From: Squalus acanthias | Taxonomy: Eukaryota | Direction: 5' to 3' | DNA: 64,000 nucleotides | Assembly: GCA_030390025.1 (NCBI GenBank) | Contig: JASTWF010000333.1 | Span: forward strand, 372,001-436,000 | Shown here: positions 1-64,000 of the stretch, piece after piece | Layout: each line of letters opens with the position of its first letter | Position numbering within the stretch: the stretch's first letter is position 1 | Program-made: the position numbers and the translations under genes | The notes under the pieces: generated by a model | Told to the model about the DNA's origin: nothing | Seen by the model: only the letters and a program-made list of their open reading frames with translations | The model's database searches: none

Positions 1-656
1 GTTACGATGTCGTTGCAAGGGCAAGCAGTGGAAGTGCAATGAATCACCAGGTCCTCATGTTCAAGAGATTAATGACAAAGAGAAGAGGAAAGTAAGATGC
101 CAACAAACTCTGCTATGCCAGACCTCTAGGCTCACTATGCTGACTGCTGTGCTTTTTCCTTTGACGTCAGGGCAGCCTTTTCCATTGGAGTGACTGTTTG
201 CAGTATGACGTCCTGCTGTTCTCCCTGCTGTTGTGTGCAAGCTTATCCTTCAAGGAAAGTGAAAGTGGGTTAATATGTGCCCTGGACAATTTTTCACCCA
301 AACGCAACTGTGATCTAACAGCAAGATGTCTGACAAATGTTTACAGCGATTTAAATGAAAGTAGGTGTGTGTCGCTTTAAGAAGTGAACTGGCAGCCTCC
401 CATACTGTGCCATCCATGAATTGTGGGCAAGTTTAGGAAGTAGTGACGTCAGCACTGAGTCAGATGAAAATGGTGTTTGAGTCCTAAATATGTCAAGGAC
501 CCTCATTTTAATATATAAATTAAGCCCCTGCCAGTTTCGGGTGGAAGAGCTGGCTGCCTAAATCAAGGCCTGTCCGAAAACCACAATGGCTTCCAGCAGT
601 AGTTCAGTGATTTTTAAATTATTTTTGTCAGCCGACCATCCCGTTTACATTGGTAG

Positions 657-1036
657 TAGGGTTGCCAATCAGGATTGCCCTGGAGGCTCCAGGAATTAAA
701 GATCAATCTCCTGGACATTGCTAAAAGCAACCCTGGAGAAAAATCATAGAGGGATTAAAATAAAATTGTATTTTTTTTATTTTCTTTGAACACTTTTGTA
801 TATTAGTTATTGGAGATGAGGGGAAAATGGCTGTTTGACTGACAGTCAAGAATCATCCATTCGAGTAAGGAACAGTCTGTTAACTTTCCAATTAGCGTGG
901 GAAGGCGGCGCGGCACTAGGAGGACATGTTGGCCGACCAATCGACCAATGGCAGGAGTGCAGAGGCAGGGTGATTTGAGGTCGGAGGTCAGTGATGAAAC
1001 CTCCAGGAATACAGCCAATAAAAGTTGGCAACCCTA
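657..1036. mobile_element. hAT-type non-autonomous element (MITE)
   Basis: TIRs TAGGGTTGCCAA (657) / TTGGCAACCCTA (ends 1036). Flanking 8-mers ATTGGTAG / GATGGTAG match 6/8, consistent with a decayed 8-bp hAT TSD. No ORF. Confidence 0.75.
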
Positions 1037-1247
1037 GATGGTAGGCTGGCGGATATCGGCCCGATATTTTTGTACAGCCGGTTCTCATATTTTTTCTCTA
1101 CTCCACTGCTTCCTGATGTACGTCCTCAAATTACAAAATGGAGGAAGAGTAAAGAAGATGCATATGAACATCAGCAAAAAGAGCTTATTAAAACTATCTG
1201 CAATTTGAACTGAAGCTAAATACTTAAGCTGCATTCATGTCGGAATA

Positions 1248-2178
1248 AAGAACATAAGAACATCAGAAATAGGAGCAGGAGTAGGCCATTTGGCCCCTCG
1301 AGCCTGTTCCGCCATTCTAAAGATCATGGCTGATTTGACCTTGGCCTCAACTCCACTTCCTTGCCCGCTCCCCATAACCCTTGACTCCCTTACCATTCAA
1401 AAATCTGTCTATCTCCACCTTAAATATATTTAATGACCCAGCCTCCACAGCTCTCTGGGGAAGAGAATTCCACAGATTCACGACCCTCTGAGAGAAGAAA
1501 TTCCTCCTCATCTCCGTTTTAAATGGGCGACCCCTTATTCTGAAACTATGCCCCCTAGTTCTAGATTCCTCCACGAGGGGAAACATCCTCTCTGCATCTA
1601 CCTTGTCAAGCCCCCTCAGCATCTTATATGTTTCAATAAGATCATCTCTCATTCTTCTAAACTCCAATGAGTATAAGCCCAACCTGCTCAACCTTTCTTC
1701 ATAAGACAACCCCTTCATCTCAGGAATCAACCTCGTGAACCTTCTCTGAACTGCCTCCTTAAATAAGGAGACCAAAACTGTACGCAGTACTCCAGGTGTG
1801 GTCTCACCAATACCCTGTACAGTTGTAGCAGGACTTCCCTACTTTTATACTCGATCCCCCTTGCAATAAAGGCCAACATTCCATTTGCCTTCCTAATTAC
1901 TTGCTGTACCTGCATGCTAACTTTTTGTGTTTCATGTACAAGGACCCCCAGATCCCTCTGTACTGCAGCATTTTGTAATCTCTCTCTAATTAAATAATAA
2001 TTTGCTTCATTATTTTTCCTACCAAAGTGGATAACCTCACATTTTCCCACATTATACTCCAGCTGCCAAATTTTTGCCCACTCACTTAGCCTACCTATAT
2101 CCCTTTGCAGATTATTTGTGTCCTCTTCACAACTTTCTTTCCCACCTATCTTTGTATTATCAGCAAATTTGGCTACAG
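1248..2178 (-). mobile_element. CR1 LINE, 5'-truncated 3' fragment
   Basis: ORFs 1727..2050 and 1347..1775 give the CR1 ORF2 C-terminus (KCEVIHFG, LVRPHLEYCVQFWSP, LEFRRMRDDLIETYK, FFSQRVVNLWNSLP). CR1 3' end with (AAGAACAT)n tail at ~1248-1265. Confidence 0.95.
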
Positions 2179-2529
2179 CAAAGCTGTCTCGATTCTTTAA
2201 ATGCTGCTTTTGAACTCCAAGCTAATCTTGAGATTTTTTAGATTCCCAACCTGATGTTTCCACTCAGCCCTCTGGGTTTTTTTTATCTCACCCAAGATTC
2301 TGCAGTGTGAAACATTGGTCTCATTCCAGTTAAATTAAAGAAAAACTAGAATTTTGATACATCTTCTCATAATCCAACTAGTATATGAGAACTGTCTGTA
2401 CTGCATAAATATTTCATAATTACTCTTAAATTATTGTTTTGCACTTTAGCATTTATATTCTCAGCAAATTATAAACATCCCGGATGTATCTGATATAATT
2501 ATCAGCTGTAAACCATCAGAAGGATTTGA

Positions 2530-2662
2530 TGTTCTTATGAAGGGTCTATTTGCAAAGCACTAACGCGTCTTTTCATTTTACAGGTTCTCAGATATGCTGT
2601 GCATTGCCAACATTTTCTGTACTGATTCCAGATTTCCAACATTTGCATTTTTTTTCTTTTTG
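2530..2662 (+). repeat. degenerate short repeat resembling shark Penelope-like element ends
   Basis: CATTTTCTGT..TTCCAGATTTCCAACAT matches the copy at 59852-59883. Family assignment is from memory of shark repeats. Confidence 0.35.
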
Positions 2663-3049
2663 GCCTGGAATTTGCGAAAAAATGTAACAATTTGACATGA
2701 GTGGTCAAGGTAAGATCCCATCTCACCAATACACTTCTGTTGAGGTTGTGATGCACCACCACCAGCATCACAACCTCAACACACTTCATTCAACATCTAA
2801 CTCTACATTAACATTCACACACCCCACACTATTGCATCCTTCACAGGCACTACTTACACCTTAGACACATCTCACAGCTCTTCAATCATGTGAGTAATCA
2901 CACATACACAATTATACCTTCCAATACACTCAGTCACAATCGCCACTCTTTCACTTCCAGGACAAAATAGCACATTACAGGCACCAGCAGAAGCTGACTG
3001 GGGATGGGGAAGCACAACTGCATGAGATCACTCCCTTTGAGGAGGCAGT

Positions 3050-3880
3050 GATACATAGATACATAGATACATAGAAGATAGGAGCAGGAGTAGGCCATCC
3101 GGCCCTTCGAGCCTGCTCCGCCATTTAATGAGATCATGGCTGATCCTCCAATTCAGTATCCCGTCCCCGCCTTCTCTCCGTAACCCTTAACCGCTTTTGC
3201 CTGTAGAAATATATCTAATTCCCTCTTAAATATATTTAATGAGCTGGCGTACACTGCCCTCTGTGGCAATGAGTTCCACAGGTTCACCACCCTCTGAGTG
3301 AAGAAATTCCCCCTCATTTCTGTCCTAAATGGTTTAGCCCTTATCCTTAAATTATGTCCTCTAGTTCTGTTCTCACCCGCCAAGGGAAACATTCCTTCTG
3401 CATCTAGTCTGTCTAGACCTGTCAGAATTTTATACACTTCTATGAGGTCCCCTCTCAATCTTCTAAACTCCAGTGTGTACATCCCTAAACTACATAGTCT
3501 CTCCTCATAGGTCAATCCCGCCATTCCTGGTATCAGCCTGGTGAATTGCCGCTGCACCCCCTCCATGGCAAGAACATCTTTCCTCAGATGAGGCGACCAA
3601 AACTGTACACAGTACTCGAGGTGTGGTCTCACCAGTGCCCTGTACAGCTGCAGCAAGGTATCCCTGTTCCTGTATTCCAACCCTTTTGCTATGAAGGCCA
3701 GCATACCGTTTGCCTTCTTGACCGCCTGTTGCACCTGCATGCTCGCCTTCAGTGACTGGTGTACAAGAACACCCAGGTCTCTCTGTACTTCCCCCTCTCC
3801 CAATTTATTGCCATTTAAATAATAATTTGCCCTCCCGTTCCTGCACCCAAGGTGGATAACTTCGCACTTGTCCACATTAT
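3050..3880 (-). mobile_element. CR1 LINE 3' fragment
   Basis: Uninterrupted 240-aa ORF 3153..3875 is the CR1 ORF2 C-terminus. (ATAGATAC)n tail at 3051-3075. Inserted into exon 2 of the Myb relic. Confidence 0.95.
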
Positions 3881-4381
3881 AGTGCGAAGTTATCCCTGAT
3901 TGGGCAGGGAGTGGCAGACGTCGTGGCCACAGACAGATCAGGGGACATCTTGCCTAGAGGTATGTGGTCACTCCAGCTTCCTTACATTTCTTACTATTCC
4001 TGATCCCTAATCCCCAAAAATATCCTCACTCACAAGCTCCATATGGTTTTGTCACTCACATTCTCCTAAAGTGGTCACACGTGCTGCACCCTAATCCTTT
4101 TAGCTTTATCATAAAAGGCTCCCAGGAGCAAGATCCACCTTGTCCTCCCACGAGGAACTGGAAGAGGAGGAAGAGCCACTTCGCCCCCTGGAGGAGGAGG
4201 AGGAGGAGGAGGAGGAGGAGAGAGGAGAAGATGGCACTGCGTCAATCGTTACCACTGTCGCAGGCACCAGCTCAGAGACCAGCACCATGCGTAACTTAGA
4301 GGCTAGGGTAGAACACGGATCCTCACAGTCGCACACACCGGGCACTAGTGGGCAGCAGCTACGCAGGGTGGAAGGGACAAC

Positions 4382-5303
4382 TTTTTTTTAATTATTCGTT
4401 CCTGGGATGTGGGCGTCGCTGGCAATGCCAGCATTTATTGCCCATCCCTAGTTACCCTTGAGAAGGTGGTGGTGAGCCGCCTTCTTGAACCGCTGCAGTC
4501 CGTGTGGTGAAGGTACTCCCACAGTGCTGTTAGGGAGGGAGTGCCAGGATCTTGACCCAGGGATGATGAAGGATCAGCGATATACTTCCCAGTCAGGATG
4601 GTGTGTGAATTTGAGGGGAACTTGCAGGTGGTGGTGTTCCCATGCACCTGCTGCCCTTGTCCTTCTAGGTGGTAGAGGTTGTGGGTTTGGGAGGTGCTGT
4701 TGAAGAAGCCTTGGCGAGTTGCTGCAGTGCATCTTGTAGATGGTACACACTGTAGCCACGGTGCGCCGATGGTGGAGTCAGTGAATGTTTAAGGTGGTGG
4801 ATGGGGTGCCAATCAAATGGGCTGCTTTGTCCTGGATGGTGTCGAGCTTCTTGAGTGTTGTTGAAGCTGCACTCATCCAGGCAAGTGCAAAGTATTCCAC
4901 CACACTCCTGACTTGTGCCTTGTAGATGGTGGAAAGGCTTTGGGGAGTCAGGAGGTGAGACACAAGCCGCAGAATACCTAGCCTCTGACCTGCTCTTGTA
5001 GCCACAGTATTTATTTGGCTGGTCCAGTTAAATTTCTGGTCAATGGTGACCCACCCAGGATGTTGATAGTGGGGAATTTGGCGATGTTAATGCCATTGAA
5101 TGTCAAGGAGCGGTAGTTAAACTCTCACTTGTTGGAAATAGTCATTGCCTGGCCCTTGTGTGGCGCGAATGTTACTTGCCACTTATCAGCCCAAGCCTGA
5201 ATGTCATCCAGGTCTTGCTCATGCGGGCATGGACTGCTTCATTATCTGAGGAGTTGTGAATGGAACTGCACAGTGTGAAATCATCAGCGAGCATCCCTAC
5301 TTC
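4382..5303 (-). mobile_element. second CR1/L2-group LINE family, 3' fragment
   Basis: ORF 4778..5005 (RAGQRLGILR..TIYKAQVRSVVEY..KLDTIQDKAA) is a non-LTR ORF2 C-terminus. Distinct 3' end (GGGATGGGCAATAAATGCTGGC..CCCACATCCC on -), also at 60085 onward. Confidence 0.9.
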
Positions 5304-5819
5304 CGGGGGTCACATACTAGTTCTGCTGTAGCGGAGTCAGATGAGGACCTCGCAGGGCCAAGCTTCAGAAGGAGGCTGATGGGTCTGACAAACCAAATGC
5401 TTGGTGCAATGGACAGCCTGCCTGAAAGCTTACGGGTCCTGGCTAGTGGGAAAGAGGAGTTCGTCTCCAGCTCTGCCCATGGCTTGACGCAGAGCCTGGA
5501 ACCCATCCTCTTTAGTGTGGAGAGGCTGGCCAAATCCATCCAGCGACCTGTGGAGCCCAACATCATGCAGCATCTGATGACGGAGGTTGTAGCTTCCACC
5601 GCAGTCATAGCAGCTTCCATGGAACATCAAACAGCTTGCATGGAATGACAAGGTGCTGCAATTGAAGCCCAAACAGCTTCCCTTGCACTACGAGCAGAGC
5701 ATCGAGCGGCAGCTGCTAGGGTGGCTCTGGGCTCCTTAGTTGAAAGGGGCTCAGCTGCCCAAAGGTGCCCAAAGATCTGTCCTCCAGCAGATCACTGGGC
5801 TGGCTGAACAGAATCCTGA

Positions 5820-6597
5820 GGCCTGATGTGCCTCCCATAGTTGAATAGCCCTTACTGTATGCAAGGTGTGGAATGTGCGTGTGTGTTTCATGAGAGGGCC
5901 ATAGGTGTTGGATGAGTGTTGGGCATTGGGGTTTTAAGACCCTCTGGCCATAGAGTGAGGTTGAGATGGAGGGATGGAGACGTATTGAAAAAAAGCCACT
6001 CACCCTGACGACCCGAGTGAGGTCGTTGAACTTTTTGCGACATTGAGTATGGGTCCTGGTCACCATGCTCCTGGAGGAGACGTGAGCCACCTCCCTCCAC
6101 ACTCTTCTGTACTCGCACGGCAAAGGCCTCCTGCCACTCTCAGGGAAGAGTATAGATCTTCTGTGCTCCACCACACCAACCAGAGCCTCCAAGGCCCGCT
6201 CGCTGAAGCGCTGAGCTCGTTCTCTCACCCTCTCCATAGTCCTTGGCTGGAAAATGTAGTCACAGGTCTCTCCAGGCCGAGATTCAAGGCTGCAATGAGC
6301 AGGATGTGGATGGAGAGCAAGATCAACCCTCCCCTTTAAGAACTGTCCGGCGCCAGTGTGTCTGTGTTCCATCGCTAACTGACATCACCTGCGCTGCACC
6401 CGCCCTCTGAGGTAGCGCCTCGCTCCTCGGCCTTTGCACCTTAAGAGAGGTGTGCAGCACCTGATTTACCGCTCCAATCACCTCCAGAGGCAATAAAAGC
6501 CAAGTTTGCAGTCGAGGCGATAATTAGCACCAGGCACTAAACTTTGCGCACGGCCGATAATCACGCCCCAAACGGGGCGATACTGAATTTCTCCCCC
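5820..6597 (-). mobile_element. Harbinger right end with Myb/SANT exon 1
   Basis: Near-identical to 53675-54451. ATG at ~6237, MERVRERAQRFSERALEALV..QCRKKFNDLTRVVR then gtgagt. TIR CTGAATTTCTCCCCC ends 6597. Confidence 0.9.
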
Positions 6598-6636
6598 TTT
6601 GTGTCTTAGAGGACTCCTTAGAGGACGCAAAGAGGA

Positions 6637-7311
6637 CTCTTTGTGTCCTCCTCACAGCTTACTTTCCCACCTAGCTTTGTATCGTCAGCAAACTTGGATA
6701 CATTGCACTCGGTTCCTTCATCTAAGTCATTAATATGGATTCTAAATAGCTAAGGCCCAAGCACTGATCCTTGTGGCACACCACTAGTTACAGCCTGCTA
6801 ACTGGAAAATGACCCGTTTATCCCTACTCTCTGTTTTCTGTCCGTTAACCAATCCTCTATCCATGCTAATATATTACCCCCAACCGCAGGAGTATTTATC
6901 TTGTGCAGCGACCTTTTATGTGGCACCTTATCGAATGCCTTTTGGAAATCCAAATATACTACATCCAATGGTTCCCCTTTATCTACCCTGCTAGCTACAT
7001 TCTCAAAAAACTGTAATGAATTTATTAAACACGATTTCCCTTTCATAAAACCACATTGACTCTGCTTAATCATATTATGATTTTCTAAGTGCCCTGTTAC
7101 CACTTCCTTAATAATGAATTCCAGCATTTTCCTGACGACTGATGTCAGGCTAACTGGCCTGTAGTTCCCTGTTTTCTCTCTCCTTCCTTTCTTCAATAGT
7201 GAGGTTACATTTGCTACCTTCCAATCTGATAGGACCATTCTACAATCTAGGGAATTTTAGAAGATGACCAATGCATCCACTATCTCTGCAGCCACCTCTT
7301 TTAGAACCCTA
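6637..7311 (-). mobile_element. CR1 LINE internal RT fragment
   Basis: ORF 6798..7238: [44 protein letters not shown]. Confidence 0.92.
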
Positions 7312-8837
7312 AACCACGAAATTCGGCACCTTAGCACCAGCAGTTAAGGTCGGATTGGAGAGAAAAATAGCGACTACCTCGCTTCCGCCCATTTCCAGCA
7401 CGACTCGCACTCGTCACCATCTTGGTGAGGGCAAGAGCATTGGCAGGACGTGTGCGCGCCGGCAGTATGCAGAGTAGGCAGATTGTGAAGATCAAGATGG
7501 CTGCTGCTAGGCTGGCAGTTCCATAGGTGAGCTCTTCATTGCTTCACCTCTATCCATGGCAACCTGCTGCCATCCTTTGCACTTTCTCTCCCAAATCTCC
7601 TCGCTTCCACTGTTCAAGTTCCCCTGGCTCCATTAGTTGGTGCATTTTAGCCCTAACTACGAGTTAACTACAAGTTAACTACAAGTTAGCGGCTATTTTA
7701 AACCGCCGTTACCCATCCTCCACCCCTCTGCTCTCTGCTTCTCTCACTGAGCTGCTGAATTCTCTTCTCAAATTTGGTTTCCGAATTCCTGGACTTCAAG
7801 ACTATGCTTCTGCACTGGACTACATTGGATTACACGGTAAGACATCTGCTGTGTCTCTGATTCTGCTGCTAAAAAAAATTTTGTTAAGTAATCATTTGTT
7901 CATCTCCCCACTGGGTGACTTGTTCCGGTTTTTTAGATTTGTTGGTGTCTGGCTAGTGGCTGTTTCTCTGCTGAGCTGGGTAACTTGTTCTACTGGATTT
8001 TCAGCTTTGTTGGTTGCTGGCTAGTGGTTTGACATTTCTCCGCCACTTCTGATCTATGGTGACCTCCAACTTCGCGTCAATTTGGCCATCATCCTTTTGC
8101 ACCGCAACCAATTCTCATTCCCACGGGAATAACCTCCATCCTCCAATTCTCTACCCTTCATATAGCTTCTGGATTTCACTCGCCCGCTATACCTGTCTCC
8201 AAACTTGGACAACAGTTCATCGATGCTCCATGCCGACTCCATCCTACCTACGTCAACTTTTTCCCCCTCCAAGGGACCTCTGATATTAACTCTGGACTCC
8301 TTACTATTGTTTCCAAACTATCCCTGTCACTACCAGAAAATATGTGTCCCAATGATTGGAACATAACCAGGCCTATGTAACTTGAGTTTTTCCGTGTCCA
8401 TTCATGTGCGCATTTTGGCTGCCACTCCGGACCCAAGCTGATCATTTCTATTTGCACTTTTTTCTCCCCCTTTTTCTTTTCTCTTCATCCCTCGCTAACC
8501 CTTCTCTCCTGTCATCATGCCTCATTTTATCTCTCCTCTCTCGGGTACTTTGCCCTCCCAAATCCCTACCCCAACCCTTCCTTACTCTTTGACCTTCCTA
8601 CTCTCCTGCCGCTGTCCCAGGCTTAACTCCCTCTTAGATAAGCAGATAGCCTCCCTCTGTGCCTCTCTTGGCATCCAACGAAGGGCTCATCGAGGCACTC
8701 AGCACTGCCTCCTTCCAAGCAGCAACCCCAACTGTCCCATTCTACTCTCTCGCTGATCATCCCGCCCAGCGCACCCACTAGGGGCTAATCTTGCCAATCT
8801 CCTCCCCGTCCAACTCACTGCTCCCAGCGCTGACCCT

Positions 8838-11800
8838 ATGGACGCTGGCAGTGGGTCAGCCAATACCGAACCTCTCCGCATCTCCCTCCAGAATGTCCGT
8901 TCACTTGCGAACAAGGCCCTTGCCATCCATGAACTTATCGTGGATGATTGCATCGATATCATGGCCCTGACGGAAACTTGGCTGAGGGGTGATGACACCT
9001 TGCCCCTAAACGAAGTCTCCCCACCTGGCTATACCTTCCACCACTTGGTCCGCCCAGACCGCCGTGGTGACGGTGTGGCTCTCATCAACAAATCGCACCT
9101 TGGTCTGTCCCCCTACTCCTCCGGCACTTTCTCCTCCTTTGAGCATCTCACCTTATTCCACCCCTCTCACCTCTCAGTTAAAATTCTCGTTCTCTACCAC
9201 CCACCCAAGTATCATAAAAATGTTATTACCAAGATATCTTCACTGCTTTCCTCCCTCAGCCTCTGCACTGAGCGACTTCTCACCCTCAGTGATTTCAACC
9301 TCCATCTCAATTCATCATGCTCTCTCTCCTCTGAGTTCACTAGCATCCTATCCTCCCTTAATCTCTCCATCCATGTAAACTCCCCAACCCATATTTACGG
9401 CCACCCCCTCGACCTTGCCATCTCTCGATGCCTCGCTACTCCCATTGTGTCAATCGCAGACAAGGTCATCTCTGACCACTTCCTCGTATTGCTCTCCACC
9501 CACATCCCCCTTCCTAACCCATGCCTACTTCCTCTGTATCCGCCCCTGAAAAAAACTCTCTCCCAACCACCTTACAACTGCACTTACAAAATCGCAACTG
9601 TCCAGCCTTTGGCCCTCCATTCACCATGACATTTCTGCAGCTACCGATCTGCTCAATCACACCTTCACCACCATCTTTGATGCCCTAGTCCCTATTAAAA
9701 CCATTACTGTCTCTCACCCTGGCCGTTCCCCCTGGTACGGCCCTCATCTTTGCCCACCTAAGTCCAAGGAATGCAGACTTGAATGGATATGGTGGACAAC
9801 TGGTTTAGCCATTCACGGCCAGATCTAGCTGGACCACATAAAGCATTATCGGGTCCTTCTCTCATCTGCCATAACTGGCTACTGTTCCAGGATCATTCTG
9901 GAATGCAAAGATAACCCCCCGGCTTCTATTCTCAACTGCTAACCATCTCCTTAAACCCCTCTCCCCTGTCTCCTCCACCCTCACCTCCAACAACAAGTAT
10001 AAGGAGCTCATGGACTTCTTTGTCTCTAAGATTGAGACCATCCGTTCAGCTGCCTCTGCCACTTCCCTTCCTGCCCCTAGCTCACTGGGCCAAACTTTCT
10101 CTAAGGTTCTCCCCGCCCTAGCCCTGAACTTATATCTTTCTCCAGTTTCTCTCCGATCTCCCCTCATGACCTCTCTGCGCTCACCTTGTCCATGAGACCC
10201 ACTTCCTGCTCCCTCGACTCTATTCCCACTAAACTGCTGACCACCCAACTTCCTTTTCTGGCTCCCATGTTAGCTGACATTGTTAACGGTTCTCTCTCCT
10301 CAGGTTCTGTCCCCCTCTCCCTCAAATCTGCCGTCATCACTCCTCTCCTCAAAAAAACAACCTTTGACCCCTCCGTCCTTGCAAACTACCGCCCCATCTC
10401 CAACCTCCCTTTCCTCTCCAAAGTCCTTGAACATGTTGTCACCTCCCAAATCCGTGCTCATCTTTCCCGGAACTCCATGTTTGAATCCCTTGAATCAGGT
10501 TTCTGCCCCTGCCACAGTACCGAAACGGCTCTCATCAAAGTCACAAATGACATCCTTTGTGACTGTGACAAAGGTAAACTATCCCTCCTCGCCCTTCTCG
10601 ACCCGTCTGCAGCCTTTGACACGGTTGACCACTCCATCCTTCTGCAACGCCTCTCCACCGTCGTCCAGCTGGGTGGGACTGCACTCGCCTGGTTCCATTC
10701 TTATCTATCTAATCGTAGCCAGAGAATCACCTGCAATGGCTTCTCTTCCCACTCCCGCATCGTTACCTCTGATGTCCCCCCAGGATCTATACTTGGCCCC
10801 CTCCTACTTCTCATCTACATGCTGCCCCTTGGTGACATCATCCAAAAACACAATGTCAGTTTCCACATGTACGCTGACGACACCCAGCTCTACCTCACCA
10901 CCACTTCTCTCGACCCCTCCACAGCCTCTAAATTGTCAGACTGCTTGTCCGACATCCATTACCGGATGAGCAGATATTTTTCCAATTAATTATTGGGAAG
11001 ACCAAAACCATTGTCTTCGGTTCCCACCACAAACTCTGTTCCCTAGCCCGTGACTCCATCCCTCTCCCTAGCATCTTTCTGAGGCTGAACCAGACTGTTC
11101 GCAACCTTGGTGTCATATTTGACCCTGAAATGAGCTTCCGACCACACATCCGCCATAACTAAGACCGCCTATTTCCACCTCTGTAACATCGCCCAACTCT
11201 GCCTCTGCCTCAGCTCATCTGCTGCTGAAACCCTCATCCATGCCTTTGTTACCTCTAGACTTGACTATTCCAACACACTCCTGGCTGGCCTCCCACATTC
11301 TACAGTACGTAAACTTGAGGTGATCCAAAACTCTGCTGCCCGTGTCCTAACTCGCACCAAGTCCCGTTCACCCATCACCCCTGTGCTCACTGACCTACAT
11401 TGGCTCCCGGTTAAGCAATGCCTCGATTTTAAAATTCTCATCCTTGTTTTCAAATCCCTCCATGGCCTCGCCCCTCCCTATCTCTGTAATCTCCTTCAGC
11501 CCCACAACCCCCCGAGATATCTGCGCTCCTCTAATTCTGTCCTCTTGAGCATCCCTGAGTTTAATTGCTCAACCAATGGTGGCCGTGCCTTCAGCTGCCT
11601 AGGCCCTCAGCTCTGGAATTCCCCCCCTAAACCTTTCCGTCTCTCTGCCTCTCTTTCCTTCTTTAAGACGCTCCTTAAAACCTGCGGGGGGGGGGGGGGG
11701 GAAATTGAATGGCGCCCCTTTTGGGACGCTAACGTTGCCGGGGCGCTAAAATTAGCACCCCTCTGCCGGAAATTCAGGAGGTGGAGCGCTACTGAAGATC

Positions 11801-12365
11801 GCGACGCCACGTGCAACAGCACCACGTGCATCGGCACATAGTGCAGCATCATTGCAGGCCTCCTCCCTCGATTAAAAGGGAGGGGCCTAGCACTTCATGC
11901 AATGGGGCCTTGCTAGACCACTGGGTAGCAGGATTCCGTGAAAACAGCCTGGCACTCGAGGAGTGCCGGGCTGAGCAATCACGGCCGGCACCACGGGAAA
12001 AACAGGGGAAGGGGGCAAGTGCTGGCAGTCAGCCCTAGAAAAATTGCCGCCCAACACCTGACCCTTTTACTAGCACCGCCACCGCTGCAAAAACGCCCCC
12101 CTGATCCTGTCGGACATATCGTCCGGCGATAGGTCAGGGGGTGCAAGCGAAGTTTGCGGCCGGGGCGCAAGCGGGGGGCTGCGCATGGTGATGACATCAT
12201 CTGCTAACATCCCGCTGAATTTCGCAGGATGCGTTAGCAGTGCCACGCCTGGGCGCTAGGGGATTTGCCCCTCGTTAGCGCCCCCTGGGGGCTCTAACGA
12301 GAGGCGCAAATCAACCCAATTTTTCCCCCTACCTCTTTGACCAAGCTTTTGGTCATCTGCCCTAA
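8838..12365 (+). pseudogene. L2 ORF2 (APE endonuclease + reverse transcriptase), frameshifted and MITE-interrupted
   Basis: QNVRSL, LTETWL, SDFNLH, GHPLDL, ISDHF (endonuclease). NYRPISNLPFLSKVLE, AAFDTVDH, VPPGSILGP, YADDTQLY (RT). QNSAARVL..LHWLPV (C-terminus). Confidence 0.9.
11686..12329. mobile_element. Harbinger-type MITE inside L2 ORF2
   Basis: Poly-G+GAAATTG left end, CAATTTTTCCCCC right end, TSD TGC/TAC, many GGCGC motifs. Removal restores the L2 sequence AAAACCTACCTCTTTGACC. Confidence 0.85.
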
Positions 12366-12773
12366 TTTTTCCTGATGTGGCTCGGTGTCAACCCTTTTTT
12401 TGTCTTATTACACTCCTGTGACGCGCCCTGGGGTGTTTTACTACGTTAAAGGCGCTATAGAAATACAAGTTGTTGTTGTTGTTGTGACGTCAGACAACCT
12501 ATAACTCTGATTTAATGCCGACCTGCCATTTTGGACATCGCCACTCCAAACAATGCTCTCTCCTAAACGTACAGTCCTTGGTCTTCAGGGAGCACTTCTC
12601 CAACTTGCACCCAAGCCAGGAGCAGTGTGTTCGGCGGCTCTGCTTCACCAAGGAGGTGGTCACACAATTCTGCCACCTCTTGGAACCAGACCTGCAGCCT
12701 CAGAGCAGGGCGACAACAGCTCTGCCAGTGGCCCTCAAGGTGACCGTGGCCCTGAATTTTTTCAACAGCGGAT

Positions 12774-12922
12774 CAATGCTCCCCCAATTTTTTTTGGAAG
12801 TGCGGTCCCTTTAACGGGCTGCGTGGCCCATTCAAAGTTACGCGCATGCGTGAAATTTCACATTTGAAAAGCCGGTCCCGGGCTGCGCAGGACCAGCAGA
12901 AAGCTGCGCTGAGAGAACGTTG
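12774..12922. mobile_element. small hAT-like MITE inside a transposase relic
   Basis: Imperfect TIRs CAATGCTCCC / GAGAACGTTG. Interrupts the FxSGSF codons of the transposase. TSD poorly preserved. Confidence 0.5.
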
Positions 12923-14689
12923 CAGTCCTTCTTTCCTGGTTGGAACAGACGACATAGCAAACATCTCTCAGTTCGCTGTCCATCGCTGCATCCGGGAGGT
13001 TACAGAGTACTCTCGGAGAAGGGAGTTCATTGTCTTCTCTCTAAACAGAGAGAAGCAGGAGGAGCGCGCACATGGCTTAGCCAGGATAGTGGGCTTCCCC
13101 ATGATGCAGGGCGCCACCAACTGCACACACGTGGCTTTGCAGGCGCCGCATATCAATGCTGAGATGTACCGTAACCACAACGGCTACCATTCACTTAATG
13201 TGCAATTGGTGTGCGACCACACCCAGCACATCATGATGGTGAATGCCCGGTAGCCTGGCAGCAGTCATGATGCCTTCATCCTGCGCTAGTCCTATGTGCG
13301 AGCAATCTTCCACCCACCACGTCGAACCTGAGGGTGGCTGCTCGGAGACAAGGGCTATCCGCTCTGCACCTGGCTGATGACAGCCCTCCGCAACCCCACC
13401 ACTCGTGCCCAGCACTCATATAATGACAGCCATGCTGCCATAAGGAACCTCATTGGGCAGACCATCGGGTGCTCAAGCAATGGTTCAGTTGCCTTGACCA
13501 CTCGCGAGGAGCTCTCCAGTAATCACTGGAGCAGGTGTCCCAATTCGTGGTGGTCTGCTGCATCCTCCTCATCATGGGTTCCGTGACCACCTCAGGAGGA
13601 GGAGAATGAAGAGGAGAAAGGGAAGGAAGAGGGGGAGGAGGAAGGGAGGAGACAGCCTGCAAATCCCAGTTCTGGAAGGGCTCTCAGTGAGCGCATCATC
13701 AGACTCTGGTTCCCCTTAATGAAACCCCAGATCCCCGATGCCAAACACTTCCCCACCTTACCATCCCGTGTCATGGAACATCACGGTGTCCTCTTGGGGA
13801 CAATGCTGTAATGAAGCCATGAGAAAATTAACATTTCAAACATAATTAATAAATGATAATTCCAATATTACATTAGAAAGTCGACTAAACACCCTTGTGC
13901 ATTCCCTTAGTTTCCGTCTTTCGAATGCCTTTGCCTATTCAAGTGCTCCTATGAAGTGCTACCACAGTGGCTGCAGCATGGCTGATAGAAGGCTCCTGAC
14001 TTTCCATGGGGGACACTGCAGATGGCCTTGCAGGAAGACCTCACGCATCTCTGGGCCTAGAAGACCTGGCTGTAAACTGCACCACCTCGGCATGGGCGGC
14101 AGAAGCCTCGGCTGGTTGGCTGACAGGCAACTGCAATGGCACTGTCGGAGTGGCAGTGGTGGAAGTTCGAATGATGCCATCCTGCGAGAAGGCTGCAGGT
14201 TCAGCCAGGCTTGTAAATGCAGCCACGATGGCAGAAAGCTGAGCCTGCATGACAGAAGTCTGAGCTTCCACTGCAGCACTCAGACGTTGGGTGGCTTCTG
14301 CTGGTGCTGCAATGGAAGCTGTGACATCGCTCAGCACACCCATGGTTGGGTCTACAAGTGCTCTAATGGAGTTGCACATCACTTCCATCCTGGAAAACAT
14401 AAGCTCCGCACAAAGCCCCGTGCAAGGTTGGAGCCGGACTGCTCCATGCTCCTTGACAGTGACAAGAGTCTCTCTGGCAGGCCTGCCATTGCACCAATCA
14501 TTTCTATGTGTATGTCCATCACCCTCCTTCTGAAGGCTGCCCCATCGAAGTCCTCATCTGAGTCCTGTGCAGCAGAACTCATGTGTGACCTCGTCCTCTG
14601 GGGAGCTGGCCCCTGTGCTACCCTTTCCCTCTGCCCTGTCTGCAGCCCACTCGTGCCCGGTGACTCACCATGTGGGGGTAGTTAAATTG

Positions 14690-15558
14690 TTAAAAATCGG
14701 ATTCCCGCCCTGATCCCGCCTCCAACCCGCCCACTTCCGGTTTTAACGGAGGCGGGATGGGGGCGGTACGGGGTGGGGGGAGCGACCAACCTGCTCCCAG
14801 GGTGGGAACGCCAATTTAAATATGATAATGAGGCTGGAAGCCTCTTTTTTAACCTCCATTTTGTTTTTAACTGCATCTGGTCGGGTTTTACACACGTCGT
14901 GAAACCCAGAGTTAAAGCAAGACAGGGACTGCTGGACCCTGGAGGTAAGTGCCTTTATACCTACCCCGTGGATCCAGGGTCCCTGCCTAGCCCACCTCCC
15001 GCAATCAGAGACCGCACCCCACCACGGGGCTTCCGATCACCCTCCCAGGCCTCCCCCACCCCAGGCCTCCTCCCCAATGATGATGCTAAAGCCGGCCACG
15101 ATACTCCGGTGGCCGGCCCCGATCTCCTCTTCACCCACCCCGATCATCCGGCCCCGATCCGCTTTCCCCCCCGATTGGCTGCCCGACACCCACCCCCCCC
15201 ACCAATTCTTTCCCCCGCCCAATCCCCAGTCCTCCCTCTCCCCACCCCCCACCCCACCCCGATTGTCTACCCGACCCCCGGTCCTCTCTCCCCCCCTCAC
15301 TCCGATCCTTTTAACGGCCCGGCCCTCACACGAACCCTCCCTCCCTCCTTTGTCCAGTCGAAGGCCTACCCCCGCCCGCAGCCAGCCAGCCTCTCAATCT
15401 GGCTGGCTGTGGGCGGAAAACCGAGGCCTCACATGCAAATCAGACCCTGCTGTTAAAGTCGGCAGGACCTGCGGGAAACCTGGCCTCCCGGGTTTCCCGA
15501 GCGCATCAGAGCCCCCCCCCCCCGCCCCCAACCTGTCTTCCTCCAGAAAATTCCAGCC
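14690..15558. mobile_element. GC-rich Harbinger-type MITE or remnant, left end missing
   Basis: Right end GAAAATTCCAGCC resembles the TIR at 59083-59095. Contains a C-rich CCCGATC-repeat core, an ETS motif and one AG/GTAAGT. Confidence 0.55.
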
Positions 15559-15710
15559 ATTGTCTTTGAGTAGTACTAATGGCTGTTTTCCTGAGATAAC
15601 TAATTTTGAGGCCTCTTATTTTTTATGAAAGTCAGCCACAGTACTTTTCTGTCAAAAAGACTATTTTCACTCCTGCTAACACCAATTCCATTAGTGTTGG
15701 CCTATCGTCT

Positions 15711-15865
15711 CCCTTCTTCTTAGGCAGTCCCTCGGAACCGAGGATGACTTGCTTCCACACTAAAAATGAGTTCTCAGGTGACTGATGAGTCCAATGCGGG
15801 ACCTACAGTCTCTGTCACAGGTGGGGCAGACGATGGTTGAAGGGGTGGGTGGGTGGGGTGCTGTC
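15711..15865 (-). mobile_element. RTE-like LINE 3' end fragment
   Basis: Minus strand ends GAAGCAAGTCATCCTCGGTTCCGAGGGACTGCCTAAGAAGAAG, a short-repeat tail like RTE 3' ends. Confidence 0.5.
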
Positions 15866-16037
15866 ATCTAGCAAATTCCTAAACATCAAAATCCCAACTG
15901 AAAGTTGACTTCTCATGTCACAAATGTTAATTGACTTGGAGAAAGGTAATTTGCAAACAAACACTTTAATATAGAACATGCAGTATTCCCATCCAACTAG
16001 ACTAGATCAGAATGCTGAGGATGACAAGAATTAGGAT

Positions 16038-16760
16038 AACAATAAAAACAACAAATGGCATTTATATAACACCTTTTAATATAATGAAAATTTCCACGGT
16101 GCTTCACAGGAGTGTAATCAGATAAAAATTGACACCGAGCCAAAGAAGGAGACCATAGGACAGATGACCAGAAGCTTGGTCAAAGAGGTAGGTTTTAAGG
16201 AGCGTCTTAAAGGAGGAGAAAAAGGTGGAGAGGTTTAGGAAGGGAATTCCCGAGCTTAGGATTTAGTTTGCTGAAGGCACGGCTGCTGAAGGAAGTGCGG
16301 GATTCACAAGATGCTAGAATTGGAGTTCTCAGAGGGTTGTAGGGCTGGAGGAGGTTACAGAGATAGGATGGGACAAGGTCATGGAGGGATGTGAACATAA
16401 GGATGAGAATTTTAAAATTGAGGCGCTGGTGGACCGGGAGCCAATGTAGGTCAGCAAGTACAGGGGGGATGGGTGAACAAGACTTGGTACGAGTTAAGAT
16501 ATGGGTAGTTGAGTTTTGGATGAGCGTAAGTTTATGGAGGGTGGAAGATGGGAGGCCGGCCTGGAGAGCATTGGAATAGTCGAGTCTGGAGGTAACAAAA
16601 GCACGGATAAGGGTTTCAGCACCAATGAGCTGAGGCAGGGGCAGAGATGGGTTATATTACAGGGGTGGAAGTAAGCGGTCTTGGTGATGGAGAGGATATG
16701 GGATCGGAAGCTCAGCTCAGGATCAAATAGGACACCGAGGTTGCAAACAGTCTGGTTCTG
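16038..16760 (-). mobile_element. L2 LINE 3' fragment
   Basis: Reverse complement aligns by eye with 11090-12480. Degenerate (TTG)n tail. Confidence 0.85.
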
Positions 16761-16902
16761 GATGAATTGCTACTCACAATAGTCATGTCAATAGTTACTT
16801 AGCATAGGGAGGCAATTCTGACATCAACAGTGGAAGTGATAGAATCAGAAGAGCAGTTTTCCTTTTCTCTGCCTTTAATTGTTCTTCAGTTCGTCTTCCA
16901 GT

Positions 16903-17012
16903 TCAAATGACAACCGTTGAAGCAAAGGACTTCACGCTTGTTGAGCTAACAGTCCCAGAGCTCAACACTATGTCATTCGCTAGCTTTGCTTTTGCAAAGA
17001 TTGTAGGATTGA
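16903..17012 (-). CDS. putative terminal coding exon of an unidentified host gene
   Basis: Acceptor tttctttttcag at 17013. Longest frame gives (V)NPTIFAKAKLANDIVLSSGTVSSTSVKSFASTVVI then TGA at 16903-16905. Unique sequence, phase compatible with exon 17269-17336. Confidence 0.5.
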
Positions 17013-17268
17013 CTGAAAAAGAAACCTCTTGATAGGTTCAAATCCTATTCTATTTTGGAATAATTTAGAATAACATAGATTAATTTATTATTTATAGCCC
17101 TGCAATTTTATACCATCCAACTTTAGTTGTTCATAATCCAAAAGCACAACAAGCTGTTAAACATAAAAGCGTTCTTACTGAAAAGAGGTAAAAGAAGTGT
17201 TATTTATTCTATCATTGGCAAATGGAGCAGCAGCATGCCTACAGCATATTTGTCCTTTATTGGGTCAC

Positions 17269-17336
17269 CTTCAAGCCAATTGTCCATCTCGTACTCTGGG
17301 AATAAGTATGATGAATGAGCGTTATTGAATGTCATC
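17269..17336 (-). CDS. putative internal coding exon of the host gene
   Basis: Acceptor ttctttcactccataacag, peptide MTFNNAHSSYLFPEYEMDNWLE, donor GAAG/gtgacc (an alternative weak donor lies at 17243). Phase 2 in, phase 1 out. Confidence 0.5.
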
Positions 17337-17417
17337 CTGTTATGGAGTGAAAGAACAACTTTGAAATGAATAGTCTCTGTTGGATGAGCAGTTCTATAAC
17401 AATAAGTGAAAAATTAT

Positions 17418-20235
17418 GGGGTAAAAATTCAGTTGGTTAGCGCCTCCCGTTAATGCCTCCAGGGGGCGCTAGCGGGACGCTAACAACTTACCACCCGAAC
17501 GTGGCAATTTTAGCGCCGCCCACAAAATTCAACTGGCGGTTTGCAGTGGTGCTAAACACTACCGCCATGATCTCCTGCGCCCAGAGATCGTGACGTCATC
17601 CAAGCACGCATCGTCCCGGTAGCGCCCCGGACCGGAAATTGATTCTCGCCCCCTGCCTCAGCGCCTGCCGCTAGGAATGACAGGTAGAGGGGGACAGTTT
17701 GCAGTCGGCTGGGAGCTGGGGGAGCGCTATTTAAAGGCGTGTGCTTCCTGTTTTTTCCTGTCGGCAATCGATTCTGCCTACGCAGGTTGATAGAGGGAGA
17801 GAGGCGTTTGGAGAGATTTCACTGTTTCCAACTTGAAGGAGTTTTGCTCGTCATCAGGACTTGTCAGGTTCCCATTTCTGTAACCTTTAGTACTACCACA
17901 TTTAGAAGAGTTAATGGGGGCTGTACTGGCATGTGGCCTCACCCTCCAGCTTCACTGCCGGAGGCAGTGGAGGCGGAGAGAGAGAGTGGAAAACGTGGTC
18001 AGAGGGAGGAGGGCCAACATTGCACAAGAGACCTTACCCTCCCAGGGTATTCCGGGAGCAATTCTCCTCCATTCATTTGTCCGAGGAGCAGTGTTTCCGA
18101 AGGCTCCGCTTCAGCAAGGAGGTGGTCTCAGAGCTCTGCCACCTCCTGCAGCCAGAGCTCCAGCCTCAGCTCAGGACCAGGATGAATCTGTTGGTGGCTG
18201 TGAAGGTCACAGTTGCTCTCAATTTCTACGCCAATGGATCCTTCCAGGCTTCAACAGGGGATATTGCGAACATCGCCCAGTTCGCTGTCCATTGCTGCAT
18301 CCGGGAGGTCACAAATGCTCTCTACAGAAGGAGAAGGGAGTACATCTCATTCCCCATGACCCGAGACAAACAGCATGAACGCGCATGTGGCTTCGCGAGG
18401 ATAGCGGGCTTCCCCATGGTTCAGGACGCCATTGACTGCACACATGTGGCATTGCGGGCACCTCATCACAATGCAGAGGTTTTCCGCAAAGGATGGCACC
18501 AAACAATGACTCGATTCCAGCACTAAGCCATTGCGTTGCCTCGGCCTGTGTTGCAATAGATGCTGCCACCTCACCCATTACACGCGGCATGGGCTCTGGG
18601 TTCCCATGCTCTCCCTGCAAGTCAACCATCCTCTGCAAAGAGGCAAGGATGGGCTCGAGGGTTTGCGCACAGATGACAGCTGTGCTGGCGGTGGACTCCT
18701 CCACACTCTTAGCCAGTGCATCCATGCTCTCGGGCACCCTTACCATTGCACCCATGAGCTCAGTATGCATGCTCATTGCCTGTGTGTTCATCACAGCGAT
18801 ATTGAGATCCTCATCCGAGTCCTCTGCAGCAGAACTCGTGCGTGCACTCACCCTCCAGGGAGATGGCCCCCGAGCTTCCCTTTCCCCATGGCGTTGCTGC
18901 AGCCCGCTGGGTCCCGGAGCTTCACCCACATCAGAGCCAACACCTCTGCTCCCCTCCAGTGACCACGTGGCCCCAGTGTCCGTTGTGTCACCCTCGGGAG
19001 ACGCAGGCAGTGAGGCTCCAGCTTGGTGTTCCTGATCTTCTCCTGCATTGCTGCCACTGGGAGGCTGAGGGACAGGCTGTTCAGATGGGGGATCACTATC
19101 TGAAAGCAGGAAAGCACAAGAGTGGGTTTAACGTGAGGGGAGGGGGGGCAGGAAGGGAGCAAGGAATGGAGACAATATACTTAGATGGAAAGTGGGAAGG
19201 GCTTGTGTTGTGAGGGGGAAGTGGTATGAGAGAGGAGAGAGAGATGACGAACATACCATTGCTGTCCCCAAGGGTGTCGACCTCTCCGACTGCCACAGCG
19301 CCCACGGCATGGCTCGTGATTATTCTGTGCACTCGCTCCTCCAGCTGTGTGAGGGGGTGCAGCTCCGTCTGACCTCGTTCCATGCATTGTTGCTCCCTCC
19401 TGTTATGAGCAAGTTTGGCCTGCAAGAAAAAGGACAGCATGTGAGTGAATGTGCAGCCACGTGTTTGGCAGATGTCCCTACCATAGTTGAATAGTCGTTA
19501 ATGTCTGCAACGTGTGAGATGTGGATGTGACTTTTAGTAGATGGGCATAGTTGTTGGGTGAGTGTTGGGGATTTGACGGTTTATACCGTCTGTGCACAGA
19601 GTGAGGTTGAGATGGTGGGATGTAGAGGTATTTCAAGCATCTACTCACCCTGACCACCCGAATGAGGTCGTTGAACTTCTTGTGGCACTGGGTGCGAGTC
19701 CTTTAGAGCAGGCTTCTGGACACGACAAATGGACCACGCCCCTCCACATCCTTGTGAACTCCTGGGGCAATGGCCTCCTGCCAGTGTCTGGAAGCAGCAC
19801 TGCCCGTCGGCGTTCCACAGCCACAACCAGAGCCTCCAATGCCTGGTCGCTGAACCGGCGAGCTCTCTCCCTGGGCCTCTGAGCAGCCATGATATTCCTG
19901 GTTCAAGAATTGCACCTCCTTCCAGGCCCAGGTCAAAAGCAGCAATGATCAGGGTGAGGCTGTGCAGCATGAATGAACCTCCCCTTTAAGAACTGGAAGA
20001 CGCCAGTCTGTCTGAGTACTTGTAATTGGCAGCGCCTGAGCTTGAGCAGCGCTCTGAGGTAGCGCCCTGCTCCCCGACGTTAGCGCCCTAAGAGAAGTGT
20101 GTAGCGCTTGATTTAGCGCTCCAATCACCTCCAGGGGCGCTGGAGACGAATTTTGCGCTAATTTGCGCTGGGCGCTAAAGTTTGCGGCCGGCCGATGTTA
20201 GCGCCCCAAAATGGTCGATACTGAATTTTCCCCCC
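17418..20235 (+). mobile_element. internally deleted Harbinger element
   Basis: TIRs GGGGTAAAAATTCAG / CTGAATTTTCCCCCC, TSD TAT/TAT. Transposase 5' half (ATG 17914 to AIDCTHVALRAP) joined at ~18495 to Myb exon 3 on -. Myb exons 2 and 1 at ~19256-19418 and ~19650-19890. Confidence 0.93.
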
Positions 20236-20460
20236 TATATTTCAGATTATGGGACTAATAATCTATGTGCAAAAGTGATCACAATGATACACCAAATCTT
20301 GTGTATTATAATCTGGAGTAGGAATCAGTAACCAATATCAACACTATTCTGGGTATTATCATTGCTTTGAAAACCACAGAGCAGGAAACAAAGTATCACA
20401 TCACTATCTGACAAACAATTAGATAAAGCTGCCCATTTTTCATGCTGCAGTACCAAACAA

Positions 20461-23400
20461 CAACTTCGGCTCAAAGTTGTTGAGCTGGAGTCTGAGGTGC
20501 AGACATTGTGGGGCATCAGGGAGGGGGAGAGTTACCTGGACACTTTGTTCCAGGAGGCAGTCACACCTCTTAGATTATGTAGTACTTTAGAGTTTGTCAA
20601 TGGTCAGGGACAGGGGTGTGACCGTGAGTCAGGAAGGTATGGGAACCCAGGATGTAGTGATGAAGGAGCCTCAGCCCTTGTCTTTGACCAAAAGGTATGA
20701 GGTATTTGCTGCCTGTGGGGATAAGAACAAGGACTGCAGGGTGGATGAGCAAACTGACCACGGCACCATGGTGCAGGAGGCCATTCAAGTGGGAGGAGTG
20801 AAAAGGAATGTAGTTGTGGTAGGGGACAGTATAGTCAGGTGAATAGATACTGTTCTCTGCAGCTGCGACCGGGAGTTCCAATGGTCGTGTTGCCTGCCCG
20901 GTGCCGGGGTTAAGGATATCTCGTCACGGCTGGAGAAGAAATTGGAGTGGGAGGGGGAGGATCCAGCTGTCGTGGTCCACGTAGGAACCAACAAAATAGG
21001 TAGAACTAGGAATGAGGTTCTGCTGAGGTAGTTTGAGGAGCTAGGATCCAAATTAAAAAGCAGAACCTCAAAGGTAATAATTTCTGGATTGTTACCTGAG
21101 CCATGCGCAAATTGGCATAGGGACAAACAGATTAGTGGTTTAAATGCATGGCTCAAAGAGTGGTGTGGGAGGAGGGGGTTTCAGTTCATGGGGCACTGTC
21201 ACCAGTACTGGGGAAAGAGGGAGCTGTTCTATTGGGACAGGCTCCACTTAAACCAGGCTGGGACCAGTGTCCTGGCGAATCAAATAACTAGGGCAGTAGA
21301 CAGGGGGTGGGAGGATTCAGGAAAGAGTAAATTTAAAAGCAGCAAGAGAAATGTCAAGGCTCTAGAGCAGAGTAGAGTTTTGGGTAAAAATAAGCAGAGT
21401 GGGTCAGGAAGGGACAGAGAGAGTAATAAAGGTAATAGGGCATCAGTGACTAAGGTGACATCAGGGAAAAATAAAAAAAAGTCAAAGCTAAGGGCACTAT
21501 ATTTGAATGCGCGAAGCATTCGCAACAAAATAGATGAATTAATAGGTTTGAACTAATAGCCATTATGGAGACGTGGTTGCAAAGTGGTTAAGGTTGGGAA
21601 CTAAATAATCCAGGATACTTAACTTTTAGAAGAGATAGGCAAAATGGAAAAGGAGGAGGGGTAGCCCTGATAATAAAGGATGGGATAAAGACAATAGAGA
21701 GAAAGGATCTTAGCTCCGAAAATCGAGAAGTAGAATCAGTTTGGGTGGAGCTAAGAAACAGCAAGGGGCAGAAAACATTGGTGGGAGTTGTTTATAGGCC
21801 CCCAAACAATAGTTGTAATGTCGGGCAGAGTATAAATCAGGAAATTAGAGGCATATGTAACAAGGGTAATATAGTAATCATGGGGGTCTTTAATCTACTG
21901 GGCAAACCAAATTTGCAGTAATAGTGTGGAGGACGAATTCATGGAATGTATACAAGATAGTTTTCTAGATCAGTATGTTGAGGAACCAACTAGGGAAAAG
22001 ACTATTTTAGATCTAGTATTGTGCAATGAGAAAGGGTTAATTAATGACCTTGTAGGTAAAGGGGCCTTTAGAAAAGAGTGACCATAATATGATAGAATTT
22101 TATATTGAGTTTGAAAGTGAAATCCGAAACTAGGGTCTTGAATCTAAACAAAGCAAACTATGTATGTATGAGGGGAGAGTTGGCTAAGGTAGATTGGGAA
22201 ACTACATTAAAAGGTATGACGGTAGACAAGCAATGGCTATCATTTAAAGAAATAATACATAATTTACAACAAATATACATTCCTTTAAGGCATAAAAACC
22301 CCACAGGAAAAGTGGTCCAACCATGGCTAACAAGAGAAGTTAAAGATAGTATTAGACCAAAGGAAAAGGTTTATAATGTTGTCAAAAAGAGTAGTAAGCC
22401 TGAGGATTGGGAGGATTTTAGAATTCCGCAAAGGAGGACCAAGAAATTGATAAGGAAAGAGAAAAAAGAATATGAGAGTAAATTAGCAAGAGACATAAAA
22501 ACAGATTGTAAATGTTTCTATAGATATGTAAATAGGAAGAGATTAGTGAAAGTAAATGTGGGCCCATTAGAGAAATTATAATGGGCAGTAAGGAAATGGC
22601 AGAGACATTAAACAACGACTTTGTATCTGTCTTCACAGTAGAAGACACAAAAAACATTCCAGAAATAATGGGGAACCAAGGGTCTAGAGAGAATGAGGAA
22701 CTTAAAGAAATCAGCATAAGTAAAGACACAGTACTGGAGGAATTAATGGGACTAAGTGGCGATAAATCCCCTGGTCCTAATGACCTGCATCCTAAGGTTT
22801 TAAAAGAGGTAGCTGCAGAGATAGTGGATGCACTGGTATTAATCTTCCAGAAATCCCTAGATTCTAGAACAGTCCCCAAGGATTGGAAGGTAGCAAACAC
22901 AACCCCGCTATTTAAGAAAGGAGGAAGAGAAAAAACAGGGAACTATAGGCCAGTTAGCCTGACATCAGTATTAGGGAGAATGCTAGAATCTATTATTAGG
23001 GATGTTGCAACAGGGCACTTAGGAAATCATAATATGATTAGGCAGAGTCAACATGGCTTTATGAAAGGGAAATCGGGTTTGACAAATCTGTTGGAGTTCT
23101 TTGAAGATGTAACTAGTAGGATGGATAATGGGGAACCAGTGGATGTAGTGTATCTGGATTATCAAAAAGCATTCGATAAGGTGCCACACAAGAGGTTATT
23201 AAACAAAATTAGGACTCATGGGATTGGGGGTAATATATTAGCATGGATTGAGGATTGGTTCATAGACAGAAAACAGAGAGTAGGAATAAACGGGACTTTT
23301 TCAGGTTGGCAGGCTGTAACTAGCGGGATACCGCAAGGATCAGTGCTTGGGCCTCAGCTATTTACAATCTATATTAATGACTTAGATGAAGGGACTGAGT

Positions 23401-24313
23401 GTAACGTATCCAAGATGCTGATGATACAAAGTTAGGTGGGAAAGTAAGCTGTGAGGAGGACGCAAAGAGGCTGCAGAGAGATATAGACAGGTTGACTGAG
23501 TGGGCAAGAACATGGCAAATGGAATATAATGTGGGGAAGTGTGAAGTTATCCACTTTGGTAGGAAAAACAAAAAAGCAGAATATTTTTTGAATGGTGAGA
23601 GACTGGGAAATGTTTGCACTCAGAGGGACTTGGGTGTCCTTGTACATGAATCACAGAAAGTTAGCATGCAGTTACAGCAAGCAATTAGGAAAGCAAATGG
23701 TATGTTAGCTTTTGTTACAAAGGGATTAGAGTATAAGAGTAAAGAAGTCTTACAACAATTATACTGGGCATTGATGAGGCCACACCTGGAGTACTGGTCT
23801 CCTTACCTAAAGAAAGACATACTTGTCTTAGAGGGAGTGCAGCGAAGACTGGGATGAGGGGATTGTCCTATGAGGAGAAATTGAGTAGACTAGGCCTATA
23901 TTCCCTAGAGTTTAGAAGAATGAGAGGTGATCTAATTGAAACATACAAAATTCTTAAGGGGCTTGACTGGGTTAATGCTAGGAAAATGTTTCCCCTGGCT
24001 GGGGAGTTTAGAACCAGGGGTCACAGTCTCAGAATAAGGGGTTGGCCATTTAGGACTGAGATGAGGAGAAAGTTCTTCACTCAGAGAGTTGTGAATCTTT
24101 GGAATTCTCTGCCCCAGAGAGCTGTGGATGCTCAGTCGTTGAGTGTATTCAAGACAGAGATCGGTAAATATTTGGGAACGAGGGGAATTAAAGATATGGG
24201 GATAGTGCAGGAAGGTGGAGTTGAGATAGAAGATCAGCCATGATCTTGTTGAATGGCGGAGCAGGCTTGAAGGGCCAAATGGCCTACTCCAGCTCTTATT
24301 TCTTATGTTCTTA
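20461..24313 (+). mobile_element. near full-length CR1 LINE (partial esterase ORF1 + decayed ORF2)
   Basis: ORF1: VVVVGDSIVR, VVHVGTN, DRLHL (SGNH). ORF2: LYLNARSIRNK, 284-aa RT ORF 22581..23435 ([10 protein letters not shown]), C-terminal ORFs to 24243, then CR1 3' tail. Confidence 0.95.
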
Positions 24314-24319
24314 AGTATT

Positions 24320-25070
24320 TACATGGTAGCATTAATATAGAAAAACATCCCAAGGCACTTCACAGAGGTATGGGGAAAATAGATGCCAAGTCAACGGAGA
24401 GATTAGGAAAAGGTAGGTTTTAAGGATGGTCTTAAAGCAGGAAAGGGAGGTTAAGTAGTGGAAAGGTTTAAGGAGAGAATTCTAGAGGGTGGATGCTTCG
24501 CAGCTGAAGTCATGCCTGCCAATGGTGGGACAATGGGAGGGGGGATGTACAATGCAGAGTTTTGTGGGTGATGTTACAGGGTTGGAATTAGCTACAGCAA
24601 TAGGGAGGGTTGAGACCATGGAGGCATTTAAAGACAAGGGCAAGATTTAAATTTGGGGCACTGGGAGCAATGTAGTTCAATGAGGACACCAGTGTTGGGC
24701 AAGTGGGTGTGGGATAGAAAATAAGAAGCAGAGTTTTGGATGGGCTGGAATTTATGCAGGTTGGAGGATGGGAGGCCAGCAAGGAGAGCATTTTAGTAAT
24801 TGAGTTTGAAGGTAAAGACATGAATGAGGGTTTCAGCAACACATGGGCTGAGATGGGGCAGAGGCTGATGATATTACAGAGGTGGAAGCAGGCAGTCTTT
24901 GGATGGAGAGGATATGGGGCCAGAAGCTGAGTCCTTACTTGAGCAGGATGCTGAGGCTGCAAACAGTATAGTTCAGTTTGAGGCAGTGGCTGGGGAAGGG
25001 GATGGGCTCAGTGGTGAGAAAGAGGAATTGTTGTGTAAACTGAGGATGACGTCTTCAGTCTTCTCCCTTC
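24320..25070 (-). mobile_element. old L2 LINE 3' fragment
   Basis: Degenerate similarity to 16038-16760. Remnant peptides KTACFHLCNI and LVFKCLHGLNPPY. Confidence 0.7.
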
Positions 25071-25189
25071 TAGCGCATTCGTACTGAAACTCATGTGGGA
25101 GTATGCAGGAAGGCCTGGAAATCAGGTTGCGGCCCAGATAAGCTAGTTCCTGGCCTTAAAAGGCCAGTGGCATCAGAAGTGGACAAGAG

Positions 25190-25720
25190 ATGATGAGGAT
25201 TTTAAATGAGAAGTGAAAGGGGTGGAACAAGTCATAGTCAGTGCTCGAGGATGCCAGAGGAGATGGGGAAAGGCCTAGGTGATAAGGCACAACCTGCCAT
25301 CATGGTGGCTTGGGGTAAGTAAGACAAGATAGCTAATGGCTTTAGCCCCAAATGAACATGCTGGGCAGGAAGGTTTTGAGAGTGGAGGATGCGGCAGTTT
25401 GGGTTGCAGGGCTAGCTGCCATAATGGGCCCATTGGAGAATGTTGAGAGAGGCAAAGACGGTAACTCTGGAGTGTTCGAAGGGGTTTCAAGCCTGGGACA
25501 GTGACAAGAGCGAAGACAAGCCAAGGAGCAGTGATTGTTGGGGTGGGGGATTAAGGAGGGGAAAATACCTGAGAGTGGAGTGATAAAAAACATCCTGGCC
25601 GAGTGACAGGAAGAGGAGGAGAGGAGAGCGGGGCCTGACCAGGGCCGGAAAAGGGAAATAGAAGTAATAGTCTCAGGTCTGGAGTGGTAGTCAAAATGTG
25701 CATGCGATTGGACACAAAGG
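25190..25720 (-). mobile_element. old L2-like fragment (5' or endonuclease region)
   Basis: Reverse complement of 25680-25715 resembles 8396-8433 of the full-length L2. Confidence 0.4.
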
Positions 25721-25729
25721 GTCTTCTGG

Positions 25730-26405
25730 GTTGCATAACAGCTAGTAGACAGGTACAAAAAGCGATCATAAAGGCTAATGAAGTGTTGGCCTTTATCTCC
25801 AGGGGGCTGGAATAAAAAGTGGAGGAAGCCATGCTTCAGTTGTACAGACCCTTGGTCAGACCCCACCCTGGAGTACTGCGTTCAGTTCTGGATACCGCAC
25901 TTCAGGAAGGATGTATTGGCCTTGGAGGGGATGCAGCGCAGATTCACCAGAATGATACAAGGGCTTAGAGGATTAAATTATGAGGACAGGTTTCGTAAAT
26001 TTGGCTTGTATTCCCTGGAGTATAGAATATTGAGGCATGATCTGATCAAGGTTTTTCAAATGTTAAAAGGATTCTATAAGGTAGATAATGAGAAACTATT
26101 TCCTCTGATGGGGGAATCAAGAACAAGGGGACATAATCTTAAAATTAGAGCTAGGCCATTCAAGAGCAAAATCAGGAAGTACTTTTTCATACAAAGGGTA
26201 GTAGAAATTTGGAACTCTCTCACACAAAATGCGAGGACAATTGAAGCTTTCAAGACTGAAACAGGTTTTTGTTAGGTAAGGGTATCAAGGGATATGGAGC
26301 AAAGCTGGGAAAATGGAGTTGAGGTGCAGATCAGCCATGATCTCTTGAATGGTGGAGCAGGCCTGAGGGTCTGAATGACCTACTCATGTTCCTAATGTTG
26401 GTATG
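25730..26405 (+). mobile_element. CR1 LINE 3' fragment
   Basis: ORF 25778..26275 (LEYCVQFWIPHFRKDVLALEG..FFIQRVVEIWNSL) and CR1 3' end. Confidence 0.9.
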
Positions 26406-26734
26406 TTCCAACACTCCTATACACGTGGCAGAGGTTAATTGAGACATAATTGTATGAAGCCCCAAAGACAGGGAGGAGACAATATGAAAAAGTCCAGAAT
26501 TAAAGTCTGAGCATCAACAGGCTGTAGTGGAATTAAATCCACTTGTAGACAAGGTGGAGGCAGCTTCAAGCAGCCACCAAACAATAAGCAGTGTTGCCTA
26601 GGTTCGGTGTCAGTGGAGAAGAGTGGGTGAATCAAGGGGCCACTGGAGGAGCAGAGTATCAGCTGAGATGCTGGTAAAAGTTAAAACTGAAGAGTGTGGT
26701 GGATTCAGAGAGCTGCTGTGGAAAGAGTTGACCA

Positions 26735-27576
26735 GCACTAAGTTAGGTGGCACAGTAAATAATGTAGATGGAAGCAGAAAGTTGCAATGGCAAATTAAAT
26801 GAGTGGGCAAAACTGTGGCAAATGGAGTTCATTGTGGGTAAGTGTGAGGTCATCCACTTTGGACCCAAGAAAGATAGATCAGAGTATTTTCTAAATGTTG
26901 AGAAGCTGGGAACTGTGGATGAGCAGAGAGATTTAGGGCTCCAAGTACAGAAATCACTAAAAATTTGTGGACAGGTACCAAAAAATAATTTAAAAGACTA
27001 ATGGAATGTTGGCCTTTATCATAAGGGTGCTGGAATATAAAGGGGTGGAAGATATGTGGCACCTCAGGCACGAAATGTTGGCCTTGGAGGGCGTGCAGCG
27101 CAGATTCATCAGAATGGTACCGGGGCTAAAAGGGTTAAATAATAAGACAGGTTGGCTAGACTAGGCTTGTATTCCTTTGACTATAGAAGATTAAGGGGTG
27201 ATCTAATTGAGGTGTTTAAGGTGATTAAAGGATTTGATAGGGTAGACAGAGAGAAACTATTTCCTCTGGTGGGGGAGTCCAGAACAAGGGGGCATAACAT
27301 TAAAATTGGAGCTAGGCTGTTCAGGGGTGATGTCAGAAAGAATTTCTTCACACAAAGGGTAGTGGAAATCTGGAAATCTCTCCCCAAAAATCAGTTAAGG
27401 ATAGGTAAATTGAAAATTTCAAAACTGAGATTAATAGATTTTTGTTAGGCAAGGGTAATAAGGGTTACAGAACCAAGGCGGGTAGATGGAGTTAAGATGC
27501 AGATCAGCCATAATCTAATTGAATGGCAGAACAGGCTCAATGGGTTGAATGGCCTATTCCTATTCCTGTTCCTATG
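26735..27576 (+). mobile_element. CR1 LINE 3' fragment
   Basis: ORFs 26768..27001 (WQMEF..KCEVIHFG) and 27152..27448 (RRLRGDLIEVFK), then CR1 3' end. Confidence 0.9.
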
Positions 27577-28024
27577 TAGCAGGCAGCAGTGGCTGAGTTC
27601 AGCAAGAGCAACCTCAAGTGTTAACAGTCACACTAATGGATCCAGTAGACCAGGCATGGAGCAATGGCAAACAAGGAACCAAGAGAAGCAATGATTGGGG
27701 AGTCATGGGAAGGGAGAACAACTTGGATGAGGAAGATGGTCCGAAGAACAGCTGTAGAATGGAAAGGAATACATGAGGCCAGGAGGAGCAGCAGAAGCCT
27801 GAGGAGGCAATCCAAGTCAGTCCAGTGAAGGGTGATGGAGAAGTTCTGAAGGGAGAGCTGAACATAGCAGTGTCAGCGGTCATGGGATGTGAGCAGGGAG
27901 TGGCAGGTCAGAGATCATTCAACAGCAGGGATAGGAACAGGATAGGAGCTAGTGGGAGCAGATCAAAGTCAGCCCAGAGGTGAATGGAGAGTCAAGTAAA
28001 ATTAAGTCAAGGATAAGTCAAAAT

Positions 28025-29195
28025 TTCCTCCAATTGAACGTTGGGAAATCTAAAACTATCATTTTTATCCCCACCATAATATCAATTTCCTTGCCACTGA
28101 CTCTATTCCCCTCCCTGGTCACTCACTATAGTTGAACCGGTCCATGTGAAAACTTGGAGCGCTGTTCAAAACCCACATTTCATCCATTACTAAGACTGCT
28201 TATTTCTGTCTCCATCACCTACAACCTTAGGAATTTACAGCAGAGAAGGAGGACGTTCACTTCATCTTGTCCTTGCCAGCTCTTTCCTAGAGCAATCCAA
28301 AACTACTCTTGCTGCCCCACTCTCTCCCCATAGACCTGTCTCTTCCTCTTCTTCAAATATTTAATAGAACTACAGAAGTTCTTTTTGTCAATCTCATCAA
28401 ACCCACCGAACAGGTGGCCGTGCCTGTCAGCCCAGTAGCGAGCAGAGAACAGGTCCACTTGGCCCATCACCCACCTCTGCCTCTACCTTAGCCCCATCAC
28501 TATTGAAAGCCTTATCCATGCTTTTGTCACCTCTAGACTCAATTTATTCCACTGTCCTCCAATCCTCCTATCCTCCACCCTCCAGAAGCTCTAACTTGTC
28601 CAAAACGTACCCTCTCATATCCTATCCTATGCTAAGTTCCCCATACCCTTTAACCTCGCATTCGCTGACCTACATTGGTTCCTAACACATTGGAGATAAT
28701 TTTCAACTTTGCCACGTGGGGGAGCAATGGAATGGGAGTCAGGCGGGTTCTACAACAGGTGGGTAATCCAGTCCACCATGTTATTGCCAAAGTGGGAAAG
28801 TTGAAAATGACCTCCATTAGATTAAAAATCCTCAGTCCTCATCTCAAATCCTTCAATGGCCTCATCCCATCCTATCTCTGCTAACTCCTTGAGCCTTATA
28901 TCCGCCCCCCACACCCTTCAGTTCTCGAACTCTGGCACTTTATGCATCCCGTTGGTAGCAGAGCCTTCAGCTGCCTGAGCCCTACTCTCTGGAATTCCGC
29001 CCTAAACCCCTCCATCTCTCCAATTCTCAAAATCCCATCTCTTTGGCCCAGGTTTTGGGCACTTGTTCTAATGCTCACACTGTGGCTCGACATCAGTTCC
29101 TTTATCTCTCTTTATTTATTTTCCCCCCTCTGTAAAGCACTGTGGCACATTTTCTACATTAAAGGCACAACATACGTGCAAGCTGTTGTTGTTAA
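28025..29195 (+). mobile_element. old L2 3' fragment with small nested insertions
   Basis: Degenerate match to 10980-12480 (TCACCTCTAGACT, GCCTTCAGCTGCCT, CTCTGGAATTCC, AAAGGC..GTTGTTGTT tail). Confidence 0.7.
28692..28815. mobile_element. 124-bp Harbinger-type MITE
   Basis: TIRs GGAGATAATTTTCAACTTT / AAAGTTGAAAATGACCTCC, TSD ATT/ATT. Confidence 0.75.
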
Positions 29196-30069
29196 AAGAA
29201 TGAACGAATAAATTGAAGTGCATGGTAAAAAAGAAAAATAATGAGAAATCCTTCCCAGAAATGAAATTGTTAAAATATTACGGATTATATAAGGAATGAC
29301 TAAGTGCGATGACTTTAGGCTATTGAAGATTCCAATACTTTCATCAATCAGCATGAACATCAATCACAGTTCCTCAGAAATCTAATGTAATGCACACCCA
29401 CACACTTCTAACTTAAATAAGATGCATAAAGAACAGTGAATTGCACTAATCTGCAATTTGACTGTATTTAAGAGCCTTAAAGTGAAAAAAGCAGTGCAAT
29501 AAAGGAGAAATTATAATGATGCATTGTTTGTTCCTTTTATTAATTAGGAATTCCAAATTGGTATTTATATTTAAAATAAGAAACTGGTGCATCAATGTGT
29601 TTTATAATATGGTATTACTGTAATAGAAATTGAAGCCTGTTGGTCACGAATATCAAGCTGACCCAGAAAACTCAAACTAGCTAATATAAATGAGCTAATG
29701 TTTGAATTTTATGTCCCTTAATGTAGAATTTGTGCATTATCGTTGTACAAAAATAGTGCAACAGCACAAATGTGTGGTTTTAAACTGAACCAAATGGAAT
29801 AGCAACAAACCCTGTTTACTTCCTCTTCCATCGGTCGAGGAAGTTTGAATCTTTTTGGCTGTTCTTATGTGGTAAATTTAGTTGGATTGGATCAGAATTG
29901 AATTTTCACTTTGAAAGCTTAGTTTTATCCTTTAATAGCTGCTGCCCTGAGAGCTTGCCTATTTAATTTGAATAGAATAAAATCCTATGAAATCTTTGCA
30001 TTATCCAGTGGGATTAAGTGAACAACACTGTTATGTCCCAGTTGCAATTTTGCAGTTTTGGGACTAGAA

Positions 30070-30958
30070 GGGGGAAAAATTCAGTTGGTTGCGCCTCCCA
30101 TTAGCGCCTTAAGAGGGTGCTAATGGGGCGCAAAGCAACTAGCACCCAGGCGCGGCGATGTTTGCGCCGCTCGCGAAATTAACTAGACATTTTGCGGCAG
30201 CGCTAAACACTACCGCCACAATCTACTGCGCCGGCAGATCGTGACGTCAGTCGAGTGCGCAACGCCCCGGTAGTGCCCCGGAGCGGATATTGAGTGGTGC
30301 CCCCTGCCTTACCGCCTGCCGCTAGCAACGACAGGTTGAGGGGAGCGTTTTGCAGTCAGGAAGGGACTGGGGGAGTGCTATTTAAAGGCGACCGCCTCCT
30401 GCCTTTTTTTGTTGGTGACATTTTTGAACCACGCATTCTGAGAGAGAGAGAGACTTCTGGAGAGATTCAACGCTGTGTGCAGGAGTTTTGGGTACTGAGC
30501 AGCACTTTGCAGGTTCATTTTGATTTGCCCTTCCTTGTATCGATTTAGAAGAGACTGTGGGGGCTGCACTCTGAGCTCTTTCCCTGGGCCTCTCCATTGT
30601 TCTTTCCAGCAGATTTGATGTACAGGTCTCTCCAGGCCAAGATTCAAGGCTGCAATGAGCAGGATGTGGATGGAAAGCAAGATCAACCCTCCCCTTTAAG
30701 AACTGGCCAGTGCCATATTGTCTATGTTCCATTGCTGACTGACATCACATGAGCTTCGCCAGCGCTCTGAGTTAGCGCCTCGCTCCTCGGCCTTTGCGCC
30801 TTAAGACAGATGTGTAGCGCCTGATTTAGCGCTCCAATCACCTCCAGGGGCGATAAAAGTCAAGTTTGCAGTCGGAGGCGATAATTAACGGCAGGCACTA
30901 ATCTTTGCGCCAGGCCGATAATTGCGCCCCAAATGGGGCGATACTGAATTTCTCCCCC
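30070..30958 (+). mobile_element. 889-bp Harbinger deletion-derivative MITE
   Basis: TIRs GGGGGAAAAATTCAG / CTGAATTTCTCCCCC, TSD GAA/TAA. Both ends match element 50095-54451. Confidence 0.93.
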
Positions 30959-31212
30959 TAAGAGTTTTGGGACCATTTTTAAGGTCTTAGAATATTCCTT
31001 TTCTGAAGTTTGAACCATTAGAACGTTGAGGCTTAACTTTTAACGATTCAGGGCCTTAAGTGAGTATTATCAAGGCCATGGGAACATTCACGTCCCATCT
31101 TCAGAGTCTGGTAAATAACATCTGGACAGCAGAACATTCATTTTCAGTTGCAATATTGTCTGTCTTTAGATGATTATCTGAATTTCTTTCTTCTGAGGCT
31201 GGCTAGGGCTGC

Positions 31213-31510
31213 CTACTGCCATAATTGCAAAGGCTACCACTCTCTTCATGTGCAGTTGGTGTGTGACCACACCCAGCACATCATGATGGTGAATGCACAG
31301 TATCCTGGCAGCAGTCATGATGACTTCATCCTGTGCCAGACCGCTGTACCAGCAATCTTCCAGCCACCACGTCGAACAGGAAGGTGGCTGCTCGGTGACA
31401 AGGGCTATCCGCTCTATACCTGGCTGATGACACTCTTCCTTAACCTCACCACTCATGGCCAACAACCATATAATGATAGCCATGTTGCCACGAGGAACCT
31501 CATCGAGGTT
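31213..31510 (+). pseudogene. Harbinger transposase fragment
   Basis: [49 protein letters not shown]. Confidence 0.9.
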
Positions 31511-31809
31511 GTCCAACAACGGTTCCTTGTCTGCATAGAGTGATTTTAAATGCAGTGCTTTTAAACAGAGTGTTAAAGTTGGGAATTTGGAAAGAGCAGC
31601 AGTCTCTGGTAAGTACTGGGTGAGTCTGGGTGAGTACTAGCTGTAGAAAGTGAAATTTAGTTTAACATTTTGAATTTAACTTCGAACTTTAAAAACTGTA
31701 GTTAACAGAAACCACTGGTCAGTGGCAGTTAATGTCAGTCAGCTGTAAGTGCTTGTCTTGAATAGGTGCTAATTACTATGAGCAGGGAGCTGAGACAGCA
31801 CTTGTAACT

Positions 31810-32086
31810 TGCCGCCGGCCTGCCTGCCTCTCTTCCGCGGCTATGTTCGCGCCCAAATGGCCCTGGAGATGGAGCACGCGGTGTCCACCGGCACGCTCGA
31901 GGTGTTTTGCGACCGGTGGGCACCGCAGTGACTGGAGTACATCATCACCATCGAGAATAAAATTTTAATTTAATTTGTTAAGTTTCCTTTAAAGTTTTTT
32001 GTTACGTTACAGTTTTTATATTGGTTGTGCCCCTTTAAAAAGGGGGCACATGGTTGACTGTAAATTGGCAATTGCCACATGAAGAA
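31810..32086 (+). mobile_element. Tx1-like non-LTR retrotransposon 3' end, copy 1
   Basis: Translates CLPLFRGYVRAQMALEMEHAVSTGTLEVFCDRWAPQ*LEYIITIENKILI*, resembling Tx1-clade ORF2 C-termini. 3' stem-loop GTGCCCCTTT-AA-AAAGGGGGCAC. Confidence 0.7.
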
Positions 32087-32104
32087 GAGTCAGCACTTGT
32101 AACT

Positions 32105-32367
32105 CGCTGACTGCCTGCCTCTCTTCCGCGGCTACGTTTGTGGCCGGGTGGCCCTGGAGAGGGAGCACTCGAGCAGGCTCGAGGCCTTCCACGACCAGTG
32201 GGCACCGGAGGGACTGGAGTGCATCATCACCACCAGAATAACATTTTAATTTGATTTGTTAAGGTTCCTTGTAAATTTATGCTAATTTACAGTCTTTATT
32301 GGTTGAGCCCCTTTAAAAAGGGGGCACGTGCTTAACTTTAAACAGGCACCAGCCTGTGATAAAGAAA
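32105..32367 (+). mobile_element. Tx1-like non-LTR retrotransposon 3' end, copy 2
   Basis: Diverged homolog of 31810-32086 (DCLPLFRGYV..VALEREH..LEAFHDQWAPEGLECII), same stem-loop, different tail. Confidence 0.7.
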
Positions 32368-32580
32368 GATTCAGCACTTGTAACTCGGGTGTGGCTCCAA
32401 GGGTATAAAAGTAAACACTATCTGCTGGCGCACAGAGTGATCTTAAATAAAGTGCTTCTAAACAGAGTGTTAAAGTGCGGTATTTTGACAGAGTGGGAAT
32501 TCGGAGCAAGGGGGAAGGAGGTACTGCTTTTTGCCTCCAATACTTGTAGTGCTTTGTGTTACAGGTAAATATTTAATTTC

Positions 32581-34789
32581 ATAGAAACATAGAAGTTGGA
32601 GCAGGAGTAGGCCATTCGGCCCCTCGAGCCTGCTCCGCCATTCAATGAGATCATGGCTGATCATCCAAACTCAGTACCCTGTACCTGCCTTCTCCCCATA
32701 TCCCTTGATACCTTTAGCTTTAAGAAATATATCTAACTCATTCTTGAATATATTTAATGACTTGGCCTCAACTACCTTCTGTGGTAGAGAATTCCACAGG
32801 TTCACCACTCTCTGGGTGAAGAAATTCTTCCTCATTTCTGTCCGAAATGGCTTACCCCTTATCCTTAGATTATGACCCCTGGTTCTGGACTCTCCGACCA
32901 TCGGGAACATTCTTCCTGCATCTAGTTTGTCCAGACCTGTCAGAATTTTATATGTTTCGATGAGATCCCCTCTCATTCTTCTATACTCCAGCGAGTATAA
33001 GCCCAATTGACCCAATCTCTCCTCATATGTCATTCCTGCCATCCCAGGTATCAGCCTTGTGAATCTTCGCTGAACTCCCTCCATGGCAAGAACATCCTTC
33101 CTCAGATAAGGCGACCAAAACTGCACACAATACTCAAGGTGTGGTCTCACCAAGGCCCTGTACAACTGCAGCAGGACATCCCTGTTCCTATACTCAAACC
33201 CTTTCGCTATGAAGGCCAACATACCATTTGCCTACTTCACCGCCTGCTGCACCTGCATGCTTACCTTCAGCGACTGGTGCACAAGGACACCCAGGTCTCG
33301 TTGCACTTCCCCTTCTCCCAATCTATTGCCATTCAGATAATAGTCTGCCTTTCTGTTTTTGACACCAAAGTGGATAACCTCGCATTTATCCACGTTATAT
33401 TGCATCTGCCACGCTTCTGCCGACTCACCCAACCTGTCCAAATCATCCTGGAGTTTCTCGGTATCCTCCTCGCAGCACACACTCCCACCCAGCTTTGTGT
33501 CATCTGCAAACTTGGAGATATTGGGCCGAAAATTGATCCCGCGTACTCTCGCGTATTCCCACTCCAATTGCCGGTTTTCTGCATGCCCTGCGCATGCGCT
33601 GAAAACCGGCAATTGCTCTTCTGAAAAGGGGGCGGGTCCTGGGTGCATCGCGTGCGCGCTACAGGCTGCGCGCACGCTGTGCACTTCATGCTTTGGACGC
33701 GCAGGTAAGTACTGAAGATTTTGGAAATGTAAAAAGGAGGAGTAAGACCCGCTTTTAAGAAGGTAAGTAGTGAATTAAGTATTTTTTTGATTTTTTTTTT
33801 ACAGTTATATCTTTTTTAGAGACTTTAAAGACAGGTAAGTTTATTTTTATAACTTTTTAAAAGATTTTAAATTTTTTCAAAAATTTAATTTTTTATTTAA
33901 AATGGTTAATTTAATTAACTATACTTATTTTATTAATGTGATGGTTTTTTTTTATTTAATTGAGGTTTAGCTGTTATTTTGGGGGGGTGTAAGATTCATA
34001 GATTTCACAGCAGGTCTGTGAAACTTATGAATGGAAGATGGTGTGCTGCCATTGGCTCTAACTGAGTCACGTGATCCCACAGCTCGCACGAATTCACTAC
34101 GCCGCTGGGATACGCAAGCCCAGCACAGCTGATGTCTGGAACATCAAGTTCGTGCGAGCTGGATCTGAAAAAGCACAAGCGAGGTGAGACATCGCGGGGA
34201 AGGCTTACCCCCGCGGGAACAGAGCGAGATCAATTTCTGGGCCATTACATTTAGTTCCCTTATCTAGATCATTAATGTATATTGTGAATAGCTGGGGTCC
34301 AAGGACTGATCCCTGCGGTACCCCGCTAGTCACTGCTTGCCACTTGGAAAAAGACCCATTAATTCCTACTCTTTGCTTTCTGTCCACCAACCAGTTCTCT
34401 ATCCAAGTCAATACCTTGCCCCCAATCCCATGTGCCTTAACTTTACATGCTAATCTCTTATGCGGGACCTTATCGAAAGCCTTTTGAAAGTCCAAATACA
34501 CCACATCTACTGGTTCTCCCTTATCTATTTTCCCAGTTACATCCTCAAAAAATTCCAGTAGATTAGTCAAGCACGATTTACCTTTTGTAAATCCATGTTG
34601 ACTTTGTCTGATCCTGTCACTGTTTTTCAAGTGCTCAGCTATTACATCCTTTATAATGGACTCTCGCATTTTCCCCACTACCGATGTCAGGCTTACCGGT
34701 CTGTAATTCCCCGCTTTCTGTCTACCACCCTTTTTGAATAGTGGGGTAACATTAGCTACCCTCCAATCCATGGGTACAGTTCCAGATTC
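32581..34789 (-). mobile_element. CR1 LINE 3' fragment (RT to 3' end), split by a MITE
   Basis: ORFs 34205..34771, 33232..33684 ([12 protein letters not shown]) and 32671..33222. (ATAGAAAC)n tail at 32581. Confidence 0.95.
33523..34243 (+). mobile_element. 721-bp Harbinger-type MITE with AT-rich core
   Basis: TIRs GGGCCGAAAATTGATC / GATCAATTTCTGGGCC, TSD ATT/ATT. Removal restores the CR1 peptide TKCNISKFADD. Confidence 0.9.
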
Positions 34790-36819
34790 CTATAACTTAA
34801 ACTAGATCTATTAATTAGTTAAGAACTAAACTATAAGCTGAGTTAACTAAATACATTGAGCTTTAATTAATTAAATATCTAAAACAAGGTAATATAGGGA
34901 TGCAGTGCAAGTGGTGAGCTGCAACTGCAGTATGTGGGAGTTTGTGGAGAGCATCGCGATCCCGGACGACCACGTATGCAGTAAGTGTCTCCATCTCGAG
35001 GAACTTCAGTTCACAGTTGTTGATCTGGAGTCCGAGGTGCAGACTTTGCGGGGCATCAGGGAGGGGGAGAGTTATCTGGACACTTTGATCCAGGAGGCAT
35101 TCACACCCCTTAGGTTAGGTGATGGTACAGGTCTGGTTAGTGGTCAGGGAAAGGAGGGTGTGAATGCAACTCAGGCAGAATGGGACCCCAGGTGCAGTGC
35201 TCGAGGAGCCTCGGCCTTTCACCTTATTCAACAGGAATGAGGTTTTTGCTGCCTGCGTGGTTGAGGGCAAAGTCTGCAGGGTGGATGAGCAAACTGACCA
35301 CGGCACCATGCTACAGAAGGCCATTCAAGTAGGGGCAGTGAAAAGGAATGTTTTAGTGGTAGGGAACAGTATTGTCAGGGGTATAAATACTGTGCTCTCC
35401 AGCCATGACCGAGAGTTGCGAAGGCTGTGTTGTCTGCCTGATGTCAGGGTGAAGGATATCGCCTCATAGCCGGTGAAAAATGAGGTTCTGCTGAGAGAGT
35501 TTGAAGAGCTAGGGTCCAAATTAAAACGCAGAACCTCAAAGGTAATAATCTCTGGATTGTGACTTGAGCCACACGCCAATTGGCATAGGGACAAGCATAT
35601 CAGAGAGTTAAATGCGTGGCTCAAAGAGTGGTGTGGGTTTTGCTTCATGGGGCACTGGCATCAGTACTGGGGAAAGAGGGAACTGTTCCATTGGAACAGG
35701 CTTCCCTTAAACCAGGCTGGGACCAGTGTCCTGGTCAATCAAATAACTGTGGCTGTAGATAGGGCTTTAAACTAAAAAGTGGGGGGGCGGGGAAAGGGGT
35801 CAGATGAGGGGAAATTTAGAAATCTAAAGAGAAAAGTCAAGGCAACGGAACAGCGTAGCAATTTGGGTAAAGATAAACAGACTGTGACAGGAAGGGACAG
35901 AGTTTAATGGTAATAGTGCATCAGCGAATAAGGCGAAAGCAGGGAATAATGGTAAAAAGTTAAAATTAAAGGCTCTTTATCTGAATGCATGAAGCATTCA
36001 TAACAAGATAAATGAATTAGTGGCACAAATAGGAATACATGAGTTTGATCTAATAGCCATTACAGAGACGTGGTTGCAAGGTGACCAAGGTTGGGAACTA
36101 AGTATTCCAGGGTACTTGACATTTCGAAAAGACAGGCAGAATGGAAAAGGAGGGGCGATCGCCCTGATAATAAAGGATGACCTAAGGTCATTAGTGAGAA
36201 AGGATCTTGGCTCGGAAGATCAGGAAGTACAATCAGTATGGGTGGAGATAGAAATAACAAGGGGCAGAAAACATTTGCGGGAGTAGTTTTTAGGCCCCCA
36301 AAAAATAGCTATACCATTGGACAGAGAATTAATCAACAAATAATAGGAGCTTGTAACAAAGATAATAAAATAATCGTGGGGGACTTTAATCTTCATATAG
36401 ACTGGGCAAATCAAATTGGCAAAGGTAGTCTGGAGGATAAGTTCATGGAATGCATTCAAGACAGTTTCCTAGAATAATACATCATGGAACCAACCAGGGA
36501 ACAGGTTATTTTAGGTCTTGTATTGTGTAATGAAACAGGGTTAATTAGTAATCTCATAGTAAAGGATCCTCTGGGGAAGAGTGATCATAATGTGATGAAA
36601 TTTCACATTGAGTTTGAGAGTGAAATACTTCAGTCGGAAATGAGAATCTTAAACTTAAATAAATTCAATTACATAGGTATGAGGTGTGAGTTGGCTAAGG
36701 TAGATTGGAAAATTAGATTAAAAGATATGACGGTAGATAAGCAATGGCAAACATTAAAGAAACATTCCAAAATTCTCAATGAATATACATTCCATTGAGA
36801 AATAAAAATTTCACGGGAA

Positions 36820-39800
36820 AAGGGAGGGGGGTCTGGGGGGCTGGGCGGCAAGCCCATATTGGAGAGCTGAGCCATCTGGAGACGAGAATGCTGCAGATTA
36901 TTGGGCACCAAGTCATCGGTACTGTGGCCACCAGTGATGTTGACCCCCTTGGGTTATGTTCATTCCTAATCTTCCTTCTCACATCTCACTTCCCCCTCAT
37001 CCCACAATCTTTTCTCACTTTCAAGCTACTCATGCTGTATGCATGCATTTCTCCCTTCCCGCCCCCCTCCCCTCACCATAACCAGACTCTTGTGCCTTTA
37101 TGCTTTCAGATAATCAGCAAGCACCCGAGCAGCCTGTCCCCGAGGGCACCGCAGAGAGTGAGGGGGGAGAAGAGGAGGAGGAAGATGACACCAGGTCACT
37201 GCATCTGTTACTCGCAGACACCATCTCAGAAACTGGCACTACACATTCTTTAGATGCTAGCATAGTAGCGGAATCTGCACAGGGTGAGGCACCAGGCACA
37301 AGTGGGCTGCAGCAAGGCCAGTGGGAAAGGGTAGCTCGGGAGTCAGCTCCCCGGAGGGTGAGTTCGTACGTGAGGTCTGCTGCACAGGACTCAGATGAGG
37401 ACCTCGATGGGGAGGCCTTCAGAAGAAGGGTGATGGGGATGCACACGGAGATGATAGGTGCAATGGCAAGGGTGCCCGAGAGCCTCTCAGCAATGGTAAG
37501 GAACGTGAATGTTCCAACATTGCACCGGGCTCTGTGCAGAACAAGGAGACCAGGATTTTCAGTCTGGAAATGGTGGGACACTCCCAGAGAGACCGTGGCG
37601 ACCCAGACGTGATGGTATGCATGATGAGCGATGTCGCAGCTTCCATTGCAGCACAGGTAGAAGCAACCCAACATTTTAGTGCTGCAGCGGAAGCTCAGAC
37701 CGCTCTCATGCAGTCTCTGCTTGGTGCCATCCAAGCTCTGGCTGCCATCGTGGTTGGGTCTACCACCATCGACCGGGGCTTTCACGGCATCGCAGCAGGC
37801 CAGTAATCGGTACTCCAACAGATTGCTAGGAATGCTGAGGTGCTGCCCTGGGGAAGTGGCAGTGGGTTTGTGGAGCAGGAATCTGCTGTCCCCTCTCAGG
37901 ATGACAGCATTCCTGCTCCCACCACTGCCACTCCGCCATTGCCCTTGCAGCTGCCTGTCAGCCAGCCAGCCCAGACTGCTGCTGCCCATGCCGAGGTGGT
38001 GCAGTTTGCAGCCGGGCCTTCAGGTCCACAGCTGGTCGAGGTCATTCTGCAAGGCCATCTGAAGTCTTCCGCACGGAAATTCAGCAGCCTTCCACCAGCC
38101 CTGCTGCAGCCATTGGGGGAGCACTGTGTACGAGCACTAGACTAGGAAAAGGCACATGAACAAAAGGCACTAAGGGATTGCACAAGGGTAATTAGTGAAT
38201 AGCATTCATGTACTATGTGTGATATGTTTATAGATAAATTTATTAATGGTGTTTGTAATCTTTTGTGGTGTCTCTAATTTCAGCTTTGCGCCCAGGATGA
38301 CGCTGTGATATGGCGTGAGACAGGGATGGTATGGTAGGGATGTGGTGAGCTGCGGGGATCTGGGATTTCATTCATGTGAATCGGAGGCTGATGAGCTGGT
38401 CATGGACAGCCCATCCGGAAGGCTGATTGTCTCCCTGCCTCCGTCCTCCCGCCTGTTCCTCCTTCTCGTCCTCATCCTCCTCATCCTCATCCACCTCTAC
38501 CTCATCCTCCTCTTGAGGTGGTCCCGCAATCCCTGGTGGCAAGGGCTCTGCCCTCATGATGGCCAAGTTGTGGAGCATGCAGCAGATCCCCACGAAATGG
38601 GACACCCGCTCAGCCGAGTATTGGAGGGCAACTCCCGAGTGGTCAACGCAGCGGAACCGTTGCTTCAGTAGGCCGATGGTCTGCTCGATGATGTTCTTGA
38701 TGGCAGCATGGCTCTCATTATATGAGTGTTGGGCACAAGTGTTGGGGTTGCGGAGAGAAATCATGAGCCAGGTGGAGAGCGGATAGCCCTTGTCTCCGAG
38801 CAGCCACCCTCGAGCTTGACGTGGTGGCTGGAAGAGTTCCGGCACACCAGTCTGGTGCAGGATGAAGGCATCGTGGCTGCCGCCAGGATAGCGGGCATTG
38901 ACATTGAGGATTCGCTGTCTGTGGTCACACACCAACTGCACATTAAGTGAGCGGTAGCCTTTGCGGTTACAGAAGATCTCAGGATTGTTATGCGGTGCCC
39001 GCAAAACCACATGGGTACAGTCGATGGCGCCCTGCACCATGGGAAAGCCCGCTATCCTGGCAAAGCCACATGCACACTTGTCCTGCTTCTCTCTGGTGAT
39101 CGGGAAGCCAATGTAGTCCCTTCTCCTGGTGTAGAAAGCCTCAGTGATCTCCCGGATGCAGCGATGATCGCTGAACTGTGAGATGTTAGCTTTGTCTCCT
39201 GCTGCAGACTGGAAGGATCCGCTGGTGAAGATATTGCGGGCAACAGTGACCTTGACTGCCACTGGGAGAGCCGTGGTCATCCTGATCTGAGGTTCGAGGT
39301 CTGGTTGCAGGAGGTGGCAGAGTTCTGTGACCACCTAATTGGTGAAGCGAAGCCTCCTAATACACTGCTCTTCGCTTAATTGAAGGTAGGAGAAGTGATG
39401 TCGGAAGACCCTAGGAGGGTAAGGCCTCCTGTTGAAGCCCTAATGGCCCTCATCCTCCCTCTGCGCACTTGTTCCCATCTTTCTCGCTGCCTCCGCTCCC
39501 TCCGCCATAGATCCTGGAGGGCGAGGTCGACTGCCAGTACAGCCCCCATGACTTCTAACAAGTGTTGTAATTTGAAGCGTTTCAAAAATAATGAGACAGT
39601 TTTGTACTTGCCAGAAAACTCCTTGATACCAAATAACCTTGAAATGACTAAAGAAAATTCTTGCAGTAGCAGGAAGTAGCTCACAGCCACTCAAACCTCA
39701 AAACCCTGTCAGATGTGAGTGATTGGTGAGGATCCCTTTAAATATCATCGCTGGAGCCGGCTTCCTGCTGCTGCACGCCAGTTCTACCTGTTGTTGCTTT

Positions 39801-40054
39801 CTCCAGCTGGTAAGTTCAATGGCCAAAAGGAAGATGGGAAAACGGGTGTCAAGTGAGCGTTGCATACTCACTGACGTCATGATATCCTTGATTGCGATGT
39901 CCCCAGCGAGCGAGTTTAGCGGCAGCGCTATCGGCAAGACAGATATGGCATGCAGCGCTGGAACCACCATCAGCTGGCGGTCGAGCGCTGAACAGCATTT
40001 TAGTGCCATCTCGTGGCGCTAACGTGTGGCACTAAACACATGAATTTCTCCCCC
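36820..40054 (-). mobile_element. Harbinger element, Myb-side end truncated
   Basis: TIR TGAATTTCTCCCCC ends 40054. Transposase on -, Myb exons 2-3 on + (36820-38190). Confidence 0.9.
38372..39549 (-). pseudogene. Harbinger DDE transposase (HARBI1-like family)
   Basis: ATG at 39549 (MGAVLAV), one frameshift and one stop, then an open 320-aa ORF with [26 protein letters not shown] and IIEQTIGLLKQRFRC. Confidence 0.92.
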
Positions 40055-40134
40055 AATACTAATTTCAATTCTGAATTTACTCACTTGAATTTGAAAGTAA
40101 TACTGGGATTTCATACAGCACATTATTACATCCC

Positions 40135-40287
40135 TCAGACTAACAACCCAGAGGTCATAAGTTCAAATCTCACCATCATTAACTGTGAAATGAATTCAAT
40201 AAATTTGATAATTCGTAGACTAGCTTCACAAAAATGATTGTGAAAGATGCTGCATTACTGTAAAAACCCAAATGCATCAGGGATTTT
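40135..40287 (+). mobile_element. tRNA-derived SINE, left half (right half at 49192-49320)
   Basis: B-box-like AGTTCAAATC at ~40160. The sequence appears to resume after 49191 and ends in GCAACTAGGCATGAGCAATAAATACTGCCTTG, the same tail type as LINE 4382-5303. Confidence 0.6.
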
Positions 40288-41885
40288 CGCCTAGAAATTC
40301 AGTTTGAGAGAGCCCATTGTTTGGGCGCTACGGTTGCCGAATTGAGACCAAATTGGCGTCCGAGCAGCAGTGCACACATCTAGTGCAAGCCGAGTCAAAC
40401 GCCATCTTGGTGAGGGACTTAGGGTGGCCGTTAGGAGCGTGCACTAGAGGTATGGTAAGTAGGCAGATTGTGACGCTGATTTGCTGTCAGCGCTGCCATT
40501 TTCATCGTCATCGCTGGAGCAAACACCCTCTCCTAACCTCATATAGCTGAACATGTATTCATTAGCAGGAAGGACACCCCACCAGCCATATTTAAAAGGA
40601 TCATCAACAACTTTCAGGTAACTTGCTTTTTGATTTCTACTGGCTCTGTGTAAGTTTGTGGAACTGTTTGGAGATTTCTAGAGTTGTTTAAAGTAGGTGA
40701 GGTGACAAGGAGTGGTGCTGCAAGTGGAGAAGACCTTGCTTCTGACTTCAAGGGTTCTGGTCAGACCACTTGCTCTAGTTGTTATCCCCCTTGGCCAGCA
40801 GCATGACAGGGAGATGGAGCAGAGGCAGCGAAGAAGAGGACAAGCTGCTCACAGAGGGAGGAGGAGGAGGAGGAGGGGGAGAAGGGCTCTCTGCAGGAGG
40901 CCTTACCCACCTAGGGTCTTTCGAGAACAATTCTCTGACCTCAGCCTGAGCCAGGAGCAGTGTGTAAGGTCTCTGCGCTTTACGAAGGAGGTGCTGACAG
41001 AACTGTGCCACCTCTTGCAACTAGACCTGCAGCCTCACTCCAGGGCAAGGACAGCGCTGCCAGTGGCTGTGAAGGTGACCATGGCCCTGAATTTCTTTGC
41101 CTCAGAATCCTTCCAGACTGGAGCAGGCAACATCTGTAAAATCTCGCAGTTCACCATTCACTGCTGCATAAGTGAGGTGACAGACACTCTTTATACCAGG
41201 AGAGGGGATTTCATTGTCTTCTCTCTGACCAGAGAGAAGCAGGCGGTGCGTGCACGTGGCTTTGCCAGGAGAGCGGACTTCCCCATGGTGCAGGGGACAA
41301 TCGACTGCACGCACATTGCTTTGCGGGCACCGTATATAAATGATGAGATGTACCGCAATTGCAAAGGTTACCATTCGTTGAATGTGCAGTTGGTGTGTGA
41401 CCAAGCTCAGCATATCATGACGGTGAATGCCCAGTATCCTAGCAGCAGTCATGATGCTTTTATTCTGTGCCAGCCCGCTGCTCCCTCAGTCTTTGAGCCA
41501 CCAAGATAAACCAGAAGGTGGCTACTGGGTGACAAGGGCAATCCCTTGACCAGCTGGCTGACGACTACACTTCGCAGCCCAACCACATGTGGCCAGAATG
41601 CGTACAACGAGAGCCATGCAGCCACATGAAACATCATAGAGCAGACCGCTGGCGTCCTTAAACGCTTCCGCTGCCTGGACCGCTCTGGCGGAACCCTGCA
41701 GTACTCACCGGAGTCTGTGTCCCAATTCTATCGTGGTCTGCTGTATCATCCACAAACTGGCCATCATGAGGGCACAGCCCTTGCCACCAGGGATATGGCC
41801 ACCAACTCAGGAGCAGAAAGAGGAGGAGGCGGAAGAGGAGGAAGCAGAAGCGAAAGGAAGGAGGCAACCCAGACAGCGCTTTCTC

Positions 41886-42703
41886 GCCAGGATGTTGATG
41901 GGGGGGAATTTGGCGATGGTAATGCCGTTGAATGTGCAGTGATTAGAGTTTCACTTGTTGGAGATAGTCATTGCCTGGCACTTGTGTGGCGTGAATGTTA
42001 CTTGCCACTTATCAGCCCAATGTCATCCAGGTCTTGCTGCATTCGGGCACGGACTGCTTCATTATCTGAGGAGTTACGATTGGAACTGAACACTGTGCAA
42101 ACATCAGCGAACATCCCCATTTCTGTCTTTATGTTGGAGGGAAGGTCATTGATGAAGCAACTGAAGCTGGTTGGGCCTAGGACACTGCCCTGAGGAACTA
42201 CTGCCGTGATGTCCTGAGGCTGAGATGATTGACCTCCAACAACCACAACCATCTTCCTTTGTGCTAGGTATGATTCCTGCCAGCGGAGAGTTTTCCCCCT
42301 GATTCCCATTGACTTCAATTTTACTAGGGCTCCTTGATGCCACACTCAGTCAAATGCTGCCTTGATGTCAAGGGCAGTCACTCTCCTCGCCTCTGGAATT
42401 CAACTCTTTTGTCCATGTTTGGACCAAGGCTGTAATGAGGTCTGGAGTCGAGCGGTCCTGGTGGAACCCAAACTGAGCATCGGTGAGCAGGTTATTGGTG
42501 AGTAGGTGTTGCTTGATAGCACTGTCGATGACACTTTCCATCACTTTGCTGATAATTGAGTGTAGACTGATGGGGTGGTAATTGGATGGATTGAATTTGT
42601 CCTGCTTTTTGTGGACAGGACATAACTGGGCAGTTTTCCACATTGTCGGGTAGATGCCAATGTTGTAGCTATTCTGGAACAGCTTGGCTAGAGGCGTGGC
42701 TAG
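41886..42703 (-). mobile_element. second-family LINE RT fragment (provirus target)
   Basis: ORFs 42368..42715 and 41998..42345 ([24 protein letters not shown]). Colinear with 61645-62474. Confidence 0.9.
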
Positions 42704-43440
42704 TGTAGCTTCCAAAAGCTCTTATAATAATTTGTCCATGACTACACAAACCACTCTGGGTACAGGTATATTGTGTATAAGTAAAACAGGTTTATTAAGC
42801 ATTAAACATCCAGTACAAAGAAGTAATACTTAACAAGGAGATAGTCACAGTCTTGTGCTTTTGAGCCTCGGCATTCTTTCCGAGTGACTGTGGCGCAGTC
42901 TCTTTATTCTCTTGCTGTGTTCTGTTGACTGAAGCTCGCTTCTCTGGTTTTTTGCTGTGTTCTGTTGACTGAAGCTCCTTCAACTCTGATTCTTGGTTCG
43001 TGCTGCCTTCAGTGTTCAATATCTGTATCTTTATACACTTTCCCTTCCTTTGCCTACGTGACTATAATCAACTATCTGACACCTGGTACATGTTTTATTA
43101 CCTTGTTGATTCCACTAGGTCTCGCTTTGTGCATATCAAAGTGCCCTTTATCTTTAGATGTTCTCATTTCAAAGACCATTTCTCAAGATGTTGTCTAAAC
43201 AGTCTGTCCATTTTATAGTGGTATCACTGAGGGGTGCCTTCAATAAACTTAGCACTACATTCCATTACTTCAGTAATTGAAAACAGAGCAGTTTCAGTCA
43301 GGTTGGCATCATTTCCCATCCTGCTTTCCTCTCAGCCATTCTCCATTTTATATAGGCTTTTAGGCTTTTAACATACAATTTCACATATTATAATTAAACA
43401 AAAATGTTTACTAAATCATACAAATTCACCCTATCCTACA
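42704..43440 (-). repeat. 3' LTR of the provirus (737 bp)
   Basis: On -, begins TGTAG (43440) and ends CTACA (42704). Preceded by purine tract AAGGTAGGGA. TATAAA at ~43031-43036 and AATAAA at 42791-42796. LINE homology resumes exactly at 42703. Confidence 0.85.
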
Positions 43441-43482
43441 AATCCCTACCTTGAGGGCGAGGCATTTGTCGACCCCTCAAAA

Positions 43483-45993
43483 CTAATATCTTACATATGG
43501 ATTAGTTCTCTTTCGTTTGTGTAACTCTAAGGTATTTTGGGTTGTGATCATATTTAAATGTGATTGGGTATTAGACATCAGGTGTTTCAGGTAGCAGGTG
43601 TATAGTAGTAAGCATATTAGTACTATGAGTTGGGCTATGACCAGTACATGGGAAATCATTCTAATCCAAGGAGAAATTTTCATATTTGTTCCTGTATCCC
43701 ACCAGTGGGTCTGAATCTCGATGTCTGGAATTTCCTCGGCTATGTCTTTATTTCCTTGCACCAACGTATAATAATGGCGTTGAGAGGTGCTCACTTGACT
43801 TATTAGCTCGGTTAATGCTTCAGGTAACTCAGGGATGTCATATCCGAATCTTGTGACATAATCTTCTAGATTTATTTTTAAATCATCTTCTACTTGTAGT
43901 ACTTGTTGGCCATGTGAGGCTATTACAAGGAGAATTCTTCCTCCTATTACCGTAGTCTTTGTCGGGGTAATACAGTAGGTCCCTGGGGTTATTGAACATT
44001 CAAGTGTTCCATGACTATAGGAGTTTTCTAAAGTAGTAAAACAATACCTCCCTTCTCATACGTAGGCTGTTCTAGTTCTTACATCTGAGGGGCCTGTCAC
44101 TTCCATGGTACAGTTTAACCTTTCTTCATTCCAACCATATCCACAGGTATCCTTTGAATGTTCATATAAACTGTATGGACAGACAAAGGCATCCTCATTT
44201 GTATTGCATCCCTGGAGGTTTGGTTCAATCCATGTTAGTTTTCCTAATTGTACTAACCATTGTGGTGCCATGAGAAATCGGGTAATGGTATTCCCTTTTA
44301 CTACTCCTATATTTTCTATCCTAAATAGGGGGTTGGACCTAGTTCGATTCATTAGACTAGGAATTTGTGGTATTAGTCCCATTAACCTTTGACTCCCTAC
44401 CTCGTGGCATTCGTGTTTGATAGGGTGGATCCCAATCAAACTCCTGATCTTACATAGTTCTGTATCATTGTAATAGCTGGATAGCCCTGATAAGTGTTTA
44501 TTAGTGACCAAAGTGGGGAGACGTCCCTGATTGATGGTCTGAAGGTTTTCCCTAGTTTGCTCAATCAGCCAATTCCCGTACATACGTCATTATGGGCTGC
44601 TTGATCAGAGGCATTTCTGTTTTCTTTAATCAGATCATTAATTCTTTTGGCATGATCCTCTATTTAATGTATGATGTCCCACAGGTGTATGGTCATTACC
44701 TGATCCTCCTTTAGCTCCTCGCTTACTATGTTGTTTTCCCTACTAAGTATCTCCTTCAACTTTTCCCTTACCGTTTGTAATTGTTTTTGTAAATCTGCGG
44801 AGTCCATTGAGTTAATTACCGATGTTACTATGTTGAAACCTGTGAGTCCATCGTTTATCAATCCTCTTTTCTGTCTACTCTTTCCCTGACTGCTCTCTTT
44901 AGTGGTACTAAGCTCGTGACGGAAGGTCCCTTCTGTTTTCTCTATGCTTATTTATAAGGTCACCTTTTCCCAGTACTGATTAAAAACTTGCTGCAGCATT
45001 CTCTGAGTTAGTTGTGCTGTTTTGTCAGGGCACCACTTTGGTAGTATTAGTTCTGTAAAATTTAGGATAACAGGGGCCACTTCCTGTATTACTTGATGAT
45101 ACACTGCTTTATAGGTGGGTATAATTACAAGACCGTTCCCAGGCCCCGGTGTTAGTTGGGGACATTGTTCCTCAGGTACACCCTCTCGTGGTTCTGAATG
45201 ACTTGCTTTCTCATAGGGTGTGAGCTTAACACTGTAGACATACCCATCTTCCCTTACACATCCAGTTATCACATTTTTGAATTCTATTATGCTGTTATCT
45301 TTATTCCCAAAATCTCTATAATTTCCCCAACGTTTAAAGGTTATCATAAAGGGTTTATTTTCTGCTGCGGTGATCTCTGTATCGTCTCTGGGAATCTTAT
45401 ATCCTGCTGAGGTAATCTTTACATTATATTCGGGAATAGGAGGCCAATCATCATCCTGATTTTTAAAGCCCATGATAATATTTGACCCAATACAAGAATA
45501 CTTGTTTCTTCCACCACCGAGGCCAGCATAATTGTATATATCCCTTACTTTCCGAAGCTACTGGTCCCTGGTTTGATTCTTGTACCTGTTCCCAGATTCC
45601 ATTCTTTTTCTTCAGGAATTTCCACACATTTGGGCCTTTCTTGTTCCTTATCCTGCACCTGATACACACACCATATCCTTCTTTTATTTCCCAATTATAC
45701 ACCTTTCCTTGTAATGTACCACAACCCGTTATGTATGGTGTTGTTATATTATCTTTTGTACTATTTCTGATCCAAACTGGAACATTCCCCTCATACGTCT
45801 CGGATGATCCGTTATAGTTCTTTGATTGTCTATGTCCACCAACAATTCGAGGTTCCGTTCCATAGATGGGGAGTGGGGCGCATTCGCCTCCTTCGTCCAG
45901 TGTACAGATGTTAATGGTAATGTCAAAAGGTTTTGTTACCTCCGGAGAGCTCACTGCACATCCGATTATCAGTATCAGCAAACAGAGCCACAT
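43483..45993 (-). pseudogene. env: retroviral-like envelope glycoprotein, F-like class I fusogen, ~837 codons, 3 stops + 2 frameshifts
   Basis: Signal peptide MWLCLLILIIGCAVSS. RQKR (44865-44876) then GLINDGLTGFNIVTSVIN. Heptad region, Cys-rich region (ENIG..PNLQGC..FVCP..TCG..NC..YCF..ECS..YCI), WW motif, TM ISHVLVIAQLIVLICLLLYTCYL and short tail. Confidence 0.88.
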
Positions 45994-46000
45994 CTTTAAC

Positions 46001-46017
46001 CTGTGGGTAAACCAAAA
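46001..46017 (-). promoter_or_regulatory. env splice acceptor
   Basis: ttttggtttacccacag/GTTAAAGATG: acceptor 7 nt upstream of the env ATG and just downstream of the pol stop. Confidence 0.7.
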
Positions 46018-46026
46018 TGTAACATC

Positions 46027-48598
46027 TTAATTCTTAACAGTTTTCATCTGATTGATATGGAACCATTTCAGTTTAGGTTCTCCCTTCGGACCATATGGGA
46101 CATTCAGTAGATACACAGCTGGATTTCATTTATCTACTATGGTATGAGGGCCCGTCCATTTTATCTCAAATTAGTGTTTTTTTGGAGAGAAATTTTGTAA
46201 CATTACTCGGTCTCCAACATCATACTCAAATGGTTTTACCCTCTTATCATAATATCGCTTGATTTATTCACGCGATTTGCCTATGTTAATGGCCACCAGC
46301 CTGTTCACCTCGTCCATATGATCTATCAAGGTTTGTAACCATTTTTGGCTACATGGTTGTAGTTTTAATGGTGTGTTATTTCCCAATGTTACATGTCCTG
46401 GTATCCACATTTGTCTCCCAGTCATAGCCTCATATGGACTTACCCTCGTAGTCCCGTGTGGGGTAGAGCGTATTGCCATTAGACATAAAGGCAACATGTC
46501 AGTCCACTGAGTGGGGTCTTCTGTACACAACTTCTGCAACATACGCCCAAAAACTCGGCCCTTCCCGGGTGAGTACACAGTCCGTACTCACCCGTATTGC
46601 TTCCTGAAGTGCCGGTTTCCTGCATGCACTGCGCATGCGCGGGAAACCGGAACTTCCGGTATGGTGAAGGGGGCAGTTCCTAGGTGAACCGCATGCACGC
46701 TAGAGGCTGCGCACACGCAGCACACTTAGATTTTTTTTCAGGTTTCTACGCGAGGGTAAGTATGGAAGATACTACGCTAATGAAAAGGAAGCGCAAGACC
46801 CGTTTTGAACAAGGTAAGTGGTTAATTAAGTATAATTTAAAAAATTTTCAACAGGTTTATCTTGTTTAGATACTTTAAAGAAAGGTAAGTTTATTTTTAT
46901 AACTTTTAAAAAGTATTTTAATTTTTTCAAAAATTAAAATTTTTGTTTAAAGTGGTTAATTTATTTAACTATAGTTATTTTATAAATGTGATGGTTTTTT
47001 TTTAATTTATTTTAAGTTTAGCTGTTCTTTTGGGGCCAATTTCAATTCACAGATTTGACAGGTCTCCTGTCAAATCTATGAATGAAAGATGGTCTGCTGC
47101 CATTGGCTGTCCATGGCCCACATGATCCCAGGGGACGCATCGCACTAACTGCGCCCCTGGAACACGCAAGCACTGCGCGCCGGCAGTTGGGAGAGGCCCA
47201 GGACCCGAAGTTCCCGTGGGCCCAAAACACAACGGCAGGCGCGGTAGGTAAGAGCGCGCGTGATCCTTACCCCCGCGGCAAGCCGGACAGGCGAATTTCT
47301 GGGCCATTGTCTTTAAAGTTCGATTTCCCCTCTCCACAATCCCTGATGATTGTGGATGGTGCGCAATGTGCAATTTATGTTTTATCTGTAACATTTCTTG
47401 AAGAGTTGTGAAAACTGCCCCCGTAAAGTGTGGACCCTGATCGCTATCCACTTGTAATGGCAATCCCCACCTACAGAACACCTCACTCAGGAGAATTCGA
47501 GCTGCGGTGCGTGCTGTGTTATTTCTCGTGGGAAAAGCCTCTATCCATTTAGTGAACTGATCGATTACCACAAGTGCGCACTCATAGTTTCCCTTGGATT
47601 TTGTTAGTGGACCAATAAAGTCAATCTGTAAGTGTGTCCATGGTCCCTTAGGAGGGGGCTGTGACCTAAGTAAAGCACGATTTGAACATGAAGGGGGGTT
47701 TGCCTGTAGGCATGGCAGGCAGCGATTAACATATTGTTCCACATGCTGCTCCATTCCAGGCCACCAGCAAACAGGTAAAAACTTTTGTAGTGTCGAGGCC
47801 GCTGAGTAATGTCCCGCCGTCGGGTGAGAATGAAAGAGAGCTAGAATTTCTTCCTTTAACTGAGGAGGAATACAAACTACTAGATCTCCCTCTTTATTCC
47901 TGAACATTAGTAGGGGAGGGTTTTTATCTACACCTTGTTGCATTACAGTGGAGTCTGCCCATAGGGTGGGTGCTGGTAGCGGGCATCCCTGTTGATGCCA
48001 GGCTATTACCTGCACATAAGGAGCATATGAATCCTGTAGGGCCAAAAGATCAATGGTTTCAGTCTTAGTCACCGTCCCCACTCCGGGGGTCTGAGTCTCA
48101 TTCATCACCCACCAAGGTAGTAACTTTCCGTTCTCGGCCGCATCCCAGCAAAGCGATCGGCCATTTGGTTACCTCGGGAATGGGGGGATGAATCTTTCTG
48201 ATGGGCTGCTACCTTACCCACGTGACAAGGGGCGACTCGTTCCTGGAGCACTTTCCATAGCTTACGGAGGAGACCAGAATTTAATAAAGATTTACCATCT
48301 GATGAGCAAAACTCATTTGTATTATAGAGGGGAAGAGCCATAACTGTGTTACAAATGTAACTGCTGTCGGACCAGATATTTGTTTCATCCATAGTCGTGT
48401 AATGTACGGCTAGAATTACAGCAATCAGTTCTGCCTGTTGTGAGGAGTGGACGGGAACTTGAAATCCCTCTGAGCATCGATATCAATAAGGGCACATCCA
48501 GTTCTAGGGTGGCTGTCTACACAGTATGATGACCCGTCAACGTACACATTTCGAGCTCCGGGTATGGCGTTAGCCTTTACTGGGTTTGGTTCCATATC
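46027..48598 (-). pseudogene. pol: pol 3' part: RNase H + integrase
   Basis: RNase H: VYVDGSS, ELIAV, IWSDSSY, KVAAH..GNQMAD. Integrase: HHCC (HSHPTAGH..CLPC), LQIDFIGP, VDSDQGPHF, PQSSGIVERGNRTLK, SPYEAMTGR, KWTGPHTI, KWFHINQMK, stop at 46027. Confidence 0.93.
46544..47305 (+). mobile_element. 762-bp Harbinger-type MITE (same family as 33523-34243) inside the integrase
   Basis: TIRs CGCCCAAAAACTCG / CGAATTTCTGGGCC, TSD ATA/ATT. Removal restores RTLKTMLQKLC. Confidence 0.88.
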
Positions 48599-49339
48599 TA
48601 GCACTGGTGCAGATGGTAGGATATGGCATTTGAAGATGAATTCACTGACCTTGATCACGCGTGTGAGCTCATTAAACTTCTTCTTGCACTGAGTCCAGGT
48701 CCTCGGGGCTATACTACTGGCATTGACCACACTGGCTATCTGCTCACACTGCACTCTCGTCTGTTGCTGGGAAGGCCTCCTGGCCCCTCTGTGAGAAGAG
48801 GACCTCTCTGCTGGAGTTGACCTCCTGGATCAACACCTCCAGTGCTGCAGAGAATCTTGGAACCCTTTCTCTGGCTTGTTGAGCCATTACTCAATCTTCT
48901 TTTTCTGACCATAGCCTCCACAAACACTTCCAGCACCTGTTGCAGGCAGAAGGCTCCTCCCCTTTATGTTGTGCAGGCTAGCTTTAGTTGGAGCTAGACT
49001 CACACGAACTTAGAGCTCTGCTGAGCGTTCAGCACTCAGCAGCGCGTTCAGCGCTTGGCTGAATGCTATAATCATGCAAAGTAGCAGGCAGCACGAATGT
49101 TATGTGCTGCCTGCAGTCCTCCGAACGGGCCTGGGTTCCTATCACATCGCAATCCCCATGGCCATTTTCAGGGCTACCGAATTTCTAGGCCTAAACCTTT
49201 TACCCCTATCTAGCCTACGAGTAACTCCAGTCCTGCATGTGGTCCCTTAATGCCCTCAAAGCAACTAGGCATGAGCAATAAATACTGCCTTGTAAGGGTT
49301 GCATACAACCTGCAGATAACTAAAAATGAGATGAATGAT

Positions 49340-49528
49340 CAGTTAATTTGTTTTGGGTGGCGTTGACCAGGTAGTCAAATAGATCTTTAACATCCACCTA
49401 AGATACCAGAACGCTCCCTGAGTATTACACCACGGTGTCAGACTAGTTTATCTGCTCCTGAAGCAGAGCTTGAACCTACAACCTTCTGACTCACAGGCCA
49501 GAGTGGTACCAACTGAGCCAAGCTGACA
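49340..49528 (-). mobile_element. tRNA-derived SINE (DeuSINE-like) 5' part
   Basis: On -, TGTCAGCTTGGCTCAGTTGGT (A box) and GGTTCAAGC (B box). Confidence 0.7.
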
Positions 49529-49658
49529 GTTGGCTAACACTGCGTATATTTGAGAAACATTCTGAAACTAGTCTTTCACAGTCAAATTAATAATTAATTA
49601 AAATTCCACCTGTCAATATACTGATTAAAAACGTTAATATTTCCCATTTTATACTCAC

Positions 49659-49743
49659 ACCGACCTTTTCACTAAAAGTATCGCTGTCGAGGTCTATTGC
49701 CCTCTTAGCACTAACAGACAGTGACCCAGGGAGCCCAAAAGAA
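49659..49743 (-). CDS. putative internal coding exon of the host gene
   Basis: Acceptor tttcatattgtttcag, donor GGT/gtgagt. Only one open frame: SFGLPGSLSVSAKRAIDLDSDTFSEKVG. Lies in unique AT-rich sequence. Confidence 0.6.
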
Positions 49744-50607
49744 CTGAAACAATATGAAATAAAACATTTGTATAGCACAATAAAGTAAAATTGCTCTGAA
49801 TGGTATTAATAACAGATGCACTAACACCTTCAAATAGAATTCCTCTGTGTACTAATTTAGCATATTCCTTAACTGATTTAAAGCAAACAGATTAACAAAT
49901 ATATTAAAATAGTACACAGGAATTTCAGATAAATGCACTAATGTGCTTGTTAGAAACACTACTGAAAGCAATTTCATCCCCCAATAGTGTTATGATTTTT
50001 TAAATTATTTTTCATATATACTGACTAAATGTTCTGTTGCAAACCAAAAATGTAAGAAATTAACTTTCCACAAATAAATTTAATTAAACACATTGAGGGA
50101 AAAATTCAGTTGGTTTGCGCCTCCTGTTAGCGCCTTAAGAGGGCGCTAATGGGGCGCAAAGCAACTAGCGCCCGGGCGCGGCGATATCTGCGCCTCTCGC
50201 GAAATTGACCGGACATTTTACGGCGGCACTAAACAATACCGCCCCGATCTCCTGCACTCGCAGATCTTGACGTCATTCGAGCATGCAACGCCCTTGTGGC
50301 GCCCCGGAACGGAAATTGAGTGACGCTCCCATCCTTTCCGCCAGGCGCAACCAACGACAGATAGACTGAAACGCTTCCCAGTCGCTGTGGGGCTGGGGGG
50401 GGCGCTATTTAAAGGGGGCCTCTTCCTGGCTTTTTCTGTGATAGACATTTTTGCACCACTCGTTCTGAAAGAGTGAGAGAGAGTCTGAGAGAGAGAAAGA
50501 GAGACTTCTGCATTGAGTCAACGCTGTGTGAAGTAGTTTTGGCTACTGAGCATAACTTTGCAGGTACTTTGGTTTTTGACCTTCATAACTTTGATTGCCA
50601 AGAGACT

Positions 50608-51760
50608 ATGAGGGCTGCACTGAGTGGGGGCGTCGTCCTGTGCCAGCAGAATCGGAGGCCACAGAGACGCAGAGAGAGAGTGGCAATCATGGCCAGACGG
50701 AGGAGGGCCAACAGGCCTCTGTACAGGAGACCTTACCCTCCCAGGGTATTTCGCCAACAATTCTCCTACATTAATATGTCTGAGGAGCAGTGTTTGCGAA
50801 GGCTGCGCTTCAGCAAGGAAGTGGTCACTGAGCTCTGCCACCTGCTGCAGCCAGATCTGCAGCCTCAACTGAGGACCAGGACGTCTCTGTCGGTGGCAGT
50901 GAAGATCACAGTGGCTCTGAACTTTTATGCCACCGGCTCATTTCAATCAGCTACTGGGGACATCGCCGATATCTCCCAGTTCGTGGTCCATTGCTGCATC
51001 TGTCAGGTCACAAATGCCCTCTATAAAAGGAGATGAGAGTACATCTCTTTCCCCATGACCCCGGCCAAGCAGCAAGAACGCGCAATGGGCTTTGCGAGGA
51101 TAGCGGGCTTCCCCATGGAGCAGGGTGCCATTGACTGCACGCATGTGGCTTTGCGTACTCCGCATGAGAATGTAGAGGATTTCCGCAACCGAAAGGGGTT
51201 CCATTCCTTAAATGTGCAGTTGGTCTGTGACCACAGACAGCTGATACTCGCTGTCAATGCCCACTATCCTGGCAGCAGCATTCATCCTGCGCCAGACTAC
51301 TGTGGCAGAACTTTTCCAGGCACCGCATCACCCAGGTAGTTGGCTTCTCGGGGACAAGGGATATCCACTGTGCACCTGGCTGATGACACCGCTCCGTACG
51401 CCCAACACCCCTGCTGAGCTGCAGTACAACGAGAGCCATCTCGCTACCAGGAACATCGTTGAGCACACAATCGGCGTGCTCAAGCAACGGTTCCGCTGTC
51501 TGGACCACTCAGGAGGAGCCCTGCAGTACTTGCCTGAGCGAGTTTCCCTCTTCATAGTTGTGTGCTGCATGCTGCATAACATGGAAATCCTCAGGACCCA
51601 GCCAATGCCACCAGGCCTTGGAGCACCACCAGAGGAGGAGGAGGAAGAGGAGGAGGAAGAGGAAGAGGATGATCATCAGCAGCACCAAGGCGGGAGGGAG
51701 GCCCACAATGTTGAAACTGGAAGGGCCGTCCGTCAACGTCTGATAGCAAGCCACTTCTAG
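50608..51760 (+). pseudogene. Harbinger DDE transposase with two lesions
   Basis: ATG at 50608, in-frame TGA at 51034-51036, ~8-bp deletion after 51278 removing the SHD motif. [17 protein letters not shown] and [16 protein letters not shown] are intact. TAG ends at 51760. Confidence 0.93.
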
Positions 51761-51953
51761 GCCCCTGCTGAGGAAATTGCTTCTGCCATTGAGAACAACA
51801 TGAACGAAACCAACCCGCAACCCCTAAGCCAGCCAAGGCAGCAATGATTCCAAAGACCAAACATGTACATTTTGAATACAAAAACTTATTTATTTTACAA
51901 ACTCTGTGTGTGTCATTTCCTCATGACAAACTAATAGAAAGAAACACAAAAAA

Positions 51954-52240
51954 ACAGTCCAAAAATGTGTGGGTTAGGTTGATTTGGCTATGATAAATTG
52001 ACCCTTAGTGTTAGGGGGGATTAAATATGTGGGGTTATGGGGATAGGATGGGATATGTTAGGGGGAATTAAATACGTGGGGTTACGGGGGTAGGGTGGGA
52101 TATGTGTACTGTGGGGATTAAAGCAGGGACAGGGTACTGGATTTGGATGATCAGCCATGATCGTATTGAATGGCGGAGCAGGCTCGACGGGCCGAATGGC
52201 CTACTCCTGCTCCTAGATTCTATGTTTCTATGTTTCTATG
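51954..52240 (+). mobile_element. truncated V-SINE-like sequence joined to a CR1 3' tail
   Basis: CAGTCCAAA..GGTTAGG..TAAATTG.CCCTTAGTGT core followed by a CR1 3' end and (TTCTATGT)n tail. Confidence 0.7.
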
Positions 52241-52351
52241 TTAACATAACTGGTTCTCAAAACCTGGAGATAATGTCCAAAACACTAAACAAATGTTTGA
52301 CCACGAACCTCGGCCTTTAATAAAAAAATTACCAACATTTTGTCACACCTC

Positions 52352-54091
52352 CTACTTTTTGCCCTTCGAGGGTGATCTCCTTCCCTTGCGCACTTCCCCC
52401 CTTCCCACCCTACTGCTCCTCCGTAATGGTACCCCAGTGGCTGCAGCAAGGCTGGTGGAAGGCTGCTGATTGTCAGAACCTGAGACTGCAGATGCCCTTG
52501 AAGGACGGCCTCGACCAGCTCTGGGCCTGGAGGGCCCGGCTGCAGACTGCACTACAGGCGGTGGCAAGTGCAGTGGAGAAGTGACAGTGGTGGCAGCAGG
52601 AATGGCACTCCCACGGGGCAGCACTTCAGCATCCGGAGCAATCTGCTGGAGCACAGATTGCTGGCCTGCTGCGGCGCGGTGAGAGCCCCGGGGAAATGTG
52701 TCCCAACCAGCGAGGATGGCAGCAGTCAGTGCTCGCGTGGCCTCAATCTGAGTCTGCATGAGAGCAGTCAGAGATGGGGTCATGGCAGCCAGTGACTGAA
52801 TTGCAGCACTAAACATTTGCGTGGCATCCGCCTGTGCTACAGCGAAGTGCTCCACACTCCTTGCCAGTGATTCAATGCATTCGGGCACCCTTCCCACTGC
52901 ACCCATGAGCTCAGTGTGCATGTCCACCGCCTGGGTGTTCATTTCAGCGATCAGCCGCTCCTCCTCTGCGTCCAGTGCAGTAGGACTCGCTGGCATACTC
53001 TCCCTCCGGGGAGAAGGCCCCCGAGCTTCCCTACCCCCATCGCGTTGCTGCAGCCCGCTGGGTCCTGGAGCTTCACCCTCATCAGACTCTTCCCCCCTGC
53101 TCCCCTCCAGGGAAGGCGTGTTCCCAGTGTGGGCATGGGCTTCCTCGGGAGAGGGTGGCGCTGATGCTCCGGCTTCATCTTCCTCCTCGCCTGCAGCTTC
53201 ACTCCCACTGGCAGCTTGAGGGCCCGTCTCCTCAGCTGGTGAATCACCATCTGAAAGCAGGGAGGTACAAGAGTGGCTTTAGCATGAGGACAGGGTGGCA
53301 GTAAAGGAGGAATGAGTGCAGCGATTTAGTAAGTTGGATTGAAAGTGTCAAAGGCTGGTGTTGTGAGGGATAAGTGGAAGGAGAGAGGACAAAAAGGTGA
53401 TGACCTTACCATTGCTGTCCAGAACGGGGTCAGCGTCTCCAGTGGCGACGGGACTGATCACCCGGCTTGCCACAATCCTGTGGACGCGCGCCTCAAGATG
53501 GCTGAGGGGTTGCAGCTGAGGCCGCCCTCCACCCGTCCGTTGCTGCTGTCTCCTATTATGAGATAGCTTGGCCTACAAGAAAAAGGACGGCGTCTGAGTA
53601 AATATACAGCCATGGTCTTGCCTGATGTGCCTCCCACAGTTGAATAGCCCTTACTGTATGCAGCCATGGTCTTGCCTGATGTGCCTCCCAGAGGTGAATA
53701 GCCATTACTGTATGCAAAGTGTGGAATGTGCGTGTGTTTCATGAGAGGGCCATAGGTGTTGGATGAGTGTTGGGCATTGGGGTTTTAAGACCCTCTGGCC
53801 ATAGAGTGAGGTTGAGATGGAGGGATGGAGAGGTATTGAAAAAAAGCCACTCACCCTGACAACCCGAGTGAGGTCGTTGAACTTTTTTCTACATTGTATA
53901 TGGGTCCTGGGCACCATGCTCCTGGAGGAGACGCTCTGAGCCACCTCCCTCCACACTCTTCTGTACTCGCGCGGCAAAGGCCTCCTGCCACTCCCTGGGT
54001 ACAGTATTGATCTTCTGCGCTCCACCGCGCCAACCAGAGCCTCCAAGGCCCGCTCGCTGAAGCGCTGTGCTCGCTCCCTGGCCCTCTCCAC
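52352..54091 (-). CDS. three-exon Harbinger Myb/SANT-like DNA-binding protein, 432 aa, start codon changed to GTG
   Basis: Exons 54091-53855, 53572-53410 and 53250-52352 with GT-AG sites total 1299 nt in one open frame. RFSERALEALV..W..QCRKKFNDL..TGGG motif. Sister copies have ATG at the start. Confidence 0.85.
53607..53714. repeat. 54-bp tandem duplication in Myb intron 1
   Basis: CAGCCATGGTCTTGCCTGATGTGCCTCCCA..TTACTGTATG at 53607 and 53661. Confidence 0.9.
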
Positions 54092-55027
54092 AGTCCTTGG
54101 CTGGAAGATTTAGCCACAGGTCTCTCCAGGCTGAGATTCAAGGCTCCAATGAGCAGGGTGTGGCTGGAGAGCAAGATCGAGCCTCCCCTTTAAGAACTGG
54201 CCGGCGCCAGTGTGTCTGTGTTCCATCGCTAACTGACAGCACCTGCGCTGCGCCCGCGCTCTGAGGTAGCGCCTCGCTCCTCGGCCTTTGCGCCTTAAGA
54301 CAGGTGTGTAGCGCCTGATTTAGTGCTCCAATCAACTCCAGGGGCGATAAAAGCCAAATTTGCAGTCGGAGGCGATAATTAGCACCAGGCACTAAACTTT
54401 GCGCACGGCCGATAATCACGCCCCAAACGGGGCGAGACTGAATTTTCCCCCATTATATATACTGAGCGTAAAGACAGTTTAAATGGCAGATTTAGTTCAT
54501 TGTTATAGAGATGTGAATATTTTAGCAGAATAAAAGAATACACATATAAATCAATAACCTGTTTGAAAAAACTTTTTCTAATTACACACGTTAATGTCAC
54601 ATGAGATTTTGGTTGAGAAGAAAAAAAATCCATTATTCTACAACCCATAAAATCCATGGATCAAGATGACCTTCACAACTGATACCTACTTACATAATTG
54701 AATCATAGATTTGATAAGGTTAAAACCATTGACTTACAAGATACCTCAGAGCACTCAGTGCGTTGCATATAATTTCATTTTTTTAGTGCAAAAATTATCC
54801 GAAGGCTAGCAATTCACAAATATCTGTGGTTTAATATCCTTTATTGATAATGATATGCATAAATGTAAGCACAATGAGAAAAAAGATGTTATCAACCTTC
54901 ACACTATCTGTACCCAATTTAATAGAAATTATAATCTTGGGTGGGAGATGATTTGCACCTTAACTAGGCAAGAAAGCTGTAACCATTCCCCTTTGAGAAC
55001 AGTTAGCAACAATGTAGTAACCTTTCC

Positions 55028-55105
55028 CTTGCAGGTAGATTGAGTCATAACCTATATCTTGGGAAAATGCAGAAGATATAGGTTATGACTCATTCTACGT
55101 GCAAG
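55028..55105. repeat. inverted repeat, 33-bp arms, 12-nt loop
   Basis: CTTGCAGGTAGATTGAGTCATAACCTATATCTT / AAGATATAGGTTATGACTCATTCTACGTGCAAG, 2 mismatches. Confidence 0.95.
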
Positions 55106-55110
55106 AGGCG

Positions 55111-56280
55111 GGGAATGTGCCGATCCGGGGTGATGTCCCGATCCGGGGAGATGTCCCGATCCGGGGAGATGTCCCGATCCGGGGTGATGTCCCGATCCGG
55201 GGTGATGTCCCAATCCGGGATGATGTGCCGATCCGGAGTGATGTCCCGATCCGGGGTGATGTCCCGCTCCGGGGTGATGTCCCGATCCGGGGTGATGTCC
55301 CGATCCAGGGTGATGTCTCGATCCGGGGTGATGTCCCGATCCGGGGGAATGTCCCGATCCGGGGTGATGTCCCGATCCAGGGGGAATGTCCCGATCCGGG
55401 GGAATGTCCCGATCCGGGGTGATGTCCCGATCCGGGGGAATGTCCCGATCCGGGGTGATGTCCCGATCCAGGGGGAATGTCCCGATCCGGGGTGATGTCC
55501 CGATCCGGGGTGATGTCCCGATCCGGGGTGATGTCCCGATCCAGGGGGAATGTCCCGATCCAGGGGGAATGTCCCGATCCGGGGGAATGTCCCGATCCGG
55601 GGTGATGTCCCGATCCAGGGGGAATGTCCCGGTCCGGGGGAATGTCCCGATCCGGGGTGATGTCCCGATCCGGGGTGATGTCCCGATCCGGGGTGATGTC
55701 CCGATCCGGGGAGATGTTCCGATCCGGGGAGATGTCCCGATCCGGGGTGATGTGCCGATCCGGAGTGATGTCCCGATCCGGGGTGATGTCCCGCTCCGGG
55801 GTGATGTCCCGATCCGGGGTGATGTCCCGATCCGGGGTGATGTCCCGATCCGGGGTGATGTCCCGATCCGGGGGAATGTCCCGATCCGGGGTGATGTCCC
55901 GATCCTGGGGGAATGTCCCGATCCGGGGTGATGTCCCGATCCGGGGGAATGTCCCGATCCGGGGTGATGTCCCGATCCGGGGTGATGTCCCGATCCGGGG
56001 TGATGTCCCGATCCAGGGGGAATGTCCCGATCCGGGGGAATGTCCCGATCCGGTGTGATGTCCCGATCCAGGGGGAATGTCCCGGTCCGGGGGAATGTCC
56101 CGATCCGGGGTGATGTCCCGATCCGGGGTGATGTCCCGATCCAGGGTGATGTCCCGATCCGGGGTGATGTCCCGATCCAGGGTGATGTCCCGATCCGGGG
56201 TGATGTCCCGATCCGGGGTGATGTCCCGATCCGGGGTGATGTCCCGATCCGGGGTGATGTCCCGATCCGGGGTGATGTGC
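55111..56280. repeat. 18-bp CpG-rich minisatellite, roughly 65 units
   Basis: Unit GATCCGGGGTGATGTCCC with variants GATCCGGGGGAATGTCCC and 19-bp GATCCAGGGGGAATGTCCC. Confidence 0.97.
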
Positions 56281-56593
56281 TCAGCAGCGCCACGAGTGGC
56301 TACGTTGCAGCAGCTCTTCCCTGCATTAAAGGGAAGGGCCCCACGCTGCGAGTTCTACAGGTTTCATTGTAGATTTCTGGGTAACCGGGGAGCAGGACTG
56401 CCAGGCTGAGCGATCACGGCACGGACGCCGCGACCGGTGGCCGAAAATAATTTTCAAATCGGCATTTTTTTTTGGGCCGGCCACCTCCCACCAGAGGTGC
56501 AAACAAGGGTATTTTCGCACCCCCCCCCCCCCCCAATATTTGTAAATATTACAATCTTTCATTTGAATCTGAAAAAATGATCTCACTGACAAA

Positions 56594-59095
56594 GGCCAGA
56601 ATTTTCCGGGGTGGTAGCTGGCGCGACCGGTGGCGGGTTGGGTGGGAAAGTTGTTATTTTTGACAGCGGGTCAGGAACCCACTGTCATCCCATCCCCACG
56701 CGCCTTTCCCCCCGGGCACATCTGTCATCACGGAGCCGATCCGACCGGCAGCAGCGGGCGATCCAATTGAGATGATTAACAGCTAGTTGTCAGACCCTTA
56801 ACCGGCTTTGTTAACTTACTTTTTAAATTTCCCTGCATGGCCACGGGATTCACGCAGCTCGGGAAGCACGTCTGTCAACCTGAGGCGGGAGTTCCGTGGC
56901 CTTTGCTCCAGCTGATTATTTGACAGCATCAAATGTACAGTAAAAGCCCCCACCTGACAGATGATCACTTTCCTCAGGCAGAAGCTGTTACTCAGCCCAT
57001 TTCCAGCACAGATTCTGCAGGCTGCAAGGGGTAGAAATTAGGTCGCGCCCCATTTGTGGCGCAAATATCGTCTGGACGCAAATATTAGCGCCTGGCGCTA
57101 ATTATCGGCACTGACAGGAAACTTCACTTTTACCGCCCCGGGAGGTGAGTGGAGCGCTAAAGCAGGCGCTGCACACCTGTCTTAAGGCGCAAAGGCCAAG
57201 GAGTGAGGCGCTACCTCAGAGCGCTGGAGAAGCTCATGTAATGTCAGTCAGCAATGGAACACACACACAATGGCACGGGTCAGTTCTTAAAGGGGATGGT
57301 TAATCTTGCTTCCCATCCACATCCTGTTCATTGCAGCCTTGAATCTCGGCCTGGAGAGACTTGCACATCAAATGTGCTGGAAAGAACAATGGAGAGTACC
57401 AGGCAAAGAGCTCAGAGTGCAGCTCCCACAATCTCTGCTAAATCGATACAAGGAATGGCAAATCAAAATGAACCTGCAAAGTGCTGCTCAGTACCCAAAA
57501 CTCCATCACACAACGTTGAATCTCTCCAGAAGTCTCTCCCTCTCTCTCTCAGAATGCGTAGTTCAAAAATGCCACCAACAATAAAAGACAGGAAGAGGCC
57601 CCCTTTAAATAGCGCCACCCCCAGCCCCACAGCGATTGATAGCGTTCCAGTCTTCTGGTCGTTGGAAGCGCCAGGCGGTAAGGCAGGGGGCGCCACTCAA
57701 TTTCCGCTCCGGGGCGCCACAAGGGCGTTGCACCATGGAATGACGTCATAATCTGCGCGCGCAGGTGGTCGCAGCGGTAAGTTTTAGCGCTGCCGCACAA
57801 TCTCAAGTTAAGTTCTCGAGCGGCGCAAACATCGCTGCGCCCGGGCGTTAGCAGCTTTGCGCCCCATTAGCGCCCTCTTAAGGTGCTAACGGGAGGCGCA
57901 ACCAAGTGAATTTTTACCCCCAAGTGTTTCCAGTGAAGTCTCCATCCAGTCTCACCTCATTGGAAGAAATCTCTCACCATTGGCAGAATGCTTCTGTCAT
58001 CTCTACTTCAAATGCCATCTACTCCATCAACATGGGTGCTGATTATACTGTCTCACTTTGGTCCTCAGAATTGGACCGCGATCAGCCCCAACACCAGCAG
58101 CACCAGGCACACCAGCAGCACCAGCAACAACACCAACCTTCTCCGCAATCACCTGATGCTGCACAGGACAGAGGGCATCAGCACCCAGGCACATTGCTGC
58201 CCGGGAGGCCAGGAATGGCCTCATCATGGCCAGATTTAGTTAACTTTACACTGTACCCCCATATGGCTGCCATATGATGCGCCAGGTGGCACCACCCCAC
58301 ACTAACACAGTAAAGCATCCCTACAATGACCAAGCCATTCCATTCACACTCATCACTATTGCAGGGAGTACCGTTATGTCTCACCATTCACAGCAACTCA
58401 CTAAACCACTTCCAAAGGTGCACACAAATCTGTCCAAGACTGGAAAGTGTTGAAAATAATGATTTTTATGTTTGACACCACATTAACAGAAACTTTTCAT
58501 AAACATTGGATAAAATACCCTTGTGTGTTGTTAGTTGGTATGATTGCACTAGGATGAGGGTGAGTGTGACGGGTGGCTTGTGAGATGGGTTTGTGATAAT
58601 GTAGATAGAGAGAGAGGTATGTTAGTGTGAGTAAGGATGTGCAGGAGTAGGGGAGGGAAGACAGAGTGAAGGGGATGTGATGAGAGGCACAGCAGGATGA
58701 AGTTGAGTGTGGCTTTGTACTAACGTTACCTGCTCTAATGAGATCATTGAAACATATGCAGCAATGCACCCAGGTACTCCTGAACACCCCTGCTTGTGAC
58801 CTCCTCTGCAACCAGGCTGTTTTGTTCAGCGTGGACCCCGTGGGTGAGCAGTTAAACAGATACGGTAAGGTAAAATGTATTCTTAATGATCTCTCAATAA
58901 GGCAAGAATCAGCTTAATTCGGTCCCCGGCCGCTGACTGTCAGGTCTGCTCAGCGCTGACAGACCCGACATTGGGAAAAGCGCGTGGCGGTGGGTTTACA
59001 GCGGGGTCCCGACCCACTGTCAAAAAAAAACACTTTCCCACTCAACCTACCACAGATCCCGCCTGATGACCCCCCCCCCCCAGAAAATTCCGGCC
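56594..59095 (+). mobile_element. internally deleted Harbinger of a more distant family
   Basis: TIRs GGCCAGAATTTTC / GAAAATTCCGGCC. MGA..Q/H-rich N-terminus (58031) joined to a REARNGLIMARFS* C-terminus. Myb exon 1 remnant on - (TWVHCCICFNDLIRAG). No clear TSD. Confidence 0.65.
57028..57920 (-). mobile_element. 893-bp Harbinger deletion-derivative MITE
   Basis: TIRs GGGGTAGAAATT / AATTTTTACCCC, TSD CAA/CAA. Inverted near-copy of 60675-61567. Confidence 0.95.
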
Positions 59096-59757
59096 TGTAT
59101 TTCAGCTTAAGACCCCATCTTGGCCACCTCTTAACCACTTTCGCACCTAAAATATTTGTCGAAAATCGCTCCCTTTATATCTCATCTTTCCCAAATTTTC
59201 TATCACTTTAGTAAGTGTTTATCGACAGTAAAAAAATTACTTCTGCTTATTGCAGTTACAGAAGCTGATTAAAATCCATGGCCCAGAAATTCCCTACCTT
59301 ACCGCCACAAGTTACCACCGCAATCCTGGTGAAAAATCGTGGTAGCCACTCTAACGCCCTTCTCTGGTGCGCAACTTGCAGCCGCCATTTTGGTAAGGGC
59401 ATTAGCGATGCTGAGAGCAGCGCTGGCCCTGGAAATGCAAATATGGAGAGCGTGACATCAGTCAGCGTGCAATGCCGACTTAACGTCACGCTCTGCGAAC
59501 TTGGAACTTAGCGTTGAGTTTAGCGCAGAGTCCTACACTCACTCTGAAAAGCGAGCGTGCAGCAGACACTGTCAGAACTTCTTAAAGGGACACACACACC
59601 TTTCAGGTAGTTTTGCATTTAAGCTTTTCGACTGGACTTTTTAGATTTTATTGAAGTAGTGGCTTGGTGCAATACATGTTAAATGTTTTTCAATTGTGCA
59701 GGGAGTGCTGCTGGATACTTGCAATGCCTCAGATGGTAAAGGAAGGCCTCTGAGAAG

Positions 59758-59885
59758 ACCGAAAATGCTGGAAATACTCAGCAGGTCAGGCAGCATCCAT
59801 GGAGAGAGAAATAGAGTTCACGTCTCAGGTCGAGATGACGAGTATTTCAAGCATTTTCTGCTTTTATTTCAGATTTCCAACATCC
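59758..59885. repeat. short shark Penelope-like repeat remnant with internal inversion
   Basis: GAAAATGCTGGAAATACTC is the inverse of GAGTATTTCAAGCATTTTC. Shares its tail with 2530-2662. Confidence 0.45.
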
Positions 59886-60084
59886 TCTCGCAGAGAGAAG
59901 TGCAAGATGCAGAAGAGGAAGATGCAGAAGAGGAGGAAGCAAAAGAGAAGGAAGCAAAAGAGGAGGAAGCAGAAAAGGAGGAAGCAGAAAAGGAGGAAGC
60001 AGAAAAGGAGGAAGCAGAAAGAAGGATGGAGGCAGCCCAGACAGACCCTTTCTGGCCAGGATATCTGGGATTGATTAATCCACC

Positions 60085-63000
60085 TTTTTTTTTATTATTA
60101 GTTTTTATGGGATGTGGGCATCACTGGCAAGGCCAGCATTTATTGCCCATCCCTAATTGCCCTTGAGAAGGTGGTGGTGAGCCGCCTTCTTGAACCACTG
60201 CAGTCCGTGTGGTGAAGGTACTCCCACAGTGCTGTTAGGGAGGGAGTTCCAGGATTTTGACCCAGCGATGATGAAGGATCGGCGATATACTGCCAAGTCA
60301 GGATGGTGTGTGACTTGGAGGGGAACTTGGAGGTGGTGGTGTTCCCATGCGCTTGCTGCCCTTGTCCTTCTAGGTGGAAGAGGTCACGGGTTTGAGAGGT
60401 GCTGCCGAAAAAGCCTTGGCGAGTTGCTGCAGTGCATCTTGTAGATGGTACACACTGCAGCCACGGTGGAGGGAGTGAATTTTTAAGGTGATGGATGGGG
60501 TGCCAATCAAGCGGGCTGCTTTGTCCTGGATGGTGTCGAGATTCTTGAGTGTTGTTGGAGCTGCACTATTCCAGGCAAGTGGAGAGTATTCCATCACACT
60601 CCTTACTTGTGCCTTGTAGATGGTGGGAAGGCTTTGGGGAGTCAGGAGGTGTGACAGTCGCCGCAGAATACCTAGGGGTAAAAATTCAGTTGGTTGCGCC
60701 TCCCGTTAGCGCCTTAAGAGGGCGCTAATGGGGCGCAAAGCCGCTAACGCCCGGGCGCAGCGATGTTTGCGCCGCTCGGGAACTTAACTTGACAATGTGC
60801 GGCGGCGCTAAAACTTACCGCTGCGACCACCTGCGCGCGCAGATTGTGACGTCATTCCATGGTGCAACGCCCTTGTGGCGCCCCGGAGTGGAAATTGAGT
60901 GGCGCCCCCTGCCTTACCGCCTGGCGCTTCCAACGACCAGAAGACTGGAACGCTATCAATCGCTGTGGGGCTGGGGGGGGGCGCTATTTAAAGGGGGCCT
61001 CTTCCTGTCTTTTATTGTTGGTGGCATTTTTGAACTACGCATTCTGAGAGAGAGAGGGAGAGACTTCTGGAGAGATTCAACGTTGTGTGAAGGAGTTTTG
61101 GGTACTGAGCAGCACTTTGCAGGTTCATTTTGATTTGCCATTCCTTGTATCGATTTAGCAGAGACTGTGGGAGCTGCACTCTGAGCTCTTTGCCTGGTAC
61201 TCTCCATTGTTCTTTCCAGCACATTTGATGTGCAAGTCTCTCCAGGCCGAGATTCAAGGCTGCAATGAACAGGATGTGGATGGAAAGCAAGATTAACCAT
61301 CCCCTTTAAGAACTGGCCCGTGCCATTGTGTGTGTGTTCCATTGCTGACTGACATTACATGAGCTTCGCCAGCGCTCTGAGTTACGCCTCACTGCTCGGC
61401 CTTTGCGCCTTAAGACAGGTGTGCAGCGCCTGCTTTAGCGCTCCACTCACCTCCCGGGGCGGTAAAAGTGAAGTTTCCAGTCAGTGCCGATAATTAGCGC
61501 CAGGCGCTAATATTTGCGTCCAGACGATATTTGCGCCCCAAATGGGGCGCGACCTAATTTCTACCCCCTAGTCTCTGACCTGCTCTTGTTGCCACAGTAT
61601 TTATGTGGCTGGTCCAGTTAAGTTTCTGGTCAATGGTGATTCCCAGGATGTTGATGGTGGGGGATTTGGCGATGGTAATGCCATTGAATGTCATGGGGAG
61701 GTGGTTAGACTCTCACTTGTTGGAGATAGTCATTGCCTGGCATTTCTGTGGCGCGAATGTTACCTGCCACTTATCAGCCCATGCCTGAACATCGTCCAGG
61801 TCTTGTTGCATGCGGGCATGGACTGCTTCATTATCTGAGGAGTTGTGAATGGCACTGAACACTGTGCAGTCATCAGTGAACATCCCCATTTCTGTCCTTA
61901 TGTTGGAGGGAAGGTCATTGATGAAGCAGCTGAAGATGGTTGGGCCTAGGACACTGCCCTGAGGAACTACTGCAGTGATGTCCTGGGGCTGTGATGATTA
62001 ACCTTCAACCACCACAACCATCTTCCTTTGTGCTAGGTATGACTCCAGCCAGTGGAGAGTTTTCCCCTCGATTCCCATTGCCTTCAGTTTTACTCGGGCT
62101 CCTTGATGCCACACTCGGTCAAATGCTGCTTTGATGTCAAGGGCAGTCACTCTCACCTCACCTTTGGAATTCAGCTCTTTTGTCCATGTTTGGGCCAAGG
62201 CTATAATGAGGTCAGGAGACGAGTGGTCTTGGCGGAACCCAAACTGGGCATCAGTGAGCAGGTTATTGGTGAGTAAGTGCTGCTTGATAGCACAGTCGAT
62301 GAGACTTTCCATCACTTTGCTGATGATTGAGAGTAGACTGATGAGGCGGTAATTGGCTGGGTTAGATTTGTCCTGCTTTTTGTGGACAGGACATACCTGG
62401 GCAGTTTTCCACATTGTCGGATAGATGCCAGTGTTGTAGCTGTACTGGAACAGCTTGGCTAGAGGCGCGGCTAGTTCTGGAGCATAAGTCTTCAGCACGA
62501 TAGCCAGGATGTTGTCGGGACCCATAGCCTTTGCTGTATCCAGTGCGCTCAGCTGTTTCTTGATATCACGTGGAGTGAATCGAATTGGCTGAAGACTGGC
62601 TTCTGTGATGGTGGGGACCTCAGGAGGAGGCCGAGATGGATCATCCACTCGGCACTTCTGGCTGAAGTTGGTTGCAAACGCTTCAGCCTTGTTTTTTGCA
62701 CTCACGTGCTGGGCTCCACCATCATTGATGATGGGAATATTCATGGAGCCTCCTCCTCCCATTAGTTGTTTAATGGTCCACCACCATTCACGACTGGATG
62801 TGGCAGGACTGCAGAGATTTGATCTGAACCGTTGATTGTGGGATCGCTTAGCCCTGTCTATAGCATGTTGCTTCCGCTTTTTAGCTTGCATGTAGTCCTG
62901 TGTTGCAGCTTCCCCAGGTTGGCACCTCATCTTTAGGTACACCTGGTGCTGCTCCTGGCATATTATTCTATACTCCTGATTGAACCAGGGTTGGTCCCCT

Positions 63001-63465
63001 GGCTTGGTGGTAATGGTAGAGTGAGGGATATGCTGGGTCATTAGGTTACAGATTGTGGTGGAATACAATTCTGCTGCTGCTGATGGCCCACAGCGCCTCA
63101 TGGATGCCCAATTTTGAGCTGCTAGATCTGTTCTGAATCTATCCCATTTAGCACGGTGGTAGTGCCACACAACACGATGGAGGGTGTCCTGGGTGTGAAG
63201 ACGGGACTTCGTCACCACAATGACTGTGTGGTGGTCACTGCTACCAATACTGTCAAGGACAGATGCATCTGTGATAGGTAGATTGGTGAGGACGAGGTCA
63301 AGTAGCTTTTTCCCTCGTGTTGGTTCTCTCACCACCTGTCGCAGGCCCAGACTGGCAGTTATGTCCTTCAGGACTTAGCCAGCTCAGTCAGTAGTGTTAC
63401 TACTGAGCCATTATTGGTGATGGACATTGAAGTCCCCCACCCAGAGTACATTCTGTGCTCTTGCC
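60085..63465 (-). mobile_element. second-family CR1/L2-group LINE, 5'-truncated, split by a MITE
   Basis: 445-aa ORF 61998..63335 (PTRGKKLLDLVLTN, SDH, NYRLISLL, QFGFR, ALDIKAAFDRVWH). 3' tail at 60085-60170. Confidence 0.93.
60675..61567 (+). mobile_element. 893-bp Harbinger deletion-derivative MITE
   Basis: TIRs GGGGTAAAAATT / AATTTCTACCCC, TSD CTA/CTA. Removal restores the LINE. Confidence 0.95.
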
Positions 63466-64000
63466 TATTTTTAAATGATTTTTATTTTTTTCCATTTTAG
63501 AAGGCAGTTTCCCTTTAAGGTACCTGCGGTACCAGTGACCACAACCCCAATTCCCCATTCAACATTTTTCCCACACCTTACCTTCCCTCTGTTACTGACC
63601 ATCACACCGTCCTCTTGGCCACAATGCCACCAGAAAGCAAACTTTCCAGTCCAACTTTATACATTTATCCATCCAATATGACAATAAGAAATCAACTCAT
63701 CACCCTTATGCATTCCCTTAGTGACTGTCTTGTGTGTGCCTTTGCCTATCCTACTGATGTCATGCAGTGCTACCCCAGTGGCTGCAGCATGGCTGGTGGA
63801 AGGCTGCTGACTTTCAGTGGGGGACACTGCAAATGGCCTTGCTGGTTGACCTTGAGGAGCTGGTGGCGTCAAGTGACGGTGTTTCTTCTTCTTCACTCTC
63901 CTCTCCCTCTTCTTGGTCAACCATTGGCTGGGAAAGGCAGGATTTCTTGGGTATGTGAAATGAGGAAGGCACAAGGGTGGAGTTGTGGTGAGGGGAGGGC

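What the first reader, a model, noticed from the sequence alone, without database searches (positions are those of the whole stretch)
43483..44876. Env TM subunit mixes errantivirus/baculovirus-F-like and foamy-like signatures
Seen: the cleavage junction RQKR/GLIN..G, and downstream FRIENIG..PNLQGCNTNEDAFVCP..TCG..NCTMEV..GRYCF. From memory, the first resembles the RxKR/GLxN consensus of insect gypsy Env and baculovirus F. The second has cysteine spacing like the NIG..LxxC..C..CG..C region of foamy Env and the Cys-rich region of paramyxovirus F1. Inference: an informative intermediate for class I fusogen evolution.
Basis: partly seen in the sequence, partly recalled or inferred. Interest (0 to 1): 0.7.

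Follow-up and report, generated by a model that had tools for sequence, protein, structure and literature searches.

The report
Dead shark provirus with F-type envelope
This is a broken envelope gene of a many-copy endogenous retrovirus, probably in a shark, whose intact relatives are predicted to fold like measles/RSV-type fusion proteins; the 'mixed' signatures are likely old shared features of that already described fold, not a new hybrid.

Summary
The motifs are real, but lie in an env gene broken five times, downstream of RNase H and integrase remnants. Named relatives come from sharks, a skate, frogs and coelacanth. Models of two natural relatives match paramyxo/pneumovirus F (best Z 11.2) and foamy Env (Z 7.9), plus baculovirus F in predicted libraries. 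So the F-type (class Ib) assignment holds. F-like folds are already in print for foamy, loki and errantivirus Env. What differs: a ~275-residue N-terminal extension, three extra conserved cysteines, and a pol of unsettled lineage (no RT in the window). This scan noted F-type Env proviruses elsewhere in this genome before. Side finding: an intact relative is 85-88% identical across three shark orders, a candidate co-opted gene. New variant of a known kind; interest 0.35.

The parts
43483..45993 (-). env gene, broken (frameshifts near 45500 and 44580; stops at 44954, 44666, 44058)
   Evidence: six-frame translation; tblastn of natural relatives covers 45323-43516 in two frames
45946..45993 (-). 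predicted signal peptide at the env start
   Evidence: ATG at 45993 and hydrophobic stretch, mean hydropathy 1.85 over 19 residues; no signal-peptide predictor run
45165..45945 (-). N-terminal extension ahead of the F scaffold, about 260 codons after the signal peptide; part is possibly Ig-like; likely receptor-binding (inferred)
   Evidence: aligns to the N-terminus of a skate relative (z 8.9, 0 of 200 shuffles) and weakly to three shark relatives (z 3.7-4.3); UniRef calls P0002 'Ig-like domain-containing'; region unmodelled, pLDDT<50
45129..45164 (-). start of the F scaffold (Cys-Pro...Pro-Gly-Pro-Gly motif), equivalent to the F2 N-terminus
   Evidence: matching residue ~189 of P0002 aligns to residue 23-35 of solved F proteins; like the motif right after the signal peptide of printed loki Env
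44865..44876 (-). furin-type cleavage site RQKR
   Evidence: sequence; basic site at the same place in 10 relatives
44793..44864 (-). predicted fusion peptide
   Evidence: follows the basic site; mean hydropathy 0.86 over 19 residues; function inferred
44580..44792 (-). predicted long helix (heptad repeat A) ending in a conserved cysteine; interrupted by a stop at 44666
   Evidence: long helices in both models; cysteine in 16 of 23 relatives
43963..44325 (-). cysteine-rich beta region (predicted domains I/II): four-cysteine cluster plus three further cysteines
   Evidence: beta strands at pLDDT 70-92 in both models
43600..43659 (-). predicted transmembrane anchor, followed by a ~38-residue tail
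   Evidence: mean hydropathy 2.74 over 19 residues
46042..47871 (-). integrase (HHCC zinc domain, D,D-35-E core, C-terminal domain), split by an insertion
   Evidence: Pfam PF17921 5e-18 and PF00665 5e-14; contigs of other copies join 46539 to 47305 in 3 of 4 runs
46540..47304 (.). 765-base insertion of a very high-copy repeat into integrase
   Evidence: 76% like window 33542-34119; depth far above the provirus and skip joint
48156..48550 (-). RNase H domain, frameshifted near 48475
   Evidence: Pfam PF00075 2e-13; PDB best hit MuLV RNase H 5e-8
42705..43440 (-). putative 3' LTR (purine-rich tract then TG at 43440; lower end uncertain by ~30 bases)
   Evidence: LINE-like repeat starts at 42704; higher depth than the internal region; no 5' LTR in the window to confirm it
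48600..48830 (-). Myb/SANT fragment of a Harbinger-type repeat that bounds the remnant; gag, protease, RT and 5' LTR are absent from the window
   Evidence: Pfam PF13873 E 0.005, below its cut-off; no RT, protease or CCHC motif nearby

Best explanation
The stretch is the C-terminal half of a broken env gene in the 3' remnant of a many-copy endogenous retrovirus, probably of a shark, and its protein family is predicted to be an F-type (class Ib) fusogen. In the working virus it would have been made with a signal peptide, trimerised, been cut by a furin-like protease at RQKR, bound a receptor through the N-terminal extension, and then refolded its heptad repeats into a six-helix bundle to drive the fusion peptide into the target membrane, as paramyxovirus F and foamy Env do. 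Shown: motifs, breaks, gene order, relatives, cysteine conservation, structural match of two relatives' models. Inferred: cleavage, trimer, receptor role, fusion. The basic site with a glycine-rich peptide and the cysteine cluster are likely ancestral features of this whole fold, which is why they recall insect, foamy and paramyxovirus proteins at once. This copy encodes no whole protein.
For: Gene order RNase H-integrase-env-LTR. 27 relatives; of 20 looked up, 15 carry names: 12 sharks/skate, 2 frogs, 1 coelacanth. P0002 model: Foldseek PDB 244 matches at E<=0.001, best hPIV3 F 3.7e-9; VIA Z 11.2, rmsd 5.2, 278 aligned to Nipah F; Z 7.9, rmsd 7.7, 269 aligned to foamy Env 8rm0; BFVD best granulovirus F 3.3e-12, feline foamy Env 1e-4. 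P0029 model: hMPV F Z 8.4 (274 aligned, rmsd 8.1), foamy Env 8rm1 Z 7.8 (289, rmsd 10.8), tied. Same order of motifs and same four-cysteine cluster in printed loki Env. Shared core of foamy Env and F shown by cryo-EM (PMC11468914); F-type Env in errantiviruses. Copies 82-99% alike in runs of 9 coded organisms.
Against: The models are of relatives only 23-46% identical to window pieces, with mean pLDDT 59.9 and 67.6, pTM 0.37 and 0.35. In one search unrelated helical bundles score Z 7.5-8.1, as high as the foamy match. No sequence-level match to any F, foamy or baculovirus profile (one chimeric relative hits Baculo_F at E 0.0011, below cut-off). The N-terminal extension is unmodelled. 'Ancestral' is inferred from distribution, not from a tree that includes the outside families.
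Confidence: 0.8

Rival explanations
1. True mosaic: fusion-peptide region from an errantivirus/baculovirus F, cysteine-rich region from a foamy Env.
Against: Insect consensus met at 2 of 6 positions, D-x-x-D shifted by three; relatives vary freely here. Cysteine cluster shared with loki Env. One continuous structural alignment to F spans both regions (residues 189-601). In the second model granulovirus F drops to rank 25.
Confidence: 0.05
2. The element is a lokiretrovirus, or its sister lineage, in a cartilaginous fish, with an N-terminal domain added to its Env.
For: Env motifs run parallel to printed loki Env. Integrase identity counted by eye over 179 positions: about 84 to Loki-Bsp, 66 to WDSV, 60 to KoRV, about 58 to PFV; SnRV and AciFLERV rows visibly more distant.
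Against: Extension, three extra cysteines and a different fusion peptide. Integrase lacks the Thr-Val-Thr-Cys type motif of most printed loki rows, and in the catalytic core WDSV (about 53) nearly ties Loki (about 57). RNase H hits MuLV (5e-8) far above PFV (0.035), whereas loki RNase H groups with foamy. Wang and Han marked no shark genome as positive in the three rows I saw. Earlier scan notes put the RT of similar elements among ordinary retroviruses (untested here).
Confidence: 0.3
3. The element is a canonical retrovirus of the SnRV/OVEX1/epsilon-like grade (clade Huo or basal Mu) that kept or acquired an F-type Env.
Against: SnRV integrase row is distant by eye; walleye Env hits fall to 3e-3 and 6e-3 with the second model; by-eye RNase H counts do not separate loki, Xen-1 and MuLV; no RT here.
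Confidence: 0.4
4. It is the unrecognised env of the shark/frog foamy-like clade (CmiFLERV, XtrFLERV, or the cartilaginous-fish endogenous foamy virus).
For: That clade joins shark and Xenopus elements and had no env detected (PMC5512871); this Env family also spans sharks and Xenopus; PFV is the best PDB integrase hit, 2.6e-23.
Against: Ty3 integrase scores the same (1e-22); RNase H is far from PFV; signal peptide instead of a leader with an N-terminal membrane anchor; extension is N-terminal, not inserted inside SU. Integrase/RNase H rows of these elements were not visible.
Confidence: 0.2

Closest known systems
Lokiretrovirus Env (Wang and Han, PMC7947760)
   Same: Signal peptide, R-x-K-R site, heptad repeats, TM anchor, F-like fold; same run of motifs and the same four-cysteine cluster; integrase about 47% identical by eye.
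   Different: About 275 codons precede the scaffold here against about 25 residues in loki; three more cysteines in domain II; different fusion peptide; no Pfam PF00523 hit; host class not reported for loki; RT and tether not available.
Paramyxovirus and pneumovirus F
   Same: Predicted domains I-III align over the whole ectodomain core (Z up to 11.2).
   Different: 7-13% identity; F has a separate attachment protein and no N-terminal extension; RNA virus, not a provirus.
Foamy virus Env (PMC11468914; 8rm0, 8rm1)
   Same: Class Ib core; Z 7.8-7.9 over 269-289 residues; retroviral context.
   Different: Foamy Env has two membrane segments and its receptor-binding domain inserted inside SU; here one anchor, a signal peptide and an N-terminal extension.
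Errantivirus Env and baculovirus F
   Same: F-type fold, furin site plus fusion peptide, conserved C-terminal cysteines; granulovirus F best BFVD hit for one model.
   Different: Fusion-peptide consensus met at 2 of 6; no Baculo_F profile hit; vertebrate host and retroviral RNase H-integrase.

Membership tests
F-type (class Ib) fusogen | Domain I-III core superposes on paramyxo/pneumovirus F | tested here: met
   On models of two natural relatives; not on the window's own protein
F-type (class Ib) fusogen | Signal peptide, furin site, fusion peptide, two heptad repeats, one C-terminal anchor | tested here: met
F-type (class Ib) fusogen | Trimer that fuses membranes | not testable with these tools
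   needs experiment; this copy is broken
Errantivirus Env / baculovirus F | R-x-x-R then G-x5-G-x3-K-x3-G-x2-D-x2-D (PMC6085415) | tested here: not met
   2 of 6 fixed positions in the window, 1-3 of 6 in 10 relatives
Errantivirus Env / baculovirus F | Pfam PF12259 above cut-off | tested here: not met
   0 of 5 env pieces, 0 of 27 relatives above cut-off, 0 of 7
Foamy virus Env | Leader peptide with N-terminal membrane segment; receptor-binding domain inserted inside SU | tested here: not met
   signal-like hydrophobic stretch at the very start; scaffold is continuous from residue 189 with the extension in front
Foamy virus Env | Disulfides equivalent to those of foamy TM and F1 | not testable with these tools
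   fold tools return ranges, not residue pairs or coordinates (file list)
Foamy virus Env | Sequence-profile match to foamy Env | tested here: not met
   no foamy family in Pfam scans; no foamy chain among 16 PDB hits at E<=10 with the family profile
Lokiretrovirus | RT falls in the loki clade | not testable with these tools
   no RT in the window; no genome held
Lokiretrovirus | Dual RNase H (tether plus RNase H) with RNase H of group I | tested here: inconclusive
   tether region missing; PDB ranks MuLV over PFV; by-eye counts tie
Lokiretrovirus | Integrase of the loki/CGIN1 group | tested here: inconclusive
   highest by-eye identity among rows seen, no tree possible
Lokiretrovirus | F-like Env with short SU | tested here: not met
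   F-like yes; SU side is about 376 codons against about 120 residues in printed loki Env
SnRV/OVEX1-like or epsilon-like retrovirus | RT placement in clade Huo or Mu | not testable with these tools
   no RT in the window

The most novel reading that the evidence does not exclude
The F-type fusogen is the ancestral retroviral envelope: it survives in foamy, loki, walleye epsilon and this shark/frog/coelacanth lineage, here with a modular, possibly Ig-like receptor-binding head, and gamma/beta-type Env are later replacements. One member of this family was captured once by galeomorph sharks and kept intact as a host gene, the first domesticated F-type retroviral fusogen in cartilaginous fish.
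Probability: 0.3. Interest if true: 0.7.

Novelty: new variant of a known kind. Interest (0 to 1): 0.35.

Why it matters
The link between retroviral Env and paramyxovirus F is already published, so the finding as written adds little. The family still matters as a further, independent branch of F-type envelopes inside vertebrate retroviruses, with a third way of attaching a receptor-binding module (in front, rather than inserted as in foamy Env or absent as in loki Env). If its RT is canonical, it bears on the open choice among Wang and Han's four scenarios for Env origin. The conserved intact shark relative offers a natural protein for structure and expression work.

Tried and rejected
Word-index protein searches with the C-terminal part: 0 of 978 and 0 of 755 candidates; with the family alignment only 2 of 7993. 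Pfam on env pieces and relatives: no fusogen family above cut-off. PDB by sequence: 1 chance hit; family profile 16 hits, coiled coils. Atlas with P0002: one unnamed chordate cluster at 0.82, a lead only; with integrase: generic integrase clusters. Viral contigs: alignment too diverged to search; integrase gave 2 loci with 19-residue matches, not used. Metagenome contigs: 0 of 128 stretches. No genome held. Sequencing runs: no RNA holder listed. Profile-profile comparison with foamy, F or baculovirus alignments: no tool supplied those sequences. The 2026 chondrichthyan syncytin preprint concerns ISD-bearing Env, another class. Literature: ten searches showed no description of this shark Env family, of a co-opted F-type shark env, or of an F-like fold for walleye Env (0 papers); the library lacks most subscription papers, and the cartilaginous-fish foamy virus paper (PMC9972966) was not held. 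Scan index by sequence and near this place: nothing.

Full report
Setting. The window is repeat-rich vertebrate-type DNA with many LINE-like and Harbinger-like copies (labels from my own knowledge of these families). On the minus strand lie, in order, RNase H (48550-48156; PF00075 2e-13), integrase (47871-46042; PF17921 5e-18, PF00665 5e-14) and env (45993-43483), then a putative 3' LTR from 43440. No RT, protease or gag motif is near; the remnant ends upstream in a Myb/SANT fragment. A 765-base repeat splits integrase; contigs of other copies join across it in 3 of 4 runs. No whole genome was held.

Observation. Every motif quoted is there, but env is broken by two frameshifts (near 45500, 44580) and three stops (44954, 44666, 44058). 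Public runs of 9 coded organisms hold related sequence (20 of 23 listed rows, none with half of the words). Laid contigs are mostly 90-99% alike, and their summed depth on env and pol is some tens to hundreds of times that on the single-copy flank at 49600-50030 (the tool warns this is no copy number). Other copies differ from the window at both frameshift positions and at the 44058 stop (the other two stops are not in the truncated table), so at least these lesions belong to this copy.

Relatives. Word-index searches found nothing. Exhaustive phmmer of the C-terminal part found 27 proteins at E<=0.001, 17 at 1e-10. Of 20 proteins looked up (19 of the 27 plus P0032), 15 carry names: 12 from sharks or a skate, 2 from frogs, 1 from coelacanth. 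The host is therefore probably a shark (inference). In an alignment of 26 relatives (8 stored proteins left out as redundant or chimeric gene models) seven cysteines of the cysteine-rich region are kept in 20-23 of 25-26 covering rows. A tree of 19 rows puts the window beside a set of shark proteins, with a 100/100 split from the frog, coelacanth and intact-shark group (midpoint root, no outgroup).

Fold. Two natural relatives were modelled: P0002 (739 aa, Chiloscyllium; pLDDT 59.9, residues 1-180 unmodelled) and P0029 (448 aa, unnamed; pLDDT 67.6). They are 23-46% identical to window pieces. P0002: Foldseek top rows are all paramyxo/pneumovirus F (best 3.7e-9). VIA gives Nipah F Z 11.2 (278 aligned, rmsd 5.2), NDV F 9.9, foamy Env 7.9 (269, rmsd 7.7). 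Among predicted viral structures: granulovirus F 3.3e-12, a fish filovirus glycoprotein 5.8e-12, walleye epsilonretrovirus Env 5e-9 and 6e-8, feline foamy Env 1e-4. P0029: hMPV F Z 8.4, foamy Env 7.8, tied, with unrelated helical bundles at 7.5-8.1; its viral hits are weaker and reordered (granulovirus F rank 25, walleye Env 3e-3 and 6e-3). The match starts at model residue ~189, which equals the first strand of F2, so about 275 codons of the window's env lie in front of the scaffold.

Is it a mix? The insect ERV/baculovirus consensus printed in PMC6085415 (passages) is met at 2 of 6 fixed positions; relatives score 1-3 of 6, and G-x-x-N follows the site in 5 of 11 rows. The cysteine cluster (spacing 8, 11, 10 residues) appears in nearly the same arrangement, with the same preceding P-N-L, in the lokiretrovirus Env printed by Wang and Han, along with three other motifs in the same order. 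No profile match to PF00523, a foamy family or PF12259 reached cut-off, and the family profile finds no F or foamy chain in PDB sequences. The simplest reading is shared ancestry of one fold.

Lineage. Without RT it stays open. Integrase, counted by eye over 179 positions against printed rows: about 84 identities to Loki-Bsp, 66 to WDSV, 60 to KoRV, about 58 to PFV; in the catalytic core loki and WDSV nearly tie. RNase H ranks MuLV 5e-8, HERV-K 6e-3, PFV 0.035 among 14 PDB hits, while loki RNase H groups with foamy; by-eye counts do not separate loki, Xen-1 and MuLV. Shark and Xenopus foamy-like elements form a clade with no env found, which this family's hosts echo, but their rows were not visible. 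Earlier scan notes on other F-type proviruses of this genome place RT among SnRV/OVEX1-like retroviruses; I checked only that OVEX1 RNase H is described as SnRV/MMLV-like.

Mechanism. Shown: anatomy, decay, relatives, predicted fold of relatives. Inferred from the class Ib model (PMC11468914, section 9): signal-peptide entry, trimer, furin cut at RQKR, receptor binding by the N-terminal extension, heptad-repeat refolding and fusion. The extension aligns with that of a skate relative (z 8.9) and weakly with three shark ones, with Cys and Trp spacing that recalls an Ig domain; Pfam gives no Ig hit for the window piece, so this is a lead. This copy is non-functional.

Known and new. In print: loki Env like F (PMC7947760: main text parts 1-3 of 4; supplement parts 1, 76, 77, 81, 82 and passages; file cut at page 300 of 318, which hid the foamy-like integrase rows); foamy Env like F (PMC11468914: abstract, section 9, passages); errantivirus F-type Env (bioRxiv 2023.10.26.564294: abstract, first part of section 6; supplements closed); a class I tree (PMC12583693, passages). 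Also seen: passages of PMC5512871 (with supplement passages), PMC9040795 (with one supplement file's passages), PMC10699275, PMC6001957, PMC13709493, PMC6085415, PMC1262188, PMC2717909; part 1 of 2 of PMC4422223; parts 1-2 of 4 of 10.64898/2026.05.06.723177; a term search without hits in PMC12813294. PMC9972966 was seen only as a reference title and may describe related elements. Ten searches did not show this Env family described; the scan itself noted F-type Env with an extra head on other DNA of this genome many times.

Side finding. P0002, P0032 and P0033 (Chiloscyllium, Scyliorhinus, Heterodontus) are full-length, 85-88% identical and sit on end branches of 0.03-0.04 where the tree's median is 0.29. 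Three shark orders (my own knowledge) with an open 740-750-codon env suggest a captured gene under selection; a recent cross-species virus is the alternative, and synteny was not testable.

Verdict. Observation confirmed; interpretation partly supported; new variant of a known kind; interest 0.35.

Noticed in passing
proteins P0002 (GCC29952.1), P0032 (XP_072333160.1), P0033 (XP_067889054.1): Full-length intact Env relatives, 85-88% identical across three shark orders, on very short branches: candidate co-opted F-type env gene.
   Followed up: partly
fold search of P0002 model: Walleye epsilonretrovirus Env (WDSV, WEHV1) and a fish filovirus glycoprotein match the F-type model; one paper search found no report of this for walleye Env; hits weaken with the second model.
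   Followed up: partly
window 45666-45480: Cys/Trp pattern recalling an Ig domain in the env extension, cut by the frameshift near 45500.
   Followed up: partly
window 46540-47304: 765-base high-copy repeat inserted in integrase, with another copy at 33542-34119 inside a LINE-like RT.
   Followed up: partly
window 38370-41940, 50410-51760, 12500-13500, 18000-18500: Many Harbinger-like transposase copies in both orientations.
   Followed up: no
window 55020-56250: Tandem array with an 18-base period.
   Followed up: no
proteins P0012, P0019: Database gene models in which a piece of this Env is joined to a cadherin-like or F-box protein; could be annotation artefacts or exonisation.
   Followed up: no
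window 42735-42790: Other copies show a ~50-55-base tandem unit at the putative LTR end.
   Followed up: no
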